A stretch of 64,000 nucleotides of DNA from an uncultured Candidatus Saccharibacteria bacterium. Its GTDB lineage: Bacteria; Patescibacteriota; Dojkabacteria; J137. The position numbers were made by a program, and so were the translations under genes. Shown here in pieces: positions 1-64,000 of the stretch. The stretch is taken from the NCBI GenBank assembly GCA_964437465.1, contig CAYTGI010000005.1, positions 5,203 to 69,202 of the forward strand. The letters are read 5' to 3'. The notes beneath the pieces were generated by a model. The model worked only from the letters and a program-made list of their open reading frames with translations, made no database searches and was not told where the DNA came from. Within the stretch, counting starts at the first letter, position 1, and every line of letters begins with the position of its first letter.

Positions 1-827
1 GCTTCATCTCTTTCTTCATCTGTAGGTGTGTAGATTATTCTTGTGTAATATTCTAAATCAGTTTCATTGATAATCTCTTTAATCTTTTTAGTATAAGACC
101 CTTCTCTTCCCATTATCCAAAAGATAATTCTATCTTTAACCTCCGGTTTTAGTTTATGAATTGCATATAAAACATCTTGAATACCTTTATACCATTCCAT
201 TCTGTTTAAATAAGTAATCACAATCCGATCTTCAGGATCATAATGAGGTAGTTTTTTTTCAATATAGCTTTCATAAATCCCATTAGGTATAAGTTCAATC
301 TTATTGGGGCTAATATTATATTCTCTTGTCATCCATTCGCTTTGAGGTGGAACAACAGCAATTACTTTTGAGTAAAGTCTATTTAAAAACAATTTTAAAA
401 AGAAAGTATAAAACTTTTTAATAAATAATCTAAACCCTTTATCAGCAAATGCCATAAATGGTCCATGAGGTGTATTGATCATTTTTGTTCCTGGGCTTGT
501 GATTTTTTTTAAAATCAAGCAAAATTCGGTCCATGCAAAACCAAATCCTGAAACATGAATAACATCAAATCTTGAAGTTAATAATCTGGGTAATAGCATA
601 GGATAAAATCCTGCATATAGAGCTTTATTAATTGCCCAATGTCTTATAATCTTAATTCCTTTATATTGTTCTTTCCATTGGAGCTTTTCATTTCTAAATT
701 TAATATTTGTTGTATATACAGTAACATCATGACCGATTGCAGCCATTTTAGTAGCCATGGCTTCTATATTCTGTTCTGCACCTCCTCGAAAAGGCTGGAA
801 TCTTGGAATTATGTAAAGAATTTTCAT
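1..827 (-). CDS. Glycosyltransferase family 4-like (partial; C-terminal part lies beyond the window start)
   Basis: Reverse-complement translation is open from the ATG at 827 to the window edge. The N-terminus MKILYIIPRFQPFRGGAEQNIEAMATKMAAIGHDVTVYTTN is a typical GT4 N-terminus. The +strand ORF at 639-878 overlapping it is judged spurious. Confidence 0.6.
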   Translation of the reverse strand, partial: MKILYIIPRFQPFRGGAEQNIEAMATKMAAIGHDVTVYTTNIKFRNEKLQWKEQYKGIKIIRHWAINKALYAGFYPMLLPRLLTSRFDVIHVSGFGFAWTEFCLILKKITSPGTKMINTPHGPFMAFADKGFRLFIKKFYTFFLKLFLNRLYSKVIAVVPPQSEWMTREYNISPNKIELIPNGIYESYIEKKLPHYDPEDRIVITYLNRMEWYKGIQDVLYAIHKLKPEVKDRIIFWIMGREGSYTKKIKEIINETDLEYYTRIIYTPTDEERDE

Positions 828-918
828 AAATTGATTATAACCGACATAAATCTAAATAGAAATGCGATAAGCCTTTAATTATTATAGAATCAAGCATTAC
901 TTATTACACATAGTTAAT

Positions 919-1194
919 ATGAAGGAATTAAAAAAGATCGATCCGATGTCTTATGCAATTTTCTCTGGAGCGGCAGGGGTATTTTTCGGTTTCGTTGCTG
1001 CATTATTCGGCTTACTTTTCTCTTCAGCTTTAGCAGGGTTAGATGGTGCAGGATTTGGAATATTAGGGCTAATTATGCTTCCATTGACATACGGAATAGG
1101 AGGTTTTATCGGTGGATACATCGGTGGATTTTTCTACAACTTTATAGCTTCAAAAGTTGGAGGAATTAAAATTGAACTTAAGGATGTAAAATAA
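919..1194 (+). CDS. Small Gly-rich membrane protein (hypothetical)
   Basis: 91-aa ORF with hydrophobic, GxxxG-rich composition. Confidence 0.4.
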   Translation: MKELKKIDPMSYAIFSGAAGVFFGFVAALFGLLFSSALAGLDGAGFGILGLIMLPLTYGIGGFIGGYIGGFFYNFIASKVGGIKIELKDVK

Positions 1195-1248
1195 ATTCTA
1201 CTAATAAAAAATTTAATTATCTAGATTGATTTTAGATAATAAAAAAAA

Positions 1249-1281
1249 GAAACTACTAAAATAATTTTTAGTAGTTTTTTT
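1249..1281 (+). terminator. Rho-independent terminator
   Basis: Stem aactactaaaa/ttttagtagtt followed by a T-run. Confidence 0.5.
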
Positions 1282-1680
1282 ATGGGTCATGAGTTTAATA
1301 TTCAGGTTAAAGATTGGGAAACTGATGATGGTGAAACATCTTACATAGTGTCATGGGAAGTTGGGGATAATTCAGAAGAGAAATATCCAGATACTTTAAG
1401 AGAAGATATGAGAAGAGCTAGGGAAGCATTAGCCATACATTTGTGTAATGGTGGGCAATTAGATATTAATTCAGTTCCTAAATTAATAAATACTGCTGGG
1501 CAAGCATTACTATTATCTGAAATAAGAGGGATTTTTAGAAGTTTAGATATAACTAAAAAAGAATCTAGTCGAATTATTAACTTAGCAATAACTGATGGAT
1601 TAATCGTTGAAATAGACGTTTTAGAATCTCAAGGACCACTTTATGATACGGAAGACAGAAATATTAATTTTGAATCTTAA
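1282..1680 (+). CDS. Hypothetical protein
   Basis: 132-aa ORF with no recognised motif. Confidence 0.35.
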   Translation: MGHEFNIQVKDWETDDGETSYIVSWEVGDNSEEKYPDTLREDMRRAREALAIHLCNGGQLDINSVPKLINTAGQALLLSEIRGIFRSLDITKKESSRIINLAITDGLIVEIDVLESQGPLYDTEDRNINFES

Positions 1681-2523
1681 GAGTTGATTAGTTCTTTAAA
1701 TTTTTCGTAAATATTTTTTATATTCAAAGGAGTATTTCGCTCTCCTCTCTTTCCTTCTGGACTTAGAAAGGGTGAATCAGTTTCAAAGAAAATTCCGTTC
1801 TTGTAAAAATCCTCTGGTGTTACCAAGCTTTTCCCTTTTAGAAGGTCAATATATACGTCTTGAACATTTTTCGCATTATTAAAAGTTACAATTCCATTTA
1901 CACCTAAACCCCATCCAACATCGATAATACCTTTTGCTGTTTTAAGATCACCAGTATAAGAGTGAAAAATCCCATAAGTTTTATACTCTTTTATAATTTT
2001 TAAGCATTCAGGTTCTGCATTTCTAGAGTGAATACTTAAAGGTAGATCTAATTCTTCTGCGAGCTCTAAATGTTTTCTAAACAGTGTTTCTTGAAGATCT
2101 TTTGAGAGCATTTTCTCATCTTCATCGGCATCTCTTATCCAGTAATGATCAAGACCAGTTTCTCCAATACCTTTAACATAGTCTGAATTCTCTAAGATTA
2201 AATTCCTAATCCTCTTAATCATCTCATCCATCCAATCTTCTAAATTATCAAAACCAACAAACTGCTCTGACCCTGGGATATATACTTCTGGATCAATTCC
2301 TACAAAGCTTTTAATAAAAGGGTAATCTTTCGCAAGTTTTATAGATTCTTCAGAAGTTGAAATATTTATTCCAATATCCCAAACTTCAGAAAGCTCACTA
2401 TCCTTTACCTTCTCTAATATTTCCACCCTGTCATCTAAATAAACAGAATCATTAACATGACAGTGAGTATCAATTAATCCTTTGGGTTTTCCTAATTGTT
2501 CGAAAATATTCAGAAAAAATCAT
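1677..2523 (-). CDS. tatD: TatD family metal-dependent hydrolase (likely 5' frameshift in an A6/T6 homopolymer)
   Basis: Motifs GLDHYW, SIHSRNAE and FETDSPFL are present. The LIDTHCH motif lies upstream of the called GTG start in the same frame. An ATG at 2523-2521 comes into frame if the T6 run (2514-2519) is read as T5. Confidence 0.7.
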
Positions 2524-2613
2524 TTAACCAATAGAGACTACCATATTTGCTTGATGAATCCACCCTCTATCTGTTAAAATTCATAGCACTAATTTATTGA
2601 TATACAGATAATT

Positions 2614-2874
2614 ATGGCAAATACATCATCTGCAAAAAAAGCGATAAGAGTCTCTGAAAGAAAGAGAGTTAATAACCTTCGACATAGGAGAGAGATGTCT
2701 GAAGCTAGAAAAGCAGTAAGAAAAGCTGTAGCAAATAAAGATAAGAAAACAGCAGAAATGCTTCTTCCTAAAGCATACAAGGAAATTGACAAGGCTGCGA
2801 AAAGAAAAATCATTCAAAAAAATACAGCAGCTAGATATAAGTCACGACTTGTTGCTAAAATAAAGTCAATATAA
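2614..2874 (+). CDS. rpsT: 30S ribosomal protein S20
   Basis: MANTSSAKKAIRVSERKRVNNLRHRREM; basic 86-aa protein. Confidence 0.85.
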   Translation: MANTSSAKKAIRVSERKRVNNLRHRREMSEARKAVRKAVANKDKKTAEMLLPKAYKEIDKAAKRKIIQKNTAARYKSRLVAKIKSI

Positions 2875-2897
2875 AAAACTTTTAAGTTTTTTCACTT

Positions 2898-3449
2898 GTG
2901 TCAAAATCTTTAATTAAGCTTATTGATTACTCGCTCTTGCCAGCGCTATTAATGGTGTTTGGTAAGTTTTTTGGGATATTTGCGATAAGTAGAATAATTG
3001 GTATAGAAGTAAATGTTAGAGAATATACTGATTCCCTATTGGCTGTATCTCCGATGGTAACAGAAGAAGAGCTTTTAATAATAACTTCGTACTCAGACCT
3101 CATTATGTATGCTGTTGTTGCAGGACTATTTTCTATTGTTGTTATTAGAGCAGTATTTTTCCATGATACTCATACTAAGCCAACTCTTGTTGCAAAATTA
3201 GCTAATTCAAATATGCTTAAGCTGATTCAAAATTCTTATGAGATTTACCACTCTGCTTCAATTCATTTAGTGTTTGTTTGGGTTGCAACAGCAATAGTTA
3301 TCTTTAATGCTGTAGCAGGCAATACATACGCTTGGATAGGAATATTGAGTGTTATTGGTTCAATTATCCTAACTGCAATTCTTCTACTAGATGTTTATAA
3401 GGAGATAGAAAATATTAAGAATAAGCCAGGATCGTACAATTGGGTTTAG
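2898..3449 (+). CDS. Membrane protein (hypothetical)
   Basis: Multiple hydrophobic helices. Confidence 0.4.
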   Translation: MSKSLIKLIDYSLLPALLMVFGKFFGIFAISRIIGIEVNVREYTDSLLAVSPMVTEEELLIITSYSDLIMYAVVAGLFSIVVIRAVFFHDTHTKPTLVAKLANSNMLKLIQNSYEIYHSASIHLVFVWVATAIVIFNAVAGNTYAWIGILSVIGSIILTAILLLDVYKEIENIKNKPGSYNWV

Positions 3450-3489
3450 AGGCTATGTCTTATTTATAATTTAGTTTTTGAGATTTGTG

Positions 3490-3912
3490 TCAGTACCAAC
3501 CTTCCATAATCGTCACTTTCATTTTTTGCTCAGGATTTTTTAGTAGTTCGACAATTTTTCTATCTAAATGATTAGCTCCTCTATTTAAATTGAACCCAAG
3601 AGTTCTTTCTGAATCAAAATGACTTTTTCTTAAAACTATTTCGTGGTCAGAGTTAAAGTTCGGATTTATTGTGCACTTAAATTCACTTGAAATAATCTCA
3701 CCATTTTCATCTTTAACCTCACAAATTACCTTTATCTTTTTCTTAAATTCTTTTAGTTTAGAAGTTTCAAAATCAGACTTTATTCCGATGATACAATCCC
3801 CTCGTTCGGTTAGATCTTCGTCTTTTGTAAACTCTATTGTCTTAAAGTGGGTTGCAAGAATATTTGGATGGCCAAAACATGTGAATGAGTAAGATCTCCT
3901 ATCTTCAGGCAT
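3490..3912 (-). CDS. DUF371-like protein
   Basis: FGHPNILATHFKTIEFTKDEDLTERGDCIIGI resembles the DUF371 family as remembered. Confidence 0.4.
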   Translation of the reverse strand: MPEDRRSYSFTCFGHPNILATHFKTIEFTKDEDLTERGDCIIGIKSDFETSKLKEFKKKIKVICEVKDENGEIISSEFKCTINPNFNSDHEIVLRKSHFDSERTLGFNLNRGANHLDRKIVELLKNPEQKMKVTIMEGWY

Positions 3913-4108
3913 TTTTTACAAAGTTTTTAACTACTTCAACAAAGTAAAAAACGATAATTGAAAGGATTGCATTTAGAGTAACTACCAAGAAATTCATTTC
4001 TTCAAAAATAGAAACAATAGCTAAAGTTGAAATGAAAACTGAAACGAAAATGGTTAATGATTTTATTAGATTGTTTTTAAGAGAGGATTTTTTTAGTTGA
4101 ATATTCAT
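3905..4108 (-). CDS. Small membrane protein (hypothetical)
   Basis: 67-aa hydrophobic ORF. Confidence 0.3.
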   Translation of the reverse strand: MNIQLKKSSLKNNLIKSLTIFVSVFISTLAIVSIFEEMNFLVVTLNAILSIIVFYFVEVVKNFVKNA

Positions 4109-4386
4109 ATATCTTGTCTTTTTTGCCAGATTAGTCTAAAGATTCTTCCAAAGAATAAGTCAGCAATTATAAATAAAACTGTATAGAGAATTGATTGAAA
4201 AATAGAGCTAGTCAAACTATCATTTTCATTGAGAAGAAAATAGATAAGTGAAGCAATTAAAAAGATAACTGATGGATATAAACGATTCACCCAACTCTTA
4301 AACCAAGCAGCTTCTTTTTTTAGTGCTTTATTAGAGAGTTTTAATTTTTTTATTTCTTTTTCGTACTGACTAGTGCTTTTACTCAT
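4105..4386 (-). CDS. Membrane protein (hypothetical)
   Basis: 93-aa ORF with a transmembrane segment. Confidence 0.3.
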   Translation of the reverse strand: MSKSTSQYEKEIKKLKLSNKALKKEAAWFKSWVNRLYPSVIFLIASLIYFLLNENDSLTSSIFQSILYTVLFIIADLFFGRIFRLIWQKRQDI

Positions 4387-4404
4387 ATTATGATTATACC
4401 ATCA

Positions 4405-5052
4405 CTATTTGACTACAATTCCAACTATGTAAAAAACATCACGATTTCTCTTACTCAAGATTTTCTTTCCCCAAGGTGATTCAATAAGTTCCTTTTCTTC
4501 TTCTGTTAACTTTTTTACTTCAGTAATCTTTATTCCATATTTTAGGATTTCTTTTTTAAAATCACTATTTAAATATTTTTCATTAAGTTCCGGCAGATCT
4601 CTTTCGCTTTTGAACTTCTCTTCATATTTTTCATCATAAGTTGTTACTACTTTTAACATTCCGTTATTTTTTGCAACTATAGCAATATTGCTAATAATAT
4701 TATTATCTAAATTTATAAAACCCTCTAATAAAGATCCCCAAGGAAAGTTTATCTGAACTTCATCGGCAACTGATTCAAGTTCTTTTGGAAGGTTCTCCGC
4801 AACACCATGAATAAAAACTATATTTCTTAAACCACCTTTTGCAAGTTTTCTCCTTGCTTTTCTAGAGACTTCTTCTAGCCCTTTGTAGTTTGCATCAATT
4901 CCAATATAGAAAATTCCAGGGTTATTGTAGGCTTGTTTATAGGTCTGTTTTCCATCGCCACAACCTAAATCAACGATAACTGACTTAAAACTAGGGTCAA
5001 TTTTGAGTTTTTCAACTGGATAGGTTTTCTTGCCTCTAATCTCATTAATCAT
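4405..5052 (-). CDS. NpmA/KamB-like 16S rRNA (adenine1408-N1)-methyltransferase homolog (class I SAM methyltransferase)
   Basis: Motifs VDLGCGDG, FYIGIDAN, KGGLRNIVF, LPKEL..AD, INFPWGSLLEG, VTTYDEKYEE and ITEVKKL align with the remembered NpmA/KamB pattern. Confidence 0.5.
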   Translation of the reverse strand: MINEIRGKKTYPVEKLKIDPSFKSVIVDLGCGDGKQTYKQAYNNPGIFYIGIDANYKGLEEVSRKARRKLAKGGLRNIVFIHGVAENLPKELESVADEVQINFPWGSLLEGFINLDNNIISNIAIVAKNNGMLKVVTTYDEKYEEKFKSERDLPELNEKYLNSDFKKEILKYGIKITEVKKLTEEEKELIESPWGKKILSKRNRDVFYIVGIVVK

Positions 5053-5092
5053 AAAGTAATTATAACCAATAAGTACTAAGGTACCTAGGTAC

Positions 5093-5121
5093 TTGAGTAC
5101 AATAGTATTAATTTGTATAAT
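5093..5121 (+). promoter_or_regulatory. Sigma70-like promoter (TTGAGT-N17-TATAAT)
   Basis: -35 at 5093-5098 and -10 at 5116-5121 with a 17-nt spacer. Confidence 0.45.
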
Positions 5122-5127
5122 TGCGAC

Positions 5128-5169
5128 ATGAAATTCAGATTTTATTATTACTACTTATACCTGACCTAG
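5128..5169 (+). CDS. Tyr-rich leader peptide MKFRFYYYYLYLT (putative attenuator leader for tyrA)
   Basis: 13-codon ORF with 5 Tyr and 2 Phe codons between the promoter and a terminator hairpin, immediately upstream of prephenate dehydrogenase. Confidence 0.45.
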   Translation: MKFRFYYYYLYLT

Positions 5170-5197
5170 GGAGTTAGTAATATTTGTATGATAATAG

Positions 5198-5225
5198 AAG
5201 CTCCTAAAAAGGGAGCTTTTTTTTG
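5198..5225 (+). terminator. Rho-independent terminator / attenuator hairpin
   Basis: aagctcc-taaaaa-gggagct followed by T8. Confidence 0.55.
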
Positions 5226-5256
5226 CCTAGTTTACTTATTTTTTAATTAATTCGTT

Positions 5257-6009
5257 ATGAAATATACAGTTGGAATCATTGGAAATGGGAGGTTTGGAGA
5301 TATGCTTTATAAGACGTTTGATAGATTTGGTAAGAACGATTTTAAAGTAAATATGTTCTCTAGAAGTTATGACCATAATAATGCAAAAGTTAAAAGTAAA
5401 AATTCAAAAAGATTTAGCTCATTAGATGAAGTGTGTTCTTCAGACATTATTATCCCTGCAGTTCCTATTTCTGTTTTTGAAAAACAAATAATTGATATTA
5501 AGGGCTTAGTACCAGAAACATCATTAGTTGTTGATGTTTGTTCCGTAAGTGTTCATCCTGCTAAGGTAATGCTCAAAAATCTAAAGTGTGATCTTCTTTC
5601 AACTCATCCAATGTTTGGTCCGGATTCTTCTAAAGATGCTACTGATTTTAAAGATTTAAAATTCATACATCATCCACTCAAAGTAACTAACCAAGAAAAG
5701 GAAGATGCATTTCTTTCTTTTTGGAAAGAACTTGGATGTGACATGAGACAGCTAACCCCAGAAGAACACGATAAACAGGCAGCATACACTCATGCATATG
5801 CTTTTTTAATAGGTAAGATAGGTATTATGATGGAAGTTAGAAGAAATGATATATCTACAAAAGGCTTTGAGGGTGTTTTGTACAACCAAGAAGCTGTTGA
5901 AAACGATACGAGCACGCTTTTTAACGATATGTTTACTTATAACCCTTTTGCAAAAGAGATGGTGTCTAGATTTATTAAGACAGTAAAGGAGATACAAGGT
6001 AGGTTATAG
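5257..6009 (+). CDS. tyrA: Prephenate/arogenate dehydrogenase
   Basis: N-terminal Rossmann GIIGNGRFG, plus PAVPI and STHPMFGP motifs. Confidence 0.8.
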   Translation: MKYTVGIIGNGRFGDMLYKTFDRFGKNDFKVNMFSRSYDHNNAKVKSKNSKRFSSLDEVCSSDIIIPAVPISVFEKQIIDIKGLVPETSLVVDVCSVSVHPAKVMLKNLKCDLLSTHPMFGPDSSKDATDFKDLKFIHHPLKVTNQEKEDAFLSFWKELGCDMRQLTPEEHDKQAAYTHAYAFLIGKIGIMMEVRRNDISTKGFEGVLYNQEAVENDTSTLFNDMFTYNPFAKEMVSRFIKTVKEIQGRL

Positions 6010-6021
6010 TGTTGTCAGGTA

Positions 6022-6794
6022 TTGACAACATTGCGAAAAGGGAGCTATAATATTAAAGTTAAAATTAATAAAATAGCTTTACAAATTGCCGATCAAAAAA
6101 CTTATGAAGGGGAACCAGGCACTATGCCAGTTAGATTATCTTCTGCAAATGGTTTCGATACTAACTATGAATTTGAAGTTAATGCTGAAAATATAATTAT
6201 CGCTACTGGAGATTCCGACGAAGCACACCTGCAAAGACTTAATCTATATAAAAAAGTAAAGAATTCACTGGAAGGTGATTTTATTTTATTTGATTGGGGT
6301 CATTTAGAAGTTTTACTTCAAACCTGTGGAAAAGGTATTGCTAATAGTGGAAATGCAATGGTATCTATTGCTTTGTACAATGAAGAAGAAGGGTTCGGAG
6401 GCGAGCCTCTGCGACTGTGGAGGGGGAAAGATCAGTATCTTTCTATGCATATGTAAGAATTGATGATTTAGTAGAGTCTAGCGATATTGGAAATGCTATC
6501 CATAGAGTAAAACAAATAGTAGGTCAGTGTTCAACAGGAACTTTAGGATATGTCGATAGAATTGTTGCTAGTGGTAATGCTGTTAAAATAGAAAAAACAA
6601 GAGAGGCCTGGGAGCATACATATAGCCAACTCAGAGCTTGTATGGCATTCTTTGAAAAGGTAGCAAGCTTGGAATTAAGTTATGAACAAGTGGGTATTTT
6701 AATGCAATTAAAAGCAGATCTTGATCGATTTAGTGATGCTATGGATGATAATAGTGATGCTGGCTTTAAAGCTTGTATAGAAAAACTTTCATAA
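6022..6794 (+). CDS. Hypothetical protein (two ORFs probably joined by a frameshift in the G5 run at 6422-6426)
   Basis: ORFs 6022-6456 and 6417-6794 overlap. Adding one G to the G5 run gives a continuous 257-aa reading. Confidence 0.35.
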
Positions 6795-6815
6795 AAGTAT
6801 AAAAAAATAATAAAA

Positions 6816-6842
6816 AGCCTGGATTATTCCAGGTTTTTTTTA
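6816..6842 (+). terminator. Rho-independent terminator
   Basis: cctgga-ttat-tccagg followed by T8. Confidence 0.5.
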
Positions 6843-6862
6843 TTTTCAAAATATTGGTAATA

Positions 6863-7411
6863 TTTATTATGAAGAATGCACTAATCTTACATGGAACATC
6901 AGCTAACTCCTCTTCTAACTGGTTTCCTTGGTTAGGTGGAGAGTTAACTAAAAGAGGATACGAATGTCGAATTCCAGATCTTCCAAACGCTGATGAACCA
7001 GATCTAGCAATGTATTGGGATTATATTAAAGATTTTTCATTTAATGAGGATAGCTTAATTATTGGCCACAGCTCTGGAGCTGTTGCAGCTCTTGGAATAA
7101 TTCAGAAGTTTTGCGATGGGAGTTTTAACCCTAAAGTGAATAAAATAATTTTAGTTTCTGCATTTTCTAAAGATGAGGGATGGAAATGTGAGAAGATTTT
7201 GTGTGATTATGACTGGGATAAAATTAGGTCAGCTACGGATGAGATAATTCAAATTCATTCTGACGATGATCCTTATGTAAGCTTAGATAATGCTAAAGAG
7301 TTAGCAAAAAATCTAGAGATTCCGATAATACTCTACCCTGAAAAAGGTCATTTTAATACTGAGTACTCTGAAGAATTTACAAAGTTTCCTGAGATTTTGG
7401 GTTGGATTTAG
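6863..7411 (+). CDS. Alpha/beta serine hydrolase, RBBP9/YdeN family
   Basis: ILHGTS..NWFPWL, nucleophile elbow GHSSG, and HSDDD...GHF catalytic motifs. Confidence 0.7.
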   Translation, partial: FIMKNALILHGTSANSSSNWFPWLGGELTKRGYECRIPDLPNADEPDLAMYWDYIKDFSFNEDSLIIGHSSGAVAALGIIQKFCDGSFNPKVNKIILVSAFSKDEGWKCEKILCDYDWDKIRSATDEIIQIHSDDDPYVSLDNAKELAKNLEIPIILYPEKGHFNTEYSEEFTKFPEILGWI

Positions 7412-7821
7412 GCTTCAGCCTCTGCTTGAGGAGAAATAAATGTCGTTCTTAATTTTGTGTTGTGACCCATTAGATTCATCATCAATGATACTGAATTTAG
7501 GACAGCCTTTATATTTGCTGAAGCATCATATGGTATTTCTATATTTAGCTCTTGAACATTTAATCTTTTTAAATTTGTTAGCATATTCCAAATATCTGTT
7601 CTATTTATATTTGCAGAACCTGTTCTTTCTGAAATCTTCACGTTTATTTTTTCGATAGTTATTCTCCCTTGTTTACTTTCATCTCCTAACGCTTGTATAG
7701 TTCTGGCCATAGTTGCAGGAGTATCAACTTCAAGATTTTGTTCATGAATGATTATTTCTTGTTGTTGTATTTGTAATTCAGACTCTGTCATAATACTTTT
7801 GTTACCAAAAGATAATAACAA
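7408..7821 (-). CDS. Hypothetical protein
   Basis: 137-aa ORF. Confidence 0.3.
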   Translation of the reverse strand: MLLSFGNKSIMTESELQIQQQEIIIHEQNLEVDTPATMARTIQALGDESKQGRITIEKINVKISERTGSANINRTDIWNMLTNLKRLNVQELNIEIPYDASANIKAVLNSVSLMMNLMGHNTKLRTTFISPQAEAEA

Positions 7822-7894
7822 AGAAAAATAAAATTACCAAGAGAAAGTTGCTGGATTTTGGCAACAAATAGGCTGTATAGTGGTATAATTATTT

Positions 7895-9052
7895 ATGGAT
7901 AATAATATTAGAGAAATAAAACCTTCCTTCGAAACTGGTGAAGAATATGCTTCGTATGTTAGAGCGCAAGTAGAACAGGGAGCTAATTATGATGAACTTG
8001 CAGATACTGCTGTGAATATTTTGGCTATGCTAAATTCTTTTAACAGTACTTACGTAAACAAAGAAGGTCGTTTGAATATTGCTGATTTTATAGAAACGTA
8101 TTCTATAACATTGGGAATGAAGACTTTATTTTTTGAATCGGATGAAGGAAGAGCTTTTCATCTAGTTGCTGTTCCTGAGCACTCAAGGTTAAATCTTGAT
8201 GATCTTTCAAGAGCTGTCGCTGGAGATGAAAATGTTGAAATCCCTAAAATGAAAGTTGTTCATGCGCATACTGACGTTGTTCCAGGTTTAGAGGACAAAG
8301 GAATAAGAATGGACATGGATAATGGGCTAGTTTCTGGTAGGGGAAGTAACGACATGTTGGCTCAAGTCGCTTTATTGATGGTTAATATGGCACTTAATCC
8401 AGATTCAGATTTAGTGTATTACTTTTCTGGAGATGAAGAAATTAATATGATTTTTAATGGTCCTGAGATTTTGGAAAAATTTCATGGATTTTTAATTGAC
8501 CTTGAACCAACAGGAAATGTTTATGGTGAAATTATTACTAAAGCTTCAAATACAACTGTTTATTCAAGGTTTATAGATGGCTCTATTCCTATCTTTGCAA
8601 AGCTAGTAGATAAGCTTAACGATTTAGGAGTGAGATACCAATTAGATGAAGAAGGAATGTTAGTAGTTATTGGAGATGATGGTAAGCCTGATTTACAAGA
8701 GTTAATGGATGAATATCAAATTAAGGGGCGTTTAGAAGAAGGTATGAAAATTGAAAATGATTCTTTAACAAATAGATTTTTGAGAGAACTTCTTCAACAA
8801 GTTTATGGTGAGAGAAGAATATTAGAAGGCTCTATGGCAACATCATTCTTCGTAGATGGAGGTTTGGATTATTTTCACAGTCTAGCATTTCGAATGAAAA
8901 GAAATGGGATTGTAGTAAGCTTTCCTGAGATTGGTGGAAGGCATACTGACTACGAATCTGGCTTTTTTCAACACTACTCTCTCCTTCTTCATTTTTTAGA
9001 TCTCTTATCTAAAGATGAGAATTTAGATCAAATAATCTCCATCGAGGCTTAG
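7895..9052 (+). CDS. Divergent M20-family metallopeptidase-like protein
   Basis: HAHTDVVPG and GRGSNDM match M20 signature motifs. Confidence 0.5.
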   Translation: MDNNIREIKPSFETGEEYASYVRAQVEQGANYDELADTAVNILAMLNSFNSTYVNKEGRLNIADFIETYSITLGMKTLFFESDEGRAFHLVAVPEHSRLNLDDLSRAVAGDENVEIPKMKVVHAHTDVVPGLEDKGIRMDMDNGLVSGRGSNDMLAQVALLMVNMALNPDSDLVYYFSGDEEINMIFNGPEILEKFHGFLIDLEPTGNVYGEIITKASNTTVYSRFIDGSIPIFAKLVDKLNDLGVRYQLDEEGMLVVIGDDGKPDLQELMDEYQIKGRLEEGMKIENDSLTNRFLRELLQQVYGERRILEGSMATSFFVDGGLDYFHSLAFRMKRNGIVVSFPEIGGRHTDYESGFFQHYSLLLHFLDLLSKDENLDQIISIEA

Positions 9053-9128
9053 AAAAATAAGGATTATGCGATAAAATTATGGGATACTCTCAGTAGTATT
9101 CCGATATTAAAAATTAATCCTGTTAGAC

Positions 9129-10598
9129 ATGACACGAGAAAAAGTTAAAGAACTTCTTACACCAATTACAATTTCAAAGGTACTTAGTAAGGTTAAGCAT
9201 GAAAATGCTGATCGACTTTGGATTGTAAAGGTGGATAACGGCTCAGGTGAAGAAGTTCAGATAGTAACTGCAGCAGATAACTTTAACAAAGGTGATTTAG
9301 TTGTTCATCTTGGCCCTGGAAATGTAGTTCCAGGTTGGCTGTTTAAAGAAGGTGAGGAGATAAAATTGGAAGAGAGAAAAATGAGAGGAGAAATTTCAAG
9401 CGGAATGTTGCTTGCAGAAGATGAGATAGGGATTGGAGAGGATCATGAAGGACTTTTAGTAATTAATAATGAAGAATTACAAAATGACTTAATTGGTAAG
9501 TCGATTTTAGAGGTTTTGAGTGAAGAGCAACTAGATACTGCTTATAAAAATGCTGATGTTATAGAAATTACACCTGAAATGCAGGAGAAAATTGATTTAA
9601 TTAAGAGAGATTTGGCTGAGATTATCGGAGAAGAAGATATTCCTGCAATCATAAATAAAAGACCTCTTAAGATTTATTGGGGAACTGCTCCTACTGGAAA
9701 ACCTAGTGTTGGGTATTTTGTACCAATGATTAAGATTTCAGACTTTTTGAAGGCAGGTTGTGAAGTTAAAATCTTACTTGCTAATATTCATGCATTTCTA
9801 GACAATATGAAATCCTCATGGGAAGTAGTGAACTACCGTTCTGAATATTACAAAATTATAACAACTGAGATTTTAAAAGTTTTAGGTGCACCTCTAGATA
9901 AGCTTGAATTTGTCGAGGGATCAAGTTACCAACTTGATGCAAAATACACAATGGATATGTATAAAATCGCCACTATGACAACAACAAACAGTGTACAAGG
10001 CGCAGGGGCTGAGGTAGTAAAGCAAGTTGAAAATCCTGTTCTGGGGGGTTTACTATATCCTATTCTTCAAGCACTAGATGAGGAATATCTTGGGGTCGAT
10101 GCACAGCTAGGAGGGGTTGATCAAAGAAAAATCTTTATGTTCGCAAGAGAAAGTCTTCCAAGGCTAAATTATAAGAAAAGAATTCATTTTATGAATCCAC
10201 TAATTCCTGGACTTGGTAAATCTGGAAAGATGTCCTCAAGTGAACCAAACTCAAAAATAGACTTCGAAGATACAGATGAAATTATTAAAGATAAGATTAA
10301 TAAATCATATTCTGAAGATGGGGTTATAGAAAATAATGGCTTACTGGCACTACTAAAATATATTATTTTTAGGAAATTTGAGGTTGATAATGAAACACTA
10401 AAAATTGAAAGACCAGAAAAATGGGGAGGAGATGTGGAATATAGTAATTATGAACATTTAGAAAAAGACTTTATTAACAAGAAACTTTCTTCAGTCGATC
10501 TAAAACCAGCGGTCGCAAGTACAATAATTCAGATGACTCAGCCAATAAGAGATAGAATTGGAAAAGAACAAAAGTTAGTTGAAAAAGCATATAATTAA
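9129..10598 (+). CDS. tyrS: Tyrosyl-tRNA synthetase, archaeal/eukaryotic type, with an N-terminal tRNA-binding (Myf/EMAP-like) domain
   Basis: IYWGTAPTGKPSVGYFVPM...KAGCEVKILLANIHAFLDNMK...GAEVVKQVENPVLGGLLYP...KMSSS tracks eukaryotic TyrRS closely. The N-terminal ~160 aa have an OB-fold tRNA-binding signature. Confidence 0.85.
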   Translation: MTREKVKELLTPITISKVLSKVKHENADRLWIVKVDNGSGEEVQIVTAADNFNKGDLVVHLGPGNVVPGWLFKEGEEIKLEERKMRGEISSGMLLAEDEIGIGEDHEGLLVINNEELQNDLIGKSILEVLSEEQLDTAYKNADVIEITPEMQEKIDLIKRDLAEIIGEEDIPAIINKRPLKIYWGTAPTGKPSVGYFVPMIKISDFLKAGCEVKILLANIHAFLDNMKSSWEVVNYRSEYYKIITTEILKVLGAPLDKLEFVEGSSYQLDAKYTMDMYKIATMTTTNSVQGAGAEVVKQVENPVLGGLLYPILQALDEEYLGVDAQLGGVDQRKIFMFARESLPRLNYKKRIHFMNPLIPGLGKSGKMSSSEPNSKIDFEDTDEIIKDKINKSYSEDGVIENNGLLALLKYIIFRKFEVDNETLKIERPEKWGGDVEYSNYEHLEKDFINKKLSSVDLKPAVASTIIQMTQPIRDRIGKEQKLVEKAYN

Positions 10599-10688
10599 AA
10601 AGTAGCTTTTTGAGTAAAAACAAGTAAAAATTTTCACAGAATACTACTACTAGTGTAGTATAAAATATTATAGTTATTAAATTTATAT

Positions 10689-11705
10689 ATGGAACAAAAT
10701 CCAAACATGGAACAACAAAATCAACCTCAAATGGAGGATAATTCTCAAAAAAATAAACAGATGCTCACAGTTGGTGCTGGAATTGCAATTTTAGTAGCAG
10801 TTTTCGCTGCAATAATGGTTGCTACAAGTCCAAATGGGGACAACACTAATGATACTCCTAATCCAACTGATGATAACGAAGTAGTTAGAGATAACGATCT
10901 CGATGAAGATGATACTATGGATCCTAGCGATAGTATGCTAATCGAAGACGAAGAACCAATGGCGGGGGCAACTTTTGAACCTATGGCTATGGCTTCATTA
11001 GTTGACGTGACTCCAGAAGGAGGAAATGCTAGCGGTACTGCTTACTACACTGTAGAAAATGGTCAATATATGCTTTATGCAGAATTTATGAACCTGCCAC
11101 CTCTTGAAGATGGATATTTTTATGAAGGATGGGTTGTAAGACAAGATCCTTTTGAATTTATTAGTACAGGTGAGATTTATGAGCTCGCTGGAGTTCAAGT
11201 AAACGAATTTGAATCAAACACTGATTATTCAGACTTTGGAACATATATTCTAACTCTTGAACCTGATGATGGTGACCCTGCTCCTGCTGATCATATCGTT
11301 GAAGGAGCTTTTGAGATGTTGGATTTAGAAAGGGATAACGCACCAGTTCAAGAATCCCCTCCTGCAGCAATGGAATCTCCACCTGCAAACTCAGGACCTG
11401 GAGCATATGCTGAATACAACGAAAGCTTATTAGCAAATGCTAATTCTGGAGATGTTGTTCTTTTCTTTAAAGCTGATTGGTGTCCTTCTTGTAATGTGCT
11501 GGATGCAGATATTACAGCAAACTTAAGTGATATCCCAAATGATGTAACTATCCTAGATGTTGATTACGATGATAATACTGATCTGAGAGAGAAATATAAT
11601 GTAAGAACACAACATACTATGGTACAGGTTGATGCTGAAGGTAATGAGATAAAAACTTGGATAGGAAGCTTTAGTCTAGATGATATTTTATCTGAAATAG
11701 TTTAA
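10689..11705 (+). CDS. Membrane-anchored, acidic, extracytoplasmic thioredoxin-like protein (CxxC)
   Basis: N-terminal TM helix, acidic linker, and a C-terminal VVLFFKADWCPSCN thioredoxin fold. Confidence 0.6.
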   Translation: MEQNPNMEQQNQPQMEDNSQKNKQMLTVGAGIAILVAVFAAIMVATSPNGDNTNDTPNPTDDNEVVRDNDLDEDDTMDPSDSMLIEDEEPMAGATFEPMAMASLVDVTPEGGNASGTAYYTVENGQYMLYAEFMNLPPLEDGYFYEGWVVRQDPFEFISTGEIYELAGVQVNEFESNTDYSDFGTYILTLEPDDGDPAPADHIVEGAFEMLDLERDNAPVQESPPAAMESPPANSGPGAYAEYNESLLANANSGDVVLFFKADWCPSCNVLDADITANLSDIPNDVTILDVDYDDNTDLREKYNVRTQHTMVQVDAEGNEIKTWIGSFSLDDILSEIV

Positions 11706-12439
11706 TGACTTTTATAGTCGTATCTTTTATCGCAGGTGTGCTAACAGTCTTAGCACCCTGCGTTTTTCCTTTATTACCAGTAATTATTGGTAATTCAGTC
11801 AGTGATCAAAATAAGAAAAGGCCTTTTATTATTATTGGTTCTTTAGTTTTCTTTATTATTCTCTTTACAGTCTTAATCAATTTTGGAGAGGGGGTACTCA
11901 GAATTCCAGATTCCACAATAAGAATTATTTCTGGAGGAATATTGATTCTATTTGGACTTACTACTCTATTTCCTAAACAGTGGACAATTTTGTCTTACAA
12001 ATTAGGATTTTCGACTAAAAGTGATAAGCTACTTCACGAATCTTCACAGAAGAAAGGGATAATGGGAGATATACTAACAGGAGCCGCTTTAGGACCTGTT
12101 TTTACAAGCTGTAGTCCAACTTACTTAGTGATTTTAGGATTAGCATTAGGAGAGTCAGATCAATTAAGAGCACTACTTTATCTAACTTCGTACGTTATTG
12201 GGTTAGGATTCATTCTTGTTCTTATTGCTTTAGGAGGTCAAAGGGTTGTAAAAAGATTAAAATGGGCTACAAATCCAGAAAGCACTTTCAAGAAAGTAAT
12301 TGGGGCAGTATTCATTATTGTAGGAATATTCATTATCTTTAGAATAGAAAAAGAAATTGAAGAGTTATTACTTCAGGTTCCTTTTATCGAAAATCTTTAC
12401 TCAATAGAGGCGGATATAGTCAACCAAACACTAGAATAA
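11705..12439 (+). CDS. ccdA: CcdA/DsbD-family thiol:disulfide transmembrane electron transporter
   Basis: VLAPCVFPLLPVIIG motif with ~6 TM helices, adjacent to the thioredoxin-like partner. Confidence 0.75.
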   Translation: MTFIVVSFIAGVLTVLAPCVFPLLPVIIGNSVSDQNKKRPFIIIGSLVFFIILFTVLINFGEGVLRIPDSTIRIISGGILILFGLTTLFPKQWTILSYKLGFSTKSDKLLHESSQKKGIMGDILTGAALGPVFTSCSPTYLVILGLALGESDQLRALLYLTSYVIGLGFILVLIALGGQRVVKRLKWATNPESTFKKVIGAVFIIVGIFIIFRIEKEIEELLLQVPFIENLYSIEADIVNQTLE

Positions 12440-12475
12440 ACTTGCCTTATCTTCTATTAATTGTAAACTAGGGGT

Positions 12476-13084
12476 ATGAGATTTATTAAAGGAGTTCCAA
12501 AAGTTAACCAAATAATTCTATATCTAACAGCTTCAGATATATTTACCTGGGGAGTATTTGCTGCAATAAATGGATTTGTCGGTTTGTACCTTGCAGAAAA
12601 ATTAGAGATTGATGTTGTCCAAATACTTGGAGTTGGTATAGGAATTTATAGTTTGGCCCAGGGAATAGTCCAGATTCCAGTAGGAACACTAATTGATAAG
12701 AATAAATCAGATAAGGATGACATTATTATTCTGTTCATAGGAGATATATTAATGGGAATGCCATTTTTATTTTTCCCCTTTATAGAAAGTGAGTACATTT
12801 ATTATATCTTACAATTTGTTATCGGTATTGGAGCAGGAATGAATGTAGTAAGCTGGCGAAAACTTTTTGCAAAAAATTTAGATAAGGATAAAGAAGGGCT
12901 AGAATATGGGACATATGAAACAATTATGTCCTTCAGTATAGCTTTTTTGAGCTTTCTAGCAGGAGTAATTGCAAATATTAATGAGAGTTTCTTTGACTTG
13001 GTAATGATATCAATTGGAATCTTAATTATGTCTGGGGGATTCTGGTCAATAAAAATATATAGAGCGAAAAGTAGAAAAACATAA
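12476..13084 (+). CDS. Membrane protein (MFS-like half-transporter?)
   Basis: About 6 hydrophobic helices. Confidence 0.35.
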   Translation: MRFIKGVPKVNQIILYLTASDIFTWGVFAAINGFVGLYLAEKLEIDVVQILGVGIGIYSLAQGIVQIPVGTLIDKNKSDKDDIIILFIGDILMGMPFLFFPFIESEYIYYILQFVIGIGAGMNVVSWRKLFAKNLDKDKEGLEYGTYETIMSFSIAFLSFLAGVIANINESFFDLVMISIGILIMSGGFWSIKIYRAKSRKT

Positions 13085-13455
13085 TGTGGAATCTGATAAA
13101 AAATCTTCTTAAATCTCCTTATATCCTTGTCTACGCACTTACATCTCTACTTTTTTTACTAGGATCAGGATTTAGAATAGTTAGACAGCCATTGAGAATT
13201 ACTTTCAAGGAAGCTTTAGAAATGATTTTTGAAGAGTATCCAGAAGTTGAGGATCAGGGAGAGACTCAGAGATATTTCTCTGAACAAGTTAGTGGAACGT
13301 GGTATATTTCAATTGCATATTTAGATAATGAACAAAGAATAGAAGGTGGAGATTGTTTTAGAGTTACAAAAGATGATGTAGTTTATGTAGATAGTATTAA
13401 AATAAGCAGTTCTAGACCAACTAGAATAAATCCTATTACTTGTGAAGCTAAATAA
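13084..13455 (+). CDS. Hypothetical protein
   Basis: 123-aa ORF. Confidence 0.3.
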   Translation: MWNLIKNLLKSPYILVYALTSLLFLLGSGFRIVRQPLRITFKEALEMIFEEYPEVEDQGETQRYFSEQVSGTWYISIAYLDNEQRIEGGDCFRVTKDDVVYVDSIKISSSRPTRINPITCEAK

Positions 13456-13457
13456 CT

Positions 13458-14465
13458 ATGAGCGGAAAAATTAATGATAGAAAATTAGATCATATTAGAA
13501 TAGTTTTAGAGGAGGAGGTTGAACCCATACCATCCTCTTTTGATTCATATAGACTTCCATTCAAAGCATTTCCTGAAATTGATATGGAAGAAATTGATAC
13601 TTCAACAAAGTTTTACGATTGGGATTTAAGTTTCCCTTTTATTGTTTCTTCAATGACTGGTGGTCCTGAAAAGGGGCTAACTATTAATTCAAACCTTGCT
13701 AAAGCATGTGAAGAAGTTGGGGTTGGTCTTGGACTAGGTTCAATGAGGGTAATTTTAAGAAAACCTGAATCAATTCCTAGTTTTGATGTAAAGAAATTCT
13801 GTCCAAGTGTACCTCTTTTTGCAAATATGGGAATTGTTCAGCTAAATTATGGGTATGGTGCGGATGAGATAAATAAAATAATTGATTCAATAAATGCTGA
13901 TGGAATTTTCCTACACGTAAACCATCTTCAAGAAGCAGTTCAACCTGAGGGAGACCTGAATTTTAAAGATCTAATACCAAAGCTTGGAGAAATATTACCT
14001 AAAATAGAAAAAAAAGTTGTTGTAAAAGAAGTGGGGCATGGATTTGACTATGAATCTGCAAAAGCTTTAGCTGATATTGGGATAGAATGGATTGATGTTT
14101 CAGGTTTAGGAGGAACCTCTTGGGCTTGGGTTGAAGCATATCGAAGAGATGATGATATAGGACACTTGCTTAAGGCAGAAGGAATCCCAACAGATGAATC
14201 TTTAGAACAGTGTAAAAAAATAGAAGGTTTAAATCTAATTGCTGGTGGAGGAGTAAGAAACGGAATTCATATTGCTAAATCAGTTTCACTCGGAGCTAAA
14301 ATTGCAACTGCTGCTAAACCTTTACTAGCCGCATCATTAGAATCAGTTGAAGCGTGCATTACAGTTTTAGAGATGATGAAGCATGAATTTAAACTAGCAA
14401 TGTTTAGTGCTGGTGTAAGTAATGTTGAAGAGCTTTCTAAATTAGAGTTGAAGAAAGAAAAATAA
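13458..14465 (+). CDS. fni: Isopentenyl-diphosphate delta-isomerase type 2 (FMN-dependent)
   Basis: SSMTGGPEKG ... GGGVRNGIHIAKSVSLGA. Confidence 0.85.
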   Translation: MSGKINDRKLDHIRIVLEEEVEPIPSSFDSYRLPFKAFPEIDMEEIDTSTKFYDWDLSFPFIVSSMTGGPEKGLTINSNLAKACEEVGVGLGLGSMRVILRKPESIPSFDVKKFCPSVPLFANMGIVQLNYGYGADEINKIIDSINADGIFLHVNHLQEAVQPEGDLNFKDLIPKLGEILPKIEKKVVVKEVGHGFDYESAKALADIGIEWIDVSGLGGTSWAWVEAYRRDDDIGHLLKAEGIPTDESLEQCKKIEGLNLIAGGGVRNGIHIAKSVSLGAKIATAAKPLLAASLESVEACITVLEMMKHEFKLAMFSAGVSNVEELSKLELKKEK

Positions 14466-14548
14466 TAACCCTACTCAGCCTCCCTCTTGATCAAGGGTGA
14501 GGAGATCCCGATACATCGGGATTGGATGGGGTGTAGTATAATTATTCC

Positions 14549-15616
14549 ATGGAAATAATAAAGGAAAGTGATGAGAATGTAGTTAAAAAAGTTGTAAAAG
14601 TTCTTAAAAGTGGAGGGCTAGTTGTTTATCCAACTGAAACTGCTTACGGAGTTGGAGTTGATGCTACTAATAAAGATGCTGTTGGTAAACTTCTTGAATA
14701 TAAGAAAAGACCTCAAGGAAAAGCTATTTCCGTTGGAATGAATGATGAAAAAATGGCATCAGAATATGTAGAGATAAATAAGACCGCTAAAAATATCTAT
14801 AAAGAATTTCTTCCAGGACCTGTTACTGTTATCTCAAAATCAAAAGGAAAAGTTGATGCAAGATTAGAATCTGAGAAGGGTACGCTAGGTATAAGAATAC
14901 CTGATAGAAAATCAATACTGGAGATAATAGAAAAATTTAATAAACCAATAACTACTACCTCAGCTAACTCAGCTTCAAAAAAGACACCCTACTCTGTTCA
15001 AGATGTTTTAGATACCTTGAGCCAGAAACAAAAGAAGATGATAGATTTAATTATTGATGGTGGTGAACTTCCCAAAAGATTAACCTCTACTGTCATTGAT
15101 ACAACTACAGATGAATTAAAAACATATAGGCAAGGTCAGGCTAAACTTGGGAATAAAAAAGCGATTGATACCTGTAAATCCAATTCAGAACAAGAAACTA
15201 TTCTTCTTGGAGAAAAATTTATGGGAGAAAATAGGAAATATTTAAAGGAGGGTGCTGTAATTTTCTTATTAAGAGGTGATCTGGGGGCCGGGAAAACCCA
15301 TTTTACTAAGGGAATTGCTAAAGCATTAGGAATTGAGAGGAATATAAAGTCCCCTACGTATACTTATGTTGAAGAATATAATATCCCCTCTTCTAGCAAA
15401 AAGGGAATGTTTTATCATATTGACGCGTGGAAAGTTGAAACTAAAGAAGATTTACAGGCTTTTGGGTTCGAAAACTGGTTGAAGGAGGGAAATGTACTAG
15501 CAATTGAATGGCCTGAGATTTTAGAGAATTTAGGTCAAGAATTTCCAAATGCAAAGATAATAGACTTAGATTTTGAAGTAAATGGTGAGAACAATAGGCT
15601 AATTTCAGAGTATTAG
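14549..15616 (+). CDS. Fused TsaC(YrdC)-TsaE(YjeE) t6A biosynthesis protein
   Basis: N-terminal YrdC (VVYPTETAYGVGVDATN, KRPQGKAISV) and C-terminal TsaE (GDLGAGKTHFTKGIAKALGI...SPTYTYVEEY). Confidence 0.8.
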   Translation: MEIIKESDENVVKKVVKVLKSGGLVVYPTETAYGVGVDATNKDAVGKLLEYKKRPQGKAISVGMNDEKMASEYVEINKTAKNIYKEFLPGPVTVISKSKGKVDARLESEKGTLGIRIPDRKSILEIIEKFNKPITTTSANSASKKTPYSVQDVLDTLSQKQKKMIDLIIDGGELPKRLTSTVIDTTTDELKTYRQGQAKLGNKKAIDTCKSNSEQETILLGEKFMGENRKYLKEGAVIFLLRGDLGAGKTHFTKGIAKALGIERNIKSPTYTYVEEYNIPSSSKKGMFYHIDAWKVETKEDLQAFGFENWLKEGNVLAIEWPEILENLGQEFPNAKIIDLDFEVNGENNRLISEY

Positions 15617-16863
15617 TTTCCAATATATCTTTGTCGTGCTTGTTCAAACTCAGAATTATCTTGACCTTCTACAGAGCTGAATGTGTCAACCTTTTGAACA
15701 TTATTATCCCTTACATCAATTTCATAAACCTTTATCCATTTTTCTGATTCAATCTCTGACTCTGTATAGAAATACTGATAGGTAATTGTACTTTGTCCGA
15801 ATTTAAGTCCTGATTGAGGTGAGATACAAAATGTTTGATCTTTATTTAAGCAATACGAGTTAAAGTTCGCAACAATTTCTTCACTATCAACATGAAAGAT
15901 ATTACAGTCAGCCTCAGTTTCAAACTCAGATTCAGGAATACAATCACCTCGTATTCTAAATCTTCCATCATTACTTATTAAATCAGTATCCATCCTAGCT
16001 TGTTCAATCTCCTCTTCTGAGAGAAGCTTTCCGCTTTCAATTATTTTTTTGGCTAAACTAAAATCAAATCCTGTATTTATCTCAACTTGCATCTCATCAT
16101 CACTTATAACTAGATCAGCCTCAGAATTACATTCGTCTGATTCCTCATAATTTACTGAAACAATAGCATATAAATTCTCTTCAGATAACTTGTAGAAATA
16201 AATGTATGATTTGTTTTCTTCAAAAAATTCAGAAGGAAATTCAGAATCATTCGGGCATTCAGAAGTGATGATACTTTCTTTCTTAACTGGATTAGATAGA
16301 GTTTCCCCATCAAAAGCAATATCAGGAAGCTCTTCGGAAATCTCAGCATCATTCATATTCGAAGTTAATAAACTCAGATTTTCTATATAAGCAAAGGCTA
16401 AGTAACTAAAACCATCATTACCAAGGTCATATTCAAGGATTGTGTCTGAACTGATACTACTTAAAAATGGTGATTGTGTATTATTTAAAGAAGATTGAAG
16501 TACCTGCTTTCCTTCAGGATATTGGAATTCTAGCTTTAGTTCAGCATTGGTGAAAGTGTTTACTAGGTCTATGTCAGATTCTTCAAAAGGAGGAATTTCA
16601 ATAAATTCTTCTACTTCTTCACATAGCTCTTCAGTACATACCACTCCCTCCTCTGTACATTCACATTCATTACATAGATCTTCTGATTGGAACTTATCTC
16701 CAACTGAGTAGTTAAAATCATTATACTCACATACTTGTTGATCTTTTTGTATATCGGTACTTGATCTAAAGAAAACTAAGCCAATTCCAACAAAAGCTAT
16801 TATGAGAGTAATTCCTCCTAAGATGATTACTTCTTTGTTTGGTTTTTCTTTAAAATTTTTCAT
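15613..16863 (-). CDS. Membrane-anchored acidic protein with a VWC-like 6-Cys module
   Basis: TM anchor then CEYNDFNYSVGDKFQSEDLCNECECTEEGVVCTEELC; paralogous to the ORFs at 19285-21254. Confidence 0.5.
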   Translation of the reverse strand: MKNFKEKPNKEVIILGGITLIIAFVGIGLVFFRSSTDIQKDQQVCEYNDFNYSVGDKFQSEDLCNECECTEEGVVCTEELCEEVEEFIEIPPFEESDIDLVNTFTNAELKLEFQYPEGKQVLQSSLNNTQSPFLSSISSDTILEYDLGNDGFSYLAFAYIENLSLLTSNMNDAEISEELPDIAFDGETLSNPVKKESIITSECPNDSEFPSEFFEENKSYIYFYKLSEENLYAIVSVNYEESDECNSEADLVISDDEMQVEINTGFDFSLAKKIIESGKLLSEEEIEQARMDTDLISNDGRFRIRGDCIPESEFETEADCNIFHVDSEEIVANFNSYCLNKDQTFCISPQSGLKFGQSTITYQYFYTESEIESEKWIKVYEIDVRDNNVQKVDTFSSVEGQDNSEFEQARQRYIGN

Positions 16864-16941
16864 AAATCCATCTAGAAGATAATACTAGATTTTAGAAAAA
16901 TTTAGAAGAAAGGGAGAACTAAATCTCCCTTTGCTCTGGTA

Positions 16942-19194
16942 TTAATCAAATTTAATACTTTGTATTATTTGATCACATTCTGAGTAGTTATTATTGTTAG
17001 AAGAACAAGAAGCTACTAGTAACTTGTTTGAATCGTTTAAGTATCTAAAACTAGATTCAGCACAATCATTTTCCCTTGGAGCAACAATAGCTGGACAGTT
17101 GTTATCTAAGTAAACTTTATCTGTGTAGAAAACTGAATTTGTATCATTAAAGCTTACTCGATATAATTCTCCTACATTATCAATTTCTCCTATTAAAACA
17201 TAATCAGCAACTATATTTGGGTATGCCTCATAAGGAATTCCAATATCTAAAGTACTGTTCTCAGTACTAATTGTAATTCCATCAAGGTAAGTAGAATTTT
17301 CTACCACATTAAATCCGCTTGGAACAGAGAGATTATAATATTTTAACATAGCCCCAAGTGAATCTACAAAATCTTCAGTAGAAATAGTATAGGTTGTGCC
17401 ATAAGAAATTGGCTCGCCACTTAAATATCTCAAACTATTTAAAATCTCAATGACTGCTTCAAGATTTAATTCATCTACTCCTCTAACACTTACAGTACCA
17501 ACATTAACCTCAATTCCTCCAAAAATTCTTCCATTACCTTCACATAAACTAATATCTGAGTATATCTGTTGATTAACGTTGATTGGTTTTTGAGTACCAT
17601 TACATCGTCCGTCATTAGCTCTATTTGTAACAAAAAATGACAGACCATCCCCAGCAAAAGTTAGATTACTTCCTCCTTCATCTCCTGTCCCTTGAGTCTC
17701 ACAAGACCAGTTTTCAGGGATTGAGAATCCAATACCAAGAACAGAATCGTTACAAACTTTGGTAGCCTTTTCAACTTCTCCAATAGCTTCTATACTATTG
17801 AAAAATTCGATAGCCTCTTGATTATCATTTAAGAATGTATCGATCTCAATAACTTTATTTCCATATTGAAATAAATATTTATTAGGGAAGAAATCGGCTA
17901 TTCCAACAATACCTAACTTTGTAACATTTGTACCAAAAAGAGTAATCTCTTCTTGGGCGGTTATTCCATAGTTAGCTATACCTGTTGGTTGCTCAGCATA
18001 AATCCTCTCAAGCTCACTTATTCTATTTTGAACAGCTCCGTTACTATATGTAACTAGTACAAGAGACTCATCTACACAACCAAGTCCACATGGAAACCCA
18101 ACAAATCTTTCAGGAGTATAGAAAATTGTCAATGAATTACCATTCTCAAACTCGTTTTCTTGTATAACAAAGAATTTATTTTCAGTTGTAAATTGATCCT
18201 CCCCAGTTATAAATTCAATACCTTCATAGCTATCTTGTTTTGGTAAATTAAAGCTAATACCGTATTCTTCATAGGTGAATTTTTCAAAGGAAGTATTTAT
18301 TTCATTATCTTCATCCTGTTCTTGAACAATAGGGGTTGGCTCAGGTTCTGGGGCAGGCTGATTGTTATTAACAGCAACAGCACCAATGCCAATTCCAGCA
18401 CTTGCAAGTAAAATAGAACTACCAGCTATAATTTTAGCTGTTGTTGTGGCTAGTAAACCTCCACTAGCAGAGGCTGTAGCAACAGAACTTCCAGAAGAAG
18501 CTCCAATAGCGGCACCTGCAGCAGCACCAGTTAAATTTGTCATATTTGTTAAAGTAACACCTAAAGTAGATCCAACAGCTGAAGCAATAGCAGCCGAGCT
18601 CGAAGCGGTCATTGCATAAGCAGGTTGGACAGAAACACCTAATATTCCAGCTAGAATAATAGGTATAGAAACAGTTTTTAAAGCTAGAGATTTTTCTTCT
18701 CTAGAGACTGACAATTTAAGATCTTCAATCCCTCTATAAAATCTTTTCTTAACAGAATCAACACCCATTTCAACAATTGAAGCTATTTCATTAAAGCTCA
18801 TTTCATCCCAGATTCTCATAATAATAATATCTGAGGTCACTTCATCCATATCTTTTAATTTTTCTTCAATGTATTCAATTGTTAACCCATTCACCACTTC
18901 ATCTTCGAATGAGCTCATGCTCTTCTCAACCTCTTCCTCGAAATTTTCTGTATGAGTAGTATCTTTCGTGCTTTTTTTAGTTTGTTGGTTATAAATCATA
19001 TTTCGACTTACTTTAAAGAGCCAAGCTCTTTTGTTTTCAATAAAATCAAATTCCTCATTTTCAAATAAAGCAATAAACGCTTCAGATGCAATATCTTGAG
19101 CTTCTTCATTATTTCCAAGCCGAAACTTACAAAATCTGAAAATTTCAGGTGAATGCTCTTTATATACTTTTTCGAAAACTTGTTCTTTGTTCAT
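16942..19194 (-). CDS. ECF sigma factor fused through TM / low-complexity segment(s) to a large C-terminal domain
   Basis: Sigma70 region 2 (FRFCKFRLGNNEEAQDIASEAF) and region 4 (IIIMRIWDEMSFNEIASIVEMGVDSVKKRF), then a hydrophobic, Ala/Gly/Ser-rich segment and a ~480-aa domain. Confidence 0.7.
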   Translation of the reverse strand: MNKEQVFEKVYKEHSPEIFRFCKFRLGNNEEAQDIASEAFIALFENEEFDFIENKRAWLFKVSRNMIYNQQTKKSTKDTTHTENFEEEVEKSMSSFEDEVVNGLTIEYIEEKLKDMDEVTSDIIIMRIWDEMSFNEIASIVEMGVDSVKKRFYRGIEDLKLSVSREEKSLALKTVSIPIILAGILGVSVQPAYAMTASSSAAIASAVGSTLGVTLTNMTNLTGAAAGAAIGASSGSSVATASASGGLLATTTAKIIAGSSILLASAGIGIGAVAVNNNQPAPEPEPTPIVQEQDEDNEINTSFEKFTYEEYGISFNLPKQDSYEGIEFITGEDQFTTENKFFVIQENEFENGNSLTIFYTPERFVGFPCGLGCVDESLVLVTYSNGAVQNRISELERIYAEQPTGIANYGITAQEEITLFGTNVTKLGIVGIADFFPNKYLFQYGNKVIEIDTFLNDNQEAIEFFNSIEAIGEVEKATKVCNDSVLGIGFSIPENWSCETQGTGDEGGSNLTFAGDGLSFFVTNRANDGRCNGTQKPINVNQQIYSDISLCEGNGRIFGGIEVNVGTVSVRGVDELNLEAVIEILNSLRYLSGEPISYGTTYTISTEDFVDSLGAMLKYYNLSVPSGFNVVENSTYLDGITISTENSTLDIGIPYEAYPNIVADYVLIGEIDNVGELYRVSFNDTNSVFYTDKVYLDNNCPAIVAPRENDCAESSFRYLNDSNKLLVASCSSNNNNYSECDQIIQSIKFD

Positions 19195-19284
19195 TTATCT
19201 ATAAGTCAAAATAAAATAAAAAAAGTGACAAAAATATAAAAAAGGCCATCAATAAAGATAGCCTTAAATATTTGTAAAATTTTA

Positions 19285-19596
19285 CTATCTTCTACTTCTT
19301 TCCTGTCTTTCTAGTGAATCAATAATTCCTTGTACTGCACCGTCATCGATAACTTGATCGCACATTAATTCTGTACACAAAACTTCTCCATTAGCACAAA
19401 CACACTGGTTACATGAATCACCTGCAGGGAAATTATTTCCAGTTTTATACATTGCTCCATTATATTGACATGTATTATTACCCCTTTCTAAAAAGCCTTC
19501 ACTATCAATAACCATAAATCCTAGAGCAAGAGCTAATATAACCGCAAAAGTTGTAATTACAGCCATAATTAGCATTGGCGAACTTGGTTTTTTCAT
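19285..19596 (-). CDS. Small membrane-anchored VWC-like cysteine-module protein
   Basis: CQYNGAMYKTGNNFPAGDSCNQCVCANGEVLCTELMC. Confidence 0.5.
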   Translation of the reverse strand: MKKPSSPMLIMAVITTFAVILALALGFMVIDSEGFLERGNNTCQYNGAMYKTGNNFPAGDSCNQCVCANGEVLCTELMCDQVIDDGAVQGIIDSLERQERSRR

Positions 19597-19614
19597 TTAG
19601 TTAAGAATAATAAA

Positions 19615-20400
19615 TTAAAATGTCATTCTAGAGATAATTTCGTCAGCCTCATTCATATTAATTTCGCTATCTGCTGACCCTGAAATCTCAATATATCCTC
19701 TATCAACTCCTCCCTCAGTTAAATATCCAAGTTCGGAAAGTATTAAGCTTGTCTCTAGGCAGCCATCAGAAGCTTGAGCTGAGTTCTCATTAACAGACAG
19801 ATATTGATAATCAGGATTGTCGCTTGTAAGTATTCTGGATATATCATCAGTAATATCTGCTCTACTTTCAATCTCACAGCTAAATCCAAAAACACTTGAA
19901 GGAGCTGAAGGTATTACAGCATTCATTGTTAATTCTGTATCTTTTTCTATGTGGCTCAGAACGTGTAATTCTTCATTATCGCTAAGATCAGAAGTTAATT
20001 CCCATATACAATTATTGTATGAAAAAGTAAACTCTGGGAGTATAGTGCTTTCATATTGAATGTCATTACACTCTGTTTCATCATCAAAAAATTCACTAGT
20101 TTCGTTAGGTGGCAAGGTATTTTCATCATTATCTACTAAGTAAGAGTCATTTCCTTCTGCTTTACAATCTATTTCGGTACAAGCAACATCACCATCAGAA
20201 CAAGTACACGTATTGCATCCATCCCCTGCATTAAAACTTTCACTCGAATCGTACATTACACCATTATATTGGCATGAAGAAATAGGATTTGGTTTTAAGG
20301 CATCTTGGCTTTGTAGAATGTAGTAACCTAAAACAAGACTAATAATTACAAAGAATCCAGCGATAAGAGAGACAATTGTTAGTTGTGTTTGTTTATTCAT
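19615..20400 (-). CDS. Membrane-anchored VWC-like module + acidic domain protein
   Basis: CQYNGVMYDSSESFNAGDGCNTCTCSDGDVACTEIDC. Confidence 0.5.
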   Translation of the reverse strand: MNKQTQLTIVSLIAGFFVIISLVLGYYILQSQDALKPNPISSCQYNGVMYDSSESFNAGDGCNTCTCSDGDVACTEIDCKAEGNDSYLVDNDENTLPPNETSEFFDDETECNDIQYESTILPEFTFSYNNCIWELTSDLSDNEELHVLSHIEKDTELTMNAVIPSAPSSVFGFSCEIESRADITDDISRILTSDNPDYQYLSVNENSAQASDGCLETSLILSELGYLTEGGVDRGYIEISGSADSEINMNEADEIISRMTF

Positions 20401-20402
20401 AA

Positions 20403-21254
20403 TTAAATTTTTGTGATAGTATTTAAAATTCCGAATTGTTTTAGAATATCATCAGTTTGAAGTTGTTGTTCAATAGCTTCTTCAAGAGAGGCAGCATCAG
20501 GTATGTTACCGAAGCAATCGTTATATCCTCCATCAATTCTGATAATTGCTACAATATCTTCATAAAGAGGATAATGGTATAAATTAGTTATAAAATTCCT
20601 ATACCCTTGATTAGGGTCCTCAAAGTCACATGGAACTCCTTCTCTGTTAGATCCTTTTATTGGAATTATTTCTTGATTATCAACTTCTACTATGGGTAAT
20701 TCCTCAGTTATGTCAGTTATCTTATATGCTCTTGTAAAAACATCTTCTTCAGTAAAAATATCCTCAGTTATTGAAATTTCTAAGCTGTACTTTACGTAAG
20801 TATCTCCATCTTCAGTCAGGTCAGTTTTAATCAGCCTTAGGAAATCCTCCTTCGGTTCTCCTTCAATCTCAAAGTCATCAGGATAAAAAAAACTAAAGCC
20901 TAATTCCTCCGATTCAAAGTAATTATTAAAAGTAAAAATGCTGCTTCCAATTGTGATTTCTTTTTCTTCTATAACCCCATTATGTTCCACTAAATAGCTG
21001 TCATTTTCTTCACTTTTACAATCAATCTCAGTACATATAACCTCACCATCTGCACAAACGCATTGATTACATCCATCCGCAGCGTTGAAACTCTCACTAG
21101 ACTCGTAAGTAACTCCATTATACTGACATGACGTAGGTCCATTATTTGTCTGCATGTCTTGCTCAATAACATTAAACCCAGCAAAAAGGGCTACACCGAT
21201 TGCAATTGTAACTATTACAACTACTGCGATTGTTGGTTTATCATATTTTGACAT
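20403..21254 (-). CDS. Membrane-anchored VWC-like module + acidic domain protein
   Basis: CQYNGVTYESSESFNAADGCNQCVCADGEVICTEIDC. Confidence 0.5.
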   Translation of the reverse strand: MSKYDKPTIAVVVIVTIAIGVALFAGFNVIEQDMQTNNGPTSCQYNGVTYESSESFNAADGCNQCVCADGEVICTEIDCKSEENDSYLVEHNGVIEEKEITIGSSIFTFNNYFESEELGFSFFYPDDFEIEGEPKEDFLRLIKTDLTEDGDTYVKYSLEISITEDIFTEEDVFTRAYKITDITEELPIVEVDNQEIIPIKGSNREGVPCDFEDPNQGYRNFITNLYHYPLYEDIVAIIRIDGGYNDCFGNIPDAASLEEAIEQQLQTDDILKQFGILNTITKI

Positions 21255-21342
21255 CTAGTTTATTCTTGATATCTACAGAATAATGAAAATGTAAAGTGAA
21301 ATCAATTCATTATATGTTTATAATGGTTGATATTTAAAACTA

Positions 21343-22623
21343 GTGCATTGGTTCATGAGATCAGGATTAATAATTAAAAGAAGAGAGATAATTGATAAAA
21401 ACTTTTTAAAGTATTTATATCCACTCTTTTTTATTTTATTTGCTGACAGTGTACTAACATATGCTTTTCCTATCATTGTTTTAGAAGAATTAGAATCTTC
21501 AACTACATTGGGTTTAATCATGGCCGCATCGTCTGTAATAGGGATTGTAATGGATTTGGTAATACCTAAGCTTTTTGCAAGATCAACTTGGCGTGAATTC
21601 TTGATGATAAGTATAGTATTGAGTATTCTTTATCCAGTCTTTATTTACTTAGGAACACTAAGTGCTCCAATACTATTTCTTTTATTAGGTTCAGTTGTCT
21701 GGGGTATTTACTTTGAGTTTTTATCATTTTCAGAGCAAGGTTACATAGTTGACGAAGAGCCTAAATCTGATTTTACAGGTGACTGGAGTGTGATTTACGT
21801 GTTATGGCAGGGAGGCTCATTATTAAGCCCTATCATTGGAGCTTTTCTTTTATCAATGAGTATACTGCACTTTTCTAGTGCAGTTGTTTCAATTCAATCT
21901 ATAGCATTAGTAATTTCTTATTTAGCGCTTGTAAAGTATGGGTCCAAAAAGAAAAAAAGAAAAATAATTAGAAGTCATTTTAGGGCGAGTTTGAAATTTA
22001 TTAATGAAGTAACGGTTTTTAGGCTTCTAAGTTCGAAAGTTTTTTCAGTTTTTTTAGTTAGTATTTTAGGAGGTATAATTCATGCATCATTTTGGACAAT
22101 TGGAGGTATTTACGGAGAGGAGCTTTTAGGAGGATCTAATAGAGGCTGGATTGTTCTTTTTATCTTTAATATGTCAATTTTATTAGGAACTACTTTCCTA
22201 ATTTACTTTCCTATTGATAAGCATAAAATGAAGATCGCTCAAGTTAGTTTGTTAATATCAACTATATTTATGATCCCAGTTTTTTTAGTTAGGGATATAA
22301 ATTTAATATTAATTTTAATTGCAGTTTTGAGTCTTTTCTCTTCCTTTGTTATTCCATTAACTAACTCCATCTTTTCTGATCTAGCAAATAGAAGCAATGA
22401 TTATGAAATTTACATTATGAGCATTTCTAGGATTGCAATATCTCTTGCTTACGTTATTGGACCTTTATTTGTTGGAATTATTGGGGATTTTTTCAACTAT
22501 GGTGAAGTTATAAGTATAACTGGGGCAATTCTTTTTCTTTTGACTATTTTTACAATCATCATTAACCCAAAGGCTATTAGGCTTCCAAGAAAAAAATTAG
22601 ATAAAATAATGATAAATCCTTGA
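21343..22623 (+). CDS. MFS transporter
   Basis: About 12 TM helices. Confidence 0.55.
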   Translation: MHWFMRSGLIIKRREIIDKNFLKYLYPLFFILFADSVLTYAFPIIVLEELESSTTLGLIMAASSVIGIVMDLVIPKLFARSTWREFLMISIVLSILYPVFIYLGTLSAPILFLLLGSVVWGIYFEFLSFSEQGYIVDEEPKSDFTGDWSVIYVLWQGGSLLSPIIGAFLLSMSILHFSSAVVSIQSIALVISYLALVKYGSKKKKRKIIRSHFRASLKFINEVTVFRLLSSKVFSVFLVSILGGIIHASFWTIGGIYGEELLGGSNRGWIVLFIFNMSILLGTTFLIYFPIDKHKMKIAQVSLLISTIFMIPVFLVRDINLILILIAVLSLFSSFVIPLTNSIFSDLANRSNDYEIYIMSISRIAISLAYVIGPLFVGIIGDFFNYGEVISITGAILFLLTIFTIIINPKAIRLPRKKLDKIMINP

Positions 22624-22654
22624 CATAGTATACCCCCTGGGGGTATATTTAGGT

Positions 22655-22909
22655 ATGGATGATTGTAAGCAATTTCAGAATCAAATAAATAGGATTAAAG
22701 GACAGATGAACGGTATAGATAATATGATTAATGAAGGAAGGAACGTTAATGATGTTGTTCAACAGATTTCGGCGGTTAGAGCTGCTCTCTCAAGACTAGC
22801 AGTTGATCTTCTTAAAAATGAATCTAGTGAGTGTTTTAATAGCTCAGAGATTAAGAATAATCAGAAAAAATTTGAAGAGTTAGTAACTAACTTTTTTAAG
22901 ATAACTTAA
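22655..22909 (+). CDS. CsoR/RcnR/FrmR-family metal/redox-sensing repressor
   Basis: NRIKGQMNGIDNMINEGRNVNDVVQQISAVRAAL with conserved Cys residues. Confidence 0.6.
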   Translation: MDDCKQFQNQINRIKGQMNGIDNMINEGRNVNDVVQQISAVRAALSRLAVDLLKNESSECFNSSEIKNNQKKFEELVTNFFKIT

Positions 22910-22926
22910 ATTTTATTATTTTCAAA

Positions 22927-23265
22927 ATGGATGACGATAAAGATTCAAAAATTGCTCACACAACTGATGCAGAATTCGATGACGCAATTGCTGAAGGGCT
23001 TACTTTAATTGATTTCTGGGCTCCATGGTGCGGACCTTGTCTAATGATTGCTCCTACTCTTGAAGAGATAGCCGAAGAGATGGAGGGAAAGTTAAATATT
23101 GTAAAGCTAAATGTTGATGATAATCCTGAAACTTCACCTAAATTTGGAGTGCAAGGAATTCCTACAATGATTTTGTTTAAAGATGGGAAATTAGTTGACC
23201 GTGTTGTTGGGGCAGTTCCTAAAGCTGCTTTAGTAGACATGATTGGGAAACATATTGAAGAGTAA
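22927..23265 (+). CDS. trxA: Thioredoxin
   Basis: WAPWCGPC motif. Confidence 0.9.
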   Translation: MDDDKDSKIAHTTDAEFDDAIAEGLTLIDFWAPWCGPCLMIAPTLEEIAEEMEGKLNIVKLNVDDNPETSPKFGVQGIPTMILFKDGKLVDRVVGAVPKAALVDMIGKHIEE

Positions 23266-23281
23266 TTATTAAAAAATAGAA

Positions 23282-24247
23282 ATGTCTGAAGAGAAGGGTT
23301 TAAAAGACAAAGTTCACGACCTGATTATTGTTGGGTCTGGTCCAGCTGGCTTAACTGCAGCTATTTATGCATCTAGAGCAAGATTAGATCCATTGCTTTT
23401 TGCTGGAGTAACATGGGGAGGTCAGTTAATGAATACAACTGAAGTTGAAAATTATCCAGGGTTTCCGGATGGTGTAGCTGGTCCTCAGTTGATGCAAGAT
23501 ATGCTTAAACAAGCAGAAAAATTTGGCACAATAATTGAATATGATAATGTAACAAAAGTAAGCATTGATGATAATGGAATTAAGAGGGTTAGGGTTAATG
23601 ATGAGGACTATAGAGCAAGATCAGTGATCTTTGCCACTGGTTCAGTGCCTAGAAAACTAGATATTCCTGGTGAAGATAAATACTACGGACAGGGAGTTTC
23701 AACCTGTGCTACTTGTGATGCTGCGTTTTATAAAGATAAGGTCGTAGCTGTTATCGGAGGTGGAGATACTGCAATGGAAGACTCTACTTTTTTAACTAGA
23801 TTTGCGAAAAAAGTGTACATTCTCCATAGAAGAGATGAGTTTAGGGCAAGTAAGATTATGGCTGAAAGAGCTTTAAAAAATGAGAAAATTGAAGTTCTTT
23901 GGAATACAGAGGTTAGAGAGGTTATTGGAGAGGATACTGTAAACAAGCTAAAGATTTACAATAATGTTGAAGATAAGGAGAGTGATCTTGAAGTTGATGG
24001 AATGTTCTTAGCTATTGGTCATGTTCCATCAACACAATTTCTGACAGATATTCTTGATTTAGATGACGAAGGTTATGTTAAAACTCACAAAGATGTTGAA
24101 ACTAACATACCGGGAGTTTTTGTTGCGGGTGAGATTCAAGACCATGTGTATAAGCAAGCTATAACTACTGCTTCAGATGGATGCAAGGCTGCATTGAAAG
24201 CTCAAAGATGGTTAGAAGGAAATGAGGAGATAAGAAATATCTGGTAA
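23282..24247 (+). CDS. trxB: Thioredoxin-disulfide reductase
   Basis: GSGPAGLTAAIYASRA, CATCDA, GGGDTA. Confidence 0.9.
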   Translation: MSEEKGLKDKVHDLIIVGSGPAGLTAAIYASRARLDPLLFAGVTWGGQLMNTTEVENYPGFPDGVAGPQLMQDMLKQAEKFGTIIEYDNVTKVSIDDNGIKRVRVNDEDYRARSVIFATGSVPRKLDIPGEDKYYGQGVSTCATCDAAFYKDKVVAVIGGGDTAMEDSTFLTRFAKKVYILHRRDEFRASKIMAERALKNEKIEVLWNTEVREVIGEDTVNKLKIYNNVEDKESDLEVDGMFLAIGHVPSTQFLTDILDLDDEGYVKTHKDVETNIPGVFVAGEIQDHVYKQAITTASDGCKAALKAQRWLEGNEEIRNIW

Positions 24248-24412
24248 TTGTATTTTAAAGATAGAAGGCTACATAAAAAATAGCATTTTCTGTTAGCAGT
24301 CTTAAAAGATATTTCACCTGCATTAATAAATAATTTTCATAAAAAATACTTTACAAAATTGTGTCATAGGAATATATTAACCACAATATATTGTATTTTT
24401 TTGTAATTTCTA

Positions 24413-24871
24413 ATGAAAACTATTGATATTTTTACTGATGCAGATCCATCTTTCATTAATAATCTTTCTCGATTTGTTAATGAAACAGGACCTACTTTAA
24501 ATGAATTACTTAATAAATTGGGTGTTGTTGACACTACAACAAGAGCATGTGTTCTTAGGGAGGTTTTAAGGGGAAGAGGAATAACGAACACTCGAGTTAT
24601 GGGGCTGGACACTCCTGGGGGTCACTTAGAATTTTTTCTTGGAATAACTAATGGAAACCAAGCAGTAGGTGGTGTTAGATGCAATAGTAAAGGTATCTAT
24701 TCACAAACAATGGGAGAAATAGTAGAAGAAAACGGATTCTCATCAATCTCGGACGTCGTTCCAGAAAGTGCTGAAATGATAGCTCACTTAAACAGTGGTG
24801 GAAAAGAAGGGTTCACAAGAATAGTAGGTTCTGTAAGGAGTGGAATTGGAGATCAATCAGGAGAAGCCTAA
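24413..24871 (+). CDS. Hypothetical protein
   Basis: 152-aa ORF. Confidence 0.3.
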   Translation: MKTIDIFTDADPSFINNLSRFVNETGPTLNELLNKLGVVDTTTRACVLREVLRGRGITNTRVMGLDTPGGHLEFFLGITNGNQAVGGVRCNSKGIYSQTMGEIVEENGFSSISDVVPESAEMIAHLNSGGKEGFTRIVGSVRSGIGDQSGEA

Positions 24872-26424
24872 TACTTCTCAATCCTAAATGCAATAATCTC
24901 ATCACCCTCCTCTAGTCCTTCGATTGCTGGGTTTAAAAGAAGTCCACATTCATTTCCTTTTTTTACTTCTTTTACTTCATTTTTCCCTTGTCTTACTGAA
25001 GTTACTTTTGCGGTTCCAATAATTTCATCACCTCGAACTGCTTTAACTTGATAACCTTTAACAAACTTACCATCAGTAACCTTACTTCCAGCTACTTGAT
25101 CTCCATTTGAAAGAGTGAAAATCTGTAGAATATTCGCTTTTGCTATCTCAATTTCCTCTTCTCTTGGTTGATCCATTGAGTCTAAAACTTCAGCAATTTC
25201 ATCTATAAGTTCGTAGATAATTTCATAGTGTCTTACAAGAATTTTATTCCTTCTTGCATTAGACATAATGTTGTTTGGTACATCTACTTGGAAACTAATT
25301 ACTATTCCTCCAGCTACTTTAGCCATGTTTAGATCATCCTCACTTACAGGACCAGTCCCACTTTGAAGAACTTTTACTTTTGATTCATCTGTTTCAAGTT
25401 TCTCAAGTTCGGTTATAACTGCTTCCATTGTTCCTTGAGTAGATGTTCTTAGAACAATATTTAATTCTTTCTGTTCTACTCCTTCATCAGCCTCTTGTTT
25501 CTCCATTAATAGCTGAGCGAAAAGCGATTCAGCATCTACTTCTTTTGTCTCAGGCTCATCTTCAGTAACTTCTCCTGATTTTAAATCTTCCATCAATTTT
25601 TTAGCTGCTTTTTCATCTTTAACAAAGTTAATAATTTCTCCTGTAGCTAAATCCTCATTCAATCCAATAACTGTAAAAGGTTGAGATTCATTAACTTCTT
25701 TTACTGGTTTTCCCTCCTCATTCATATATGCTCTAACTTTAAAAGTTGAGCTTCCAGTAGCACCAACTAATCTAGAATCTAAATGTCCAGATTTAAGAAT
25801 TGCTAATGCATTGTATCCTTGGTGTTTGTCTAAGCTAGATTCCATTACAAATGCTTCTGCAACTACCCCTTCCTTTGGTTCATGAGGTTTAAGTTCATTA
25901 ACTTCTGCCATTAACTCTATTCCTTCTAAAACTTCATCTAATCCTTTCTTTTCTTTTGCAGACATTTCAAAACACATTACATCTCCTCCATATTCTTCAA
26001 TCTGTACGTCAAAACTAGCTAGTTCCTGTTTGATTTTTTGAATTTGAACTCCTTCAAGGTCAACTTTATTTATTCCAACAATTATTGGAACATTATTTTT
26101 ATGAGCAAATTCAATTGATTCTTTAGTTTGAGGTTGAACTCCATCGTCAGCAGCTACCACTAATAATACAAAATCAGTAACTCTAGCTCCTCTTTCTCTC
26201 ATTTTTGAGAAAGCTTCGTGTCCTGGAGTATCGATAAAAGTAATTTTAAACCCATTTTTTGTTGTAACTTCATGTGCCCTAGTATTTTGAGTAATACCAC
26301 CATGTTCTTTTTCGGCAATTCGTGCATCTCTAATTGAATCTAGAAATGTAGTCTTTCCATGGTCAACGTGTCCCATTACCGCTACTATCGGTTGTCTTAT
26401 GTTCTTTTCTTCTTTTTTAGGCAT
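24868..26424 (-). CDS. infB: Translation initiation factor IF-2 (short form)
   Basis: AVMGHVDHGKTTFLDSIR, DTPGHEAF, NKVD. Confidence 0.9.
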   Translation of the reverse strand: MPKKEEKNIRQPIVAVMGHVDHGKTTFLDSIRDARIAEKEHGGITQNTRAHEVTTKNGFKITFIDTPGHEAFSKMRERGARVTDFVLLVVAADDGVQPQTKESIEFAHKNNVPIIVGINKVDLEGVQIQKIKQELASFDVQIEEYGGDVMCFEMSAKEKKGLDEVLEGIELMAEVNELKPHEPKEGVVAEAFVMESSLDKHQGYNALAILKSGHLDSRLVGATGSSTFKVRAYMNEEGKPVKEVNESQPFTVIGLNEDLATGEIINFVKDEKAAKKLMEDLKSGEVTEDEPETKEVDAESLFAQLLMEKQEADEGVEQKELNIVLRTSTQGTMEAVITELEKLETDESKVKVLQSGTGPVSEDDLNMAKVAGGIVISFQVDVPNNIMSNARRNKILVRHYEIIYELIDEIAEVLDSMDQPREEEIEIAKANILQIFTLSNGDQVAGSKVTDGKFVKGYQVKAVRGDEIIGTAKVTSVRQGKNEVKEVKKGNECGLLLNPAIEGLEEGDEIIAFRIEKY

Positions 26425-26558
26425 AGGAAAATTTGAAAAATTAAGTTACGACGTGATTTTATCATGAAATAGGGAATGATACTAAGTCCAAATGTAAATA
26501 TTGAGACTATTATCATCGCAGGAACATAGTTACCTAAGTACGGGTATAATGAGTTACG

Positions 26559-27947
26559 ATGAACATAGAGAATCTTAAGAAAATTGATATTTCGATAGTT
26601 ATTTGCGTTCTATTGCTTTGTGTAATAGGAGCTTTGAACGTTTTCTCAACAACATATTTCCCTGAGAAAGAAGCTTCAGGATTATTTTTTAACCAGCTGA
26701 TTTATTACGGAGTTGGTTTTATATTAATGATGGTAATCAGTTCAATAAACTTTAGCTTTTTGAACAGATTTTTTGTTCAGGTTATTGTTTTGATTGTGGC
26801 TGTAGGCTTATTGGTTGCTGTACTTTTTATAGGTGAGGAGGTTTTGGGTGCTACTAGGTGGATTAATATTGGAGGATTTACGATACAACCTTCGGAATTT
26901 GCAAAAATCGGAATGATTCTACTATCCTCATACATTTTAAGTTTTGAAAAACCTGTTAAAAAGTATAAAAATAGACTAATTAGCTTTTTCCTCAAGTACT
27001 TTGATTTGTTAAAAATCTTTGTATCTTTAGTTTTCCTAGGACTTTTTGTTGTTTTAATAATTAGTCAAAATTCTCTCGGTAATAGCTTGTTACTAATTGG
27101 TATCTGGGGAATTATCTTTATCTCTTATTTCCCATTTAACTTTAAATATATAGCTTTTGTTCTAAGCGCTGGATTGGGGATTTTCTTGTCGTTAAACATA
27201 CTATCTTTTTCAGGGGATTATTTACTCTCTAACAGTCTTAATATCTCATTATTAGGTTTAGGACTTTTTCTTTTAGTTATTTATACAATTGCAAAATTAA
27301 CCAAAGTTAAATTCTGGATGCTAATTTTAGTCTTTTTTTTAATGCTTCCAATAAGGTTTGGAGTTGAATACTCTTATGAAAATATTTTAAAAGACTATCA
27401 AAGAGTTCGTATAGAAACATTCTTAAATCCTGAATCAGACCAAGCAGCTAGCTGGAATAAAGATCAGGCAAGGATAGCCCTTGGATCAGGAAAGATTTTC
27501 GGTAAAGGTTTTTTAAAAGGAACTCATACAAACTATAAATTCTTGCCTTTTTCTTATAATGATTTTGCTTTTGCTTCACTAGGAGAACAATTCGGCTTCG
27601 TGGGACTTTTGACTGTTGTTTCATTATTTATTGTTTTACTGAATAGGATTGTAAATGTTGCTAGAGTGACTAAAAATCAATTCGGAAGGCTAATTGTTTT
27701 CGGCGTTTCAGGAATGATATTTCTTAATATGTTTCAGCATATGGGTATGAACGTTGGAATTTTACCAATTACAGGTGTACCTTTGCCTTTCGTAAGTTAC
27801 GGAGGTAGTGCTACTTTAGTTATGATGATGGGGATTGGGTTAGTTTTGTCTGTATCGGTTTATGGGGAGAGGTTTAGTAATGTAAGGAAACATGCACCTA
27901 AATATAAGGCGGTTAAGTCAAAAGTAAGACTAAATACTAAATCCTAA
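26559..27947 (+). CDS. ftsW: SEDS-family peptidoglycan glycosyltransferase FtsW/RodA
   Basis: GVPLPFVSYGGSA and polytopic membrane topology. Confidence 0.85.
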   Translation: MNIENLKKIDISIVICVLLLCVIGALNVFSTTYFPEKEASGLFFNQLIYYGVGFILMMVISSINFSFLNRFFVQVIVLIVAVGLLVAVLFIGEEVLGATRWINIGGFTIQPSEFAKIGMILLSSYILSFEKPVKKYKNRLISFFLKYFDLLKIFVSLVFLGLFVVLIISQNSLGNSLLLIGIWGIIFISYFPFNFKYIAFVLSAGLGIFLSLNILSFSGDYLLSNSLNISLLGLGLFLLVIYTIAKLTKVKFWMLILVFFLMLPIRFGVEYSYENILKDYQRVRIETFLNPESDQAASWNKDQARIALGSGKIFGKGFLKGTHTNYKFLPFSYNDFAFASLGEQFGFVGLLTVVSLFIVLLNRIVNVARVTKNQFGRLIVFGVSGMIFLNMFQHMGMNVGILPITGVPLPFVSYGGSATLVMMMGIGLVLSVSVYGERFSNVRKHAPKYKAVKSKVRLNTKS

Positions 27948-28029
27948 AGGTATAAATTCTAAACAAACTACAATGATCAGAAGATAAAAGAAATTGAGCT
28001 ATCTGTAGAGTTGTTTGTGATTGCCGATA

Positions 28030-28308
28030 TCAATAAACATAATCATGGCCTCCAATAGTAAGAAGAAGCACAATATCATCACCGTCAAAGTCCCAAATTA
28101 TTCTAATATCTCCATTAATCCTTGAACTATAGACTTTTCCATAATTGGGTAAGTTCACTTTGTGTGTCTTTAAAGAATTATCGAACGGGTTTCTACTTAA
28201 TTTTTCAACTTTTGAATTTATTAGACTAAAAAGATATCAATTATTCCTGATGAGCTTTAGATATTCTCTCTTGTATTTTGAAGTTGGTAGTATTTTAATC
28301 CTCCTCAT
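28030..28308 (-). pseudogene. RelE/ParE-family toxin with an in-frame TGA (codon 24; + coordinates 28237-28239)
   Basis: MRRIKILPTSKYKREYLKLIRNN*YLFSLINSKVEKLSRNPFDNSLKTHKVNLPNYGKVYSSRINGDIRIIWDFDGDDIVLLLTIGGHDYVY. The ATG overlaps the upstream antitoxin stop (ATGAGGAGGATTAA). Confidence 0.55.
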
Positions 28309-28609
28309 TGTCTACTTCCTCTAACATTTTTTCGTGAAATTCACGAATGTCTTGGGGAGTAGTTAGTGTCTCGTATTGTCCATTTTCGTAGTCTTCCCTA
28401 GCTTCTTTTACATCTTTTTCAAGCTTAGGGGTTCCGTACTCTACTGGAAGGTTTTTGGGGATTTTTATCCTGGAATATTCACGGTCTCTTTTAAGAGTAG
28501 ATAGAGCTAATTTAACGATCTCAGCTCGATCTAAACCTTCATAATGCTTTTCTAAAAAAGCGATTACTGGTTCTAGTTCTTTTGTTATTGTTACTCTAAT
28601 TGAACTCAT
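28295..28609 (-). CDS. RHH-type antitoxin (RelB/ParD-like)
   Basis: IRVTITKELEPVIAFLEKHYEGLDRAEIVKLALSTL looks like a ribbon-helix-helix, and the ORF overlaps the toxin start. Confidence 0.5.
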   Translation of the reverse strand: MSSIRVTITKELEPVIAFLEKHYEGLDRAEIVKLALSTLKRDREYSRIKIPKNLPVEYGTPKLEKDVKEAREDYENGQYETLTTPQDIREFHEKMLEEVDNEED

Positions 28610-28738
28610 GGTTAATTATGGCACTAAGTGGTGGTAAATGTCAAATATTGTTAAATTATGTATGTTTCGGTACAAATAGTGTTATTTTGCAAATATCTAA
28701 ATACTAAATCAGAAATTCTAAACAAATAAATAATAATT

Positions 28739-28782
28739 AAAAGACAAAAGACAAAAGACAAAAGACAAAGATAAAAGACAGA
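28739..28782. repeat. (AAAGAC)n hexamer tandem repeat, ~7 units
   Basis: aaagacaaaagacaaaagacaaaagacaaagataaaagacaga. Confidence 0.8.
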
Positions 28783-28857
28783 TAATTAAGGTAATTAAGT
28801 ATGAAATTCTCAGATATTAATAATTTGCACTGAAAGCATGGGGAATTATAATTTATT

Positions 28858-28897
28858 GGTACATTGGTACATTGGTACATTGGTACATTGGTACTTA
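28858..28897. repeat. (GGTACATT)x5 octamer tandem repeat
   Basis: Five near-perfect copies that abut the stop of ORF 28895-29155. Confidence 0.9.
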
Positions 28898-29155
28898 TTT
28901 ATAAATTTCCTCTAATTTCCCAATATTTAGAAAAATTATGTAGTTTTCTTTAATTCTAAAGAGAACAACAATTTCTTTGTAAATTACTACCTGGTAGAGG
29001 TCGAGTTTAAGGTAGGTAAACTCTGAAAGATCTATTTTTCCTTTTTTATCCGTAATTTCTTTTAGAAAATTATTGAATTGAGATTTAACTGATTTTTCCT
29101 CACTGACAGTTGTTTTGTAGTTTTTTACGAACAGGTAGCCGAAAACAATTTCCAC
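28895..29155 (-). CDS. RelE/ParE-like toxin candidate
   Basis: C-terminal YQVVIYKEIVVLFRIKENYIIFLNIGKLEEIYK resembles the RelE beta-sheet region; 3 nt downstream of the RHH antitoxin. Confidence 0.4.
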   Translation of the reverse strand: MEIVFGYLFVKNYKTTVSEEKSVKSQFNNFLKEITDKKGKIDLSEFTYLKLDLYQVVIYKEIVVLFRIKENYIIFLNIGKLEEIYK

Positions 29156-29158
29156 AGG

Positions 29159-29446
29159 TTATACAGATTTAAGGTACTCTATCGCGTCTTTACTGTTACT
29201 AAATAAAGGAATATCTCCATCTTTAACTTTTTTATAAGCTTCCTCGGAGTTTAAATAGTATTTCATAGCAGCTTCTTCACTAATCTCATTATTAAAACCA
29301 AAGCTTGTTTTCTTATTCTTGTAATTAGCGATAAAAACACGAACTAACTCTTGAAGGGAAGAGAATCCCTCCTCCTGAGCGAGTTTTTCAGCCTCATCTC
29401 TAAGGTTTTTCGGAAGTCGAACTTGAAGATTTACACCTACTGCCAT
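29159..29446 (-). CDS. RHH (CopG-like) antitoxin
   Basis: VNLQVRLPKNLRDEAEKLAQEEGFSSLQELVRVFI. Confidence 0.55.
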   Translation of the reverse strand: MAVGVNLQVRLPKNLRDEAEKLAQEEGFSSLQELVRVFIANYKNKKTSFGFNNEISEEAAMKYYLNSEEAYKKVKDGDIPLFSNSKDAIEYLKSV

Positions 29447-29632
29447 GAATGTAATTTAATATTTATATTACAATTGTAACAGTTTGGTAATAAAAGATAA
29501 AGTATTCATGTATATATGTATACACGTAGACATGTAAACACGTATGCGCGTATGAAAAGATTTTGACTTAAAAATACTAAAGAAACATTATTAGTTGGTG
29601 AGTTGGTACTTAGGTAGGAGAATATGAGTTCT

Positions 29633-29912
29633 TTAATTATTATACACCTGGTTATGAGTACCAACTGCAAGAAAAATGTAACTATCTTTTGTTTCTTTAA
29701 ATATAATTCGTAAGTCAGAATTAATGAAGCCTATGGACTCAAGTCCAAGCATGTTACCATGCAGCTTGTGGCGATAAATTGCTATATGAAAAGGATCATC
29801 TTCAAAAAATTCGTAATAAGTTAAGAAACTCATTTTTAAAAGTTTGATTAAAGCGGATTCTATTCTTATAGTTCTTTCTGAATGTTTTACTAAAGACGAT
29901 CTTTTTAGTCAT
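29633..29912 (-). pseudogene. YafQ/RelE-family toxin interrupted by a frameshift in an A6/T6 run (+ coordinates 29804-29809)
   Basis: N-terminus MTKKIVFSKTFRKNYKNRIRFNQTFKNEFLNLLRIF in one frame and C-terminus EDDPFHIAIYRHKLHGNMLGLESIGFINSDLRIIFKETKDSYIFLAVGTHNQVYNN in another. Reading T5 gives a full 91-aa toxin. The ATG overlaps the antitoxin stop. Confidence 0.5.
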
Positions 29913-30198
29913 AATCCTCACTAGTTAAGTCATTTAGAGCATCTGACATGCTGTTGAATGACGGGGACTTTTTCTTTGGGTTATTCTCTTCTACAAGGCT
30001 CTTTAGGGCCAACTTCAGAGTCTTTTTATTCAAAGAAAATTGTGAGGTCTGTCGAATTAATATATTTCCTTTAGCGTATTGTGTAGCAAGGAATGTGTTT
30101 AGCGAAGCTAATGTAGGAAACCCATCCTCAAGGGCTTTTTCCTTAAGGGTCTTCTCAAGCTCTTCTTCTAATCTATAGGTAATAACTTTTTTACTCAT
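29905..30198 (-). CDS. RHH-like antitoxin (probable start at internal Met, MSKKVITYRLEE...)
   Basis: GFPTLASLNTFLATQY resembles the neighbouring RHH antitoxin; the ORF extends to 30294 from an upstream Met. Confidence 0.45.
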   Translation of the reverse strand: MSKKVITYRLEEELEKTLKEKALEDGFPTLASLNTFLATQYAKGNILIRQTSQFSLNKKTLKLALKSLVEENNPKKKSPSFNSMSDALNDLTSEDYD

Positions 30199-30313
30199 AT
30201 CAACAAAATAATAGCATTTTATAGATATTTTGTCATTAAATGCTCGTTGAAGCCTAAGTATGAAAATACTTAGAAAATGGTTGATATGAAACACGAAAGA
30301 AGCATAATTCTTT

Positions 30314-30369
30314 GGTACGTTGGTACGTTGGTACGTTGGTACGTTGGTACGTTGGTACGTTGGTACATG
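30314..30369. repeat. (GGTACGTT)x6 + GGTACATG octamer tandem repeat
   Basis: Perfect tandem copies between TA modules. Confidence 0.9.
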
Positions 30370-30390
30370 AATACACCTCTACTAGTTAAA

Positions 30391-30789
30391 CTAAATTATT
30401 GCTTTGTCGTAATTCTTAAGAATCTTTTTGTCTGCAGTAGCTAATTTTGAATTACTTAATAACGCTTCTGAAGTAATAATTCGATCAAATGGGTCTCGTG
30501 TCCAAGAAATTGTTTTCACAATTTTGATTAGGTCGCTAAGCTTTGAATCCCTTACTTCAAGTCCAAGTTCAATTTCAAGTGTATGAATTATGTCTTCAGG
30601 TTTGACTGTTATCTTTTTTAAATCAAAAAGATATTGAAGCTCTAATTCTATGAAACTGCTTATGAAGAGTGGGTGTTTGTTTAATTAATTCTTGCACTTT
30701 AGAGAGAATCTGCTTACCTCACCAGCATACAAAAATATTACAGCGTTAGTATCTAGGTAAACTAGTTCAGATTTTCTTTTTCTTTCCAT
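30391..30789 (-). pseudogene. VapC-like PIN-domain toxin with an in-frame TAA (+ coordinates 30685-30687)
   Basis: MERKRKSELVYLDTNAVIFLYAGEVSRFSLKCKN*LNKHPLF...ISWTRDPFDRIITSEALLSNSKLATADKKIL, i.e. the PIN D-T-N and C-terminal acidic motifs. Confidence 0.55.
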
Positions 30790-31016
30790 TCTGAATCTAT
30801 ATCAAAAGTTTTAATCTTGGGGATGTCTTTAAAGCTCGTATTCTGACCTAAAATATTTCTTTTCTTAAGATTATTGAGCTTATCTGTAGGTTTATTCTTG
30901 GAAATTATAACAGTCTCGCCGTTTTTTTCTATTTCTACAGGTATTCCTGTTTCGATAACACTATCTATTACCTTATAAATCTTTTTTCTTAATTCTGTAG
31001 TAGTTAAAGTTTTCAT
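30762..31016 (-). CDS. Phd/YefM-like antitoxin
   Basis: TTELRKKIYKVIDSVIETGIPVEIEKNGETVIIS; the toxin start overlaps its 3' end. Confidence 0.5.
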   Translation of the reverse strand: MKTLTTTELRKKIYKVIDSVIETGIPVEIEKNGETVIISKNKPTDKLNNLKKRNILGQNTSFKDIPKIKTFDIDSEWKEKENLN

Positions 31017-31266
31017 ATTAATAGTTTAGCGTACTCTTTTATTGTTTACAAGCGTACGTTTTTGTGCACAGTAAAATTGCATGTAACTAGTGGCTAGTTT
31101 TGTTCCCAATTTCTGGAGAAAATCTAAAGAAAATTAGTGGAAGTTTTTAAGTTAAGTATCTTGTTGTTTGGTTTGGTGGCGAATTGCCTTTCTATATAAC
31201 AGTTTCCAAGTCTACCCCACCCTTGCCCTCCCCTGCTAGGGGAGGAGAAGGTACTGTTCCCAAAAC

Positions 31267-31296
31267 TTGTCAACTTAGTGTTTGAGGTGATATAAT
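31267..31296 (+). promoter_or_regulatory. Strong sigma70-like promoter (TTGTCA-N18-TATAAT) in a 450-bp non-coding stretch
   Basis: Consensus hexamers. Just upstream lies a GC hairpin, ctcccctgctaggggag. Confidence 0.4.
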
Positions 31297-31847
31297 TACT
31301 ATGTCTTCGAAATGTAATTTATTACTTTCAAGACTTTGAAAATAAAAATACTCTATTAAAAGTCTAAGTACTTTATAGATATATGATTCCTATAAGACTT
31401 TTTGTTTTTTAGGATGAACCCTACTACGCCAAGGCTTCGTAGGGAGATCATTAACAACTGAGATGTAATACTTTAAAAACTATAAATGATTATTCATTTT
31501 AGTTGTTAAAGTTTTGCGAAAAATTTTCTTTTGGAAGGAATAGTTATTTTACCCCTTTTTACGGTAAGTTTTGGGCTTAATGAGTTCAGAATTTACCGTA
31601 AAAATAAAAGGGTAATGTAGCTTCCACCCTTCCCAGGAGAATAAAAAAGGGAAAAAGGAAAGATTAAGCCTATGCTTAATCAAAAATCCGGTATCCGCTA
31701 CAGGATATGCAGTCCGGCTGGGACTATCTTCCAATAGATAAAGGAAGAAAGTCAAAGTACTTGCGCTAGTTTAGGCAAGGAACAAACCAGGCAAGACAGA
31801 GTCATATTCGAATCGAAAGCACATCAAACGAGGTATACAGAAACATC

Positions 31848-33098
31848 ATGATGAAATTTAGCACGATCCTAGTAGTACTGGCACTCCTGATGCTGTCCGC
31901 TGTGAGCGTGAACGCACAGGACGACGAACCTGAATCAACACCCGCGACGGTTACCTTGGATTATTTCAGCGGCGAAAGTATCGCGCAGTCCCCGGACGGC
32001 ACGTTTGAAATCGTGGTTCACGAAGAAGGCACAGCGTTGTGGTCCGATAGCACCAATGGCAGCCTGATCACTGAAGATCTGGCTTTCGACGCGATGGTGA
32101 ACGACGCTGGGCAATTCGCTTTGCTTATTGCACACGATGAAAGCGGTGAGTTGATCACAGGCGATCTTGCCGACGTGGCGTTTGGCACTCTCTCATACGA
32201 AGAAGGTTACTTCACTCGACTCGCAATGTCGTGGAATAGCGCAATTTGTGTTGAGCAGATCGACTTCAACGCCAATCGTATTCAGCTTGAGCATGAAGAC
32301 ACTGCGGAAATCGAATGTGCCTCGCGGTTTTCCGGCGATCTGTGGTCCGATGCTTTCGACATATATGTCGCACAGTACAACGAGTCTCCGGCGACCTACC
32401 AGAGCGTGGACGAAGAATTCGTTCTCACCGAAAGCGTGACCTTCAGGACTGAAGACATGTCATTGGTTGTCAACGGAATGACATTCCAAATCATGCTGGA
32501 CGGTAGCTTCCTGCAACACATCTACGGCGTCGAAAATGGCTCATTAACAATCTGGACAACAGAAGGGGTATATACAGGACAACTCCGCGACTATGTTGAT
32601 GTTACCCAGGCTGTGTTTGAACCGGCTATGGTTTTAAGCGTGGCTGAAAACGGGTGTGCGCTCCGAATCATGGAGGCGACTGGTACTGTTATTTTACTGA
32701 GCCAACAAGGCTATAACTTCGCCGGTTGCGACGAGATTGATGCGCAAGAAGGTTTTGAACTCGCAATGAACGTGCACCCCCCGATGATTGAAACTCCTCC
32801 AACGGTACATTACGACATGTCCAATCAGACGGAAGCCTGCTGGATTCGCATCGGCATCGGCGATTCTTTGGCGATAATCGAAGAAGATCAGAACTATGAT
32901 GAGATTTTCAGCGTCATGGACTTCGAGATTCGCTCTGATCAGAACAATTCATCGTTCAGGTACCCAAGCAACCTTCCAGAAGGGTGGAACGGACTATTCA
33001 ACCAGTACACTACGGCAGGTGGGCCAGAAGACCTCATCAGCTTGAATGGTGCTTTTGAAGACCCTGAGTCAGGCACGCCCTACTGCTCGGCTGATTAA
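31848..33098 (+). CDS. GC-rich secreted acidic protein (likely horizontally acquired)
   Basis: Signal peptide MMKFSTILVVLALLMLSAVSVNAQ. GC content and codon usage are markedly higher than in the rest of the window. Confidence 0.6.
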   Translation: MMKFSTILVVLALLMLSAVSVNAQDDEPESTPATVTLDYFSGESIAQSPDGTFEIVVHEEGTALWSDSTNGSLITEDLAFDAMVNDAGQFALLIAHDESGELITGDLADVAFGTLSYEEGYFTRLAMSWNSAICVEQIDFNANRIQLEHEDTAEIECASRFSGDLWSDAFDIYVAQYNESPATYQSVDEEFVLTESVTFRTEDMSLVVNGMTFQIMLDGSFLQHIYGVENGSLTIWTTEGVYTGQLRDYVDVTQAVFEPAMVLSVAENGCALRIMEATGTVILLSQQGYNFAGCDEIDAQEGFELAMNVHPPMIETPPTVHYDMSNQTEACWIRIGIGDSLAIIEEDQNYDEIFSVMDFEIRSDQNNSSFRYPSNLPEGWNGLFNQYTTAGGPEDLISLNGAFEDPESGTPYCSAD

Positions 33099-33124
33099 AA
33101 GTCTCGCCCCTGGCCATTGACGGA

Positions 33125-33157
33125 CCTAAAGCGCTTACATAGGCTTTAGGTTTTTTC
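33125..33157 (+). terminator. Rho-independent terminator
   Basis: cctaaagc-gcttacatag-gctttagg followed by T6. Confidence 0.6.
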
Positions 33158-33339
33158 GAGAGAAGGGTCGGCTTATACAGCGATTCTTCTTTCCCATTCT
33201 TTAGGAATCCTATTTAGGATATCTAAAGAAAAATCTTTACCCCCTTTCTTTTGAAAAAAAGAAATTAGCTTCGCAGCATCTCAGTTTGTTACACCGTCCG
33301 AGTACTGAAGTACCAAAGTACCTATGTACTTAAGTACCT

Positions 33340-33702
33340 TTATACCTTCGTACTATAAAATGTCTTTAATTTCCTCAGCATATGAATAACCTCCTTCGTT
33401 TTCTTATCTATTTCTTCGTAATTTTCGCTTGTCAAGTATTGTAGATCTTTACTTAATTTTAGAAAATACCCTAGCTCATAAGCTGACGCTAGAGATATAC
33501 TTAAAAATCTTATAAATTCCTTCCTACTATCTCTACTACTCCCCTCTACAATATTTGAGGGAATAGAATAGCTTGCCCTTCGCATTTGACTAACTAATCC
33601 GTACTGTTCTGTTTTAGGAAATGATTTAGTAGAAGTGTAAATATTAATTGTAAGGTTATGTGAATATTCCCACACCTTTAGCTTAGTATAATCGTGCATC
33701 AT
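33340..33702 (-). CDS. Four-helix-bundle protein (23S rRNA IVS / Avd-like family)
   Basis: LKVWEYSHNLTINIY...FPKTEQYGLVSQMRRASYSIPSNIVEGSSR matches the family signature. Confidence 0.65.
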   Translation of the reverse strand: MMHDYTKLKVWEYSHNLTINIYTSTKSFPKTEQYGLVSQMRRASYSIPSNIVEGSSRDSRKEFIRFLSISLASAYELGYFLKLSKDLQYLTSENYEEIDKKTKEVIHMLRKLKTFYSTKV

Positions 33703-33768
33703 GTTTTCGTTAATAGTTAAACATGGGGAATACTCTAGTACCTGAGTACATTAGTACTTGTATACATT

Positions 33769-34104
33769 CTACATCACAAGCATCTCGTTAATGATGGATT
33801 TTATCTGACTAATTATTTTCTTATCGGCCTTGTCTATTTGGCTGAAAATACGCTTTTTATCTACTGTTCTTATTTGATCAAGCATAATCCATCCAGTTCT
33901 ATTTTCTACTTTCACCTTTATTCTTGTTGGGTAATCTTTTGACTTAGAAGTTATAGGAGCGATTATTATAGTTCTGAGATTAAAATTCATCTCATTTGGA
34001 GAAATTACAATACACGGTCTTGTCTTTTTTATCTCTGAGCCTATTGTAGGATCTAAATTTATCCAGTAAATAGTATATTGTTCTATTCGTTGTCCCATGC
34101 CCAC
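33769..34104 (-). CDS. mazF: MazF/PemK-family mRNA interferase toxin
   Basis: YWINLDPTIGSEIKKTRPCIVIS...APITS...LDQIRTVDKKR. Confidence 0.7.
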   Translation of the reverse strand: MGMGQRIEQYTIYWINLDPTIGSEIKKTRPCIVISPNEMNFNLRTIIIAPITSKSKDYPTRIKVKVENRTGWIMLDQIRTVDKKRIFSQIDKADKKIISQIKSIINEMLVM

Positions 34105-34340
34105 TCTTCATTATCCAAATCTATATTATCCTCCAAAACATCTTCATTAGATTCGTGCATTTTCTTAAATGCATTGTTCCATCCAGATCTAGGAGATTTT
34201 TTCAGTGGGGTTAGCGTAATAATACCATTTTCTTTTTTTATTTCTAGCTCTTCTTTTAAGTCTAATTTCATTTCCTCAAGCAAAACAGAAGGGATTCTAA
34301 TTCCCTTTGAATTTCCAATTTTTACTATTTTTGTATTCAT
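34083..34340 (-). CDS. mazE: MazE/AbrB-type antitoxin
   Basis: KIVKIGNSKGIRIPSVLLEEM SpoVT/AbrB fold with an acidic tail; overlaps mazF. Confidence 0.65.
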   Translation of the reverse strand: MNTKIVKIGNSKGIRIPSVLLEEMKLDLKEELEIKKENGIITLTPLKKSPRSGWNNAFKKMHESNEDVLEDNIDLDNEEWAWDNE

Positions 34341-34643
34341 AAGATATTTTAACGTAATTACAATGTGAGTACAAGTAGGTATTTCTGAGTCTGGCGATTT
34401 ACGAGCGAAGCGAAGTAATCTCGCTAGGTTTATCGATAAGCTTAGTGAGGCTGCTTCGTCACTAGGCTCCTCGCAGACCGCCTTGAAGTCATCACACTGA
34501 GCCTGCCTGCAGGTAGGCAGGGCTCTCTAAGGGTGGTATAAAATTATAGGCACGATCATGGTTCGAGAACCTCACCATGACATAATGAGAATTGCAAAAA
34601 AAGACCTATCGGGATATGATTTACTATATTAATAAACATTTTT

Positions 34644-35396
34644 ATGAAATCATTTGGCGGTAAAATTCTAAAGTTTATTTTGATACTTCTATATCCAGTT
34701 ATAGTTGTTCTTTTAATCGCAGTTTCAGTTGTCCTATTCTTAAGAATGCGAGATGTAGATAACGCTTTAGATAAATATAACGAGATTTATTCAACTTACG
34801 ATATTCAAGGAACTCCTAAACAGAACATTTCTAACGCAATGGAAGATGCAAGAGAGATTGTAGGAGAGCTATTTATGGGGCTAGAAGAGAGCTCAAGAGA
34901 GATTGAAAGTTTAAGAAATCAGGTAGAAAGTGAGCAAAAGGATGGATTCGGAGAGATTAGAGGAAGAATTTTAGCTTTTGTTTCTCAAGGAGAGAGTTTA
35001 AATAGATACCAAAGAGTTTGCGCTGAAGTTACTGAAAATGCAAATAAGCAGTACTGTGTTTCTGTTTCAGCAATTGAAGCGAGTTACAACCTAGTTGTTC
35101 CTGAAGGTGAATATTACGTATTCGCCCAGCTTCAAGATGACCCTACAAGTACTGAAAAAGCATACTATACTGAATTTGTAAGATGCTCAAAAGAAGGAAG
35201 TGGGAGATGTGAAGAAAGTCTTTCAGATACAAAGATTTTAGTTACTGTTGATTCGGGAGGTATAGTTCAAGGGATTGATCCAATGGACTGGCCAACGATT
35301 GATGATCTAACAATTCCTACTGATAATGTTGAGGAGCCTGAGGATAGTGTTGAGGAAGAGCAAGCTGAAGAGTCAGCTCCTGAAGAAGGTCAATAA
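34644..35396 (+). CDS. Membrane-anchored protein with an acidic C-terminus (hypothetical)
   Basis: N-terminal TM helix and a Glu-rich tail. Confidence 0.35.
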   Translation: MKSFGGKILKFILILLYPVIVVLLIAVSVVLFLRMRDVDNALDKYNEIYSTYDIQGTPKQNISNAMEDAREIVGELFMGLEESSREIESLRNQVESEQKDGFGEIRGRILAFVSQGESLNRYQRVCAEVTENANKQYCVSVSAIEASYNLVVPEGEYYVFAQLQDDPTSTEKAYYTEFVRCSKEGSGRCEESLSDTKILVTVDSGGIVQGIDPMDWPTIDDLTIPTDNVEEPEDSVEEEQAEESAPEEGQ

Positions 35397-35470
35397 TACC
35401 TTACTACTTAGCTACCTCAGTACATTGGTACTCTATAGTGACAAACTAATAAAAAGTTGTATAATAAATC

Positions 35471-35803
35471 ATGAACAAACATTTAAAGAAAGTTTTACAA
35501 TTTGGTGTGGGAACATTTTACGTTGCGAGAGACAAGGTTAAGGAGGTTGTACATACTCTTAGAGAAGAGGATGTGTTTAACGAGGAAATGGGCAAGCAAG
35601 TTGTTCAAGGTGCTGTAAAATCAACACAAGAAGGAGTACAGAAAGCAGCTGAATCTATAAAGAAAGCAACAAAGTCTAAAGCAAGTGAGATGGATGTAAA
35701 AGCAACAGAAGCAACAGAAGAAGCTAAGGAAAAAGTGGAAGAAGTTAAAGAAGATGTAAAAGAAACTGCGAAAGATATTAAAGAAAAAGCAGAAGAAAAG
35801 TAG
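35471..35803 (+). CDS. Lys/Glu-rich small protein (hypothetical)
   Basis: 110-aa ORF. Confidence 0.3.
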   Translation: MNKHLKKVLQFGVGTFYVARDKVKEVVHTLREEDVFNEEMGKQVVQGAVKSTQEGVQKAAESIKKATKSKASEMDVKATEATEEAKEKVEEVKEDVKETAKDIKEKAEEK

Positions 35804-35824
35804 TCGGAATTTTTATAAAAACCC

Positions 35825-35853
35825 TTTACTATTACCCCGTACTTTGCTAGAAT
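35825..35853 (+). promoter_or_regulatory. Sigma70-like promoter (TTTACT-N17-TAGAAT) upstream of rpoB
   Basis: Hexamers with a 17-nt spacer. Confidence 0.4.
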
Positions 35854-35920
35854 CCCTAAGCATGCAAAACTGGTACCAATGCGAGAAGACATCTCAAAAT
35901 AAATAGAAAATTTTTATGAA

Positions 35921-35943
35921 CGCACCGTAGGTGCGGTTTTTTG
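35921..35943 (+). terminator. Terminator/attenuator hairpin between promoter and rpoB
   Basis: cgcacc-gta-ggtgcg followed by T7. Confidence 0.5.
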
Positions 35944-35974
35944 CTTTAATATACATTTTTTAGTACAAACGTCT

Positions 35975-38900
35975 ATGACTCCAAAAAAACGACTCGTACT
36001 TACAGATAATCCTGTCGATTTAATTGATATTGATCTTCTTGAAGCTCAAAAAAAATTCTTTAGAGAATTCATTGAAAATGGATTCGAAGAACTTTTTGAT
36101 GAGATCAACCCAATCGAAGACTACACTGGCTCAAGCTGGTCTCTGTCTTTTGAGGATGTAAATTGGGAAGATGCAAAGCTTGGCTTTAGAGAAGCTCATA
36201 ATCTAGGTTTATCTCACGACGCGCCTGTATTCGTAACTGTAAAACTGGTAAACAAAAGGACAGGTGAGATGAAGAAACAGAAAATCTTTCTTTGCGATAT
36301 GCCTTTAATGAGTAATAGAGCATCTTTCATGGTTAACGGAAATGAAAGAGTTGTTGTATTCCAAATAATCAGAAGTGAAGGAATTTTATTCTCAGAAGCA
36401 AAAGCTTCTTCACCTGCCAAAAAAATCTTTTCAGTAAAACTAATGCCAAATAGAGGTAAGTGGTATGAGTTTGAGATGAATAAGTATGGAGTCATGAGCG
36501 TTAAGCTTTTAGAAAAAAGACCAAGAATCCTTCTTACTACTCTACTTCGAGCAATGGGATATGGTACTGATGAAGAATTGAAGAAAATTCTAGAATCATC
36601 AGATGTTGGAGAAATTAAATATTTAGAAAATACATTAAGAAAAGATCCAACAAAGAGTACAGAAGAAGCTCTTATTGAAATTTATAGAAAATTAAGACCA
36701 GAAGATTCAATTACTTTAGAAAACGCTCGAGCATTCCTAGACAACATGTTCTTTAATAAAAGAAGATTCTATCTAGGGAAAATTGGTAGATATAAATTAA
36801 ATCAAAAGCTTGGATTCACTGAAGATATTAAAATGGAAGATCATTTACTTAAGAAAAAGGATCTTGTGGAAATTGTAAAGGCTTTGATGGAGCTAAATAA
36901 CGGTACAAGACCGATGGATGATATAGATAGTCTTGGAAATAGAAGAGTAAGGGGAATTAACGAAATAGTAAGTGAGAAAATCAGAGTTGGAATGTTAATT
37001 ATGGAAAAGAATATTCGAGATAGAATGAGTACTTATTCTACTGATGAGAAAGTTACTCCTGCAATGCTTGTAAATACAAAACCAGTAATTGCAGCAATAA
37101 ATCAATTCTTCGGAAGCTCTGCATTAATGAGATACATGGATCAAGAGAATATTTTATCTGAGCTTGAAGTAAAGCGAAAAGTAACAGCTGGAGGACCTAG
37201 AGGTCTAACAAAAGAAAGAGCAACTTTCTCAGTTAGAGATGTGCACGATTCTCATTATGGAAGACTTTGTCCTGTAACAACTCCAGAAGGACCTTCTGTT
37301 GGTATGGTTAATCAGTTAGCTGTTTATTCTAAAATAAATGACTTTGGATTCCTTGAAGCTCCATATTATAAAGTTGTTAAGGAATTCAGTGTAAAAGAAG
37401 ATAAAGTTTCTGACTTTAAAGGAAGATATATTAGAGAAGATATTAAGGACGGAAGTAAAGTGCTAGCTAAAAAGGGAGATGAGATTAGCACAAAAGTTGT
37501 TGAAGCAGCTAAGAAAGCTGATCTAGATGTTATTCACCTTGTACCATTTATTTCAGATAAGATTGAGTACATGGACTCTGAAACTGAAGCTACATTCAAA
37601 ATTGCACCTTACAATGTAGAAAGAGATGAAAATAATAATATTCTTTCAGAGTCTACATATATTAGGTACAACAAAGATTACACAACTGCAAGTCCAATTG
37701 ATATAGATTACATTGATATCTCTCCATCACAGATCTCTGGACTTGGATTAGCATTAATTCCATTCGCTGGAAATGATGACCCAAACAGAACTTTCTATGG
37801 AGCTAAAACACAAAACCAGGCTGTTCCTTTGATTAAGAATCAATCCCCAATTGTTGGAACAGGATTCGAAAAGGCTGCAGCAAAAGCAAGTGGAAGAACT
37901 GTTATTGCTGAAGAAGATGGAATTGTATTGGAGGCTGATAGTGCTCATGTAGTTGTTGAATATGGAAGCGGAAAAGGAAAAAGAAAACAAGAATACGATG
38001 TAGAAAAATTCATTAGAACTAACCAAAACACATGTTTTACTCAAACTACTCTAGTCTTACCTGGAGAAAAGTTTAAGAAAGGAGATATCCTAATCGACGG
38101 ACCTTGTACAGACCAAGGAGAGCTAGCTCTTGGAGTTAATCTTCGAGCTTGTTACATGGTTTGGGATGGATATAACTATGAGGATGGAATTGTAATTTCA
38201 GAAAGACTTGTAAAAGAAGATGCATTAACTTCTATTCACATTCATGAATACACTCAAGAAGTTAGAGAAACAAAATTAGGAAACGAATTAATAACTAAAG
38301 ATATTCCAGGAGTTGGAGAAAGAGCTTTAAGAAACTTAGACGAAGAAGGAGTTGTAAGAATTGGGGCAAACGTAGAATCAAATGATATCTTAGTAGGAAT
38401 TATTGCTCCAAAAGGAGAAACAGAGCTAACTGCTGAAGAGAAACTATTGAGAGCGATCTTTGGAGAATACGCTAGAGACGTAAGAGATAACTCACTTAGA
38501 ATGCCATATGGTGAAGAGGGTGTTGTTGTTGGAGTACAAGTTCTTGAAAGAGCAAAAGGAGCTAAACTAAATCCTGGAGTTCTAAAACAGGTAAAAGTAT
38601 GGGTAGCTAGAACACATAAAATCTCAGTTGGAGATAAGCTAACTGGATATCACGGAGAAAAAGGACTTATTGCAAAAATAGTTCCTGAAGAAGACATGCC
38701 ATACACTGCAGATGGAAGACCAGTAGATCTAGTTCTAGGACCTGCATCTATGATTAGACGTATGAATTTAGGACAGTTAATTGAGACTCATATTGGAGCA
38801 TTAGCTGATCAGTTAGGAATTAAAGTAGAAGCACAACCGTTCTCAAGCTACTCTCTTGATCCTCTACTTGAGGAAGCAAAGAAGGCAGGGCTTAAGTATG

Positions 38901-39394
38901 AAGAAAAGGTTGATCTTTATGATGGAAGAACTGGAGAGAAATTTGATCAAAAAGTAGTTGTTGGGCAAAAATATGTTCTAAAGCTAGACCACCTTGCAGA
39001 TCATAAGGTTCACGCAAGATCTACAGGTCCATACACTCTTGTCACACAACAACCTCTAAGAGGAAAAGCACAGATGGGAGGACAGAGACTTGGAGAAATG
39101 GAAGTTTGGGCATTACAAGCACACGCAGTACCTAATCTACTTCATGAGATTTTAACAATTAAGTCTGATGATGTTGTTGGAAGAGCTGCAGCTTATAAAG
39201 CAATTATTTCTGGACAACCAATTAAATCACCAAATGTTCCAGAATCATTCAATGTTCTTGATAAAGAGTTAGCAGGATTGAATATTAAGATGGATAAGAT
39301 TGACGCTGAATACGATTTTGAGAAAGCTGACATGGCTTTAGAGGAAATTGTTGATTCAGTTGGAAATGATACATCTAGTGAGAAAAGTGAGTAA
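35975..39394 (+). CDS. rpoB: DNA-directed RNA polymerase beta subunit
   Basis: 1139 aa with conserved rpoB blocks throughout. Confidence 0.95.
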   Translation: MTPKKRLVLTDNPVDLIDIDLLEAQKKFFREFIENGFEELFDEINPIEDYTGSSWSLSFEDVNWEDAKLGFREAHNLGLSHDAPVFVTVKLVNKRTGEMKKQKIFLCDMPLMSNRASFMVNGNERVVVFQIIRSEGILFSEAKASSPAKKIFSVKLMPNRGKWYEFEMNKYGVMSVKLLEKRPRILLTTLLRAMGYGTDEELKKILESSDVGEIKYLENTLRKDPTKSTEEALIEIYRKLRPEDSITLENARAFLDNMFFNKRRFYLGKIGRYKLNQKLGFTEDIKMEDHLLKKKDLVEIVKALMELNNGTRPMDDIDSLGNRRVRGINEIVSEKIRVGMLIMEKNIRDRMSTYSTDEKVTPAMLVNTKPVIAAINQFFGSSALMRYMDQENILSELEVKRKVTAGGPRGLTKERATFSVRDVHDSHYGRLCPVTTPEGPSVGMVNQLAVYSKINDFGFLEAPYYKVVKEFSVKEDKVSDFKGRYIREDIKDGSKVLAKKGDEISTKVVEAAKKADLDVIHLVPFISDKIEYMDSETEATFKIAPYNVERDENNNILSESTYIRYNKDYTTASPIDIDYIDISPSQISGLGLALIPFAGNDDPNRTFYGAKTQNQAVPLIKNQSPIVGTGFEKAAAKASGRTVIAEEDGIVLEADSAHVVVEYGSGKGKRKQEYDVEKFIRTNQNTCFTQTTLVLPGEKFKKGDILIDGPCTDQGELALGVNLRACYMVWDGYNYEDGIVISERLVKEDALTSIHIHEYTQEVRETKLGNELITKDIPGVGERALRNLDEEGVVRIGANVESNDILVGIIAPKGETELTAEEKLLRAIFGEYARDVRDNSLRMPYGEEGVVVGVQVLERAKGAKLNPGVLKQVKVWVARTHKISVGDKLTGYHGEKGLIAKIVPEEDMPYTADGRPVDLVLGPASMIRRMNLGQLIETHIGALADQLGIKVEAQPFSSYSLDPLLEEAKKAGLKYEEKVDLYDGRTGEKFDQKVVVGQKYVLKLDHLADHKVHARSTGPYTLVTQQPLRGKAQMGGQRLGEMEVWALQAHAVPNLLHEILTIKSDDVVGRAAAYKAIISGQPIKSPNVPESFNVLDKELAGLNIKMDKIDAEYDFEKADMALEEIVDSVGNDTSSEKSE

Positions 39395-39471
39395 TTTATT
39401 TTGGACTAAAGTCTAGTAACTGAAAACTAGTAACTAGAAACTAAATAACTATTAACTATTAAATTCGAGCA

Positions 39472-42400
39472 ATGTTAAAAGACTTTAATGCAGTAAAGAT
39501 CTCAGTTGCAAGTCCACAGGACGTAATGAACTGGTCCCATGGAGAGGTAACTAAAGCTGAGACAATAAACTATAGAACATTCAGAGCAGAACCTGGAGGT
39601 CTTATGGCTGAAGAGATCTTCGGACCAACAAAGGACTTCGAATGTTACTGTGGGAAATACAAAAAAATTAGATACAAAGGTATTGTTTGTGATAGATGTG
39701 GAGTTGAAGTAACTCACAAAAGAGTTAGAAGAGAGCGAATGGGGCATATTAAATTAGCAGCTCCAGTTACTCATGTTTGGTTCTCTAATGGAATTCCAAA
39801 TAGATTAGCTTTGATTTTAGATATTCCTCAGAAAAAACTTGAAACTGTAATTTACTACGCTCGATACGTTGTTACAGGAGTAAATGAAGAGGAACAGAAA
39901 GCTGCAATAGAAAGTCTTGATGAACTAAAGAAAAATGAAATCACTGAACTATCAGATGAGTTAGAGCAGAAAATTAAAGATATTGAAGAAGAGTTTAAAC
40001 AGTTAGCAGAAGATATTAAAAAGGAAAATAAAGAGGAAGGAAAACAAAAACTTCAGTTAGATAGAAATGAAAACTCAAGAAAGAAAGAAATTGCCCGAAT
40101 AAAGGCTGCATACAAACAAAAACAAGATAATACTGATAAAAAATTCGGAAACATTAAGTCTTTAATTGAAGATATTAAATTAGGATTTACTCTTTCAGAA
40201 GAAGAACACTCAATGTTAGAGGAATATGAATTCTTCTTTTACGATGCTGGAATGGGAGCTGAAGCAATTAAAGAACTTCTTGATGTTTTAAATATTGATG
40301 TTGAAGTTGCTGAGCTTGAAGAGACAATGAAGACAACTAAGTCTCAACTTAAGAAATCTAAGGTTATCCAAAGAATTAGAATTCTTAAGGGACTTAAAAA
40401 ATCAGGTGTAAATCCATCTTGGTTGATTCTAAATGTACTACCTGTAATTCCTCCTGATCTAAGACCAATAATTCAGTTACCTGGTGGTAGATTTGCAACT
40501 TACGATCTAAATGATTTATATAGAAGAGTTATTAACAGAAACAATAGGTTACAAAGACTTATTAATCTAGGCGCACCTGAGATCATTTTAAGAAACGAGA
40601 AAAGAATGCTACAAGAGTCTGTAGACTCTCTTCTTGACAATAACCATAAACCAGGCGCACCTGCACTAAATACAAGGCAGATGCCTTTCAAATCTCTGTC
40701 AGACATGTTGAGAGGAAAACAAGGTAGATTTAGACAGAATCTTCTTGGTAAACGAGTTGATTATTCAGGTAGAGCTGTAATTGTAGCTGGACCAGATCTT
40801 AAATTCGATGAGTGTGGACTTCCAAAGAATGTTGCACTTGAATTATTTAAACCCTTTGTAATTAGAGAGTTGATTGAAAGAGGTCATGCAGCTAATCCAA
40901 CTAGAGCAAAGATGATTTTTGAAGCTAAGGATCCTGAAGTTTGGGATATCTTAGAAGATGTAATTCAAGATAGGCCTGTACTTTTGAATAGAGCTCCATC
41001 TCTACACAGGTACTCTATTCTTGCATTCTATCCTAAATTGATTGAAGGTAATGCGATTAGACTACACCCGATGGTAGTGCAAGGATTCAACGCTGACTTC
41101 GACGGAGATCAAATGGCGGTACACCTTCCATTGTCAGACAAGGCAGTTGAAGAAGTTAAGGAGAGAATGTTCGCAAAAGACAATATGTTGGCATTAAGAG
41201 ATTCAACTCCAATTGTTAATGTGTCTAAAGACATGGCTATGGGAATTTATTTCCTTACTCAGATGAAAGGGGATGAGAAAGATGTAAAAAGAACATTTGC
41301 TAATGATGAGGAATTGCTAACTGCTTACAAGCTAGGCATAGTTAAATTCTATGATCCTGTTAAGTTACTAAGAAATGGAGAGATTTTAATAACTACAGCT
41401 GGAAGATTGATATTTAATAGAATACTTCCGGAAGACTATCCATATCAAAACAAAACATTTGGAAAAGGAGATATTGCTGATCTTTCAGCTGATCTTTTCC
41501 TTAAATACGGTCAAGATATCTCAATTGGGGTACTTGATAAAGTAAAGAACCTTGGATTTGATTATGCAACTGAGTTAGGTATCTCAATATCAATGGGCGA
41601 ATTCAGATTTAAAGATAAGAAATTTGTGGAGGATAAATTAGCTGAATATGAAAAGAAAGAACAAGCTCTGCTAGATGATTATTATGATGGAATGATTACA
41701 TCTAAAGAACTAAAAAGACTTAAACAAGATATCTGGTCAGAACATACTGACGAAATTCAAGACCAATTATGGGAAGATGCAAGAGCTGATGAAAATGCAA
41801 GTAATCTAATAGGAATTAATGATTCTGGAGCTGTTCCTGTAGGATGGGCTATGAAACAAATAGCTGGAGTACGAGGATCAGTTTCAAACATGGACGGAGA
41901 GATAGTATCTCTTCCTCTTAAAGGAAACTTTGAAAGAGGTTTAAATAATTTTGAATACTTTGTCGCATCTAAGGCTGTTAGAAAGTCTATGTCTGATGTT
42001 GCTTTGAAGACAGCTGAATCAGGTTATCTAACTAGAAGGCTTGTCGATGTTTCTCAAGATATCATTACAAGAATTGATGATTGCGGTACTGATGATGGAA
42101 TCTGGGTTTCAAGAGTTGATTCAGCTAAACAAATGAGTTTTGAATCAAGAGTGAAAGGAAGATATGCAGCAGAAGATATCAAAGATAGTAAAGGAAATGT
42201 AATTGTTGAGAAAAATGAAGTAATTACAGTTGAAAAAGCTAAACAGATATCCAATGAGGAAAAAATAGAAAAGGTATTCTTAAGAAGTCCGTTAAAGTGT
42301 AGAGTACCTCACGGATTATGCGTTAAATGTTATGGGTATGATAACGGTACTGGAAAACCAGTTGCAATTGGTGAGGCTGTAGGAATAATTGCTGCCCAAG

Positions 42401-43431
42401 CACTTGGGGAGCCTACAACTCAGCTAACACTAAAAAGTAAGTCAGACGCTAGATCAAGAAAATCCGATGTTACTCAAGGTCTTCCTAGAGTTGAAGAACT
42501 TCTTGAAGCTAGAACTCCAAAAGCATTGGCAGAATTAGCTGACATTGATGGTAAGATCTCAATTATTGAAGACAAGAAAAAAATTATTATTAGAATTACT
42601 GCTAAAAAAGAAGAAGTTAAAGAGATTGAGCTTGAGGAAAAGGATGAAGTTATTGTTAAAGATAAAGCTTCGGTAAAAACTGGAGAGACTCTTGTTGTAA
42701 AAGGAGATAAAAGCGAGGTAAGAGCACCTTTTACTGGTAAAGTAAAAGTTACAAAAGGTAAGGTTACACTTCACGTTAAAAAAGATATTGAAATCGAAAA
42801 GAAAGTTGATTCAATGGCTAATGTATTAGTCCATGATGGTCAAGAAGTTAAGAAAGGTGAACAGTTAACTTTTGGATCTATCGATCCTAAAGAGCTAGCA
42901 TCTTTAAAAGATGTAGAGATTGCACAGAGGTACATAATTGATGGTGTTCAGAGCGTTTATGGAATTCAGGGTATGGAAGTTGATGATAGACACCTTGAAA
43001 TAGTTGCAAGACAGATGACAAGATACGTCTTAATTAATGATAGTGGAGACAGTGAGGCTCATTTACCTGGTGATTATGCTGACGTACTAGAAGTTGAGGC
43101 AGAGAATCTGAAACTTCAAGAGGATGGTAAAGCTCAAATAAAGTATGAAAGAGTACTAATGGGTATTACTAATTCATCCATTCGAACAGAGAGCTTCTTG
43201 TCTGCAGCTTCATTCGAACAGCAGGTTAGAGTTCTAACAGACGCTGCTTTAATCGGGAAGGTAGACCACTTGAGAGGATTGAAGGAAAATGTTATAATAG
43301 GTAGACCTGTTCCACTGGGGAAAGTCTTACTAGAGCAAGATTCGAGTGAAGTCCAAAAAGCTGAGGAACAAACAGCAATTATGGATGCACATGAGAGAAA
43401 ATCACAAAATGATTTAAATAAAGCAATATAA
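39472..43431 (+). CDS. rpoC: DNA-directed RNA polymerase beta' subunit
   Basis: Zn-finger [32 protein letters not shown], and a lineage-specific coiled-coil insertion. Confidence 0.95.
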
Positions 43432-43439
43432 AGAAAAAT

Positions 43440-43886
43440 ATGGCAAGAATATCGCAACTAACAAGAAAACCTAGAAAACAAAAGAATGCTTTGGTTAGAT
43501 ACAAAGGTCTAATGCTTTCTAAGAATACGAAATACAAGGCACTACAGTTCAACTATAATGGTGTTCAGAATAAATTCTATAAGAAATCTAACCCATTTAA
43601 GAGAGGTGTGTGTATTGCAGTTAAAACTATGACTCCTAAGAAACCTAACTCTGCTCTTCGAAAAATAGCTAGAGTAAGACTTTCTAATAAGCAAGTTGTA
43701 ACTGCATACATTCCCGGTGAAGGACATAACCTTCAAGAACACAGTGTTGTATTAGTAAAAGCAGGAAGACGACCCGATCTTCCTGGAGTAAAGTACAAAG
43801 TAGTAAGAGGTGTATATGACGCAGCTCCTGTAGAAGCAAGAAGACAAGCAAGAAGTAAGTTTGGAAATAAGAAGCCAAAGGCCTAA
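43440..43886 (+). CDS. rpsL: 30S ribosomal protein S12 (with a ~24-aa N-terminal insertion)
   Basis: [23 protein letters not shown] and [10 protein letters not shown]. There is extra sequence between RKPR and KRGVC. Confidence 0.9.
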
Positions 43887-43972
43887 ATATCCCCCCCTGA
43901 AGTAGAAACACTTCAGGGGAAAAATTGACAATTAAATTACTGGAGAATAAGAGTATTCAGTAAGGAAGTATA

Positions 43973-44000
43973 AAACTTACCTTACGGTAAGTTTTTTTTA
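43973..44000 (+). terminator. Rho-independent terminator after rpsL
   Basis: aaaacttacc-ttac-ggtaagtttt followed by a T-run; preceded by a GC hairpin at 43893-43919. Confidence 0.6.
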
Positions 44001-44016
44001 TTTATAAAAAACAATT

Positions 44017-44628
44017 ATGAATGAGCATCAAGAAAACACAAGAAGATACTACGATGAAAATGCTGTTAGATGGTCAGATAGGAAGAATCATATGCCAGAT
44101 ACAAGCTTCTATAGGGAAGAGTTAGATCGATTTGATGAATTAGCAGAAGGATCAGTTCTTGAGGTTGGTGTAGGTAATGGAAAAGAATCGGCTATTCTAT
44201 CTCAGAATCATGAATATACTGGTGCTGATATATCTGAAGGAATGATTCGAACAGCAAGAGAATATCAGCCACACTTAGAATTTGTACAAGCGAGTGTTAC
44301 TGACTTGAAGTTTGAGGATGATTCTTTTGACAACTTTTTTACTGCTGCTACTCTACTACACATTCCTAGAGTAGAAATGCCCAAAGCACTATCTGAAATA
44401 CGGAGGGTTGTGAAAAATAACGGTATTGGATTTATTAGTTTAAAAGAAGGTGAAGGGGAAGAGGTGCGAGAAAATGAAAATGGAAGGTATTTTTCATTTT
44501 TTAATTCAGATGAATTTAGAGGCATTCTTGAAGATAATGGATTTGAGGTTATAGAATCTGGAGTTAAACCTGATAATAGAGAAGGTAAACCTAATTGGTT
44601 AACTTTTTTTGTAAGAGTAACTAAATAA
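44017..44628 (+). CDS. Class I SAM-dependent methyltransferase (Methyltransf_11-like) inserted between rpsL and rpsG
   Basis: VLEVGVGNGKESAIL motif I, DLKFEDDSFD. Confidence 0.65.
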   Translation: MNEHQENTRRYYDENAVRWSDRKNHMPDTSFYREELDRFDELAEGSVLEVGVGNGKESAILSQNHEYTGADISEGMIRTAREYQPHLEFVQASVTDLKFEDDSFDNFFTAATLLHIPRVEMPKALSEIRRVVKNNGIGFISLKEGEGEEVRENENGRYFSFFNSDEFRGILEDNGFEVIESGVKPDNREGKPNWLTFFVRVTK

Positions 44629-44678
44629 TTTATATTTTATAAAGCTAAAGGCTAACAACTAATAGCTTAAAGCTCAGA

Positions 44679-45146
44679 ATGAGAGGAAAACAAGCTCCAA
44701 AAAGAGAAATAAAACCGGATGAAATCTACGGTTCAAAAATGGTTTCAAAACTAATTAACTATATTATGAAAGATGGTAAGAAAGCTATTGCAAGAAAGAA
44801 TGTTTATTCTGCAATGGAACTTCTTGAAAAAGAAACAAAAACTAAAGCTTTGGAAGCTTTAGAGAAAGCAGTTAATACTGTTAAACCAAAAATTGAGGTG
44901 AGATCGAGAAGGGTCGGTGGGTCAAACTACCAAGTGCCTGTTCCTGTTCCAGAAGATAGGCAAACTGCTCTAGCATTTAGATGGATTATTGAAGCTGCTA
45001 GAAATAACAGAGGAGGTGCAGAATTCTACAAAGCACTTGCTAGAGAACTAAAGGATGCTTTTAACGGAGAAGGTAACGCTGTAAGAAAGAGAGACGAAGT
45101 TAAGAAAATGGCAGAGGCAAACAAGGCTTTTGCACAGTTTGCATAA
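44679..45146 (+). CDS. rpsG: 30S ribosomal protein S7
   Basis: 155-aa basic protein; RRVGGSNYQVPVPV. Confidence 0.9.
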   Translation: MRGKQAPKREIKPDEIYGSKMVSKLINYIMKDGKKAIARKNVYSAMELLEKETKTKALEALEKAVNTVKPKIEVRSRRVGGSNYQVPVPVPEDRQTALAFRWIIEAARNNRGGAEFYKALARELKDAFNGEGNAVRKRDEVKKMAEANKAFAQFA

Positions 45147-45167
45147 AAAGACAGTTATCAACATTAA

Positions 45168-45197
45168 AAAGGGGAGTTGTATACTCCTCTTTTTTTA
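45168..45197 (+). terminator. Rho-independent terminator after rpsG
   Basis: ggggagt-tgtat-actcctc followed by T7. Confidence 0.6.
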
Positions 45198-45294
45198 TTG
45201 ATCATATTAGCTGGAAACTCTATACTAAATTAGGTACTAAAATATTTATGCGTACCAAGAATATAGAAATAAAGCACCCTATTTGGGGTGCTAA

Positions 45295-48200
45295 TTTAAG
45301 ACGTACACTTTTAACGTTTATTTCGCATGCTTAGTTTTTTTACTATCAGCATCTAGTATTGAGGCTGCAAGCAATACAATAGATTTTCAAGGAAAGATAG
45401 TGAATAAAGGTGATGGAACGAATTTAGTGTCTGGAAGTCCTGCATGTGTAGTAGTTGGGGCAGATACTTGTGATTTTAGAGTAAGAGTTTACGATGCTTC
45501 TAGTGGTGGAAACTTACTTTTTGAAGAAGAACATACAAATTTAGAGATTGGAGATTACAATGGGATTTTTAATTTAAGTATTAATAGTATCTGTGCTTCT
45601 ACTCTGAGTGGTGGAGTTGATTGGGGAACAGGAGGATGTATTAGTAACGGTTGTGTAGATTTTAGTAGTACTAATGTGTATTTTGAGATAAGTTTTCACC
45701 TGCAGGAGATTCTACATACACAGAAACATTTACAAGAAAACAAATTAGCCAGACACCAAGCGCATATTATGCTGAAAGAGCGGGGAGTGTTGGTGATTTA
45801 AATGGATTTAATGAAACTGATTTTGTTCAGTTTGGTCAGGGTAGTACTCAAACAAGTACAAATACTAATGGTTTAATTAATATAACAACTACAGGTAATG
45901 TTGTTAGTCCTTTAATATTTCTTAATGAAAACTGGGCAGGTACTCCCCTACTTTTAGATTTACAGGAAGGGGGATCGACTCAATTCAGTATAGGAAATAA
46001 TGGAGTAATAACTTCTGATTCTTTAGCTGGAGGAGGGGTTCAATGTTTACAGTCAGATAACAGTGGGATAATCTCAGCTACGGGTTCAGCATGTGCGGGA
46101 AGTTCTCCCTGGACAATAGATATGAGTGACATTTACTATAACGGAGGAAATGTTGCTATTGGAACTGGAGCCCCAGGAGCCACTTTATTCCACGTTCAAG
46201 AAAATACTACAGGTTTACCAACATTTGGAAGCGACACTTCCTCTGCCTTTTCAAGTATTAATGACACGTATTTAGCTATAATTTCGGGAGCGGCGAATAT
46301 ATCTGGAATTAATTTTGGAGACAATAGTGATGAAAATCCTGGAATAATAGCGTATAACAATGCTTCAGATTCATTTGTGTTTACAACTGGAACATCAACA
46401 GCATTGACAATAGCTTCTGGGGGAGGACTTACTGCTAATAGTTTGGCTGGAGGTGGAACACAATGCTTGCAAGTAGATAATGCTGGATTAATTGCTGGAA
46501 GCGGTTCAGGATGTGCAACAAGTCTATGGACAGATGGAGGAACAACTACCTACTTAACTTCAACAACAGATGATGTTGCATTTGGAGGAACTGGAGGCTC
46601 TTCTCCATTCTTCTTTGATGTAAGTGATCCGTCGATAAATATTAATAGCACACAGGTTTTATACCTTCCAGATCAAACTACATTTGCGGGATCTTTGATT
46701 ATTGGTAATGGTGGGACTAGTTTGAGTACCTCCACTAATTCTACAGGTGTTGGTATTGGAGCTTTAACTAGCCTTTCATCTGGATCAAGTAACACAGCTG
46801 TTGGAACAAATTCATTGACATTAAACTCTACTGGAGCAACTAATGTTGCTATAGGAGCATCAGCTCTGTCTGGAATTGCTGATGGTTTTGCAAATGTTGC
46901 AGTAGGTACATTTTCAATGGAATTAAAGTCATCAGGAAATCACAATATAGCAATTGGAGGGCAATCGATGTATAGGAGTTTTTCAGGTGCAAATAATATA
47001 GCAGTTGGATCCTCCGCACTATATAATAATAGTTCAGATTCAAATGTGGGTATTGGATATAATGCAGGCTATAGAGTTAATGGAGATGATAATATTATTA
47101 TTGGAGATAATGCAGGAGCAGGTATTGGGTCATCGACAACTACGTACTCAATAAGTAATAACGTCTTGGTTGGGACAAGGGCAGGTCAGATAATGGGTAC
47201 TAATGCTAACAATAATATTTTAATTGGACATCAAGCAGGTAATAATTTATCTATTGGAGCTAACAATATTGTAATTGGGTATGACATCGATGCACCAAGC
47301 TCTTCAGGCTCAAATAGAATGAGTATTGGGAATATAATCTATGCAACAGGAGTTGATGGCACAGGGACAACAGTAAGTACAGGAAATCTTGGAATTGGGA
47401 TTGCAAATCCAGATAGTAATACTGAACTTCATATATACGATCCAGGAAACACAATACTGGGTATACAATCTGGGGCTCAGTCTATATGGGGTATAGAATC
47501 CTTATCAGCTTCTAATGCCATGAGGATTGGTAATTTAAATGGGGCTGTCCTAAACAATCATGTATATATAACTTCAGGAGGTAATGTTGGGATTGGGGAT
47601 GTTCCTTTAGATAAGCTACATGTATTTGGAGATGCTAGGGTTGGAACAGGAACAACTGGTTGTATTAAAGATGCAGATGGCACTACTATAGCAGGTACAT
47701 GTAGCTCTGATTTGAGATTAAAGGAAGAAATTAGAGGATTTGATTCAATATTAGAAAGATATGTACAATTAGAACCTGTATTTTATAAATGGCGATCTGA
47801 AGAATTCCCTGAATTACATCTTGGAACTAGTGAAATTAGTGGGTTAATTGCACAGAATGTTGAACAATTATTTCCAGAACTAGTTGCATATGATGAAGAT
47901 GGATTCAGACAAATTAATTTTTCAGCGATAGACTTTTATACAATTCAAGCAATAAAAGAACAGCAAGAACAAATTGATAGCTTACAGGCTCAACTGGCAA
48001 GTATTAGTAGTAATCCACCTGGATCACAACCATTAGAACATGCAATTTTAAACAATCTAACAATTAGAGAAAACTTGAACATAGAAGGAAAATTGAATCT
48101 TGCTGATGACTCAGCTGATGTAATAGAAATTCCTGCAGGAGATGTTGAGTTTTCTTATACATTTAACACCGCTTACTCCTCTACTCCTATTGTATCTATA

Positions 48201-48341
48201 ACTCCAATTTCTGAAGAGGTGCTTAGTGAAGGTATCGTTTATATTGTAACTAATTCTGATCAAAACGGTTTTACTATAAAATTAAATCAACCAGCATCAG
48301 TTAATATCTCTTTCAACTGGACTGCTTTTGGGGACCTTTAA
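45295..48341 (+). CDS. Giant tail-fibre-like surface protein, paralog A (frameshifted at the T4 run 45694-45697; no canonical start)
   Basis: The N-terminal domain is paralogous to 48421-53124 (GKIVNKGDGTN...CDFRVRVYDASSGGN). Reading T5 at 45694-45697 joins it to ORF 46122-48341. Contains Gly-rich N-x-A-I/V-G repeats and a C-terminal S74-like intramolecular chaperone motif, SDLRLKEEI...GLIAQNVE. Confidence 0.5.
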
Positions 48342-48420
48342 ACTATCCACATAAACTTTTCATTTCAAAATATTGAAGTTAGAAAAATTAATACCTATAC
48401 TAATATAGGCACATTTTTAT

Positions 48421-51400
48421 ATGTGTAGAGTAATGAATCAGATTAGTAACATAAAGCGTAAAAACAACGCTCTTTATTCAGGGTCTAAAAAAAGGCCTGT
48501 TTTAGCTCGTCAACACAAGTTTGCTATTCCATTAGCAATTTTATCTGGACTGCTATTTTTATTATTTATTCTTATAAACACAGGAGGGTTATATTCTTTC
48601 TTAAATATTTTCGCTGCTACAAGAACTATAAATTTTTCAGGAAAGATTGTTAATAAGGATGATGGAACTAATGTTGTTCTTGGTGATCCTGCTTGTGTTT
48701 TAGCAGGAGCAGATACATGTGATTTTAGAGTTAGAATTTTTGATGCAATAAGTGGAGGAAATCAGCTTTTCCAAGAAGATCATAATGATATTGAGATTGG
48801 TGATTTTACAGGAATATTTACTCTTGATATTAACTCAATTTGTAATTCTCAGGTAGTTGGAACAGTAGACTGGGCTACAACAGCTTGTGTAAGTAACGGA
48901 GGAGTTGATTTTAGTAGTTCAAGTATTTATATAGAGATCTCATTTTCTCCAGCTGGAGATGGAACTTATACTGAGGTTTTTGGAAGACGGGCTTTTAGTA
49001 ATACAGCGAGTGCATTTTTTGCCGAAAGAGCTGGAAGTTTGAATGGATTGACTAGTGATGATTTTGTTCAGCTAGCACAGGGAACCACTCAAGTTAACAG
49101 TGATGATTTTAGCTTAATAGATATTGAGACAACAGGAAATTTAACTGATCCTCTAATTGTTGTTAATGAGAATGGAGCGGGAACTCCTGACCTTTTTGAT
49201 TTTCAAGTGGGGGGGGACTCGATATTTACTTTAGATAACGATGGATTATTATCACTGTCAAATGATCAAGGGGTAACGAATTTAAGTATTGAAGAGTCAA
49301 ATGCAACTAACGATAACCGTACTTTATTAAGTTTAATAAACAATGGAGGAGCTATAATTTCTTTGGAAGATACTGATTCTTCAACGCAAGCTTGGAATAT
49401 CATAGGTAGTGATGAATTTACTATAAAGAACGATGCGACACCCGCAAATGACTTATTAAAAATCGATGATTTAGGCAACGCCTACATGTTTAATGGACTT
49501 ACTATTAATGATGGTTTTGATTCTTCTACAATCTCAGCTATTTTAAACTTTGGAGGCGCAAATACTGAAACAATTGAGTGGTCAGCTCCTAACAGTAGAT
49601 TTGAAATCTCCGACGATTTAGATGTGTTTAATAGCTTAACTGTAGGTGATAGTGTTGGAATTGGTACTCAAAGTCCTTCAGAAGCTTTAGATGTTGTGGG
49701 ATCTGTTCAGCTAAGTGGTGATATAAAAACTACTAACCCTTCTCAGTTATTACCAGCAAATTCTTTAGACTATGTGAAAAACATTCCTAATTCAAGAGGA
49801 GGAGTTTCAGGAGATCCAATAAGTCAGTTTGACTTTGAATTAACAGATAATGAGTACTTTTTAGTAGGAGCATTTAGTGGATCTGTTGATTTTGATACTG
49901 ATAATAGTATTCCTGGTGACACCTTAACAAGTCAAGGCACAGATGGTTTTATTGCAAAATACAATCTCAACGGAACTCTTCAATGGATAAAACAGATTGA
50001 GGGTTCATCCATTGAATCTGTCACAGAGGTAGAAACTGATTCAGCTGGAAATATATATGTCTTAGGTAATTTCTCTTCAAGTAATGTTGATATTGATCCA
50101 GATAACTCAGTTTCTGGAGATACCTTAAGTGAATCTGGAGGAAGAACATTTTTAGCAAAATATAATAGCTCAGGAGTTCTACAATGGGTTAAGCAGATGG
50201 GTCAAAGTGGATTTCTATACATAGTTGGGAATGACATGTACGTTAACGATTCAGGAGATATTCATTTCACTGGATATTTCTATGGAGGAATCTCAATAGA
50301 CTTCGATCCTGATAATGTAGTTGTTAACGATACTCATTCAACTACTAGTTTCACTGAAGGCGATGCTTTTTTAGCAAAATATAACACAAACGGTCTAATT
50401 CAATGGGTACATGCAATAGGGACAACAAATGACACCCTTCGAGACAGCGGTAAAAAAGTTTTTGCTGATTCCGGAGGAGATGTGATTCTTGTAGGTGATG
50501 CAAGTCAAGGATTATTTGATTTTGATGAATATAACGTAGGATCTGATGATACCTTTGACTTTTCGACCGGTGAAGGAATATTTATTGTTAAATATAATTC
50601 TTCTGGAGTTGCTCAATGGTCAAAAGGATTAATTGATAATGGTGGACAATTAAACTCTGGAGTAGTAATTGCTGATTCCTCAAATAATATCTACTACACA
50701 GGAGGCCTACAAGGCACATCAAATGACTTTGATGATGATAATGTTGTAGCTGGAGACACTTTAAACCAGATAAATGGGGTTGATTCATTTTTGGTGAAAT
50801 ATGACTCAAGTGGATTACTTCAATGGGCAAAAGCTTTGGATATCAGTAGAACCAATGCTTTAGACATAACACCTTCTGGAGAAGTTTTAGTTGGAGGTAC
50901 ATTTAATACGACTCCAGATTTTGATCCTGATAATGTTGTTAGCGGTGATACAGTTGCTGCAGTTGGTGTTAAAGATATATTTTTTGCTAAATACGATTCA
51001 ACAGGCCTTTTAACAGAGTTGAAAACTATAGGTACTTCAGGGCAAAATGCAAATTTATCTCATATTGCTATTGACTCAAGTTCAAATATATATACCCAAG
51101 CTTCTTACCTTGGTACTATCGATATGGACTCTGATATAGTTATTTCTGGAGATACTATTTCATCATCTACCACGAATGGATATTATATTGCTAGATATTC
51201 ATCATCTACTCAATCAATAGCAGGATCAAACATAGGATCGTCTTCTAGCCCTTTTGGAAATACATATACAAATGCTTTAAACATTTCCGCTATTACTGGA
51301 TCAACTCAATGTTTGGAGATAGACACAAATGGAAATGTATCTGGATCTGGAATTACTTGCGGAGGTCTTTGGACTGCAAACGGAAGCGATATTTACTACG

Positions 51401-53124
51401 ACTCAGGATATGTTGGTATTGGAATAACCGCTCCGACTTCACCGCTTACAATTGTTGAATCAACTAATGTATCCGCTTTAGATATTCAATCAACAGGAAT
51501 AACAGATAAACCATCTGTATCAATAAATGAGCTACCTCTCTCTGTTGATGTAAATACAGGTAAAGCACTTGAGTTTAAGGTGACTGGTGAATCTTTCGGA
51601 AGAGGAATGTTCTATTCTGACGGATCTATTGGATTTGGCGGGGGCACGGCTACAACAGATGTATTTTTAAACAGAGACTCAGCTGGAATTTTAAGGATAG
51701 ATTCAGATAAAGCTGGAGGAGCTGCTGACTTGTTAATTGAAGGAAGTCTTGGGATTGGAGACAACGTTACTCCTACAAACATGATTGACATCAATACAAC
51801 TGGGGCAACGAGGGGAATAAGTTTTGATGGACGGGTTGCAATTTCAGGTTACTCTGCTAGCTCTTACCTTTACTTGAATAATGGGAATAATTTTTCAGGA
51901 GGTGTATATGCCCCAAGCGATTTTATTGCAACTGAGATTAGAACAAGTACTACTGATTATGGGGCGTATGACATTCAGACACATGATGATTTGTATGTTA
52001 ATGATTTAGGGATATTTATGGGAGGTGTACACGTTGGAGGAACAAGTGATCCAGGAACAGATAATCTTATTGTTGATGGTAATGCCTCAATTGGTAATAC
52101 TTCTATATTAACTTCGGCCACTCTAAGGCTTGGAGATGATGGCTCGACTTATGGGCTTTTCATGGACTCCCCCAATGTTGCTACTGCCTCAACATATTAT
52201 GGATTATATGTAGACGAGATAGATGGTGGCATAACTAATAACTATGGAATGTATATTAGACCTATGACAGTATCCGGCTCAACCGCTTTTGGTGCAAGAA
52301 TTGGAGAGGTGTCAGGTGCAACTAATACCTACGGTTTATTTGTTGATGCAACATCCTCTCAAGACTACGGTGTATATATAGAAGGGTCCACAATGAGCGC
52401 TGGTCAATACTCGCTGTATGCAGAATTTGATATAAGAACTGAAGGACGATTTGAACTAGGAAATCCAGGTAGTGGAGGAGACGATGTTTGTAGAGTTGCC
52501 TCAAACCAAAGGTTATCTCTGTGTTCATCTAGTATAAGATATAAAGACAACGTTCTGGATTATTCAGGAGGATTAGATCTACTTAAACAATTTAGGTCTG
52601 TGTCTTTTGACTGGAAAGAGACAGGTATTTCGGATATGGGGTTTATTGCTGAAGAGGTTGAAGCAATAGAGCCCTTACTAGTATTTTATAGGGATGGTAA
52701 GGTTGAGGGAGTTAGATATAAACAGATGACAGCACTGATGAAAAATGCTGTTATCGAGATTGATGATAGACTTTTAGATGTCGAATCTAGATTAGATCTA
52801 CTTGCTGGAGGATCAGGAACGAGTGCTGTTACTTCCCTTACCGAAGCAATCATCACAGGAAAACTTACTGTAGATGGATTAGTTGATTTTAACGAGGATA
52901 CTGTTGCGACTGCTACAATTGGAAGTGGAGATACAGAAGTAGAGATCATTTTTAGTGAAAGCTACTCTACTCCACCTGTAATTACAGTTACACCAGAAGG
53001 TGAGGATTTTATTAATTCTGGAGTTACATATACAATTATAGATAAGGATGAGGATGGGTTTAAGATTAAGATCTCAGATCCATACACAGAAGATTTATTA
53101 TTTAACTGGCACGCATTTGAGTAA
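48421..53124 (+). CDS. Giant surface protein, paralog B: N-terminal domain, SBBP beta-propeller repeats, Gly-rich repeats, S74-like chaperone domain
   Basis: SBBP-type repeats (FIAKYNLNGTLQWIKQ, FLAKYNSSGVLQWVKQ, FLVKYDSSGLLQWAKA) and a C-terminal SSIRYKDNV...GFIAEEVEAIEP motif. The C-terminal domain is shared with paralog A. Confidence 0.6.
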   Translation: MCRVMNQISNIKRKNNALYSGSKKRPVLARQHKFAIPLAILSGLLFLLFILINTGGLYSFLNIFAATRTINFSGKIVNKDDGTNVVLGDPACVLAGADTCDFRVRIFDAISGGNQLFQEDHNDIEIGDFTGIFTLDINSICNSQVVGTVDWATTACVSNGGVDFSSSSIYIEISFSPAGDGTYTEVFGRRAFSNTASAFFAERAGSLNGLTSDDFVQLAQGTTQVNSDDFSLIDIETTGNLTDPLIVVNENGAGTPDLFDFQVGGDSIFTLDNDGLLSLSNDQGVTNLSIEESNATNDNRTLLSLINNGGAIISLEDTDSSTQAWNIIGSDEFTIKNDATPANDLLKIDDLGNAYMFNGLTINDGFDSSTISAILNFGGANTETIEWSAPNSRFEISDDLDVFNSLTVGDSVGIGTQSPSEALDVVGSVQLSGDIKTTNPSQLLPANSLDYVKNIPNSRGGVSGDPISQFDFELTDNEYFLVGAFSGSVDFDTDNSIPGDTLTSQGTDGFIAKYNLNGTLQWIKQIEGSSIESVTEVETDSAGNIYVLGNFSSSNVDIDPDNSVSGDTLSESGGRTFLAKYNSSGVLQWVKQMGQSGFLYIVGNDMYVNDSGDIHFTGYFYGGISIDFDPDNVVVNDTHSTTSFTEGDAFLAKYNTNGLIQWVHAIGTTNDTLRDSGKKVFADSGGDVILVGDASQGLFDFDEYNVGSDDTFDFSTGEGIFIVKYNSSGVAQWSKGLIDNGGQLNSGVVIADSSNNIYYTGGLQGTSNDFDDDNVVAGDTLNQINGVDSFLVKYDSSGLLQWAKALDISRTNALDITPSGEVLVGGTFNTTPDFDPDNVVSGDTVAAVGVKDIFFAKYDSTGLLTELKTIGTSGQNANLSHIAIDSSSNIYTQASYLGTIDMDSDIVISGDTISSSTTNGYYIARYSSSTQSIAGSNIGSSSSPFGNTYTNALNISAITGSTQCLEIDTNGNVSGSGITCGGLWTANGSDIYYDSGYVGIGITAPTSPLTIVESTNVSALDIQSTGITDKPSVSINELPLSVDVNTGKALEFKVTGESFGRGMFYSDGSIGFGGGTATTDVFLNRDSAGILRIDSDKAGGAADLLIEGSLGIGDNVTPTNMIDINTTGATRGISFDGRVAISGYSASSYLYLNNGNNFSGGVYAPSDFIATEIRTSTTDYGAYDIQTHDDLYVNDLGIFMGGVHVGGTSDPGTDNLIVDGNASIGNTSILTSATLRLGDDGSTYGLFMDSPNVATASTYYGLYVDEIDGGITNNYGMYIRPMTVSGSTAFGARIGEVSGATNTYGLFVDATSSQDYGVYIEGSTMSAGQYSLYAEFDIRTEGRFELGNPGSGGDDVCRVASNQRLSLCSSSIRYKDNVLDYSGGLDLLKQFRSVSFDWKETGISDMGFIAEEVEAIEPLLVFYRDGKVEGVRYKQMTALMKNAVIEIDDRLLDVESRLDLLAGGSGTSAVTSLTEAIITGKLTVDGLVDFNEDTVATATIGSGDTEVEIIFSESYSTPPVITVTPEGEDFINSGVTYTIIDKDEDGFKIKISDPYTEDLLFNWHAFE

Positions 53125-53765
53125 TGGAAAGATTTGGAATTTATAAATTACTATACGGAATATCGGTAATTCTCTATATATTATTCTTAAACTTTGGGTT
53201 TATCGATTCAATAATAACAGGGTTATTTATTGTTGGTACTATTTACCTAATCTTCACAAGAGAAGAAAGTCCTGACGAGGAGGAAGATGAAATTTATATT
53301 CCTGAGGTTCATTTCTATGCTACAGAAAGATACAACCCCTACACATATTCAATGACAATTATCGCAGTTATTATAGCTATGGTGTTTTATATACTTCAAT
53401 TCTTAACAGATATAAGAATCGGGTTAATTGCTTTAGCACTTTGGCCAATATTAATCATTGCAGGAATCTTTATTCAAAAAAGAGTAAATCAAAATTTGGA
53501 GCTGTTTCAAATTGTCAATTTTATTAGTTTAGTTTTACCTGAAGATGAGGATACTATGAAGCTTATAATTCGTAAGATAGAAAAAGAGGGTTTTGTTGAA
53601 GCAAGTGAAATTGACGAACTTCTGCAAGAAAATACCGACTGGCCTAATAATATAAGAAAAAGATTCATCAACAGGTATTTGGAGTATTCAGATTTTTTAG
53701 CGAAGCCAGAGACAGACAGATTGGTTAGCGGTGAGATCGAGGAGCTGAATGAAGAAAGAGCTTAG
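53124..53765 (+). CDS. Membrane protein (hypothetical)
   Basis: 213 aa with several TM helices. Confidence 0.35.
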   Translation: MERFGIYKLLYGISVILYILFLNFGFIDSIITGLFIVGTIYLIFTREESPDEEEDEIYIPEVHFYATERYNPYTYSMTIIAVIIAMVFYILQFLTDIRIGLIALALWPILIIAGIFIQKRVNQNLELFQIVNFISLVLPEDEDTMKLIIRKIEKEGFVEASEIDELLQENTDWPNNIRKRFINRYLEYSDFLAKPETDRLVSGEIEELNEERA

Positions 53766-53809
53766 AATTAAGATTTTAGATGTTAGACCTAAATTTGAAT
53801 AGATAAGAT

Positions 53810-54175
53810 ATGAACGAAGATCAGTTACATTTATTAGATCACTATAAAAACCCCCAAAACTATGGTGATCCGGGATTTGAAGTAACAAGTAAATCTGTAG
53901 TTGAGAATCAAACTTGCGGGGATAAAATTGAAGTATATCTAAATACTAGTGAGGATACACTTTTTGATCTCACTTTTAAAGCAGAGGGATGTTCTATTAG
54001 TATAGGCACAATGTCAATTCTGACAGAAGAGCTTAAGGGAAAGAGTCTTGAAGAAATAAGAAATATGAGTTACGAAGATATCCATGAATTAATAAAAATT
54101 GAACTTACTCCTTCAAGAATTAGATGTGCTACCTTAGGACTAGAGGCAGTACAAAAAGCTATTAATGAACTTTGA
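53810..54175 (+). CDS. sufU: SufU/IscU-type Fe-S cluster assembly scaffold
   Basis: NPQNYG, NQTCGD, EGCSIS and a C-terminal Cys. Confidence 0.7.
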   Translation: MNEDQLHLLDHYKNPQNYGDPGFEVTSKSVVENQTCGDKIEVYLNTSEDTLFDLTFKAEGCSISIGTMSILTEELKGKSLEEIRNMSYEDIHELIKIELTPSRIRCATLGLEAVQKAINEL

Positions 54176-55382
54176 TTTTTCTGTTTAAAACATCAAAAGC
54201 AATAAATAAAAGAAGATGTATTGGAGCTACGAATCCGATAACGAATCTAATTATATTTTCTGAAGAATCTACATTGTCTTCTGTGAAGAAAATACTAAAA
54301 ATTACGATTACAGTTCCAATGATAACTACTCTTCCAATAATATAAAGAATTTCAACGAGCATGTTCATTTCAATAGCAGATTCATTTTGGAACTCTCCTA
54401 GAACTTTTTCTCTAATTCTATAATCTAAATCATTGCCGACTGGATCGCTCAGAGATTGTGTAAATGCCAAAGCTAGAGATCTTACAAATAGTGCTGGAAT
54501 TGTCCAAACAAATGCAAGAGCTACTGTAAATACTGAGTAAATTATATAACCCAAATACCCTAGCCTTAATCGTATTTTAAAATTCGATTTACTATCTAAC
54601 CAAGCAGCAATAACTGCTGCAAAACCAATCACACTTGTGAGAGCTCCAACCCCAAACTCCTCCCCGATTAAAATATATGGAATAATCATAAACATTATTC
54701 CCATGATCGAATTTAGAGAACCTTTAAATATACAAAGGAGTGAAAACCAGCCAATGTTTTTCATTTTTAAGATTCTTTTAATTTCATCAGTTGTAACTTT
54801 ACTTCTTGTCTTTTTATTAAAGTCGAAAGGGATAAATATACTACCTATTAGGATTGCGATCCCAATTATAAATGTGTAATCGTAGCTACCTGTGTAGGTA
54901 ATTAATGCTCCAGCCATAACTGGAACAAGTATATTAAGTAATAAAATAGCACTTTGTAGAAGACTTAAGATTTTCCCCCTTTCAGCTCCATGAACCTCTT
55001 TCAACTCTATTGTATGGTCGATTGGCCAGTACATTCCTCTACCAAAACCTCTTAGCACTGCAAAGACGACAAAGAGATCCATTATCTTATCTTGCAGAAA
55101 AAAAATAAGTACAAGTGTGAGTATTTGAGCGAATGCTGAGACACGAAAACTATTAAGATAACCAAGTCTATCAATATAAAGGCTCATAATCATAAATCCT
55201 GCAAAAATCCCAATAACGAAAACTAAGTAATCCGTCAGAATCAGCTGAATACTTCCAGTTTCACGATACAAGAGAATGTAATAATAAGCCCAAACTGTAA
55301 GTTGTACTAATGTTAATGTTAGTTTAAATACTCCGAGTTGATTTAATATTTGTTTATGTTCATGTACTACTTTTGAAGCCAT
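54162..55382 (-). CDS. MFS-like transporter
   Basis: About 12 TM helices. Confidence 0.5.
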   Translation of the reverse strand: MASKVVHEHKQILNQLGVFKLTLTLVQLTVWAYYYILLYRETGSIQLILTDYLVFVIGIFAGFMIMSLYIDRLGYLNSFRVSAFAQILTLVLIFFLQDKIMDLFVVFAVLRGFGRGMYWPIDHTIELKEVHGAERGKILSLLQSAILLLNILVPVMAGALITYTGSYDYTFIIGIAILIGSIFIPFDFNKKTRSKVTTDEIKRILKMKNIGWFSLLCIFKGSLNSIMGIMFMIIPYILIGEEFGVGALTSVIGFAAVIAAWLDSKSNFKIRLRLGYLGYIIYSVFTVALAFVWTIPALFVRSLALAFTQSLSDPVGNDLDYRIREKVLGEFQNESAIEMNMLVEILYIIGRVVIIGTVIVIFSIFFTEDNVDSSENIIRFVIGFVAPIHLLLFIAFDVLNRKIKVH

Positions 55383-55472
55383 GCAATATTCTAGACCTAT
55401 TTGAACTAATAGTCCAAATATAGAAAAAACTTAAGTTTAATTTTATACTTCCAGTACTTATTAAAATAAAAT

Positions 55473-56546
55473 ATGAAGATAATTATTTTTGCAGGAGGAA
55501 CAGGAAAAAGATTTTGGCCAGTTAGTAGAATTAATTCTCCAAAACAATTTAGCCCATTGATCTCAGGTAAACCACTTCTAAGATTAAATATTGATAGATT
55601 ACTAAAAGGATTTAATCCAGAAGATATTTTTGTAAGTACTGGAAAAAGATATGAAAAAGAGGTTTTAGAGATTGCTTCAGATCTTCCAAAAGAAAACCTT
55701 ATTTTTGAGCCTGATATGAGGGATACTGGGCCAGCAGTTACTCTAGCAATATGCTATGTAAGAGAAAAATTTCCTGATGAACCGATCTGTATACAATGGT
55801 CAGATTCAATAGTTAAAGATGAGGCAACATTTATAATAAGCCTCAAAGAAGCTGAAAAAGTGCACAAAGAACAAAATAAAACTTTTTTTATAACTGTTCC
55901 TGCTAGATTTCCTTCACCTCACAGAGGTTACATTAATTTTGGCGAAGAAATAAAAAGTATAAGTTCAAAAATTACTTTAAATGAATTTAAATCCTTTAAA
56001 GAAAAACCAGATGTTGATAATGCAAAAAAGTATATAGCCGATGGGCATTTTGGTTGGAATCCAGGATACTGGGTTTTGGATCCAGACTTTTATCTAGATA
56101 CAGTAAAGAAAGATGATGAAGATATTGTTAGTGTCTGTGAAACAATGGTTAGAGAAGACTTTTCTGAAAGCTCTTGTAAAAAATTCTCAGAATTAGAAAA
56201 GATTTCAGCTGACTATTTATTTGCAGAAAAGGTTTCCTCTCAGGAAGCACTTGTCCTACTTTCGGATATAGGATGGAGTGATGTAGGTGAATGGATTTCA
56301 TTAAAAGAAGCTCTACAGGAAAATGATGACGCAATTGTTACTAAAGGTAACGTTATAGATTTAGATTCAAAAGATTCGATTATCTATAATCTTGAAGATT
56401 CTAAACTAGTTAGTACAATAGGTTTAGAGGGGATGGTCGTAGTTAATACAAAAGATGCTGTCGCAGTGTTTTCAAAAGAGGACAATGGCAGATTAAAAGA
56501 GTATCTGAATAAACTTGAAGAAGAAGGCAAATCTGATTTTATTTAG
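55473..56546 (+). CDS. Sugar-phosphate nucleotidyltransferase (mannose-1-phosphate guanylyltransferase-like)
   Basis: MKIIIFAGGTGKRFWPVSRINSPKQF N-terminus. Confidence 0.7.
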   Translation: MKIIIFAGGTGKRFWPVSRINSPKQFSPLISGKPLLRLNIDRLLKGFNPEDIFVSTGKRYEKEVLEIASDLPKENLIFEPDMRDTGPAVTLAICYVREKFPDEPICIQWSDSIVKDEATFIISLKEAEKVHKEQNKTFFITVPARFPSPHRGYINFGEEIKSISSKITLNEFKSFKEKPDVDNAKKYIADGHFGWNPGYWVLDPDFYLDTVKKDDEDIVSVCETMVREDFSESSCKKFSELEKISADYLFAEKVSSQEALVLLSDIGWSDVGEWISLKEALQENDDAIVTKGNVIDLDSKDSIIYNLEDSKLVSTIGLEGMVVVNTKDAVAVFSKEDNGRLKEYLNKLEEEGKSDFI

Positions 56547-56805
56547 TTCGCCATCTCTCCAATCTAGGAAATCCCATTAAGGCAAACCATCTTAAAGGTT
56601 TAACCCAGCTCATCTCTTTTAAGGCATCATCAGAGATTTTTTTCATCTCTTCCATAGTTGCATTAGGAGCTGTGAACTCACCATTTTTATAACAATAGTG
56701 ACAGTACTTATAGCTCTTTGATCCATCAGTTTCTGTGCCTGAGTCATCTCCATTATTTAGGGGCATCATACAAGATTGACAGAACTTCATGTATTTTTCT
56801 TTCAT
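56539..56805 (-). CDS. Zinc-ribbon domain protein
   Basis: CQSCMMPL...YCHYCYKNGEF. Confidence 0.5.
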   Translation of the reverse strand: MKEKYMKFCQSCMMPLNNGDDSGTETDGSKSYKYCHYCYKNGEFTAPNATMEEMKKISDDALKEMSWVKPLRWFALMGFPRLERWRTK

Positions 56806-56838
56806 TTGTGAAAGTATAAAATGTATTCTTAATTATAG

Positions 56839-58056
56839 CTATTTATCTATAAGGTTTAACATATCTGTAACTGAACTGTTGTTATGTAAAAGCCTAGTTG
56901 GATACTCTTTACCTTCATCCACTTCAATATCTAAAGTACCGAAACATCTACTAGAAACTGCATTAATATACTCATCTAAATCTTCGTCTTTGAGGTTTTT
57001 ATGAGCTAGAATTTCAAACTTAAGGTCTTTCTTAATTAAGTACTCATCAAAAAATTGAAATATCTTGCCTTCCTTTCGATAAGCATTTTTAATTTTCAAG
57101 TATTTTTCAGGATTGATTTTGTTTACAAAAGAATCAAGTGTACCGGGGAAGTAGTAGTATATGTCTAAATCTTTATTTAAATGGTAGGTCATTTCGGTAA
57201 TTATTCCTGAAGAGTTAATTTCTGAAGATATGTTTACTATGCGATGAATTTTCTTTTTGCTTAGCTCTTTAGAATAAACTGGTATCCAAGGGTATATGTT
57301 TGATTCAGAACCTGGAGGTATTACAACATAGTTCGAATCATTTATCATTTCAACTATTCCTTTAGTCTTTAGATTTTTCGCACGATTTTTAGTTACTGGA
57401 TCTATTAGTTCAAATTCATGCACAGATATCGGTTCATCAATTTCGTCAAAATGAGCCTCGTTTTCAAACAACACTTCTCCATCCCTTCTAGCTTGTAAAA
57501 TTAATCTTCTATCGAAAATAAATCTAAAAGTTAGTGTTTTTGGAAGTATTTCCCATTCTTTAAGTTTTACAAACAAAATTTCATATCCATTTGTTGAGTT
57601 TTGATCAAGAGCGTATGCAAGGGCTGAGAACATTATGTTCAATGCTGAATGATTAACACTACCCTGCTCTATTGAATTTAGGCCTATCGAAAGTTCGTAA
57701 TAAAACTTGGTAACAAGACCTTGATGTAGTTTTAGGAATTTTTCAAACTTTGGAAAACTTGTTGAAAGTACTTCAAGATAATAATTTGAAGTATCAATAG
57801 ATTGTCCGAAACTTTCGGACCGGTCTTTTGTGTGGTCTAAAAGATTAGGAAACATTGTAATGAACAATGTTTTAAAATCCCCAATCGGTAAAAAGGGTAG
57901 ACCTCTACTTTCTAATGCTTTTCCAATGGCTCCAGTACTACCTCCCCAATCTACGACATTTAAAAGAACGTAGTGCTCAATGTCATTTCGCAAGAACTCT
58001 TCTCTAAGAACTCCTCCTCCGTGACCTCCTGAAATAAATACTAATCTTTTAATCAT
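56839..58056 (-). CDS. Hypothetical protein (weak YvcK/CofD-like N-terminus)
   Basis: RLVFISGGHGGGVLRE glycine loop only. Confidence 0.3.
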   Translation of the reverse strand: MIKRLVFISGGHGGGVLREEFLRNDIEHYVLLNVVDWGGSTGAIGKALESRGLPFLPIGDFKTLFITMFPNLLDHTKDRSESFGQSIDTSNYYLEVLSTSFPKFEKFLKLHQGLVTKFYYELSIGLNSIEQGSVNHSALNIMFSALAYALDQNSTNGYEILFVKLKEWEILPKTLTFRFIFDRRLILQARRDGEVLFENEAHFDEIDEPISVHEFELIDPVTKNRAKNLKTKGIVEMINDSNYVVIPPGSESNIYPWIPVYSKELSKKKIHRIVNISSEINSSGIITEMTYHLNKDLDIYYYFPGTLDSFVNKINPEKYLKIKNAYRKEGKIFQFFDEYLIKKDLKFEILAHKNLKDEDLDEYINAVSSRCFGTLDIEVDEGKEYPTRLLHNNSSVTDMLNLIDK

Positions 58057-58057
58057 G

Positions 58058-58282
58058 CTACTGTTCTTCAGAGTTTCTTAGATTACTAATAACTCTAACT
58101 AACCAATCAGGTATCCAATTCAAACCATCGCTATTATTTCTATTTGAAATAGACAAGATCATTGGAAGTGTGAATTGTTGGAGTGATCCATCAGGTGTAA
58201 ATGGATTGACTATAAAATCTTCCTGATCATTTTCCTCATTATTTGGATGTTCTTGACTCATCTTTAAGATAGTAATTAACAA
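58058..58282 (-). CDS. Hypothetical small protein
   Basis: 74-aa ORF. Confidence 0.25.
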   Translation of the reverse strand: MLITILKMSQEHPNNEENDQEDFIVNPFTPDGSLQQFTLPMILSISNRNNSDGLNWIPDWLVRVISNLRNSEEQ

Positions 58283-58374
58283 GAAGTATACAATAAAATT
58301 CTAATTATGTATTATTAGCTAACAAATTTTTAATCATTTCTATTATATCTTCTAAAGTATTTTAAAATATAAGT

Positions 58375-58824
58375 ATGAGCCTTGAGTCAATTGCTATAAA
58401 TTCGATAATTCTTTTTATCCTTAATTTGCCCTTCGCAATTTATCTTAATAGAAAGTATGAAATAAGCATATCCAAGTTTTTACTAATAACTGTAACATCT
58501 CTAATTATAATTATACCTTTATCTCATATTCTTACCCAGGAACTATTTGATTTGTATTCACGTAACCGAAATATTGGAACATCATCGATTCGTACAAGCT
58601 TAGGTATTGTTACTCCATTAATCTATAGACCTGGTCAAGTGTATTTATTATTTATTTTAAGAAACTTAATATCTATATTGTTGCTTTCGATAGTGCAAGT
58701 TATCGGTATACGACTATTAAAGATGAAAGATTTCAGAAGAGAGTCTTTAAATCCAATTATTTTAAATTGTATTATAGTTTCTATTTCAATTGTCATGACA
58801 TTCTTAATTATAATATCTTATTGA
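58375..58824 (+). CDS. Membrane protein, tandem paralog 1
   Basis: Hydrophobic; similar to the next ORF. Confidence 0.35.
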   Translation: MSLESIAINSIILFILNLPFAIYLNRKYEISISKFLLITVTSLIIIIPLSHILTQELFDLYSRNRNIGTSSIRTSLGIVTPLIYRPGQVYLLFILRNLISILLLSIVQVIGIRLLKMKDFRRESLNPIILNCIIVSISIVMTFLIIISY

Positions 58825-59294
58825 TGAATATTGTTTATAGTTTTATATTTATTTTATTATTTATATTGACAACACATCTACCGTTAATATTATATTTGAG
58901 TAGAAAATTAAATCTTGGTTATTTAAAATTTTTGCAGATTTTGACTTTTTCAACTTTACTAAGTTTTTTGATTATCCCATTTGTTTTTTCGATTGTTTTA
59001 GATACGATTTATCCAATACCATCTCCTCCAACAGGAATAATTGATACCGATGATGGGCCAGTTATATTAACTTTTACTATTGGACTACTGCCTCATCTAA
59101 ATAGAGGCATTATCTCTTTGTCACTTGGTCCTGTTTTATTTTTTATGTTCTTAGCTTTACTACAAGTAATTGTATTAAAAAAGTTGAAGAAAGAAAAACT
59201 AGAAAGAAAGGCTGTTTTAATAATTATCTTGTTTGAGCTTATCCTTTCAATTTTAGCAACAGGTTTATTATTTTTTATGACAGACTATATTTAA
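58824..59294 (+). CDS. Membrane protein, tandem paralog 2 (start probably MNIVYSF)
   Basis: Similar helix pattern and an LYLSRKLN motif. Confidence 0.35.
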   Translation: MNIVYSFIFILLFILTTHLPLILYLSRKLNLGYLKFLQILTFSTLLSFLIIPFVFSIVLDTIYPIPSPPTGIIDTDDGPVILTFTIGLLPHLNRGIISLSLGPVLFFMFLALLQVIVLKKLKKEKLERKAVLIIILFELILSILATGLLFFMTDYI

Positions 59295-59295
59295 T

Positions 59296-62200
59296 CTACC
59301 ACCTAGTATAAAGTAAACTCTCATGATCACCCTCCTCTTTTGGAATCTCCTGCCAGATCCTTTCACTAATAAAAGGCATAAACGGATGGAGCATTTTTAG
59401 ATATTCTTTAAGAGCAAGTAATAGAACTTTTTGAGCTTCTCTCTTCTCTTCTGGTTTAGCCTCACTAATAATTTCACCAGTTTCTTTATCCTTGAATGTG
59501 TAGATGAATGGTTTTAATGCTTCAATGTATACGTCAGCGAACTCATGCCAGAATCCTTGGTATAAATTATAAGTTGCATGTCCGAATTCAAACTCTTCAA
59601 TATTTTTTGTTATATGTTCTTTAGTCACCTTTACATGCTTAAATAACTTTTTTATTTCTTTAATTTTTAAATCACTCTCCTCTACTCCATAAACTGAGTG
59701 ATCAGCTTTATCCATATCCTCTAAATTCATTAGAACAAACCTTGAAGCATTCCAAATCTTATTGGCAAACTTTTTAAATGTATCTAATTTCTCATGAGTC
59801 ATAGAATAATCTCCTCCAGCTGAGTTTTGGTAGAAGAACACCATTCTAATTGCATCAGTACCGTACTTCTCTCTTAGATCATCAATATACAAAATATTAC
59901 CTTTAGACTTACTCATCTTCTGTCCATCGCTTGCCTTAACAAGACCTGTTAGGAAAAGATTTTTAAAAGGAATATTTCTGTATTTAAAGTAAGTAAACAT
60001 CATCATTCGACTATCCCAATTCTCTAGAATGTCATAAGCTGAAACTAAAACATCACTTGGGAAGAATGTATCCATTAAGTCATATTTACTTAATGTAGCG
60101 TAAACCCACTGACCAGAGCTGAACCAAGTGTCGAGAACGTTTTCGTCTTGGTTCCATTCGGAAGTTGTAAGTTTTGAGTTATGAGTTTCGAGTATTGAGA
60201 ATAGCTTCTCAGAGTAACTACTTGAGTCTTCAGATGCATAATGACCTTTACCTTTTTCTAAGATTACTTGGTCAGCGTTAACTAATTCACCAAATTTTTT
60301 AAACTCTTCTACTGTTCCATGCCGATCATTATCTGAGTGTATTATTATTATTTCTCCGACATATTTTCTTATGTTTTCATAATCTTCAGTTTCTGTTATT
60401 AGTTCTACATATTTACTATCCTTACCATCTTCTCTTGGAACCATTCTGATTCCTGGAGCAAGCATAATTAACTTATTTACTTTAATTTTATTTTCTAAAC
60501 AATATTTAATAAATGCTCTAGCACCAAGAGAATGAGTAACTATTATATCCTTATCAGTAAATTCTATATCATCAAAACCTTCTTTGTAGAATTTATATTC
60601 AGGATTATGAATATTCTTTACAGGAATAATCTCAGTATTATCAAACTTTGCCTCAATCTCTGGATAAATATCTCTGTATGCATAGCCATGTTTCCCAGGT
60701 ATTAAAATAATCTTGCTGTCTGATAACTTGTCAGGACTTTCTTTCTGTACTCTTAAATGATTAGGATTATCGTACTCAAGCTCTACCCACTCATCAGTAC
60801 CTGAAATTTTAATCATCTCACGGACTTGACCGTCAGATCCGATATCTTCTTTAACTTCGCCATGGTACCAAACAGGAAGTCTATAACCCCACCATAATGA
60901 TCTCGATATCGCCCAGTCTCTAAGGTTATTCATCCAGTGGTTATATTTTGAAGTCATTGATTCAGGGTGTAGGGTGATTGCTAACTTATCTGAATCTTTT
61001 TGAGAGGACAAACCATGGTTTGTCCCTACAAGCTTAGAGGAAGCGTTAAATATTTCAATTGCCTGATCAATTTCTTTATCACTCATATCTAAATTAGAAT
61101 CATCTCCATGAACATTTTTAATCATCTTTATAGCAGCTTCTCTAATTCCGTCATATTTTAAGTACCACTGAGAAGATAGGAGAGGCTCGATTGGAGCTTT
61201 TGTTCGCTCAGCTATTTGAATTCTATTTTCATATTTCTCATCAACAAAAACTAAGTTTCCATGTTCCTTCATATCGGGACGCATCTCTTCTCTTGCATTC
61301 TTAGCCTTAATTCCTGAGTATTTCCCAGCAAGGTCATTAAGCTTTAAATCGTAGCCAATAACTTGGATTGCAGGTAAACATTCTTTAGGATGTCTTTGAC
61401 CTATCTCCCAATCCTCTGGAGAGTGGGCAGGGGTAACTTTTAGAAGACCTGTTCCAAAGTCTTTATCTACAGCATAGTCAGAGATAAAGTTTAGCTTTTT
61501 CTTTTCTCCTAAGAACTCAACCTCAATTTCTTTTCCAACAAAATCTTTATATCTTTCATCTTTTGGATCGCACGCGATAGCAGTATCAGCAAAAATAGTC
61601 TCAGGTCTTACAGTTCCAATTACAAATCCATTTCGATAATACTTATCTTCTGAATACTCTTCGAACTTAATTATGTGCGAGCCTGGATAATACTTTGATT
61701 CAAAGTTAAAAATCTCAAAGATTTCTGAATCAAGATCTTCATCAAAGCTCTCGTTAACTATGACGATTTTGTAATTTTCATCTAAGCTCATATGAACTCC
61801 GATTGCTTTTCCAGTTACATCATTATCAATATCTTCGTCAGTGTATCCAATTCCGATAACAGGTAGTCCTTCCTCAGTTTCTCCATGCATAAATGGAAGA
61901 TCATTTTTCTTGTCTTTTGTTTTATTTCTTAATGCTTTAAATGCGACATTTTTGCCTTCATACTTTTGTTTTATCTCCAAAACTTCTTTGACTGGTTCTC
62001 CAATTAAATATTTAAAGTAGAAAAACGGAGTAACTGAATCTTTATACTCTACCTGATTATCAGCAACTGCTGATCTAGCTTTTGGATCCCAATTTACTAA
62101 CCGAACTCCTTTATAGATCATTCCATCTTTATACATTTCAATGAATGTATCTAAAACAATCTCAACAATATCTGGATCAAGGGTAAATGTATTTTTATCA

Positions 62201-62664
62201 AAATCTGCAGAAAGTCCAATATCTTGTTCATCCTTTAAAGCTTGCTCCATGTTCTGCTCAAAAAACTCCATCATCATTTCGTAGAACTTTTCTCTTTCTA
62301 GATCAAATTTATTAATCTTTTTCTTTTCTAGAACTTCTCTAACAAAAACTCCTTCTCCCTCTAATCCTGCGTGATCTTTTCCAGGTAGAACTAAAACTTT
62401 TTTTCCTTTCATTCTTTGATATCTAGCCATTGCATCCATGTATGCGTACCCAGAAATATTACCAATATGTGGTCTTCCGTAAGCATTAGGTGGAGGACAG
62501 ATTAGAGACCAAGCTTCTCGTTTATCATTTTTCATCTCTTCCTGTGAAAGAACTTTATTTGAATTAGGATCAAACTCAGGTTTATACATTCCTGATTCCA
62601 TCCATTTTTTTATTAAGTCTGCTTCGTGGTCTTTTGCGTTGTATCCTCCTTTTGGTAGTGCCAT
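59296..62664 (-). CDS. valS: Valyl-tRNA synthetase with an inserted alpha/beta serine-hydrolase domain (start ATG 62664 or TTG 62670)
   Basis: HIGN (PPPNAYGRPHIGN), CP1 editing motifs (TVRPETIFADTAI, GTGLLKVTPAHSPEDWEIGQRH), DWAISRSLWWGYRLPVWY, DTWFSS and KMSKSKGN. About 240 extra residues between PVWY and DTWFSS carry THSLG and HSDNDRHG...GKGHY hydrolase motifs. Confidence 0.85.
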   Translation of the reverse strand: MALPKGGYNAKDHEADLIKKWMESGMYKPEFDPNSNKVLSQEEMKNDKREAWSLICPPPNAYGRPHIGNISGYAYMDAMARYQRMKGKKVLVLPGKDHAGLEGEGVFVREVLEKKKINKFDLEREKFYEMMMEFFEQNMEQALKDEQDIGLSADFDKNTFTLDPDIVEIVLDTFIEMYKDGMIYKGVRLVNWDPKARSAVADNQVEYKDSVTPFFYFKYLIGEPVKEVLEIKQKYEGKNVAFKALRNKTKDKKNDLPFMHGETEEGLPVIGIGYTDEDIDNDVTGKAIGVHMSLDENYKIVIVNESFDEDLDSEIFEIFNFESKYYPGSHIIKFEEYSEDKYYRNGFVIGTVRPETIFADTAIACDPKDERYKDFVGKEIEVEFLGEKKKLNFISDYAVDKDFGTGLLKVTPAHSPEDWEIGQRHPKECLPAIQVIGYDLKLNDLAGKYSGIKAKNAREEMRPDMKEHGNLVFVDEKYENRIQIAERTKAPIEPLLSSQWYLKYDGIREAAIKMIKNVHGDDSNLDMSDKEIDQAIEIFNASSKLVGTNHGLSSQKDSDKLAITLHPESMTSKYNHWMNNLRDWAISRSLWWGYRLPVWYHGEVKEDIGSDGQVREMIKISGTDEWVELEYDNPNHLRVQKESPDKLSDSKIILIPGKHGYAYRDIYPEIEAKFDNTEIIPVKNIHNPEYKFYKEGFDDIEFTDKDIIVTHSLGARAFIKYCLENKIKVNKLIMLAPGIRMVPREDGKDSKYVELITETEDYENIRKYVGEIIIIHSDNDRHGTVEEFKKFGELVNADQVILEKGKGHYASEDSSSYSEKLFSILETHNSKLTTSEWNQDENVLDTWFSSGQWVYATLSKYDLMDTFFPSDVLVSAYDILENWDSRMMMFTYFKYRNIPFKNLFLTGLVKASDGQKMSKSKGNILYIDDLREKYGTDAIRMVFFYQNSAGGDYSMTHEKLDTFKKFANKIWNASRFVLMNLEDMDKADHSVYGVEESDLKIKEIKKLFKHVKVTKEHITKNIEEFEFGHATYNLYQGFWHEFADVYIEALKPFIYTFKDKETGEIISEAKPEEKREAQKVLLLALKEYLKMLHPFMPFISERIWQEIPKEEGDHESLLYTRW

Positions 62665-62910
62665 GTTCAAAGTATAAAAAGTACTTATGTACTTAAGTAC
62701 CTAGGTACTTGTGTACTATATATTCTTTGAGGACTACTCAATGGCAGTGGTACCACCTCTATTTCCCGATGAAGAATCGGAACACTTATTACAGCTATTT
62801 CGGGCATACCCGGAGGATTTTACTACTTTCGGTTCTTTCCTCAGCACACCTGTGACAAGCAAGTGTATTGCTTAACAGATTATATCTTAGTTTTTTACTA
62901 CGTGCCAGAA

Positions 62911-63618
62911 TTATTCAGTATTTGAAGGTTCTATAACTGTATTTACAACTCCAGAATTATATATCGAATCGTTATTAGGGTTGTAAAGTACGATTACTTG
63001 ATTTTCAGGGAAAACTGCAATTATATCTCCAGTTTGAGCTCTTGAATAGAAGTCTGGGTCTTGAGATACCAGTTGTTGTGGGTCTTCGACTACTGAAGCT
63101 TGAGGAACTTCTTCTTCTCCTTCAGCAATTAAACCCTCAGATTTAGCTCTTGCTAGGATTTTATTTAAAAGTTCAACTTCATTATTCTGAGCTATTTGCC
63201 CTGGTGATGGCCCATCATAAACTACTGATCTTCCATCTCTTCTATAAATGATCATTCTATCTTGATAAACAACAACATAATCTCCAGGTTGTGAATCTTT
63301 ATAGACTTCTTCTTGAATTGAATTTCCGTTCCTTAGTTCATTTAGAATATTTTGATCTAATTCAACAATATCAACAGGTACTAGGCTTTGACTTACTCCA
63401 GCTACATTTCTAACTTCTTTTAATATCTGGTCACCAAGTGTTTCTCTAGGAATGAAAAGTCCATATGCCAATAAACCAAAAATTCCAATCTGAAGAATAA
63501 TTACAGTAAAAATTATAAATTTTAAGCCTTTCATATTATTTGAGTTTTCTTTTTTCGAAGTGCCAATATTTGTTTGCTTTGCATTGTTATACTGATTTTG
63601 ATAATTCATTTTAACCAT
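62911..63618 (-). CDS. Membrane-anchored hypothetical protein
   Basis: TM helix at residues ~33-55. Confidence 0.35.
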   Translation of the reverse strand: MVKMNYQNQYNNAKQTNIGTSKKENSNNMKGLKFIIFTVIILQIGIFGLLAYGLFIPRETLGDQILKEVRNVAGVSQSLVPVDIVELDQNILNELRNGNSIQEEVYKDSQPGDYVVVYQDRMIIYRRDGRSVVYDGPSPGQIAQNNEVELLNKILARAKSEGLIAEGEEEVPQASVVEDPQQLVSQDPDFYSRAQTGDIIAVFPENQVIVLYNPNNDSIYNSGVVNTVIEPSNTE

Positions 63619-63746
63619 TTAATCTATACATTATTGAATATTTATAATAATTTTACAAGATCTCAAGTAGGTAAATAGATTGAGTTTTATATTTGAATGA
63701 CACAGAAACTATTAAACTGTAGAATTATATATTGATTTTTACTTTT

Positions 63747-64000
63747 ATGCAGATTTTACTTGGAATAGTTCTTTTTATACTGGCGATTTCAACGCTGTTA
63801 TTCTTTAACGCCAGAAGAAAATATTTACAGAACAGCGTAAACGAGATAATTCCAAAGATCGTCGTACTTAAAGTCTCAATACCATTAAATAATGATAAGA
63901 AACCCATTGCAGCTGAACAGCTAATGCAAGCTATTCACGGTACTCTTAGGTCAGATTCAAAAGGAATGGTTCCTTTTAGTTTTGAAATTGTAGCTAATCA
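63747..64000 (+). CDS. Hypothetical membrane protein (partial; runs past the window end)
   Basis: MQILLGIVLFILAISTLLFF... open to the window edge. Confidence 0.3.
   Translation, partial: MQILLGIVLFILAISTLLFFNARRKYLQNSVNEIIPKIVVLKVSIPLNNDKKPIAAEQLMQAIHGTLRSDSKGMVPFSFEIVAN

Follow-up and report, generated by a model that had tools for sequence, protein, structure and literature searches.

Three toxins of a type II toxin–antitoxin (TA) cluster at an ftsW insertion hotspot have recently been lost, each by one mutation of its own, and their intact antitoxins are probably leftovers. The host is an uncultured member of Candidatus Dojkabacteria (CPR/Patescibacteria) with a very small genome. The locus is chromosomal and adjoins the cell-division gene ftsW. 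All coordinates refer to the window, which is the whole stretch of 64,000 nucleotides that was analysed.

Organization of the TA Locus

Between positions 28030 and 31016, the minus strand holds four antitoxin–toxin pairs, with the antitoxin gene first and the toxin gene second. The four antitoxin ORFs (A1, A2, A3 and A4) are all open and full length. The surrounding variable region holds just the ORFs given below, and its spacers carry short tandem arrays.

26559..27947, plus strand: ftsW/rodA-family gene, 462-aa ORF; left anchor of the variable region, with the insertion site at its 3' end
28030..28308, minus strand: T1, YafQ/RelE-like toxin pseudogene; in-frame TGA at 28237-28239, codon 24 of 92
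28295..28609, minus strand: A1, antitoxin of T1, intact ORF of 104 aa
28895..29155, minus strand: T2, RelE/YafQ-fold protein; open 86-codon ORF with a GTG start
29159..29446, minus strand: A2, RHH-like antitoxin, intact ORF of 95 aa
29633..29912, minus strand: T3, YafQ-like toxin pseudogene; 1-nt insertion (T5 to T6) in the run at 29804-29809
29905..30198, minus strand: A3, antitoxin of T3 with an RHH-like N-terminus, intact ORF of 97 aa; the exact 97-aa product is on record
30391..30789, minus strand: T4, VapC (PIN) toxin pseudogene; in-frame TAA at 30685-30687, codon 35 of 132
30762..31016, minus strand: A4, antitoxin of T4, Phd/YefM-type (Pfam PhdYeFM_antitox), intact, 84 aa
31848..33098, plus strand: orphan gene of 416 aa within the variable region; GC ~50%, signal-peptide-like N-terminus
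33340..33702, minus strand: member of the 23S rRNA-intervening-sequence protein family, four-helix bundle (Pfam PF05635, 131.9 bits)
33769..34340, minus strand: MazE (34083-34340) and MazF (33769-34104), intact; fifth TA pair of the variable region
34644..35396, plus strand: conserved membrane-anchored protein of 250 aa; right anchor, with orthologues in L002 (6634-7329) and L003 (4766-5458)

The ftsW product shares 53-55% identity with FtsW-like proteins of two Ca. Dojkabacteria MAGs. The 416-aa orphan, a singleton on record like every protein of the locus, gave no match in Pfam or PADLOC.

The initial annotation confined the island to 28030-31016 and missed the insertion hotspot. The island is larger, as the MazEF pair, ~3 kb beyond the four pairs, belongs to the same variable region. 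This pair scores above threshold with PemK_toxin (105.3 bits, full length) and MazE_antitoxin (28.2 bits), and its two ORFs overlap by 22 nt. All toxin starts had also been described as overlapping the antitoxin stops, which holds for pair 1 (14 nt), pair 3 (8 nt) and pair 4 (28 nt), but not for pair 2, where the GTG start of T2 lies 3 nt past the TAA stop of A2. The claim of three disabling lesions, one per toxin and each beside an uninterrupted antitoxin, was confirmed by direct reading of the minus strand at the positions listed above.

The Interrupted Toxins and Their Antitoxins

In pair 4, the minus strand reads AAG AAT TAA TTA, and T4 is thereby truncated at codon 35, unlike the toxin of an intact VapBC/Phd module. 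In other respects, the pair resembles a VapBC PIN toxin with a Phd/YefM antitoxin. Repaired T4 scores 31.2 bits with Pfam PIN (cut-off 23.6) over profile positions 1-117 of 120. It aligns without gaps over 132/132 aa with the intact syntenic VapC of the related locus L003 (46% identical), in which TTA (Leu) stands opposite the TAA. The acidic active-site residues in the four motifs DTN, ELE, DPFD and AD have been retained and are common to both proteins. A4 reaches 31.9 bits with PhdYeFM_antitox (cut-off 29.8) and is 54% identical, again gapless, to the 84-aa orthologue adjoining the L003 VapC. The 28-nt overlap is identical in this orthologous pair. The earlier identification of a VapC PIN toxin beside a Phd-like antitoxin holds, with both profiles above threshold once T4 is repaired.

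The +1 frameshift of T3 lies in an A6/T6 run reading CGA ATT TTT TGA, with a frame-1 stop (TGA) at 29802-29804. The ORF is split into an N-terminal part of 36 aa and a C-terminal part of 66 aa, and the NCBI annotation holds just the latter (P0024). Repaired T3 scores 34.6 bits with Pfam YafQ_toxin (cut-off 30; profile positions 2-86 of 88). It aligns with homologues of 86-90 aa and keeps 18/18 invariant columns, the frame switch falling directly after the invariant F36. A promoter-like site is present upstream of A3 (30236-30208).

T1 likewise does not form an uninterrupted whole-domain ORF, since a TGA stands at codon 24 (minus strand AGG AAT AAT TGA TAT). The repaired protein shares 63% identity, across 100% of its length, with an intact 94-aa protein. 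A phmmer search retrieved 23 YafQ-like homologues (90-101 aa; best E-value 2e-29), and PF15738 is carried by several of them. Their alignment takes in all 92 residues of T1, on both sides of the TGA, and all 10 invariant and 7 near-invariant columns are kept. Direct Pfam scores are below threshold (YoeB 22.1 bits, cut-off 27; YafQ 21.6 bits, cut-off 30). In the related locus L006, the corresponding toxin T1' (94 aa) is intact and has AAA (Lys) in place of the TGA. A1 is 73% identical to A1' of L006 and, over a stretch of 33 aa, shares 48% identity with the antitoxin adjoining the T1 homologue P0002. It had no match in Pfam, NCBIfam or PDB and carries no detectable RHH signature. The only element resolved in its AF2 model (pLDDT 56) is a helix-helix at the N-terminus. 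A promoter-like TTGACA-18-CATAAT lies at 28644-28615, 5 nt from the ATG of A1.

The E. coli DinJ-YafQ and RelBE-type modules are ribosome-dependent mRNA interferases with RHH antitoxins. T1 and T3 resemble them in matching YafQ/RelE profiles at full length, in keeping the conserved His, Arg and Asp positions, and in lying behind a small antitoxin gene whose stop overlaps the toxin start, with a predicted promoter directly upstream of that gene. They differ in their interrupted ORFs, in the sub-threshold Pfam scores of T1, in the missing RHH signature of A1 and in A3, which shows no relationship to the partner antitoxin of the nearest T3 homologue.

Pair 2 carries no lesion. No match to T2 was found in Pfam or by k-mer search, and an exhaustive phmmer search gave a single true homologue, P0041, which has 84 aa and is 52% identical over the full length. 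A profile of T2 and P0041 aligns with the T3-family profile over 83 columns (hhalign probability 96.2%, E = 2.7e-9). By this profile-profile comparison, T2 is a rare and divergent member of the RelE superfamily. In the alignment, DLRII stands opposite EIVVL, and GTHNQ opposite GKLEE (GTIEE in P0041). T2 was not classed as an active YafQ-type RNase, as it lacks the His/Arg/His positions that are conserved for catalysis in the family. The AF2 model of T2 is uninformative (pLDDT 53). A2 shares 63% identity with A2' of L006. One further element lies upstream of A2:

29469..29481, no strand: palindrome TGTTACAATTGTA, conserved between the window and L006

All 13/13 positions of TGTTACAATTGTA are identical in the two loci, while the surrounding upstream DNA has diverged, and the palindrome is probably an operator.

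The initial annotation had assigned RelE- or YafQ-like toxins and RHH antitoxins to pairs 1, 2 and 3. The toxin families stand for all three, T1 by its 23 full-length homologues, T3 by the score of its repaired product, and T2 by hhalign, in the face of its missing Pfam match and catalytic residues. For A1 the RHH assignment is no more than putative. It may hold for A2, whose score with Pfam RHH_1 (18.3 bits) is under the cut-off of 20.5, and for A3, whose residues 6-44 align with the RHH region of A2 (hhalign probability 63%, E = 7e-5).

An Insertion Hotspot at the 3' End of ftsW

The noncoding elements around the cassettes are direct repeats and tandem arrays, none of them assigned to a strand.

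27930..27967: direct repeat, left copy; last five ftsW codons, stop and ~20 nt beyond
28697..28726: direct repeat, right copy; on the other side of the A1-T1 cassette
28739..28894: spacer between operons 2 and 1, with two short tandem arrays (TRF and GTAC-array search)
28739-28780: (AAAAGAC)x6 array in this spacer
28855-28894: perfect (ATTGGTAC)x5 array in this spacer
30312..30374: perfect (TTGGTACG)x6.9 array, separating the T4 stop from the A3 promoter (TRF and GTAC-array search)

Each of the exact 14-mers CTAAATACTAAATC and AAATTCTAAACAAA is confined to the left repeat and 28697/28713. The local alignment of the two A1-T1 flanking repeats reaches a score of 41; the highest score in 300 shuffles was 31. 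In L003, the ftsW 3' site holds only the Phd-VapC pair, bracketed by duplicated ftsW 3' ends; in L002 the site is empty; and in L006 cassettes 1 and 2 stand in the reverse order. Judged from these arrangements and from the duplicated ftsW 3' ends, the island sits at an insertion hotspot.

CIME-type elements are att-flanked, integrase-less arrays built by site-specific accretion, and chromosomal integrons hold TA cassettes. The island is generally like such arrays in its small modules stacked at one site, the 3' end of a conserved gene, in the bracketing of a cassette by duplicates of that end, and in a relative with an empty site. It differs in that significant flanking repeats occur only around A1-T1 here and around Phd-VapC in L003. 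No recombinase, transposase or integrase gene was found in or adjoining the cluster. An integron gene-cassette array was rejected, because neither an integron integrase nor attC-like long imperfect inverted repeats are present.

The Lesions Are Genuine and Recent

The sequence is a MAG contig of 77,459 bp (NCBI), and the lesions could in principle be consensus or assembly errors, or minority variants, with toxins intact in most cells. The T3 lesion falls in a homopolymer, and a second assembly spans T1 only, so that the T3 frameshift and the T4 TAA each derive from one MAG consensus. This explanation is nevertheless very unlikely. It needs three errors within the ~0.95 kb that codes for the toxins, with not one in ~55 kb of other ORFs, and two of the three lesions are substitutions. 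Moreover, the separately assembled Logan contig L001 is 100% identical over 1330 bp, TGA of T1 included. A run of 6 nt is also short for indel errors of the Illumina type. Since the rest of the window consists to ~90% of unbroken ORFs (code 11), including ORFs of 1139, 1319 and 1567 aa, and since the TGA is reproduced in the Logan contig, the three lesions are not random errors.

An alternative genetic code (codes 4 or 25, with UGA as a sense codon) was rejected for T1, given the ~90% of uninterrupted code-11 ORFs, among them ORFs of rpoB and rpoC size. The standard code is in use, and TGA, ending 3/41 long ORFs, is the rarest stop here. That rarity lends some appeal to recoding, by which the toxins would be attenuated and not dead, with a little full-length toxin still made at a tolerable level as a dosage control, through UGA read-through in T1 and a +1 slip at UUU UGA A in T3. 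At the T3 site (AUU UUU UGA A), tRNA-Phe could re-pair perfectly in the +1 frame beside the stop, as at the shifty CUU UGA site of prfB. The catalytic and invariant residues past the lesions are all intact, for which the recency of the lesions accounts equally well. However, every T1 and T3 homologue is encoded by one unbroken ORF, and the interruption is thus not conserved. In T4 the stop is TAA-T, a natural terminator context that ends more long ORFs here (16/41) than any other. Attenuation by recoding therefore has hardly any likelihood. A prfB-type programmed frameshift in T3 was rejected: UUU UGA is present, but no Shine-Dalgarno-like stimulator lies upstream of it, and the homologues are single ORFs.

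In every pair compared, pN is far below pS, for example 0.25 against 0.89 for T1, and 0.36 against 0.77 for T4. The toxin genes have thus been constrained for nearly all of their history. As the repaired toxins are full length on both sides of the lesions and keep their invariant residues, the lesions are young. On this sequence evidence, T1, T3 and T4 are young pseudogenes, and the relatives T1' of L006 and VapC of L003 are intact at the corresponding sites.

Probable Toxin-First Decay and the Fate of the Antitoxins

Each operon would once have been functional, with its own promoter, an antitoxin gene and then a toxin gene encoding a RelE/YafQ- or PIN-type RNase. The antitoxin would have neutralised the toxin and probably repressed its own promoter. 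Three independent, recent loss-of-function mutations, one per toxin, then changed a sense codon to TGA in T1, added a T to the homopolymer of T3 (+1), and turned TTA into TAA in T4. Decay of a TA pair must presumably proceed toxin-first, as loss of the antitoxin beside an active toxin would kill the cell. Once the toxin is dead, the antitoxin would drift neutrally. The antitoxins would still be intact because only this order of decay is open to TA pairs and because too little time has passed for hits in them. Of the other pairs, MazEF is intact, and pair 2 encodes T2, a divergent RelE-fold protein without RNase catalytic residues.

Decay after loss of selection, proposed in the initial annotation, is the best-supported reading, in view of the low pN relative to pS, the retained invariant residues and the toxin-first order. 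The location of the lesions in toxins and not in antitoxins, whose coding lengths are about equal, has p ~0.14 and is not statistically compelling alone.

A1, A3 and A4 might instead have been kept by selection after the loss of their toxins, as anti-addiction immunity or as transcriptional regulators. All four antitoxins are full length, promoter-like sites are present, and A2 has a conserved, probable operator. The cassettes have the look of mobile units (ftsW 3' ends duplicated, order swapped in L006, site empty in L002), which makes re-invasion by related cassettes plausible, and the concept of chromosomal antitoxins as anti-addiction modules is established (PMC7354431). Yet no relatives of the T1 or T3 family were found among the 2.9 million viral contigs of IMG/VR, and toxin lesions that are merely recent predict intact antitoxins equally well. 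Retention by selection is thus rather unlikely. Both readings agree on the toxins as pseudogenes and differ solely on why the antitoxins are intact.

The presence of three young pseudogenes together within 3 kb suggests a common cause, such as selection that shifted recently or that acted against the toxins. Pure drift leaves three simultaneous young pseudogenes in one 3-kb stretch unexplained.

Comparison with Eroding TA Loci

In Photorhabdus, 185 copies are pseudogenised in the toxin only, against 8 in the antitoxin only, and among the known states of erosion of chromosomal TA loci, pseudogenisation of the toxin alone is the most frequent (PMC13617665, Belot et al. 2026). Nonsense mutations as a route of decay, and orphan antitoxins, have been reported widely (PMC7167474; PMC7354431). 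Examples are the decayed ccdO157 of E. coli (Mine et al. 2009, as cited in PMC7167474) and the degraded systems or orphan antitoxins of Klebsiella, Caulobacter (parE) and Shigella (yacB) (reviewed in PMC7354431).

The present locus shares with eroding TA loci, such as the Photorhabdus 'spots', the clustering of pairs in a small genomic spot of high turnover, nonsense or frameshift lesions in toxins beside intact antitoxins, complete deletion in relatives (the empty site of L002), and the use of one location for acquisition more than once. It differs in its host, a member of the CPR/Patescibacteria with a very small genome and not a proteobacterium, in having three adjacent toxins all at the one-lesion stage, and in the lack of a recombinase or transposase gene nearby. 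The knockout of three toxins beside whole antitoxins represents an ordinary opening stage, documented before, in the erosion of TA pairs.

Organization of the TA Island

The window is a chromosome segment of ~33% GC, densely packed with code-11 open reading frames (ORFs), including ORFs of rpoB/rpoC size. Four two-gene units, each made of an antitoxin gene (A1–A4) and a toxin gene (T1–T4), occupy 28030-31016 of the minus strand (the TA island):

30762-31016, minus strand, antitoxin A4, paired with toxin T4 (30391-30789)
29905-30198, minus strand, antitoxin A3, paired with toxin T3 (29633-29912)
29159-29446, minus strand, antitoxin A2, paired with toxin T2 (28895-29155)
28295-28609, minus strand, antitoxin A1, paired with toxin T1 (28030-28308)

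The island most likely consists of ordinary type II TA operons, three toxins of which have just been inactivated. T1 is interrupted by a TGA (28237-28239) and T4 by a TAA (30685-30687), while the frame of T3 changes at an A6/T6 run (29804-29809) that reads CGA ATT TTT TGA on the minus strand. Read on this strand, all three lesions lie exactly where the initial annotation had placed them. It had also described every toxin start as overlapping the antitoxin stop, which applies to pairs 1, 3 and 4 (14, 8 and 28 nt) and not to pair 2, where the TAA stop of the antitoxin is separated by 3 nt from the GTG start of the toxin. The C-terminal ORF of 66 aa left by the T3 frameshift (P0024; 29633-29833, minus strand) is an annotated protein in the public record, from which T2 and the fragments of T1 and T4 are absent as proteins.

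Identity of the Toxins and Antitoxins

Judged from their sequences, the interrupted ORFs T1, T3 and T4 are genuine toxin genes. With its stop read through as X, T1 matches 23 homologues, 90-101 aa long, some of them with the YafQ_toxin domain (PF15738); the best is 63% identical at 100% query coverage. All 10 invariant and all 7 near-invariant columns of the family are kept, and the column of the stop is occupied by K, R, P, D, Q or E among the homologues. Once one T is removed, T3 scores 34.6 bits with Pfam YafQ_toxin (cut-off 30; profile positions 2-86 of 88) and retains 18 of 18 invariant columns. It can be aligned with homologues of 86-90 aa, the frame switch falling directly after the invariant F36. 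The repaired T4 reaches 31.2 bits with Pfam PIN, against a threshold of 23.6 (positions 1-117 of 120). The small ORFs tested in other parts of the window included no further TA genes, and the PADLOC defence models gave no meaningful match.

T2, initially described as an intact RelE-like candidate, has neither a Pfam match nor a k-mer-level homologue. An exhaustive phmmer search with T2 returned one full-length homologue (P0041, 52% identical), which directly follows an A2 homologue in L006, a Logan contig with related cassettes. T2 is therefore a genuine gene belonging to a rare family, and its dismissal as noise is ruled out. A profile built from the two sequences, T2 and P0041, aligns over 83 columns with that of the T3 family (hhalign 96%, E = 2.7e-9). 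The conserved arginine of DLRII is substituted in both (EIVVL/DVVVL), as is the conserved histidine of GTHNQ (GKLEE/GTIEE). The RelE fold is thus upheld by homology but, with these catalytic positions missing, T2 is not callable as an active YafQ-type RNase, and an ordinary active RelE is ruled out. Single-sequence structure predictions of T2 and A1 (pLDDT 53 and 56) were too poor for use.

Apart from A4, which is above the PhdYeFM threshold, the antitoxins had been assigned to the RHH family, an assignment weakly supported for A2 and A3 only. A2 falls slightly under the RHH_1 threshold, A3 resembles the RHH region of A2 by hhalign only (63%), and A1 has no detectable family; 33 residues of A1 are 48% identical to an antitoxin adjoining a T1 homologue.

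A promoter-like site (TTGACA-18-CATAAT) is located immediately 5' of A1, 5 nt ahead of the ATG, and A3 also has one immediately upstream. The -10-like hexamers (28615-28620 and 30208-30213, minus strand) end 5 and 9 nt before the ATG of A1 and A3, respectively, distances which suggest that both mRNAs may be leaderless or nearly so. The palindrome TGTTACAATTGTA 5' of A2 is the same in the window and in L006, with diverged flanks, as expected for an antitoxin operator, for which it is a candidate. No known RNA families were detected in or around the island.

Authenticity of the Lesions

Uninterrupted ORFs cover ~90% of the window outside the variable region that contains the island. If one intergenic stretch of 831 bp is set aside, the three longest gaps without ORFs across all 64 kb coincide exactly with the three broken toxins. 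The ~0.95 kb of toxin sequence carries three lesions and the ~55 kb of other coding sequence none; three random errors confined to these 0.95 kb are very unlikely. Moreover, the Logan contig L001 (run SRR7048222) is 100% identical to 27439-28768, TGA included, a second-assembly support that covers the T1 lesion only, those of T3 and T4 being present in one assembly. Random sequencing error was rejected as a general explanation on these two grounds, which also make an artefact or a polymorphism an unlikely origin of the lesions. An alternative genetic code for TGA was rejected as well: long code-11 ORFs fill the window and UGA is not a sense codon.

Attenuation of the toxins through recoding is attractive for T3 only, in which AUU UUU UGA A is present, the type of sequence known as a classic “shifty stop”. 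However, an upstream stimulator is absent from T3, the homologues are never interrupted, and the T4 stop is a TAA-T, the commonest terminator context of this genome.

Relatives with Intact Toxins

All island proteins are singletons among ~15 billion proteins, encoded on one NCBI contig (77,459 bp). A genome-collection scan for close relatives of the locus yielded only relatives of ~54% identity, and a metagenome scan nothing useful. The nearest public relatives of the window's ftsW/rodA-family gene (26559-27947), at 53-55% aa identity, belong to two Candidatus Dojkabacteria (WS6, CPR/Patescibacteria) MAGs, represented by the loci L002 and L003.

Comparison of orthologous loci revealed intact versions of VapC and T1. 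In L003, the corresponding position, directly 3' of ftsW and in convergent orientation to it, is taken by Phd (84 aa) and VapC (132 aa), both intact. They align with A4 and T4 without gaps and at equal lengths (54% and 46% identity), and the TAA of T4 stands opposite a TTA (Leu), one transversion apart. L006, a 1,417-bp contig from a different sample, encodes counterparts of A1 (A1', 73% identical), T1 (T1'), A2 (A2', 63%) and T2 (T2', 51%). Its T1' is intact (94 aa, 64% identical), with an AAA Lys codon opposite the TGA of the window. In every gene pair compared, pN is far below pS (saturated); therefore, the toxins have been under purifying selection for almost the whole time since the lineages diverged, and each single lesion is of recent origin.

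The only close intact T1 relative, P0001 (the T1' of L006, 463-747), has an Arg for the near-invariant His of LKTHKV (His in 15 of 16 members), and given this substitution the intact copy may be attenuated too. Upstream of P0026, a T3 homologue, no antitoxin gene is called in one of three otherwise syntenic contigs (L008, 2228-2543).

The ftsW 3' End and the Variable Region

The TA island is situated within a 6.7-kb variable region, which extends from ftsW to a conserved 250-aa gene (34644-35396) and also contains:

31848-33098, plus strand, orphan gene of 416 aa, ~50% GC (genome ~33% GC), with a signal-peptide-like N-terminus
33340-33702, 23S-rRNA-intervening-sequence family protein
33769-34340, intact MazE/MazF pair (PemK, 105 bits)

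The orphan gene, a singleton in the protein collection with no Pfam or PADLOC match, seems to have been gained recently by horizontal transfer within the variable region. The intergenic DNA at 31190-31260 and 34380-34540 is GC-rich and hairpin-rich (e.g., CCCTCCCCTGCTAGGGGAGG) and includes a ~55%-GC segment upstream of MazE; these stretches match no Rfam family and are not repeated elsewhere in the window.

Three unrelated genes fill this interval in L002 and L003, with Phd-VapC found in L003 only. These two loci are collinear at ~84% nucleotide identity, save for the 853-bp Phd-VapC segment. In L003, this segment is flanked by ~32-bp imperfect copies of the ftsW 3' end, while L002 shows a single copy, an empty site. 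The A1-T1 cassette of the window is likewise flanked by ftsW 3'-end copies: the exact 14-mers CTAAATACTAAATC (last ftsW codons) and AAATTCTAAACAAA are confined to 27930/27954 and 28697/28713, and the local alignment of the flanks scores 41, against a shuffle maximum of 31 (n = 300). Copies at the other cassette borders and spacers are not significant (p = 0.06-0.66), and serial accretion is therefore supported for A1-T1 only. Cassettes 1 (A1-T1) and 2 (A2-T2) are reversed in order in L006. By these comparisons, the ftsW 3' end behaves as a hotspot at which small TA cassettes are inserted and deleted. An integron/attC structure was looked for and not found: the variable region contains neither recombinase genes nor attC-like repeats.

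A ~57-bp hairpin-containing element, beginning with GATCCCGATTTATCGGGAT, adjoins the Phd-VapC cassette of L003 (1452-1508). It is found again, at 84% identity, at an unrelated intergenic site of L002 (7331-7388), and may represent a small repeat dispersed through these genomes.

Intergenic Tandem Arrays

Eight intergenic places in the window carry tandem arrays built around a GTAC core (GTACYNNN) and repeating with a period of exactly 8 bp:

5073-5108, GTAC array
28855-28894, GTAC array
29595-29620, GTAC array, degenerate
30312-30374, GTAC array
33302-33353, GTAC array
33730-33765, GTAC array
35412-35431, GTAC array
62681-62716, GTAC array

The pattern GTAC-N4-GTAC-N4-GTAC (at most one mismatch) has 24 matches in the window, where 0.02 would be expected, and a spacing of exactly 8 bp separates 24 pairs of successive GTACs; there is no avoidance of GTAC as such, with 184 occurrences for 167 expected. 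Two arrays inside the island are perfect (x5 and x6.9), the remaining ones having variable spacers. The arrays are placed just past a stop codon and/or 10-110 bp 5' of the next start, and might be promoter elements, insulators or slippage-prone repeats. None were found in the relatives, which have 7-bp tandem arrays at equivalent intergenic places:

L003, 2292-2321, AAGTTAA x4, upstream of Phd
L002, 6542-6568, AAACTAG x4
L006, 1-14 and 1389-1417, GGCTACA and TTCTAGC, at both contig ends, the contig breaking inside the arrays

A reading that combines an ftsW 3'-end attachment site, toxin knock-out and antitoxins kept as immunity is, as a whole, very improbable. Integrase-less TA mini-cassettes of ~0.7-0.9 kb would insert serially at the Dojkabacteria ftsW 3' end, each supplying a replacement ftsW 3' end. 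The host would inactivate the toxin soon after arrival and keep the antitoxin, perhaps with its operator, against re-invading circulating cassettes. The row of dead toxins and live antitoxins would be a record of past invasions kept by selection, not debris, and the perfect 7-8-bp arrays between cassettes would belong to the insertion or slippage mechanism.

Probable Toxin-First Decay

Loss of an antitoxin while its toxin is active is lethal, so that inactivation of the toxin first, with survival of the antitoxin, would be the order that TA biology permits. In Photorhabdus, TA pairs are clustered in small high-turnover spots, and their erosion comprises 185 copies with toxin-only pseudogenisation, 186 with both genes lost and 8 with antitoxin-only loss (PMC13617665). 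The toxin-first order in the window is the same as in this survey. Decay by nonsense mutation and orphan antitoxins have been reviewed (PMC7167474 and PMC7354431). The location of three of three lesions in toxins is not significant alone (p ~0.14 for equal toxin and antitoxin coding lengths). That three pseudogenes are young at the same time hints at a shared, recent shift in selection.

The earlier interpretation is partly supported, the observation itself being confirmed with corrections. Retention of the antitoxins by selection, for anti-addiction or regulation, agrees with the data without being supported by them; in IMG/VR, searched as a phage test of anti-addiction, no relatives of the T1- or T3-family toxins were found.

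No new mechanism is opened by this locus, and what may be worth further work is limited to the insertion site at the ftsW 3' end and to the GTAC arrays. For annotation, such “orphan antitoxins” and small ORFs, like the deposited 66-aa product of T3, are remnants of toxins. The locus captures TA erosion cleanly at its earliest stage in a CPR/Patescibacteria genome, with three independent single-hit toxin knock-outs, untouched antitoxins, and a site that is empty or otherwise filled in relatives. The proteobacterial patterns of toxin-first decay and TA clustering in high-turnover spots apply also to these ultra-small, probably symbiotic bacteria.

Follow-up and report, generated by a model that had tools for sequence, protein, structure and literature searches.

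The window, by which we mean the whole stretch of 64 kb analysed here, carries a dispersed family of tandem octamer arrays with a GTAC core, two of which bracket a gene for an S23p protein. We propose, with a probability of roughly 0.55, that these arrays represent, in this organism, the tandem-repeat arms of 7-8 nt period found with S23p genes in many bacterial phyla. The S23p four-helix-bundle protein was first found inside 23S-rRNA intervening sequences (IVSs), and we know of no role assigned to S23p proteins since their structure was solved in 2006. Likewise, families of intergenic heptamers have been catalogued in bacteria since 1990, to our knowledge without a function or an origin being established.

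The family comprises seven arrays of 8-nt units with a GTAC core and one decayed copy, which together with the genetic elements most relevant to them are as follows:

A1, 5071-5110: AAGTACTA AGGTACCT AGGTACTT GAGTACAA TAGTATTA, four GTAC units and one degenerate unit.
A2, 28857-28896: four copies of TGGTACAT plus TGGTACTT, a perfect array.
A8, 29590-29620: TTGGTGAG TTGGTACT TAGGTAGG, the decayed copy, with one intact GTAC only.
A3, 30313-30376: six copies of TGGTACGT plus TGGTACAT and GAATACAC, a perfect array.
A4, 33300-33355: seven units, the 3' arm of the S23p cassette, overlapping the last 16 nt of the S23p ORF.
S23p gene, 33340-33702, minus strand: TIGR02436 four-helix-bundle / PF05635 23S-rRNA intervening-sequence protein.
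A5, 33728-33767: five units, three with GTAC and two with ATAC, the 5' arm of the S23p cassette.
A6, 35410-35433: three units, one with a CTAC core.
A7, 62679-62718: five units including the palindrome AAGTACCTAGGTACTT, in the valS 5' UTR.
T-box leader of valS, 62726-62885, minus strand: Rfam RF00230, 51.8 bits, E 1.3e-10, under the gathering score of 93.

Several counts confirm that the family exists, is dispersed and intergenic and greatly exceeds chance expectation, and they bear out the tandem GTAC family proposed by a sequence-only reading of this DNA. The pattern GTAC-N4-GTAC-N4-GTAC occurs 17 times against none in 100 shuffles, and its four-core extension 11 times, again against none. 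Pairs of GTAC sites at a distance of 8 number 24, with at most two at each distance that is not a multiple of 8; an unbiased periodicity scan returns 8 as the commonest short period, with GTAC arrays making up four of the five period-8 arrays, and Tandem Repeats Finder independently recovers A2, A3, A4, A5 and A7. The GTAC site is neither avoided nor enriched overall, since its total count of 184 lies within the expected 167-200. Every array is centred in the non-coding 14% of the window (P ~1e-6), where the same reading had placed nearly all of them; its coordinates were correct within a few bases, and the palindrome that it singled out is present in A7 as a 16-nt sequence. The link between the arrays and the S23p gene bracketed by A4 and A5 was not drawn in it.

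The consensus, AAGTACTT/AGGTACCT, reads as a palindrome over its 8 bp, and most of its information is in the 4-bp core. The degenerate arrays comprise 23 units, all of which keep T4, A5 and C6 and 20 of which keep G3; positions 1, 2, 7 and 8 are variable. In four separate degenerate arrays the spacers have diverged by about 45% with the TAC core unchanged, a contrast that favours recognition of a specific sequence over slippage alone. A period-8 array with its core mutated throughout was not encountered in the periodicity scan of the window. Pairwise spacer identity between arrays does not exceed 0.75. A4 and A7 have in common a TATAGTAC lead-in and 14 of 20 spacer positions, a likeness that is suggestive only.

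Six of the arrays begin 0-25 nt past a stop codon. A2 abuts the stop of a RelE/ParE-like ORF (28895-29155, minus strand), A8 lies 13 nt past the stop of a frameshifted YafQ-like toxin, and A3 about 15-25 nt past that of a frameshifted VapC-like ORF and at least 75 nt upstream of the RHH3 promoter-like site. These three arrays, which have the GTACCAAC-type unit orientation in common, separate toxin-antitoxin cassettes devoid of S23p, and the flanks of A2 and A3 align weakly outside the array. The units of A2 are identical, suggesting recent expansion by slippage. A6 is found about 14 nt past the stop of the ORF 34644-35396 and abuts the -35 of a GTGACA-16-TATAAT site. A1 lies between the start of an NpmA-like methyltransferase gene (5052, minus strand), ending about 19 nt before its ATG, and the tyrA-leader promoter, a TTGAGT-17-TATAAT site whose -35 (TTGAGT, 5093-5098) overlaps GAGTACAA, the fourth unit of A1 and the last with an intact GTAC core. 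Unrelated short-period arrays are also present in the window, namely AAAAGAC x6 at 28739-28780 and AACTNNN x8 at 39405-39462, and a further array, of 8-nt units with [CT]GTA as their core, is situated 50-105 nt upstream of RHH2.

The S23p gene scores 131.9 bits against Pfam and 126 bits against TIGR02436 (cut-off 24), and it matches PDB 2gsc (XCC0516, five chains; E 2e-17). A5 lies 36 nt upstream of it, between its start (33702) and the mazF stop (33769), and A4 extends over its stop, so that the cassette as a whole sits between mazF and a gene for a secreted protein. This position, together with the lack of any Rfam rRNA match in the window, means that it is not an rRNA IVS in the narrow sense, which is defined by a site in helix 25 or 45 of 23S rRNA and by excision through RNase III. 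A tblastn search located no S23p ORF near the other six arrays, the copy between A5 and A4 being the only one in the window. Flank to flank, A5 and A4 form a duplex of -43.5 kcal/mol against -32.7 for shuffles (z -2.3); in the fold of the full 491-nt cassette the arms remain unpaired and local hairpins are preferred. A4 alone forms a strong hairpin (-21.1 kcal/mol, z -4.2), and the remaining arrays score z -0.1 to -1.6. RNA structure as a general explanation of the arrays was dropped, as only A4 beats its shuffles. The Logan contig L191 is identical to window positions 32625-34153 and hence offers no copy-number variation.

Beyond this genome, we scanned 20 S23p loci (190 kb) from Patescibacteria, Cyanobacteria, one alphaproteobacterium and unidentified metagenomic contigs without bias for periods 6-9. 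Thirty of the 39 short-period arrays detected lie within 210 nt of an S23p gene, a zone that makes up 8% of the sequence (binomial P ~3e-25); some arrays of the cyanobacterial loci are far from S23p. Nine further plasmid loci, including ones from Bacteroidota and Gemmatimonadota, showed the same arrangement when inspected by eye, and overall S23p occurs with short-period tandem arrays in roughly 27 of the 29 other loci examined. The arms are usually inverted. Significant complementarity between them is absent in about half of these loci, and a stem is thus not a universal feature. Octamers occur in two other S23p elements, one of which, L195, has a palindromic 4-nt core, AGCTTANN; among the loci compared, its S23p ties with that of L192, a locus lacking arrays, as the closest to the window protein (54%).

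In these other bacteria the repeat unit tracks the S23p lineage, and the ends of the arrays coincide with those of the S23p element. In 316 pairs of S23p proteins all nine that have the same unit show at least 74% protein identity, and none of the 305 pairs below 65% has a common unit. L202/L210 and L204/L206 are pairs drawn from different cyanobacterial orders and gene contexts, and their homology ends at the arrays. Scans of public collections for GTAC-NT-NN arrays gave 60 viral and more than 120 metagenomic matches, most of which were perfect minisatellites, irrespective of GC content, the ends of eukaryotic transposons (L158) or degenerate GTAC arrays in phage-like clusters (L021, L025, L119); none of these matches has an S23p gene or comes from a relative of the window genome. 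BLAST of two of the phage-like loci against annotated phages returned nothing informative.

A7 lies between the T-box antiterminator and the valS ATG (62664), ending about 15 nt before the latter. The T-box leader upstream of it implies that A7 is transcribed, and a promoter-like site (62908-62879) further upstream of the leader places it inside the 5' UTR. A leaderless promoter at A7, with a TATACT box 6 nt before the ATG, had been considered and was dropped once the T-box and the upstream promoter-like site were found. The leader is conserved in relatives, and in related Dojkabacteria the slot occupied here by A7 holds an S23p gene bracketed by its own heptamer arrays. Reading towards valS, L001, L009 and L201 have the T-box first, then an array, the S23p gene, an inverted array and the valS ATG, and in relatives with arrays in the slot these reach the ATG. 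The arms of L001, TTAAGATTTAAGTAATAAGATCTAAGAC and GTCTTAGATCTTATGTCTTAAATCTTAT, are complementary at 26 of 28 positions by manual comparison; in L009 the upstream arrays are of the type ...TCAG and the downstream ones of the type CTGA..., and L201 has GTTNTAA x4 upstream and CTTANTA x5 downstream. In L007 the S23p gene is directly upstream of valS, with weak arrays and no T-box in the preceding 300 nt. In six further relatives (L002-L006 and L008) valS follows the T-box directly, and both S23p and arrays are absent. GTAC units turned up in no close relative: the nine GTDB loci and the closest relative, L070, have other units or none, and movement of the GTAC arrays themselves was consequently not observed.

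These observations suggest how the family might have arisen. The arrays lacking a gene would be ORF-less copies or remnants of S23p elements; ORF-less, stem-only IVSs exist in enterobacterial rRNA. Of these, the perfect arrays A2 and A3 would have expanded recently through replication slippage. The phased units, with their fixed 8-nt spacing and 4-nt core, could serve as cis sites for a multimeric binder; the simplest assumption would make this the S23p pentamer, whose gene lies between the arrays. Where the arms are complementary they may form an IVS-like stem, a candidate target of RNase III, and its cutting would allow insertion within an operon or leader to be tolerated. Weighing against this proposal, only two of the eight arrays touch an S23p gene, and the A5/A4 arms pair modestly. 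The association of S23p with arrays could equally reflect insertion of S23p genes into pre-existing arrays, and co-variation of unit and protein can arise through co-inheritance alone.

An unlikely alternative in our estimate is that the arrays are functionless, slippage-prone repeats into which S23p and toxin-antitoxin cassettes merely insert, given that units of 7-8 nt expand readily in some genomes and hairpin-forming arrays persist in intergenic DNA. The perfection of A2 and A3, the unrelated AAAAGAC and AACTNNN arrays of the window, the S23p-distant arrays of cyanobacterial loci and the attribution of the bacterial heptamer excess to polymerase slippage (PMC4692102) are all in keeping with it. 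However, neutral decay should affect all positions of a unit equally, whereas the core persists amid diverged spacers, and the periodicity scan gave no period-8 array with the core mutated throughout; moreover, the unit follows the S23p lineage across host orders with homology stopping at the arrays, and the empty T-box-valS sites of relatives are free of arrays. We consider it improbable that the arrays are RHH operators, with one dimer per palindromic GTAC box binding cooperatively at 8-bp spacing, an idea that the palindromic, core-concentrated consensus invites. RHH-like genes do adjoin A2, A8 and A3 (28295-28609; 29159-29446, a weak RHH_1 match; and 29905-30201, recognised from sequence), the [CT]GTA array precedes RHH2, and A1 and A6 respectively overlap and abut a -35. 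Yet these genes belong, as antitoxins, to unrelated cassettes, and in two of these the toxin is frameshifted; A2 and A3 do not overlap the best RHH promoter-like sites but lie about 75-250 bp upstream of them (28644-28615 and 30236-30208; our promoter scans yield consensus matches only, not evidence of function); A7 lies in a transcribed leader, downstream of promoter and T-box; six arrays follow stop codons; and the bracketing of S23p in other loci would be left unexplained. The arrays are thus not in general the promoter-proximal operators of the sequence-only reading, as a -35 is overlapped by A1 alone and abutted by A6. Its terminators likewise find no counterpart, as none of the arrays coincides with an intrinsic-terminator-like site despite the preceding stop codons; of the four options it offered, the MITE-like element or island-insertion hotspot comes closest to the evidence.

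Very improbable, in our view, is a role of the arrays as RNA-level cis-regulators of translation or mRNA stability that act independently of S23p through a single-strand binder such as a cold-shock protein. Binding of this type has been proposed for the TAACTGA heptamer repeats of Beggiatoaceae, which mostly end just 5' of start codons (PMC4679880), and the ends of A7 and A1 shortly before the valS and methyltransferase ATGs, like the relatives' arrays that reach the valS ATG, recall that placement. Most arrays of the window are nevertheless at the 3' ends of genes, the usual inversion of the arms gives the two a different RNA sequence, and no candidate binder was identified. We find it hardly credible that the arrays act as SOS boxes of the LexA type or belong to GTAC-specific (RsaI-like) restriction-modification. 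Adjacent units such as AGTACTTATGTACT fit, by construction, the cyanobacterial LexA motif, RGTACNNNDGTWCB, but runs of 4-7 cores and perfect tandem copies are unlike LexA boxes, and none of the neighbours (valS, an rRNA methyltransferase, toxin-antitoxin cassettes) is an SOS gene. No lexA, DNA methyltransferase or restriction gene was detected in the window among 53 of its 54 ORFs of at least 100 aa and most small array-adjacent ORFs, so that the RsaI-like system suggested earlier gains nothing from gene content or from the unremarkable GTAC count. Integron attC sites between the toxin-antitoxin cassettes were considered and set aside, there being no integrase in the window and no attC architecture in the arrays. 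A resemblance to FapR boxes in the Firmicute match L164 was set aside too, as the spacing there is 8 and not the 7 of FapR boxes.

Returning to the S23p-arm proposal, the window, roughly 27 of 29 other S23p loci and Xanthomonas, where the gene of the crystallised S23p bears the heptamer array typical of its own genome, together link S23p genes to short-period repeat families, in that lineage-specific arrays bracket the genes and such arrays also occur without the gene. Tentatively, TIGR02436 S23p proteins might be the specific trans-acting partners of short-period tandem repeats, with dispersed families such as the cyanobacterial STRR, the Xanthomonas GGGAATC and the present GTAC octamers being their cis sites or ORF-less derivatives. 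Recognition would then be specific to the lineage, each S23p lineage having a 7-8-nt unit of its own and each subunit of the pentamer perhaps binding one such unit, and S23p elements would settle in the spacers of operons, in mRNA leaders and in rRNA. Should the link be causal, the rRNA IVS is one habitat of a wider element that is also found in CRISPR-cas operons, biosynthetic operons and riboswitch leaders; Nostoc PCC 7120, Anabaena sp. 90 (cas6-cas4) and Xanthomonas are hosts in which S23p elements occur within operons. It would hint at the origin of several unexplained bacterial repeat families, and it cautions against annotating such arrays as promoters or operators.

Among known systems, the tandem-box operators of RHH proteins share with the GTAC arrays head-to-tail boxes of 7-8 bp, 2-10 copies and a short core that is conserved and in part palindromic; examples are the 8-bp met boxes bound in tandem by MetJ (AGACGTCT, at 8-bp spacing), the ACTC-N4 arrays of ParG and the heptads of omega. 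The GTAC arrays differ in their positions, most of which do not match promoters, in yielding no cognate regulator, and in their association with S23p genes rather than RHH-regulated operons. Like MITEs and REP elements they are small, non-coding, dispersed, intergenic and capable of forming hairpins, but they have no full-length consensus, distinct terminal inverted repeats or target-site duplication, and their copies vary in unit number and spacer sequence. The heptamer families (cyanobacterial STRR, Xanthomonas GGGAATC and Nostoc GGGGAYT, PMC4692102; Beggiatoaceae/Microcystis TAACTGA, PMC4679880) resemble them in having one dominant unit per genome, tandem arrays of 2 to ~10 or more copies dispersed between genes, often beside start codons and sometimes as inverted pairs, and no accepted function; the GTAC family differs in its period of 8 instead of 7 and in having four of eight positions fixed with free spacers. 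Neither of these two papers mentions a link to S23p, although the supplementary table of the former lists a GGGAATC array overlapping the start of XCC0516, the crystallised S23p (PMC4692102).

The closest parallel is the 23S-rRNA IVS with S23p of Coxiella burnetii and Leptospira, regarded as a selfish element, in which, as in the window cassette, S23p lies between terminal repeats (PMC4990558). In Coxiella the IVS contains the S23p ORF, its terminal inverted repeats form a stem of 28 bp that RNase III cleaves, and it has GACAGAT heptamers in tandem, 3-4 of them depending on the strain (PMC4990558). In contrast, the window cassette resides in a toxin-antitoxin island and those of its relatives in an mRNA leader slot instead of rRNA; its unit is of 8 nt with a palindromic GTAC core, its arms are weakly complementary, most copies in the window are ORF-less, and the host, a Dojkabacteria-like bacterium, belongs to a Patescibacteria lineage. 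In the strict sense the GTAC arrays are neither MITEs nor intrinsic terminators, neither a 7-nt family nor, in most cases, promoter-overlapping operators; A5-S23p-A4, alone among them, unites a PF05635/TIGR02436 ORF with terminal short-period repeats.

The tandem GTAC octamers picked out by the sequence-only reading form a real, non-random repeat family with an invariant, phased core. Among all GTAC sites of the window, 24 pairs are spaced at 8 nt, 18 at 16 and 12 at 24, and distances other than multiples of 8 have at most two pairs each. The pattern GTAC-N4-GTAC-N4-GTAC is found 17 times, as against none in 100 dinucleotide-preserving shuffles, and its four-core version 11 times, again with none in shuffles; a periodicity scan blind to GTAC also recovers 8 as the commonest short period, with 4/5 of the period-8 hits being GTAC arrays. 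The perfect arrays were found as described, and the proposed intergenic placement is borne out, the centres of all arrays lying in the non-coding 14% of the window (P ~1e-6). The degenerate arrays comprise 23 units, in which TAC (positions 4-6) is invariant and G3 is kept in 20, with only a weak bias to A, A, Y and T at positions 1, 2, 7 and 8; this gives the palindromic consensus AAGTACTT/AGGTACCT.

Arrays of the family (A1-A7 in unit register)
5071-5110, A1
28857-28896, A2; (TTGGTACA)x5 at 28855-28894, 100% perfect
29590-29620, decayed copy (A8)
30313-30376, A3; (TTGGTACG)x6.9 at 30312-30366, 100% perfect
33300-33355, A4
33728-33767, A5
35410-35433, A6
62679-62718, A7

The window has a G+C content of 33%, and its valS reaches no more than 62-63% identity with those of GTDB species representatives, all of these matches being Candidatus Dojkabacteria, Saccharibacteria or other Patescibacteria; the closest valS protein on record other than its own shows 75% identity. 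In nine relatives, covering ~170 kb, no 8-nt GTAC array was found. Between 28.8 and 34 kb the arrays separate small minus-strand cassettes.

Genes of the array neighbourhood
28295-28609, minus, orphan RHH-like gene
28895-29446, minus, RHH and RelE/ParE-like cassette
29633-30201, minus, RHH and frameshifted YafQ-like toxin cassette
30391-31016, minus, Phd and frameshifted VapC-like toxin cassette
33340-33702, minus, S23p gene bracketed by A5 and A4
33769-34340, minus, mazEF

The YafQ-like (29633-29921) and VapC-like (30391-30789) toxin genes are each split over two frames with intact antitoxin genes, reflecting either decaying cassettes or sequencing errors. The toxin-antitoxin island also holds an (AAAAGAC)x6 array (28739-28780) upstream of the orphan RHH-like gene, and an 8-nt array with a [CT]GTA core, ATGTATAC ACGTAGAC ATGTAAAC ACGTATGC (29497-29552), which lies 50-105 nt upstream of the RHH antitoxin 29159-29446 and is possibly its own operator. 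A 416-aa ORF at 31848-33098 has a start resembling a signal peptide and matches no family; the stretch that holds it has 43% G+C, against 33% for the window, and is probably foreign DNA. Elsewhere, three adjacent paralogous genes with a VWC-like cysteine-rich domain (19285-21254) adjoin a protein of 750 aa that has a sigma-70 region 2 domain (16942-19194), the whole stretch spanning 16942-21254.

The gene between A5 and A4, the only S23p gene of the window, encodes a TIGR02436 four-helix-bundle protein (126 bits against a cut-off of 24; also PF05635, 23S-rRNA intervening-sequence, or IVS, protein), whose best solved relative is PDB 2gsc (XCC0516, five chains). A second connection to this family emerges at valS, where A7 occupies the slot in which Dojkabacteria relatives carry an S23p homologue. 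A structured leader upstream of valS is kept among relatives, and in the window it matches the T-box model at 62726-62885 on the minus strand (Rfam: 51.8 bits, E 1.3e-10, below the gathering score of 93).

Order of elements ahead of valS in relatives
L001: T-box, TTAAGATTTAAGTAATAAGATCTAAGAC, S23p, GTCTTAGATCTTATGTCTTAAATCTTAT..., valS ATG
L009: T-box, ATATCAG TTTTCAG CTATCAG, S23p, TCTGATT TCTGATA ACTGATA, valS
L201: T-box, (GTTNTAA)x4, truncated S23p, (CTTANTA)x5, valS
L007: S23p directly upstream of valS, weak arrays, no T-box in the 300 nt before S23p

By manual comparison the arms of L001, made of TCTTANN heptamers, are complementary at 26/28 positions, and an ORF-less hairpin of the same heptamers also lies upstream of its T-box. 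The closest relative, L070, carries CTTANNN x5 and ACGTANN x4 ahead of valS, where the contig stops. In six further relatives (L002-L006, L008) valS comes straight after the T-box, and the junction holds no S23p and no arrays; hence the arrays are not intrinsic to the T-box-valS junction but accompany the S23p element. The short T-box leader itself is conserved in several Dojkabacteria/Patescibacteria relatives (L001-L009 and L201 compared), and the cassettes inserted behind it in L001, L009 and L201 raise the question of how T-box control is kept. The window valS (59296-62664) encodes 1122 aa; most relatives have 880-930 aa and cover only 57% of it, and in many Patescibacteria valS comes fused to extra domains that vary, namely GNAT, histidine phosphatase and serine hydrolase (proteins P0004-P0120).

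S23p loci were picked by protein identity from metagenomes and annotated plasmids, and the first 20 were passed through the same unbiased detector. In these, 30 of the 39 period-7/8 arrays fall within 210 nt of an S23p gene, a zone amounting to 8% of the 190 kb scanned (binomial 3e-25). Short-period arrays, specific to the lineage, bracket S23p genes in general.

Repeat units at S23p loci
L194: GCTTGAG heptamers, perfect 33-bp inverted repeat
L205, Nostoc: (TAGGGAG)n and (CTCCCTA)n
L204, Pseudanabaena: ~15 AAAGCTA units
L208, Anabaena 90: GGTGACA
L212, Azospirillum: GACAGAG-like units, resembling GACAGAT of Coxiella
L221, Riemerella: AACCTTG x7, reaching up to the sufB ATG
L195: octamer AGCTTANN, palindromic core
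L211: octamer GGAGATAA
L222: octamer GGGCAGGA

The arms are mostly inverted, with significant arm-to-arm pairing in about half of the loci. The genes typically lie within operons or defence islands, at sites such as cas6-cas4 (twice), cmr2-cmr3 and leuA-leuB, and one lies between both ribonucleotide-reductase subunit genes on the opposite strand. On the cyanobacterial plasmids L204, L208 and L211, S23p cassettes with arrays sit inside CRISPR-cas operons, at cas6/cas4 in two genera and at cmr2/cmr3. The unit follows the protein lineage: in 316 S23p pairs compared, all nine with the same unit show at least 74% protein identity, none of the 305 below 65% identity has a common unit, and one of the two remaining high-identity pairs has the near-identical units AAGGGAA and AGGGAAC. 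The proteins of Nostoc PCC 7120 and Stanieria (80% identity, unit CTTCTGC) and of Pseudanabaena and Calothrix (74%, AAAGCTA) come from loci sharing only the gene and arrays, the surrounding genes being different. Among the compared loci the closest to the window S23p, tied at 54%, are L195, the other palindromic-core octamer element, and L192, which is without arrays.

We infer that the GTAC octamers are arm repeats of S23p/IVS-type elements, and that those with no ORF are gene-less copies or remnants of such elements. S23p is absent nearby for 6/8 window arrays, and the A4/A5 arm pairing is weak; it could also be that S23p elements insert preferentially into existing arrays, generating the association. 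A4 and A7 have a common TATAGTAC lead-in and 14/20 spacer positions alike, a likeness that fits a common origin without being decisive, and A2 and A3 appear to have expanded through slippage. Neither operators of a common regulator nor terminators account for more than a few of the arrays. The only strong promoter-like site for valS (CTGGCA-18-TATAAT, 62908-62879) lies upstream of the T-box, which places A7 within the transcribed leader, downstream of the antiterminator and ahead of the ATG at 62664; for the RHH genes the best promoter-like sites (28644-28615 and 30236-30208) are ~75-250 bp from A2 and A3. The -35 of the promoter-like site of the tyrA leader overlaps A1, and another -35 adjoins A6. 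As for terminators, six arrays start 0-25 nt past a stop codon, but none coincides with a terminator-like site in the terminator scan, and A4 is the one array whose folding beats shuffles significantly (-21.1 kcal/mol, z -4.2, with z between -0.1 and -1.6 for the rest). On the valS strand the scan found no terminator, nor was a canonical one seen by eye. The suggested link to an RsaI-like restriction-modification system was not upheld either: a scan of 53 of the window's 54 ORFs of at least 100 aa, plus most small array-adjacent ORFs, turned up neither DNA methyltransferase nor restriction genes, and the total GTAC count of 184 is as expected (167-200). Near A1, a leader ORF MKFRFYYYYLYLT and, behind it, a terminator-like hairpin with a run of Ts (5128-5169 and 5196-5220, plus strand) precede the prephenate-dehydrogenase gene (5257-6009) and together look like a tyrosine attenuator.

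Comparable arrays also occur in unrelated DNA. Phage-like contigs of 40-49% G+C (viral L021, L025, L041, L064; metagenome L119, L168, L190) contain clustered GTAC arrays that are long, degenerate and phased at 8 nt, for example AAGTACGAAAGTACTTTCGTAC; they lack an S23p gene, and annotated phages gave no match to them. In the Firmicute-like contig L164 (1625-1745), GTAC octamer arrays surround a TATAAT box ahead of a short-chain dehydrogenase gene and look like a genuine operator, unrelated to S23p.

The fixed phase, the invariant core and the co-variation of unit and protein would favor a putative multimeric, sequence-specific binder, for which S23p is the obvious candidate given the five chains in 2gsc and the reported pentamer of Xanthomonas S23p (PMC4990558). 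By analogy with Coxiella, whose IVS is described as selfish, carries an S23p ORF and has termini that form a 28-bp stem which RNase III cuts (PMC4990558), the inverted arms may form an RNase III stem making insertions tolerable; the two functions are compatible.

The 5' end of the Coxiella IVS has 3-4 tandem GACAGAT heptamers, strain-variable in number (PMC4990558). Work on Xanthomonas and Nostoc (PMC4692102) and on Beggiatoaceae, cyanobacteria and Bacteroidetes (PMC4679880) has documented dispersed heptamer families as unexplained; S23p and IVS go unmentioned in both papers, yet in the Xanthomonas supplementary table a four-unit GGGAATC array overlaps the start of XCC0516, the crystallised S23p (PMC4692102). 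The rpoB-rpoC spacer of the window (39405-39462) is filled by ~8 AACTNNN heptamers, including an exact TAACTGA, that stop ~10 nt ahead of the rpoC ATG and resemble the TAACTGA repeats described in Beggiatoaceae and cyanobacteria. The window family exposes a general S23p-repeat link that is testable; full-text searches, with incomplete coverage that leaves novelty unproven, returned no paper stating it. The family is best filed under a kind that is known but little understood, the terminal repeats of IVS/S23p elements and dispersed repeats of short period, from which it differs in its 8-nt unit with a palindromic core, its location outside rRNA and its presence in a Patescibacteria genome.

Follow-up and report, generated by a model that had tools for sequence, protein, structure and literature searches.

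How did a GC-rich gene for a predicted secreted protein come to lie in the AT-rich chromosome of an ultra-small bacterium, and does it belong to that chromosome at all? The gene occupies positions 31848-33098 (+ strand) of a 64-kb stretch of DNA, hereafter the window, from a Candidatus Dojkabacteria (CPR/Patescibacteria) chromosome of ~33% GC, whose RpoB is 89% identical to that of the MAG HKST-UBA09. An earlier note on this DNA had pointed to composition and codon usage that differ sharply from the rest of the window, and had offered two explanations, namely horizontal acquisition, possibly from a high-GC host or partner organism, and a chimeric assembly.

The compositional deviation is confirmed by sliding-window GC, third-position GC, the codon table and a segment scan. 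In 1-kb windows, GC content is 0.496 at 32001-33000 compared to 0.26-0.40 in the rest of the window, and a 150-nt profile stays at 0.45-0.55 between about 31775 and 33200. A log-odds maximal-segment scan delimits a block of 1485 bp (31688-33172, GC 0.500), which comprises an A-rich leader, the ORF and a terminator. Its score is 85.2, none of 100 shuffles exceeded 14.8, and it is the sole significant compositional outlier within the 64-kb window. According to the same scan, the GC enrichment extends to the non-coding leader and the terminator, and on the right side the composition changes abruptly, within ~30 nt around 33172. The ORF itself has a GC content of 0.505, with 0.549, 0.391 and 0.576 at the first, second and third codon position, respectively. 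The remaining 50 ORFs of at least 100 aa in the window have a GC content of 0.338 +/- 0.026 and a GC3 of 0.228 +/- 0.038 (maximum 0.338), which places the ORF at z = 6.5 for GC and z = 9.3 for GC3. For nearly every amino acid, the gene favours synonymous codons opposite to those of the host (orphan versus host: Arg AGA 0 and 0.71; Gly GGC 0.45 and 0.06; Ser AGC 0.43 and 0.09; Leu CTG+CTC 0.51 and 0.07; Ile ATC 0.58 and 0.13), and its codon signature is C-ending and GAA-rich at ~50% GC. The block is compositionally foreign and unameliorated. Its composition looks like that of a roughly 50%-GC bacterium instead of the high-GC donor proposed before.

The ORF list, the codon-position GC and the codon table define a gene of 416 codons plus stop, and its description as a secreted, acidic 416-aa protein is correct according to the ORF list and the translation, the signal peptide being a prediction. 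Residues 1-23 (31848-31916, + strand) read from the translation as a Sec-type signal peptide, MMK / FSTILVVLALLMLSAV / SVNA, followed by QDD. It has a positive n-region, a 16-residue hydrophobic core and small residues at -3 and -1, and it is devoid of a lipobox. With these features, the protein is a predicted Sec-dependent substrate of signal peptidase I, with predicted cleavage after VNA23. A second hydrophobic segment or a sorting motif is not visible in the orphan sequence. The mature protein (393 aa; 31917-33095, + strand) contains 71 Asp and Glu residues (18%), 9 Arg, 0 Lys and 6 Cys, has a pI of about 4.05 and shows no internal repeats by self-BLAST. Single-sequence AlphaFold2 predictions of the full-length and the mature protein reach pLDDT values of 33 and 32, respectively, and hence yield no confident fold. 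Probably, the exoprotein is β-rich and disulfide-bonded via its Cys residues. Likewise, the window encodes several surface proteins of the host with a pI of about 4.05 and 1.1-2.5% Lys, while host cytoplasmic proteins are unremarkable in acidity (RpoB pI 5.6, RpoC pI 6.1). Because the charge profile matches that of the very acidic surface proteins of the host, the orphan protein would most likely act outside the cell, on the surface or at a partner-cell interface.

The gene was also suggested to carry its own canonical terminator and a structured 5' leader. The terminator is borne out: 27 nt past the stop codon, RNA folding and the sequence reveal an intrinsic terminator (33125-33157, + strand) that reads CCTAAAGC(G)C..(G)GCTTTAGG then TTTTTT and forms an 11-13-bp hairpin followed by the T6 tract. 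The fold of 33096-33170 has a free energy of -24.5 kcal/mol (z = -2.5), the motif is single copy in the window, and a consensus terminator scanner missed it solely because its loop is longer than 8 nt. The structured leader stands in part. A strong, near-perfect hairpin of 81 nt exists at 31542-31622 (+ strand), but it has host-like GC and lies directly left of the block, and the leader within the block is weakly structured. When folded as + strand RNA, the hairpin reaches -38.3 kcal/mol (z = -8.1), compared to -20.9 kcal/mol for the - strand; owing to its G·U pairs, it is mainly the + strand RNA that is stable, and the hairpin is unique in the window. The in-block leader (31688-31847, + strand), delimited by the 150-nt profile and folding, is A-rich with an AT skew of +0.27 to +0.36 and a GC content of about 0.43, and the segment 31688-31870 folds with z = -2.4. 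Upstream of the ATG, GAGG is found 14 nt before the start codon and TATACA ends 8 nt before it. The host appears SD-less and possibly leaderless in initiation, whereas the orphan carries a long leader. A consensus scan further finds a strong sigma-70-like promoter match (31267-31296, + strand; TTGTCA, 18-nt spacer, TG-extended TATAAT, 11/12). It lies about 550 nt 5' of the ATG and is oriented towards the hairpin and the orphan. Consensus promoter matches in the region overall are no commoner than in shuffles, and we treat this one as a lead to a candidate host promoter for read-through expression.

Next, we consider the slot in which the gene resides. It is variable and extends from a Phd antitoxin to a conserved 250-aa gene located 5' of rpoB. 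Pfam annotation and array mapping confirm that the orphan lies between toxin-antitoxin (TA) modules and GTAC repeats. On the left, the host-native Phd/YefM antitoxin (30762-31016, - strand; PF02604, 1.1e-07) adjoins a PIN toxin pseudogene with one in-frame TAA (30397-30789, - strand), detected by tblastn with the PIN protein of L001, the closest relative available (47% identity over 131 aa). In L001, the orthologous PIN-Phd pair is intact (Phd 54%, tblastn). On the right follow genes of host GC content on the - strand, encoding a 23S-rRNA-IVS four-helix-bundle protein (33340-33702; PF05635, 1.3e-38), a MazF/PemK toxin (33769-34104; PF02452, 2.5e-30) and a MazE antitoxin (34083-34340; PF04014, 1.9e-06). 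The motif count places a host-type (GTACNNNN)5 array at 33302-33337 on the right flank. In total, GTACNNNN has 17 overlapping matches in six arrays of the window where 0 are expected; these GTAC arrays are genome-specific and found on both flanks of the block. Unlike four of the five other arrays, the array at 33302-33337 is not followed by a minus-strand gene, and no minus-strand ORF of at least 20 aa occurs between it and the block.

The order of ftsW, PIN-Phd, the 250-aa gene, a 110-aa gene and rpoB is collinear between the window and L001. In L001, the slot holds unrelated genes of uniformly 0.29-0.37 GC, and tblastn finds nothing resembling the orphan in this genome. The comparison draws on this one, fairly distant genome, with RpoB 89% and the neighbouring proteins 47-60% identical, and it gives no precise empty site; two further comparators (L002 and L003) begin within rpoB and have no upstream region. 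A metagenome scan with the conserved 250-aa neighbour returned one distant 1.7-kb contig, and the four neighbouring proteins tested are all singleton 90% clusters.

Donor taxonomy by protein search, as proposed before, was carried out, and no homologue and hence no donor lineage was found in any collection searched. Among about 15 billion proteins, no credible homologue of the orphan is present. A word-indexed search of 5.8 billion clusters matches the orphan to itself only (P0001), and an exhaustive phmmer search of 1.84 billion representatives adds two repeat-inflated matches only. These weak matches, P0002 and P0003, are giant surface proteins in which residues 41-104 of the orphan align to each tandem repeat with 33-37% identity; each copy contributes about 29 bits (pairwise E about 1e-3), and the database E-values are inflated by 6-10 repeats. 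Pfam, NCBIfam, PHROGs and PADLOC contain no family matching the protein at E <= 1-10, and the best match among PDB sequences, nanobodies at E about 0.1, is spurious. Viral and metagenome contig scans yield no match, nor do blastn and tblastn searches against phages, plasmids and E. coli genomes. Similarity to a host paralogue is likewise absent, also for an acidic host protein that is 416 aa long as well. As neither a donor nor a homologue was found, the direction and the source of a transfer are read from composition. Horizontal acquisition is nevertheless supported by the unique, unameliorated composition and codon usage, the absence of the gene from L001, the hypervariable TA islet and the lack of a host paralogue. 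Hence, we consider it likely that the orphan is a self-contained exoprotein gene, acquired recently and by ordinary horizontal transfer from a bacterium of ~50% GC, and that it is not an assembly artefact.

Other explanations deserve consideration. It is very unlikely that 1.5 kb of another ~50%-GC organism were mis-joined into a Dojkabacteria contig, even though the organism has been recorded in one sample only, the composition shifts abruptly at the right edge (over ~30 nt around 33172) and the Logan record contains neither of the two probes near the left junction (the Phd antitoxin and a 68-aa ORF). The right junction is reproduced by a second, unitig-based assembler: the independent Logan contig SRR7048222_832089 (L082, 1529 bp) spans 32625-34153 with 100% identity and no gaps and covers the 3'-terminal 474 nt of the GC-rich ORF together with about 980 nt of AT-rich MazF/IVP host DNA. 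The assembler is independent, yet the contig may share reads with the MAG and so perhaps does not represent independent data. On its right side, the block appears to be physically linked to host DNA. Moreover, an internal insert would require two mis-joins that return to the position syntenic with L001, with FtsW/PIN-Phd on the left and the 250-aa gene and rpoB on the right, and the genome-specific arrays occur on both sides. The contig across the right junction, the synteny of the flanks with one Dojkabacteria contig and the GTACNNNN arrays on both sides thus disfavour the chimeric assembly. A native Dojkabacteria gene that keeps its odd composition by selection or local mutational bias has an equally slim chance. 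Its acidity and low Lys content do resemble the host surface proteins. However, a GC3 9 SD from the host and inverted synonymous choices are inexplicable by amino-acid composition, the non-coding leader and terminator are GC-enriched as well, and neither L001 nor any Patescibacteria protein among the 15 billion sequences provides an orthologue. GC-rich islands of AT-rich genomes are often RNA genes, and the orphan protein has neither a homologue nor a confident predicted fold. Still, a structured, GC-rich RNA or another non-coding element that contains an ORF by chance is the most improbable of the explanations considered here: the chance of a 416-codon ORF is about (61/64)^416, roughly 2e-9 per start, and the other five frames across the orphan hold ORFs of at most 90 aa. 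The ORF length at 50% GC, the coding-like pattern GC3 > GC1 > GC2, the canonical signal peptide and the terminator just past the stop codon argue for a real coding gene. A known RNA gene or riboswitch was rejected: Rfam, at gathering and permissive thresholds, returned only spurious miRNA/snoRNA models (E >= 0.03), and ARAGORN nothing relevant.

The block might also be the cargo of a mobile element, such as an integron cassette, a non-autonomous element (IS200/IS605-type or MITE-like), the remnant of a prophage or a DGR target, inserted via site-specific recombination and not by recombination of naked DNA. The gene and its bounding hairpins (31542-31622, 31662-31681 and 33125-33150) form a compact unit, which sits among TA modules like chromosomal integron cassettes, and the neighbour at 33340-33702 weakly resembles bAvd (1e-07). 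We regard this origin as unlikely. The neighbour fits 23S_rRNA_IVP far better (1.3e-38) and, with 32.8 bits, remains below the bAvd cut-off of 40. In the 40 ORFs scanned with Pfam from the window, which covers 64 kb of the 77,459-bp contig, no integrase, transposase, TnpB, RT or phage domain is found, and the searches against phages and plasmids are without match. Flank-to-flank alignments for TIR, TSD or att are no better than shuffles, attC cores (GTTRRRY / RYYYAAC) are absent from 31530-31700 and 33095-33200, and ARAGORN detects no tRNA or tmRNA at the locus. The end hairpins occur once each in the window, and the loci retrieved for comparison lack them. Two more specific candidates were rejected: a DGR target, as the window contains no RT domain and no TR/VR pair (no diverged repeat of 31540-33300 elsewhere), and an integron cassette, IS or MITE, as recombinase, attC core, TIR, TSD and repeated ends are missing.

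Under the preferred reading, a recent horizontal acquisition, a single-gene segment of ~1.5 kb (leader, ORF and terminator) would have entered the Dojkabacteria chromosome from a ~50%-GC bacterium and landed in the hypervariable TA-rich slot between the Phd antitoxin and the conserved genes 5' of rpoB. Entry might have occurred by DNA uptake followed by illegitimate or micro-homology recombination, and the neighbouring TA modules may indicate a zone that is permissive for insertion and perhaps help to stabilise it. Transcription could start in the imported leader, or host read-through could proceed from 31267-31296 across the + strand-specific hairpin. As the intact gene encodes a canonical Sec signal peptide, the product would be exported and cleaved after Ala23, giving a soluble, highly acidic, lysine-free exoprotein.

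A further-reaching idea, which we regard as doubtful, is that the orphan is the founding member of a family of lysine-free, hyper-acidic exoproteins, captured by an episymbiotic Dojkabacterium from its host or partner and used at the cell-cell interface. To our knowledge, no host or partner organism of Dojkabacteria is known. If the capture from a partner were true, the ~50%-GC, C-ending and GAA-rich codon signature would be a pointer to the identity of the partner, and possible roles would include adhesin, surface mimic or decoy. If a donor were found in the same sample, the orphan gene would provide a testable lead to the organism with which a Dojkabacteria lineage is physically associated. 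Independent of this idea, the protein is a candidate for structural and functional study, being lysine-free, acidic and without relatives in ~15 billion sequences. In genome curation, the GC anomaly at 31688-33172 should be retained instead of being discarded as contamination. As the finding concerns a single orphan gene in one MAG, its broader impact is modest. The locus would represent a clean, unameliorated case in which an ultra-small CPR bacterium captured a gene from another phylum, an event class described as rare (PMC12455944).

How does the locus compare with known systems? A survey of Patescibacteria from aquifers (125 genomes) describes genomic islands and HGT as frequent and competence and pilus genes as common, whereas other phyla have rarely been a source of recent transfers; its MetaCHIP step for single genes works only with donors that the data set contains (PMC12455944). 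Like the HGT islands of Patescibacteria/CPR, the block is an atypical segment in a variable region of a streamlined chromosome, uptake of DNA is plausible, and a co-occurring or partner organism is a possible donor. Unlike these islands, it contains one gene instead of several, no donor, homologue or mobility gene is detectable, and the transfer appears to be very recent and from outside the Patescibacteria, the class called rare (PMC12455944). With sedentary chromosomal integron cassettes, the block shares the compact one-gene unit, the downstream hairpin, the surrounding TA modules and the variable array. However, IntI, attI, attC cores and repeated recombination sites are absent here, and the downstream hairpin of the orphan is an ordinary terminator with a T-tract.

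The protein, in turn, resembles bacterial ORFan secreted proteins in its intact ORF, its signal peptide, the lack of relatives and the location in an accessory region. ORFans usually share the composition of their host, which is often AT-rich. In contrast, this orphan exceeds its host by 17 GC points and thus was not born in situ. A likeness to Ig-like, PKD-like or Cna-B-type β-sandwich repeats is suggested by the alignment of residues 41-104 to P0002 and P0003 and by the AlphaFold2 models, which are mostly β at low confidence; with about 29 bits per copy and no Pfam domain, membership is not established. Finally, a pI of about 4, 18% Asp+Glu and a large excess of Arg over Lys recall the acidic, lysine-poor extracellular proteins of halophile and alkaliphile exoproteomes and the surface proteins of the host itself. 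With 0 Lys in 393 residues, the orphan goes beyond even the most Lys-poor of these host proteins (1.1-2.5%).

The GC fraction reaches 0.496 at 32001-33000 as compared to 0.26-0.40 in the other 1-kb windows of the 64 kb. In a 150-nt profile it lies at 0.45-0.55 over ~31775-33200 and at 0.31-0.37 on both sides. A log-odds maximal-segment scan delimits a block at 31688-33172 (1485 bp, GC 0.500) with a segment score of 85.2, while the best among 100 shuffles scored 14.8; no second segment in the window exceeds the shuffle null. The 416-aa open reading frame (ORF) of the block (31848-33098, + strand), here called the orphan, has a GC content of 0.505 (GC1/2/3 = 0.549/0.391/0.576), whereas the 50 other ORFs of at least 100 aa show a GC of 0.338 +/- 0.026 and a GC3 of 0.228 +/- 0.038 (maximum 0.338), which places the orphan at z = 6.5 and 9.3, respectively. 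Synonymous codon choice is inverted relative to the host for nearly every amino acid, with orphan and host frequencies of 0 and 0.71 for Arg AGA, 0.45 and 0.06 for Gly GGC, 0.43 and 0.09 for Ser AGC, 0.58 and 0.13 for Ile ATC, and 0.51 and 0.07 for Leu CTG+CTC. The sharp difference in composition and codon usage claimed in an earlier note is thus confirmed, and the GC deviation also shows in the sliding-window analysis proposed there.

The orphan is a real protein gene because a 416-codon ORF has a chance probability of ~2e-9 in 50%-GC DNA, the remaining five frames of the block contain only ORFs of up to 90 aa, its GC by codon position is coding-like and the N-terminus (MMK-FSTILVVLALLMLSAV-SVNA, then QDD) fits the classic Sec signal-peptide pattern, complete with a predicted cleavage site for signal peptidase I. 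A lipobox was not found at the N-terminus. The mature protein (393 residues) contains 71 Asp+Glu, 9 Arg, 6 Cys and no Lys, the latter having a probability of ~1e-12 at the host mean of 6.7% Lys and of ~0.01 at the 1.1% of the most Lys-poor host protein. ORF length, predicted Sec signal and a mature pI of ~4.05 agree with the secreted acidic protein described from the sequence alone.

ORFan proteins are common and the orphan is one of them, as no credible relative was found in any of the collections searched. A word-indexed search of 5.8 billion clusters returned only the orphan itself, and exhaustive phmmer against 1.84 billion representatives added two giant repeat proteins (E = 5e-8 and 2e-5). 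These were rejected as true relatives, since the E-values arise from 10 and 6 tandem copies that each score ~29 bits against residues 41-104, a segment with at most a hint of an Ig-like beta-sandwich. Pfam, NCBIfam, PHROGs, PADLOC and PDB sequences gave no matches, nor did viral contigs, metagenome contigs, phages, plasmids and E. coli genomes. Internal repeats are absent from the orphan, and no paralogue was found in the window or in the comparator locus of Candidatus Dojkabacteria MAG HKST-UBA09 (L001). AlphaFold2 without an alignment gave no usable model (pLDDT 33 and 32).

The gene has its own terminator, as had been noted: an 11-13-bp hairpin (33125-33150) followed by T6 begins 27 nt past the stop codon. 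The proposed structured 5' leader holds in part. The 81-nt, near-perfect hairpin at 31542-31622 (+) is strong (-38.3 kcal/mol, z = -8.1) but consists of host-like sequence just left of the block, whereas the A-rich in-block leader (31688-31870) is weakly structured (z = -2.4). The opposite strand of the hairpin is less stable (-20.9 kcal/mol) because of G.U pairs, and the much greater stability of the + strand RNA implies that this stretch is transcribed in sense orientation. Lacking a U-tract, the hairpin does not qualify as a canonical terminator; it may belong to an unannotated small RNA or serve as a processing site. A strong host-type, TG-extended promoter-like site (31267-31296, 11/12 matches) lies ~250 nt upstream of it. 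The boundary hairpins of the block are single-copy in the window.

The window is a housekeeping chromosomal region encoding TatD, two aminoacyl-tRNA synthetases, Sua5/TsaE, thioredoxin and its reductase, IF-2, FtsW/RodA, rpoB, rpoC and NifU; across the 64 kb, neither a tRNA nor a tmRNA was detected, and Rfam gave no family at gathering threshold. The RpoB of the window shares 89% identity with its HKST-UBA09 counterpart, and the two loci are collinear for FtsW (53% amino-acid identity), a PIN-Phd toxin-antitoxin pair (47% and 54%), a 250-aa membrane protein (60%), a ~100-aa protein (56%) and rpoB. In L001, 2.6 kb separate the Phd gene from the 250-aa gene, and the three genes found there are unrelated and match the host in GC (0.29-0.37 throughout), whereas in the window this interval measures 3.6 kb and is occupied by the orphan, a four-helix protein of the 23S-rRNA-IVS type and a MazEF module. 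Since the contents differ between conserved anchors, the orphan sits in a hypervariable, TA-rich islet bounded by conserved genes. Its absence from L001, the nearest relative, together with its host-unlike composition and codons, supports the proposed horizontal acquisition. The PIN toxin gene (30397-30789, - strand) carries a single in-frame TAA (+ strand 30685-30687) and is otherwise conserved (47% identity to the intact L001 orthologue over 131 aa), hence it is a fresh pseudogene beside an intact Phd antitoxin.

As had been described, toxin-antitoxin modules (PIN-Phd left, MazEF right) and GTAC repeats surround the orphan on both sides. The window contains six (GTACNNNN)n arrays with 17 overlapping matches to GTACNNNNGTACNNNNGTAC, with none expected by chance for either (5073-5100, 28859-28894, 30315-30366, 33302-33337, 33738-33757 and 62681-62716). 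Each comprises 3-7 GTAC motifs at exact 8-bp spacing, and four of the six sit 11-36 nt upstream of a minus-strand start codon, namely those of an NpmA-like gene (5052), an RHH-like ORF (30294), the 23S-IVS protein (33702) and IleRS (62670). L001 and 80 other loci contain no such array; the only other fetched locus with one is the Logan contig SRR7048222_832089 (L082). The arrays are thus a genome-specific, 8-bp periodic family upstream of minus-strand genes and recall the 8-bp tandem boxes of MetJ-type operators of ribbon-helix-helix proteins; RHH-like ORFs adjoin several arrays. The NpmA-like gene (4405-5052, - strand), directly preceded by an array and host-like in GC, matches the NpmA-family 16S rRNA (adenine1408-N1) methyltransferases (PF24675, 3.2e-55), a family of aminoglycoside-resistance-type enzymes.

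The alternative that the internal 1.5 kb was joined in by chimeric assembly would require a second mis-join landing back at the same syntenic place. The right junction is also present in L082, which contains the 23S-IVS protein gene and is identical (100%, gapless, 1529 bp) to window 34153-32625. It extends from MazF across the IVS gene, a GTAC array and the terminator and takes in the 3'-terminal 474 nt of the orphan ORF. A second assembler thus reproduced this junction, although the reads may be the MAG's own. Furthermore, GTAC arrays on both sides, absent from the other loci except L082, tie the flanks to one genome. We therefore consider a chimera highly improbable and retain horizontal acquisition as the probable explanation.

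No mechanism-specific signature of entry was found. The window ORFs scanned include no integrase, transposase, TnpB, reverse transcriptase or phage gene, and the window offers no tRNA as a possible insertion target. Flank-to-flank direct or inverted alignments score 23-24 at best (shuffles 20 +/- 2.4), and the hairpins bounding the block lack attC core motifs. A diverged copy of the block, whole or partial, occurs nowhere else in the window, which excludes the TR/VR pair of a DGR despite the weakly Avd-like neighbour. The orphan lacks the tested defining features of an integron cassette, a DGR target or an IS-type element. The most economical account would be that the cell took up foreign DNA, which then entered a permissive accessory region by illegitimate recombination; for Patescibacteria, competence and pili have been proposed as acquisition routes (PMC12455944). 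Hints of local turnover are the stop-bearing PIN toxin beside the insertion and array 33302-33337, which is followed by no minus-strand gene while four of the five others are, so that, speculatively, the incoming DNA may have replaced a gene.

Elsewhere in the window, of the 50 host ORFs with 100 aa or more, 49 lack AGGA/GGAG/GAGG in the 25 nt upstream, and in several a TATAAT box ends 5-8 nt before the start codon (e.g., starts 7895, 14549, 26559, 35471 and 4405(-)), suggesting that this genome relies as a rule on leaderless, SD-independent initiation. In the spacer separating mazE from the 250-aa gene, the GC-rich element 34385-34590 (GC 0.55 over 152 nt, several strong hairpins, fold z = -3.5) is a candidate for a novel small RNA; neither Rfam, searched up to E <= 1, nor blastn against L001 yielded a match. 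Four adjacent minus-strand genes (15613-16863, 19285-19596, 19615-20400, 20403-21254), three of them with a pI of ~4.05, share an N-terminal Cys-rich VWC/pacifastin-like motif (residues ~43-84) and flank a 750-aa protein (16942-19194) with N-terminal sigma-70 regions 2 and 4. Two very large, very acidic (pI ~4.05), Lys-poor proteins of 739 and 1567 aa (46122-53124, + strand) each carry a Peptidase_S74 intramolecular-chaperone domain, which is characteristic of tail-fibre proteins of phages or endosialidase-like proteins, and probably form fibres on the surface of the CPR cell.

Beyond an intact, foreign, Sec-targeted gene, we infer that the imported unit might be transcribed from its own leader or by read-through from the promoter-like site via the upstream hairpin. 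The pre-protein would be exported by Sec and cleaved after Ala23, releasing a soluble, acidic, probably disulfide-bonded exoprotein. Several large host surface proteins are as acidic and Lys-poor (pI ~4.05, Lys 1.1-2.5%), while host cytoplasmic proteins are not comparably acidic (RpoB pI 5.6). Hence, the chemistry of the orphan fits the extracellular milieu of this organism, suggesting a role at the cell surface or a partner interface. That it derives from a partner and could point to the host of Dojkabacteria is doubtful. Horizontal acquisition is well documented in Patescibacteria, with hundreds of islands and transfers (PMC12455944). The orphan, recognised by its composition as such an acquisition in a CPR genome, departs from most reported examples in four respects: it is a single gene, its source lies outside the phylum, neither a donor nor a family could be detected for it, and it is unameliorated, so that its transfer was apparently recent.

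Follow-up and report, generated by a model that had tools for sequence, protein, structure and literature searches.

Among described systems, those closest to the proteins analysed here are the mosaic adhesive trimer (MAT) fibres of Bdellovibrio bacteriovorus, in which a conserved beta-rich domain right past the signal peptide is followed by a trimeric mosaic body and by ends that either carry an S74 domain (SDxxxK) or do not (Caulton et al. 2024, PMC10769870). The MAT N-terminal domain was reported to have no fold match in the PDB, and the list of MATs outside Bdellovibrio given by the same authors names no patescibacterial member (PMC10769870). Deletions of MAT genes in Bdellovibrio caused no clear predation defect (PMC12428579), which counts against the reading proposed below.

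Their C-termini call for comparison with the S74 chaperones of phages (K1F endosialidase 3GW6, T5 pb1 4UW8/8HQZ, S16 fibre 6F45), which share with them the same PF13884 domain, Ser-x4-Lys dyad and G(F/L)IAQE motif, as well as a beta part that leads into a long helix, and a location where the tail-fibre-like body ends. The proteins described here differ from these chaperones in being cellular and predicted to be Sec-secreted instead of parts of a virion, and in having about 100 residues (a linker and a beta-sandwich) past the chaperone.

Genomic setting and reading frames

In the 64,000-nucleotide stretch of DNA that we analysed (the window), two neighbouring genes, A (45248..48341) and B (48421..53124; all coordinates refer to the plus strand), are probably chromosomal genes of Dojkabacteria (WS6, Patescibacteria), whose products belong to an extensive family of mosaic, secreted surface fibres that resemble tail fibres. 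They are flanked upstream by rpoB-rpoC-rpsL-rpsG and downstream by NifU, MFS and nucleotidyl transferase genes; these neighbours are housekeeping genes, and no phage genes were found in the flanks within the window. The slot is syntenic with that in three other Dojkabacteria MAGs. RpoC, RpsL and RpsG are 82%, 87% and 77% identical, respectively, to those of the Dojkabacteria HKST-UBA13 and HKST-UBA09, both of which likewise have a fibre gene downstream of rpsG. At locus L002, the gene next to the fibre gene codes for the same membrane protein as here, and NifU and MFS genes come after it. In the window, this 213-aa protein (53124..53765; four hydrophobic segments by eye; 45% identical to its L002 counterpart in the same position) has an ATG that overlaps the stop codon of B; it is possibly co-translated with B and may be regarded as a candidate member of the fibre system.

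A different origin, in which A and B would be prophage remnants or a phage-derived tail-fibre cassette and not a cellular surface system, draws on the fact that the closest annotated relatives of the S74 domain and of the repeat region of A are phage tail fibres, tail spikes and virion proteins, and that the C-terminal sandwich resembles the C-terminal domains of tailspikes. However, the housekeeping flanks and the synteny with the three other MAGs argue against it, as do the signal peptides predicted at the start of both proteins. Moreover, a tblastn search against 50,697 phage records matched the S74 and SBBP regions only, never the N-terminal domain or the last 100 residues, the N-domain patterns, run on 2.9 million IMG/VR contigs, brought up no relative, and the N-domain gave no viral fold match. 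We consider a phage origin of the pair highly improbable, and treat A and B below as genes of the cellular fibre family.

B is a single intact open reading frame of 1567 aa, preceded by a promoter-like consensus match (TTGAAG-N17-TATACT, 48373-48401), and an identical protein is present in the NCBI collection (P0001). Its first 65 residues (48421..48615) comprise a long basic n-region, a hydrophobic core and a predicted IFA|AT site, as judged by reading the sequence and aligning it with the AxA sites of relatives. A, in contrast, amounts to about 1031 aa only when two -1 frameshifts are bridged, and its pieces lie in three frames (45248-45334, frame 2; 45295-45801, frame 1; 45696-48341, frame 0). 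The initial annotation had considered A to lack a start codon; an ATG is present at 45248 in a third frame, where it opens a basic signal-peptide n-region, and it is a further -1 shift that separates it from the rest. This ATG lies just past the rpsG terminator, for which a hairpin resembling an intrinsic terminator (45166-45194) was assigned by its position, and 22 nt past a promoter-like TTGATC-N17-TATACT found by consensus scan (45198-45226; likewise a positional match).

The first frameshift falls within 45295..45331, inside the signal peptide, in an interval with four T3-T4 runs that is bounded by the TAA closing frame 1 (45292-94) and the TAG closing frame 2 (45332-34); it connects the n-region to the hydrophobic core and the predicted IEA|AS cleavage site. 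The second, the homopolymer frameshift suspected before, is real, and its T4 run is placed at 45693..45696 and not at 45694-97. Here A reads AGT TTT (T)CA CCT, where B reads TCA TTT TCT CCA; as the homologous TTT-TC junction is one base longer in B, and homology demands that base, A carries a 1-nt deletion. The two single-base deletions within the first 450 nt would inactivate A, which as assembled is a pseudogene, and in the organism a candidate one. Phase variation is unlikely, since the runs are merely T3-T4 and the two shifts do not compensate each other.

It is also conceivable, if somewhat doubtful, that A is intact in the organism and that both shifts are errors introduced locally by assembly or consensus building, for instance because strains were mixed, so that both fibres are made. 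Aside from the two single-base gaps, A is open throughout its 884 codons in a genome of 35% G+C, where stops would make up about 7% of random codons as we estimate from the base composition; moreover, the promoter-like site, the signal peptide, all conserved cysteines and the S74 dyad are kept, and the related fibre genes at L002 and L017 (two loci of one other MAG) are also split, hinting at poor assembly. On the other hand, the lists of reading frames show no further interruption among the long genes of the window: rpoB (1139 aa), rpoC (1319 aa) and a tRNA synthetase gene (1124 aa) are all open, so that indels are not a general problem here. For one gene to collect two errors in a span of 450 nt would be coincidental, short-read errors do not typically fall in T3-T4 runs, and the NCBI collection holds B and no product of A.

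The shared N-terminal domain and its family

The similarity between A and B is limited to their terminal modules. The N-terminal domains are 59.6% identical (E 1e-71; A 32-256 vs B 57-278) and the C-terminal modules 24.8% (E 3e-25; A 819-1028 vs B 1368-1566), in agreement with the common ends that had been proposed, while the bodies differ. With only these modules in common, and C-termini that are 25% identical, the idea that A is a recent decaying duplicate is unlikely. In A, the N-domain (residues 41-256, 45367..46013) contains cysteines and begins directly past the predicted IEA|AS site; in B (residues 66-282, 48616..49266), it has four cysteines that are invariant in a 9-sequence alignment.

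A profile search with this domain returned 1040 clusters at 50% identity, 121 of them at E<=1e-30, centred on Patescibacteria. The domain almost always occupies residues ~30-250 of mosaic proteins of 800-3965 aa, and it is all that relatives share with B, amounting to 11-17% of it. Family members were found at 26 genomic loci, nearly all from Dojkabacteria or other Patescibacteria, and two or three fibre genes are adjacent in five of these (L003, L006, L016, L020 and L026). The chains end in various ways: of 125 family proteins, 33 have S74, 21 end in the beta-sandwich and have neither S74 nor a G2-like motif, and the others end differently.

The link to MATs comes from NF053851 (Bdello_MAT_N), which matched 8/9 and 33/38 family N-domains with a best E-value of 7.3e-12, all below its curated cut-off of 60 bits; A scored 26 bits (E 6.4e-6) and B 18 bits (E 0.0018). 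Homology is weakly but consistently indicated, by many weak matches and no single strong one. A search of the PDB for folds like that of the N-domain model (pLDDT 78) gave no match. From these sequence comparisons, we read A and B as a putative patescibacterial variant of MAT fibres, distantly related to the prey-recognition fibres of Bdellovibrio. As in Bd3182 and Bd2133, a signal peptide directly precedes a beta-rich N-domain that has no solved structural relative, the long tail-fibre-like body carries interchangeable distal modules, one subgroup has an S74 SDxxxK chaperone/protease in the terminal region and another does not, and several paralogues occur per genome. The differences are the remoteness of the N-domain similarity, which also counts against the link, a host phylum that is Patescibacteria and not a Gram-negative predator, the larger size of the patescibacterial proteins (up to 3965 aa), the propeller within B and, in comparison with S74-terminal MATs, the coiled coil and conserved lectin-like beta-sandwich that follow S74. 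The MAT superfamily link, the domain after S74 and the syntenic chromosomal setting all go beyond the initial annotation.

Bodies and chaperone-bearing C-termini

The N-x-A-I-G repeats, previously attributed to both proteins, proved to be confined to A: ten consecutive copies with a 17-residue period (range 16-18) and the broader pattern N-x-(A/I)-(I/V)-G span residues 516-690 (46791..47315), and a motif scan found none in the body of B. This region of A matched tail-spike and virion-structural PHROGs families (2e-16 and 1.4e-18), and a sequence search of the PDB returned no match to it. Only B of the pair has an SBBP-type propeller (~residues 479-940, 49855..51240), where six or more repeats had been expected and seven FxAKYNxxGxLQWxK-type blades were found, five canonical (510, 577, 650, 721 and 790) and two degenerate (near 854 and 922). 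Pfam SBBP (PF06739) scored 17.6 bits, just under its threshold of 20.5; the propeller is nevertheless backed by NCBIfam Lepto_SBBP_lipo (E 2.2e-33) and by the CylK propeller (7FH8, E 5e-12). The (F/I)xAKY(N/D)xxGxxxW blades resemble those of PF06739 proteins such as the Leptospira LipL53 lipoproteins and CylK, whereas B is set apart by a propeller placed midway along a fibre protein.

Pfam recognises Peptidase_S74 in A (821-880, 39 bits) and in B (1370-1419, 31.8 bits), each time above its gathering score of 22 bits; with the following helix, of 30 residues in B, it spans 47706..47990 and 52528..52806, respectively. Of the motif described earlier, SDLRLK and GLIAQNVE in A, and SSIRYK and GFIAEEVE in B, are present, but A continues with KEEI and not K(E/D)N(I/V). 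The Ser-x4-Lys dyad is intact in both (A S821/K826, B S1370/K1375), and in 18 family members compared, conservation of each of the two residues is at least 90%. Profile matches included solved domains of tail fibres and MyRF (8jov, 6f45, 7dc3 and 8hqz; E 1e-12 to 1e-7, MyRF 7DC3 at 5e-9), and the best fold match of the S74 part of the B C-terminal model (pLDDT 83) was the MyRF ICA domain (7DC3, E 2.7e-3, TMt 0.57). These results support a genuine intramolecular-chaperone domain in A and B, and bear out the view of them as two giant, related, secreted tail-fibre-like proteins.

The distinctive trait of both proteins is that S74 does not form the terminus. It is followed by a coiled coil and a beta-sandwich like those of H-type lectins and tailspikes; the sandwich lies in A at 48078..48338 (from sequence comparison with B and Pfam hits in the family) and in B at residues 1487-1567 (52879..53121; model pLDDT >90). 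MyRF, which has further sequence past its self-cleaving domain, offers a precedent for this placement, although it is a eukaryotic membrane-bound transcription factor in which a membrane anchor and not a lectin-like domain follows the ICA. The B sandwich gave fold matches to H-type lectins, among them Helix pomatia agglutinin (2ccv, E 1.4e-3, TMt 0.51), and to C-terminal domains of tailspikes, and it scored 19.6 bits with Pfam H_lectin, against a cut-off of 24; across the family, sub-threshold Pfam matches were seen to H_lectin in 16/32 members and to K1-lyase_C in 4/32. In the known proteins of this fold (2CCV, discoidin II, Pam1 7EEA, LKA1 gp49, K1 lyase), these domains are trimeric. The last ~80 residues have this fold at a sequence identity of about 19%, and differ in lying beyond the predicted self-cleavage site.

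Proposed working of the fibres

In the mechanism that we propose, the Sec signal peptide would be removed at the AxA-type site seen just before the N-domain, which would contain disulfides and, by analogy with MATs, tether the fibre to the surface of the cell that makes it, with the variable body outward. The beta-sandwich, coiled coil and S74 chaperone would register three chains at the C-terminus, and folding would then run from the C-terminus to the N-terminus, as suggested by endosialidase, T5 pb1, MyRF and Bd3182. The conserved Ser-Lys dyad may cut the chain, releasing a fragment of ~200 residues in which S74 and its helix stay joined to the lectin-like domain. This would discard a conserved lectin-like domain, a strange fate for a binding tip, and cleavage may not occur here. 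The mature fibre would show its copy-specific modules, the seven-bladed propeller in B and the tail-spike-like 17-residue-repeat region in A, which may bind, or possibly degrade, structures of the host cell.

If degradation or construction prevailed, A and B would be enzymes similar to tailspikes and anchored at the surface (polysaccharide depolymerases), or structural proteins of the envelope (S-layer or sheath components), that cut or build glycans and do not adhere. Tailspikes that are trimeric and terminate in this type of sandwich are often depolymerases (K1 lyase, LKA1 gp49, Sf6), the sole solved relative of the propeller, CylK, is an enzyme, and at locus L007 the corresponding position downstream of rpsG, in synteny, is taken by a secreted protein of 636 aa with N-rich repeats that resemble, by eye, a right-handed beta-helix. 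However, Pfam, NCBIfam and PHROGs recognise no catalytic domain or motif in A or B, and SBBP propellers are common too among surface lipoproteins that are not enzymes, LipL53 being one. A constant N-domain, extreme mosaicism and several tandem copies are the signature of recognition proteins, and we regard an enzymatic or envelope role as unlikely. An adhesin role of A and B, like trimer formation and self-cleavage, is a reasonable inference. Bdellovibrio needs contact with other bacteria; that Dojkabacteria live as epibionts is an assumption carried over from other Patescibacteria. With that assumption, A and B are good candidates for how ultrasmall (Dojkabacteria/CPR) bacteria may grip their hosts.

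Anatomy of genes A and B

Genes A and B lie on a segment of low-G+C bacterial chromosome (about 0.33-0.36), downstream of rpoB (35975-39394), rpoC (39472-43431), rpsL (43440-43886) and rpsG (44679-45146), with a methyltransferase gene between rpsL and rpsG. Gene B (48421-53124, forward strand) is a single intact ORF of 1567 aa. Upstream of it, the ORF list held only fragments (45400-45801 and 46122-48341), which became one gene A (45248-48341, forward strand; reconstructed length 1031 aa) when the three forward frames were read together. The frame with an ATG at 45248 begins MRTKNIEIKHPIWGAN... and stops at 45332. The next frame, open only from 45295, encodes the hydrophobic core, the IEA|AS site and the conserved domain up to its residue 110, and the third contains the remaining 884 codons, from a T-run at 45693-45696 to the stop codon at 48339-48341. 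As one base is missing at each site, both changes are -1 shifts. The second site reads AGT TTT (T)CA CCT in A versus TCA TTT TCT CCA in B; the first is placeable only within 45295-45331, where four T3-T4 runs occur. Thus, of the initial annotation of A as a gene with a homopolymer frameshift and no start codon, the T-run shift stands, at 45693-45696, but a start codon is present, in another frame.

The two proteins were said to share both their terminal domains and Gly-rich N-x-A-I-G repeats. The shared ends were borne out by BLASTP, in which residues 32-256 of A aligned with residues 57-278 of B (59.6% identity, E 1e-71), and residues 819-1028 of A with residues 1368-1566 of B (24.8% identity, E 3e-25). 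The repeats, however, belong to A alone: residues 516-690 contain ten N-x-(A/I)-(I/V)-G copies with a 17-residue period, and B contains none. As the alignment is restricted to the ends, the bodies of A and B are, judged by sequence, unrelated. The A repeats matched tail-spike and virion-structural families of PHROGs (2e-16 and 1.4e-18); they had no sequence relative in the PDB and no YadA/Hep_Hag-type match in Pfam. The SBBP repeats proposed for B were found at residues 479-940 as seven blades spaced by 64-73 residues and carrying the SBBP signature. They matched the NCBIfam model Lepto_SBBP_lipo (E 2.2e-33) and the CylK propeller (E 5e-12), although the Pfam SBBP model (PF06739) gave 17.6 bits, under its gathering score of 20.5.

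A short two-Cys module, (L/I)xGG(G/S)xQCLxxDxxGxxxxxGxxC, usually followed by LWTxxG..(T/I)Y, occurs at residues 263-300 and 403-440 of A (window ~46032-46560) and at residues 954-1000 of B (window ~51280-51420), and is repeated many times in relatives such as family protein P0002. This module resembles a joint that could be reused between segments of the fibre.

The N-domain family and its genomic setting

The relatives of B in a large protein collection have only the first ~220 residues in common with it (42-67% identity), and the best named one is a protein from a Candidatus Dojkabacteria MAG. In an alignment of nine sequences, this N-domain begins directly after AxA-type signal-peptidase sites, contains four invariant Cys residues and carries the motif NFQGKIV...G.P.CV..GADTCDFRV.IY. 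An exhaustive profile search returned 1040 clusters at E<=1e-3, 272 at <=1e-10 and 121 at <=1e-30. In nearly every case, the domain occupies residues ~30-250 of a protein 800-3965 aa long. When one genome per species was considered, 26 loci were obtained, in Dojkabacteria/WS6, MAGs labelled 'uncultured Saccharibacteria', other Patescibacteria and one MAG labelled Gammaproteobacteria; two or three adjacent fibre genes were present at five of them (L003, L006, L016, L020 and L026).

The ends of the family proteins vary. Among 125 members, each of at least 600 aa, an S74 domain was detected in 33, and it was followed by a C-terminal beta-sandwich in 24 of these; a further 21 ended with the sandwich but had neither S74 nor a G2-like motif, 13 had a different motif, and 58 had other or undetected ends. 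In many relatives (P0031, P0035, P0039, P0043, P0044 and others), S74 is replaced by a module FD(L/V)AEEY...RPVALAGRVPVKV..ENG.I..GD, after which come a coiled coil and a C-terminal sandwich of a related kind, with ...F(D/N)Y(L/W)IIN at its end. This module is reminiscent of the phi29 gp12/Peptidase_G2 autochaperone, but Pfam returned no match for P0035 or P0039.

A constant N-domain, swapped bodies and tips, S74 and non-S74 subgroups and several paralogues are features that the family shares with the mosaic adhesive trimer (MAT) fibres of Bdellovibrio. The NCBIfam model of the MAT N-domain, Bdello_MAT_N (NF053851), matched A with 20.6-26.1 bits (E 6.4e-6) and B with 18.1 bits (E 0.0018), both below the curated 60-bit cut-off, which places A and B outside the Bdellovibrio subfamily as NCBI defines it. 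Among family N-domains, 8/9 and 33/38 matched the model (best E 7.3e-12), all under 60 bits. The similarity of the family N-domain to that of the MAT fibres is remote, and the link between the A/B family and the MAT fibres that it suggests is a remote one as well. The family N-domain, placed directly after the signal peptide, is beta-rich in its model (pLDDT 78), which had no fold match in the PDB or among viral folds; a lack of PDB fold matches has also been reported for the MAT N-domain. A total of 21 MATs have been described in B. bacteriovorus, and those listed there from other organisms come from predators and one Omnitrophica bacterium, Patescibacteria being absent from the list (Caulton et al. 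2024, PMC10769870). Our literature search found no paper that connects S74 or MAT with Patescibacteria.

The neighbours of A and B are housekeeping genes that are syntenic in other MAGs. In Dojkabacteria HKST-UBA13 (locus L007) and HKST-UBA09 (locus L015), rpoC (82% identity), rpsL (87%) and rpsG (77%) are likewise followed by a fibre gene, and at locus L002 of another MAG the fibre gene is followed by the same membrane protein (45%), NifU (59%) and MFS transporter (62%) genes. Tail-fibre-like proteins could be encoded by a prophage, and B did match entries among 50,697 phage records; these matches were confined to the S74 and SBBP regions. No phage structural, lysis or integration genes were found around A and B, and the N-domain had no relative among IMG/VR viral contigs. 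With syntenic housekeeping neighbours and an N-domain of this kind, we rejected a prophage tail-fibre gene as the identity of these ORFs.

The last base of the B stop codon starts the gene for a 213-aa protein (53124-53765) with four hydrophobic segments, as seen by eye, and an acidic C-terminal tail; its L002 counterpart, 45% identical, occupies the same place after the fibre gene. This membrane protein may be a partner of the fibre, in anchoring or export, or may be merely syntenic. On the other side of the fibre genes, the rpsL-rpsG pair (43440-45146) is interrupted by the gene for a SAM methyltransferase, and no gene of fusA size follows directly. At L007 (5782-9723), two small ORFs separate rpsL from rpsG, and between rpsG and the fibre gene lies the gene for a secreted protein of 636 aa, whose N-rich repeats look beta-helix-like by eye. 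Judging from the interrupted rpsL-rpsG region and this 636-aa protein, the slot after rpsG seems to gather genes for variable surface proteins.

Elsewhere in the window, a 3-kb stretch without long ORFs (28030-31016) holds a run of small minus-strand ORFs which, by eye, look like toxin-antitoxin pairs (ribbon-helix-helix/Phd-like antitoxins with RelE/ParE-like toxins), some of them truncated. The gene at 31848-33098, for an acidic 416-aa protein with a signal peptide, lies in the only G+C-rich block of the window (0.43 vs about 0.33) and may have been acquired horizontally. A class I tRNA synthetase of 1124 aa (59296-62670, minus strand) matched its catalytic domain in three stretches and gave a weak Ser_hydrolase match at residues 670-813 (22.3 bits vs a cut-off of 22); together, the split and the weak match suggest a large inserted domain. 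The 64-kb window (1-64000) contains no tRNA genes and no Rfam families at gathering score, including ribosomal-protein leaders near rpoB or rpsL.

The S74 domain and the C-terminal beta-sandwich

The S74-type motif assigned to both proteins proved genuine. Both A (39 bits) and B (31.8 bits) passed the gathering score of 22 for Peptidase_S74 (PF13884), and both have the Ser-x4-Lys (SDxxxK) pattern, as S821-DLRL-K826 in A and S1370-SIRY-K1375 in B. Among 18 aligned family members, Ser and Lys are each conserved to 90% or more, and they line up with SDERLK/SDRRIK of solved fibres. The profile of this 18-member alignment matched the solved S74 domains of tail fibre 8jov (1.1e-12), the long tail fibre distal subunit 6f45 (3.4e-12), MyRF 7dc3 (5.3e-9) and the T5 L-shaped fibre 8hqz (1e-7).

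Yet, S74 is not the end of the protein in A and B. In the AlphaFold monomer model of B residues 1340-1567 (pLDDT 83), a small beta part is followed by a 30-residue helix (model residues 94-123), a disordered linker and, finally, a beta-sandwich of ~80 residues, which is predicted well. Foldseek matched the S74 part and the sandwich separately to PDB structures. The S74 part matched the ICA domain of MyRF (7dc3, E 2.7e-3, TMt 0.57), and 3GW6 appeared only as a poor global match. The sandwich matched Helix pomatia agglutinin (2ccv, E 1.4e-3, probability 1.00, TMt 0.51), other H-type lectins (SLL-2 and discoidin II), and the C-terminal domains of tailspikes and R-pyocin fibres (Pam1, LKA1 gp49, Sf6 and PA0620). 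On this modest match, the modelled sandwich resembles the six-stranded beta-sandwich of Helix pomatia agglutinin; sequence identity is ~19%. The B sandwich did not reach the gathering score of Pfam H_lectin (PF09458; 19.6 bits vs 24, E 0.001). Of the family sandwiches, 16/32 matched H_lectin at E<=1 (best 1.3e-5, sub-threshold) and 4/32 matched K1-lyase_C (best 5.7e-7). A word-indexed search with the C-terminal module gave seven matches, and one with the beta-sandwich alignment gave none.

The position of the sandwich beyond the predicted cleavage site can be read in different ways. By analogy with the C-terminal sandwiches of tailspikes, it may be a trimerisation clamp. Other options are that it is shed as a lectin, or that the A and B proteins are not cleaved at all.

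State of gene A and a possible role of the fibres

Despite its two shifts, A retains a terminator/promoter-like arrangement and a frame open over 884 codons, and its product keeps the signal peptide, the S74 dyad and every conserved Cys residue; as a pseudogene, it would have to be young. In the ORF lists, the other long genes of the window all look unbroken, which speaks for real mutations in A and against indels as a general problem. On the other hand, the related fibre genes at two loci of MAG binchicken_co58_69 (L002, 118-3742, and L017, 5848-10608) are also split by stops or frameshifts, so A, as a gene of a variable family, may have been misassembled locally. Exact-protein look-ups for other assemblies of the locus returned nothing for B or for the 739-aa ORF of A, and an exact-pattern metagenome scan allowing T4 or T5 at the second frameshift had no match.

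The suggestion that A is a phase-variable copy is unlikely to hold, as its T-runs are only 3-4 long and neither of its -1 shifts compensates for the other. Programmed frameshifting was rejected on the same features, together with the lack of an X XXY YYZ slippery site. Neither is A likely to be the decaying product of a recent duplication, since A and B are alike in their end modules only. The L002 gene, at the syntenic site, has an A-like N-half (64% and 58% identity) and a B-like C-half (37% and 50%). Such a chimera matches the product that would be expected from recombination between neighbouring paralogues, but it could also come from chimeric co-assembly. Taken together, the split genes of L002 and L017 and the L002 chimera are due either to recombination and decay or to an artefact of co-assembly.

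The initial picture of two tail-fibre-like proteins with S74 and, in B, an SBBP propeller was essentially right. The present analysis adds the corrected anatomy of A, the chromosomal, syntenic Dojkabacteria setting, the size and mosaicism of the family, the remote link to Bdellovibrio MAT fibres and the unusual S74-coiled coil-lectin-like ending. The signal peptide pattern, conserved N-domain, mosaic bodies, propeller, S74 with its dyad, helix and lectin-like sandwich were all seen by sequence or model. If the A and B proteins behave as their homologues do, they would be exported by Sec with cleavage of the signal peptide, and the N-domain would anchor the fibre. Trimers would nucleate at the C-terminus and fold from C to N, self-cleavage at S821/S1370 would release a fragment of ~200 residues, and the variable modules would be displayed outward to bind the host surface. 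A joint reading, which we consider rather unlikely, goes further: the N-domain family, with its 1040 or more clusters, nearly all from Patescibacteria, would be the chief repertoire with which Dojkabacteria and related bacteria recognise their hosts. It would have an evolutionary link to the fibres by which predatory bacteria recognise prey, and would diversify by recombination of tandem copies, of which the L002 chimera would be one product. Broken copies like A would serve as sequence reservoirs, and the fragment made up of S74, the coiled coil and the lectin-like trimer would be no waste product but a soluble trimeric lectin, shed to act on the host surface.

To our knowledge, every cultivated member of Patescibacteria lives attached to other microbes, and we know of little, type IV pili excepted, about the molecules that choose and hold the host. 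The non-terminal S74 with its lectin-like sandwich raises the question of how the chaperone works and what becomes of the released piece. As a large family of mosaic fibres in which the anchor domain is constant and the tips can be swapped, these proteins offer concrete, testable candidates for host selection and attachment, and their resemblance to Bdellovibrio MAT fibres would join predators and ultrasmall epibionts in a shared, phage-like way of recognising cell surfaces.
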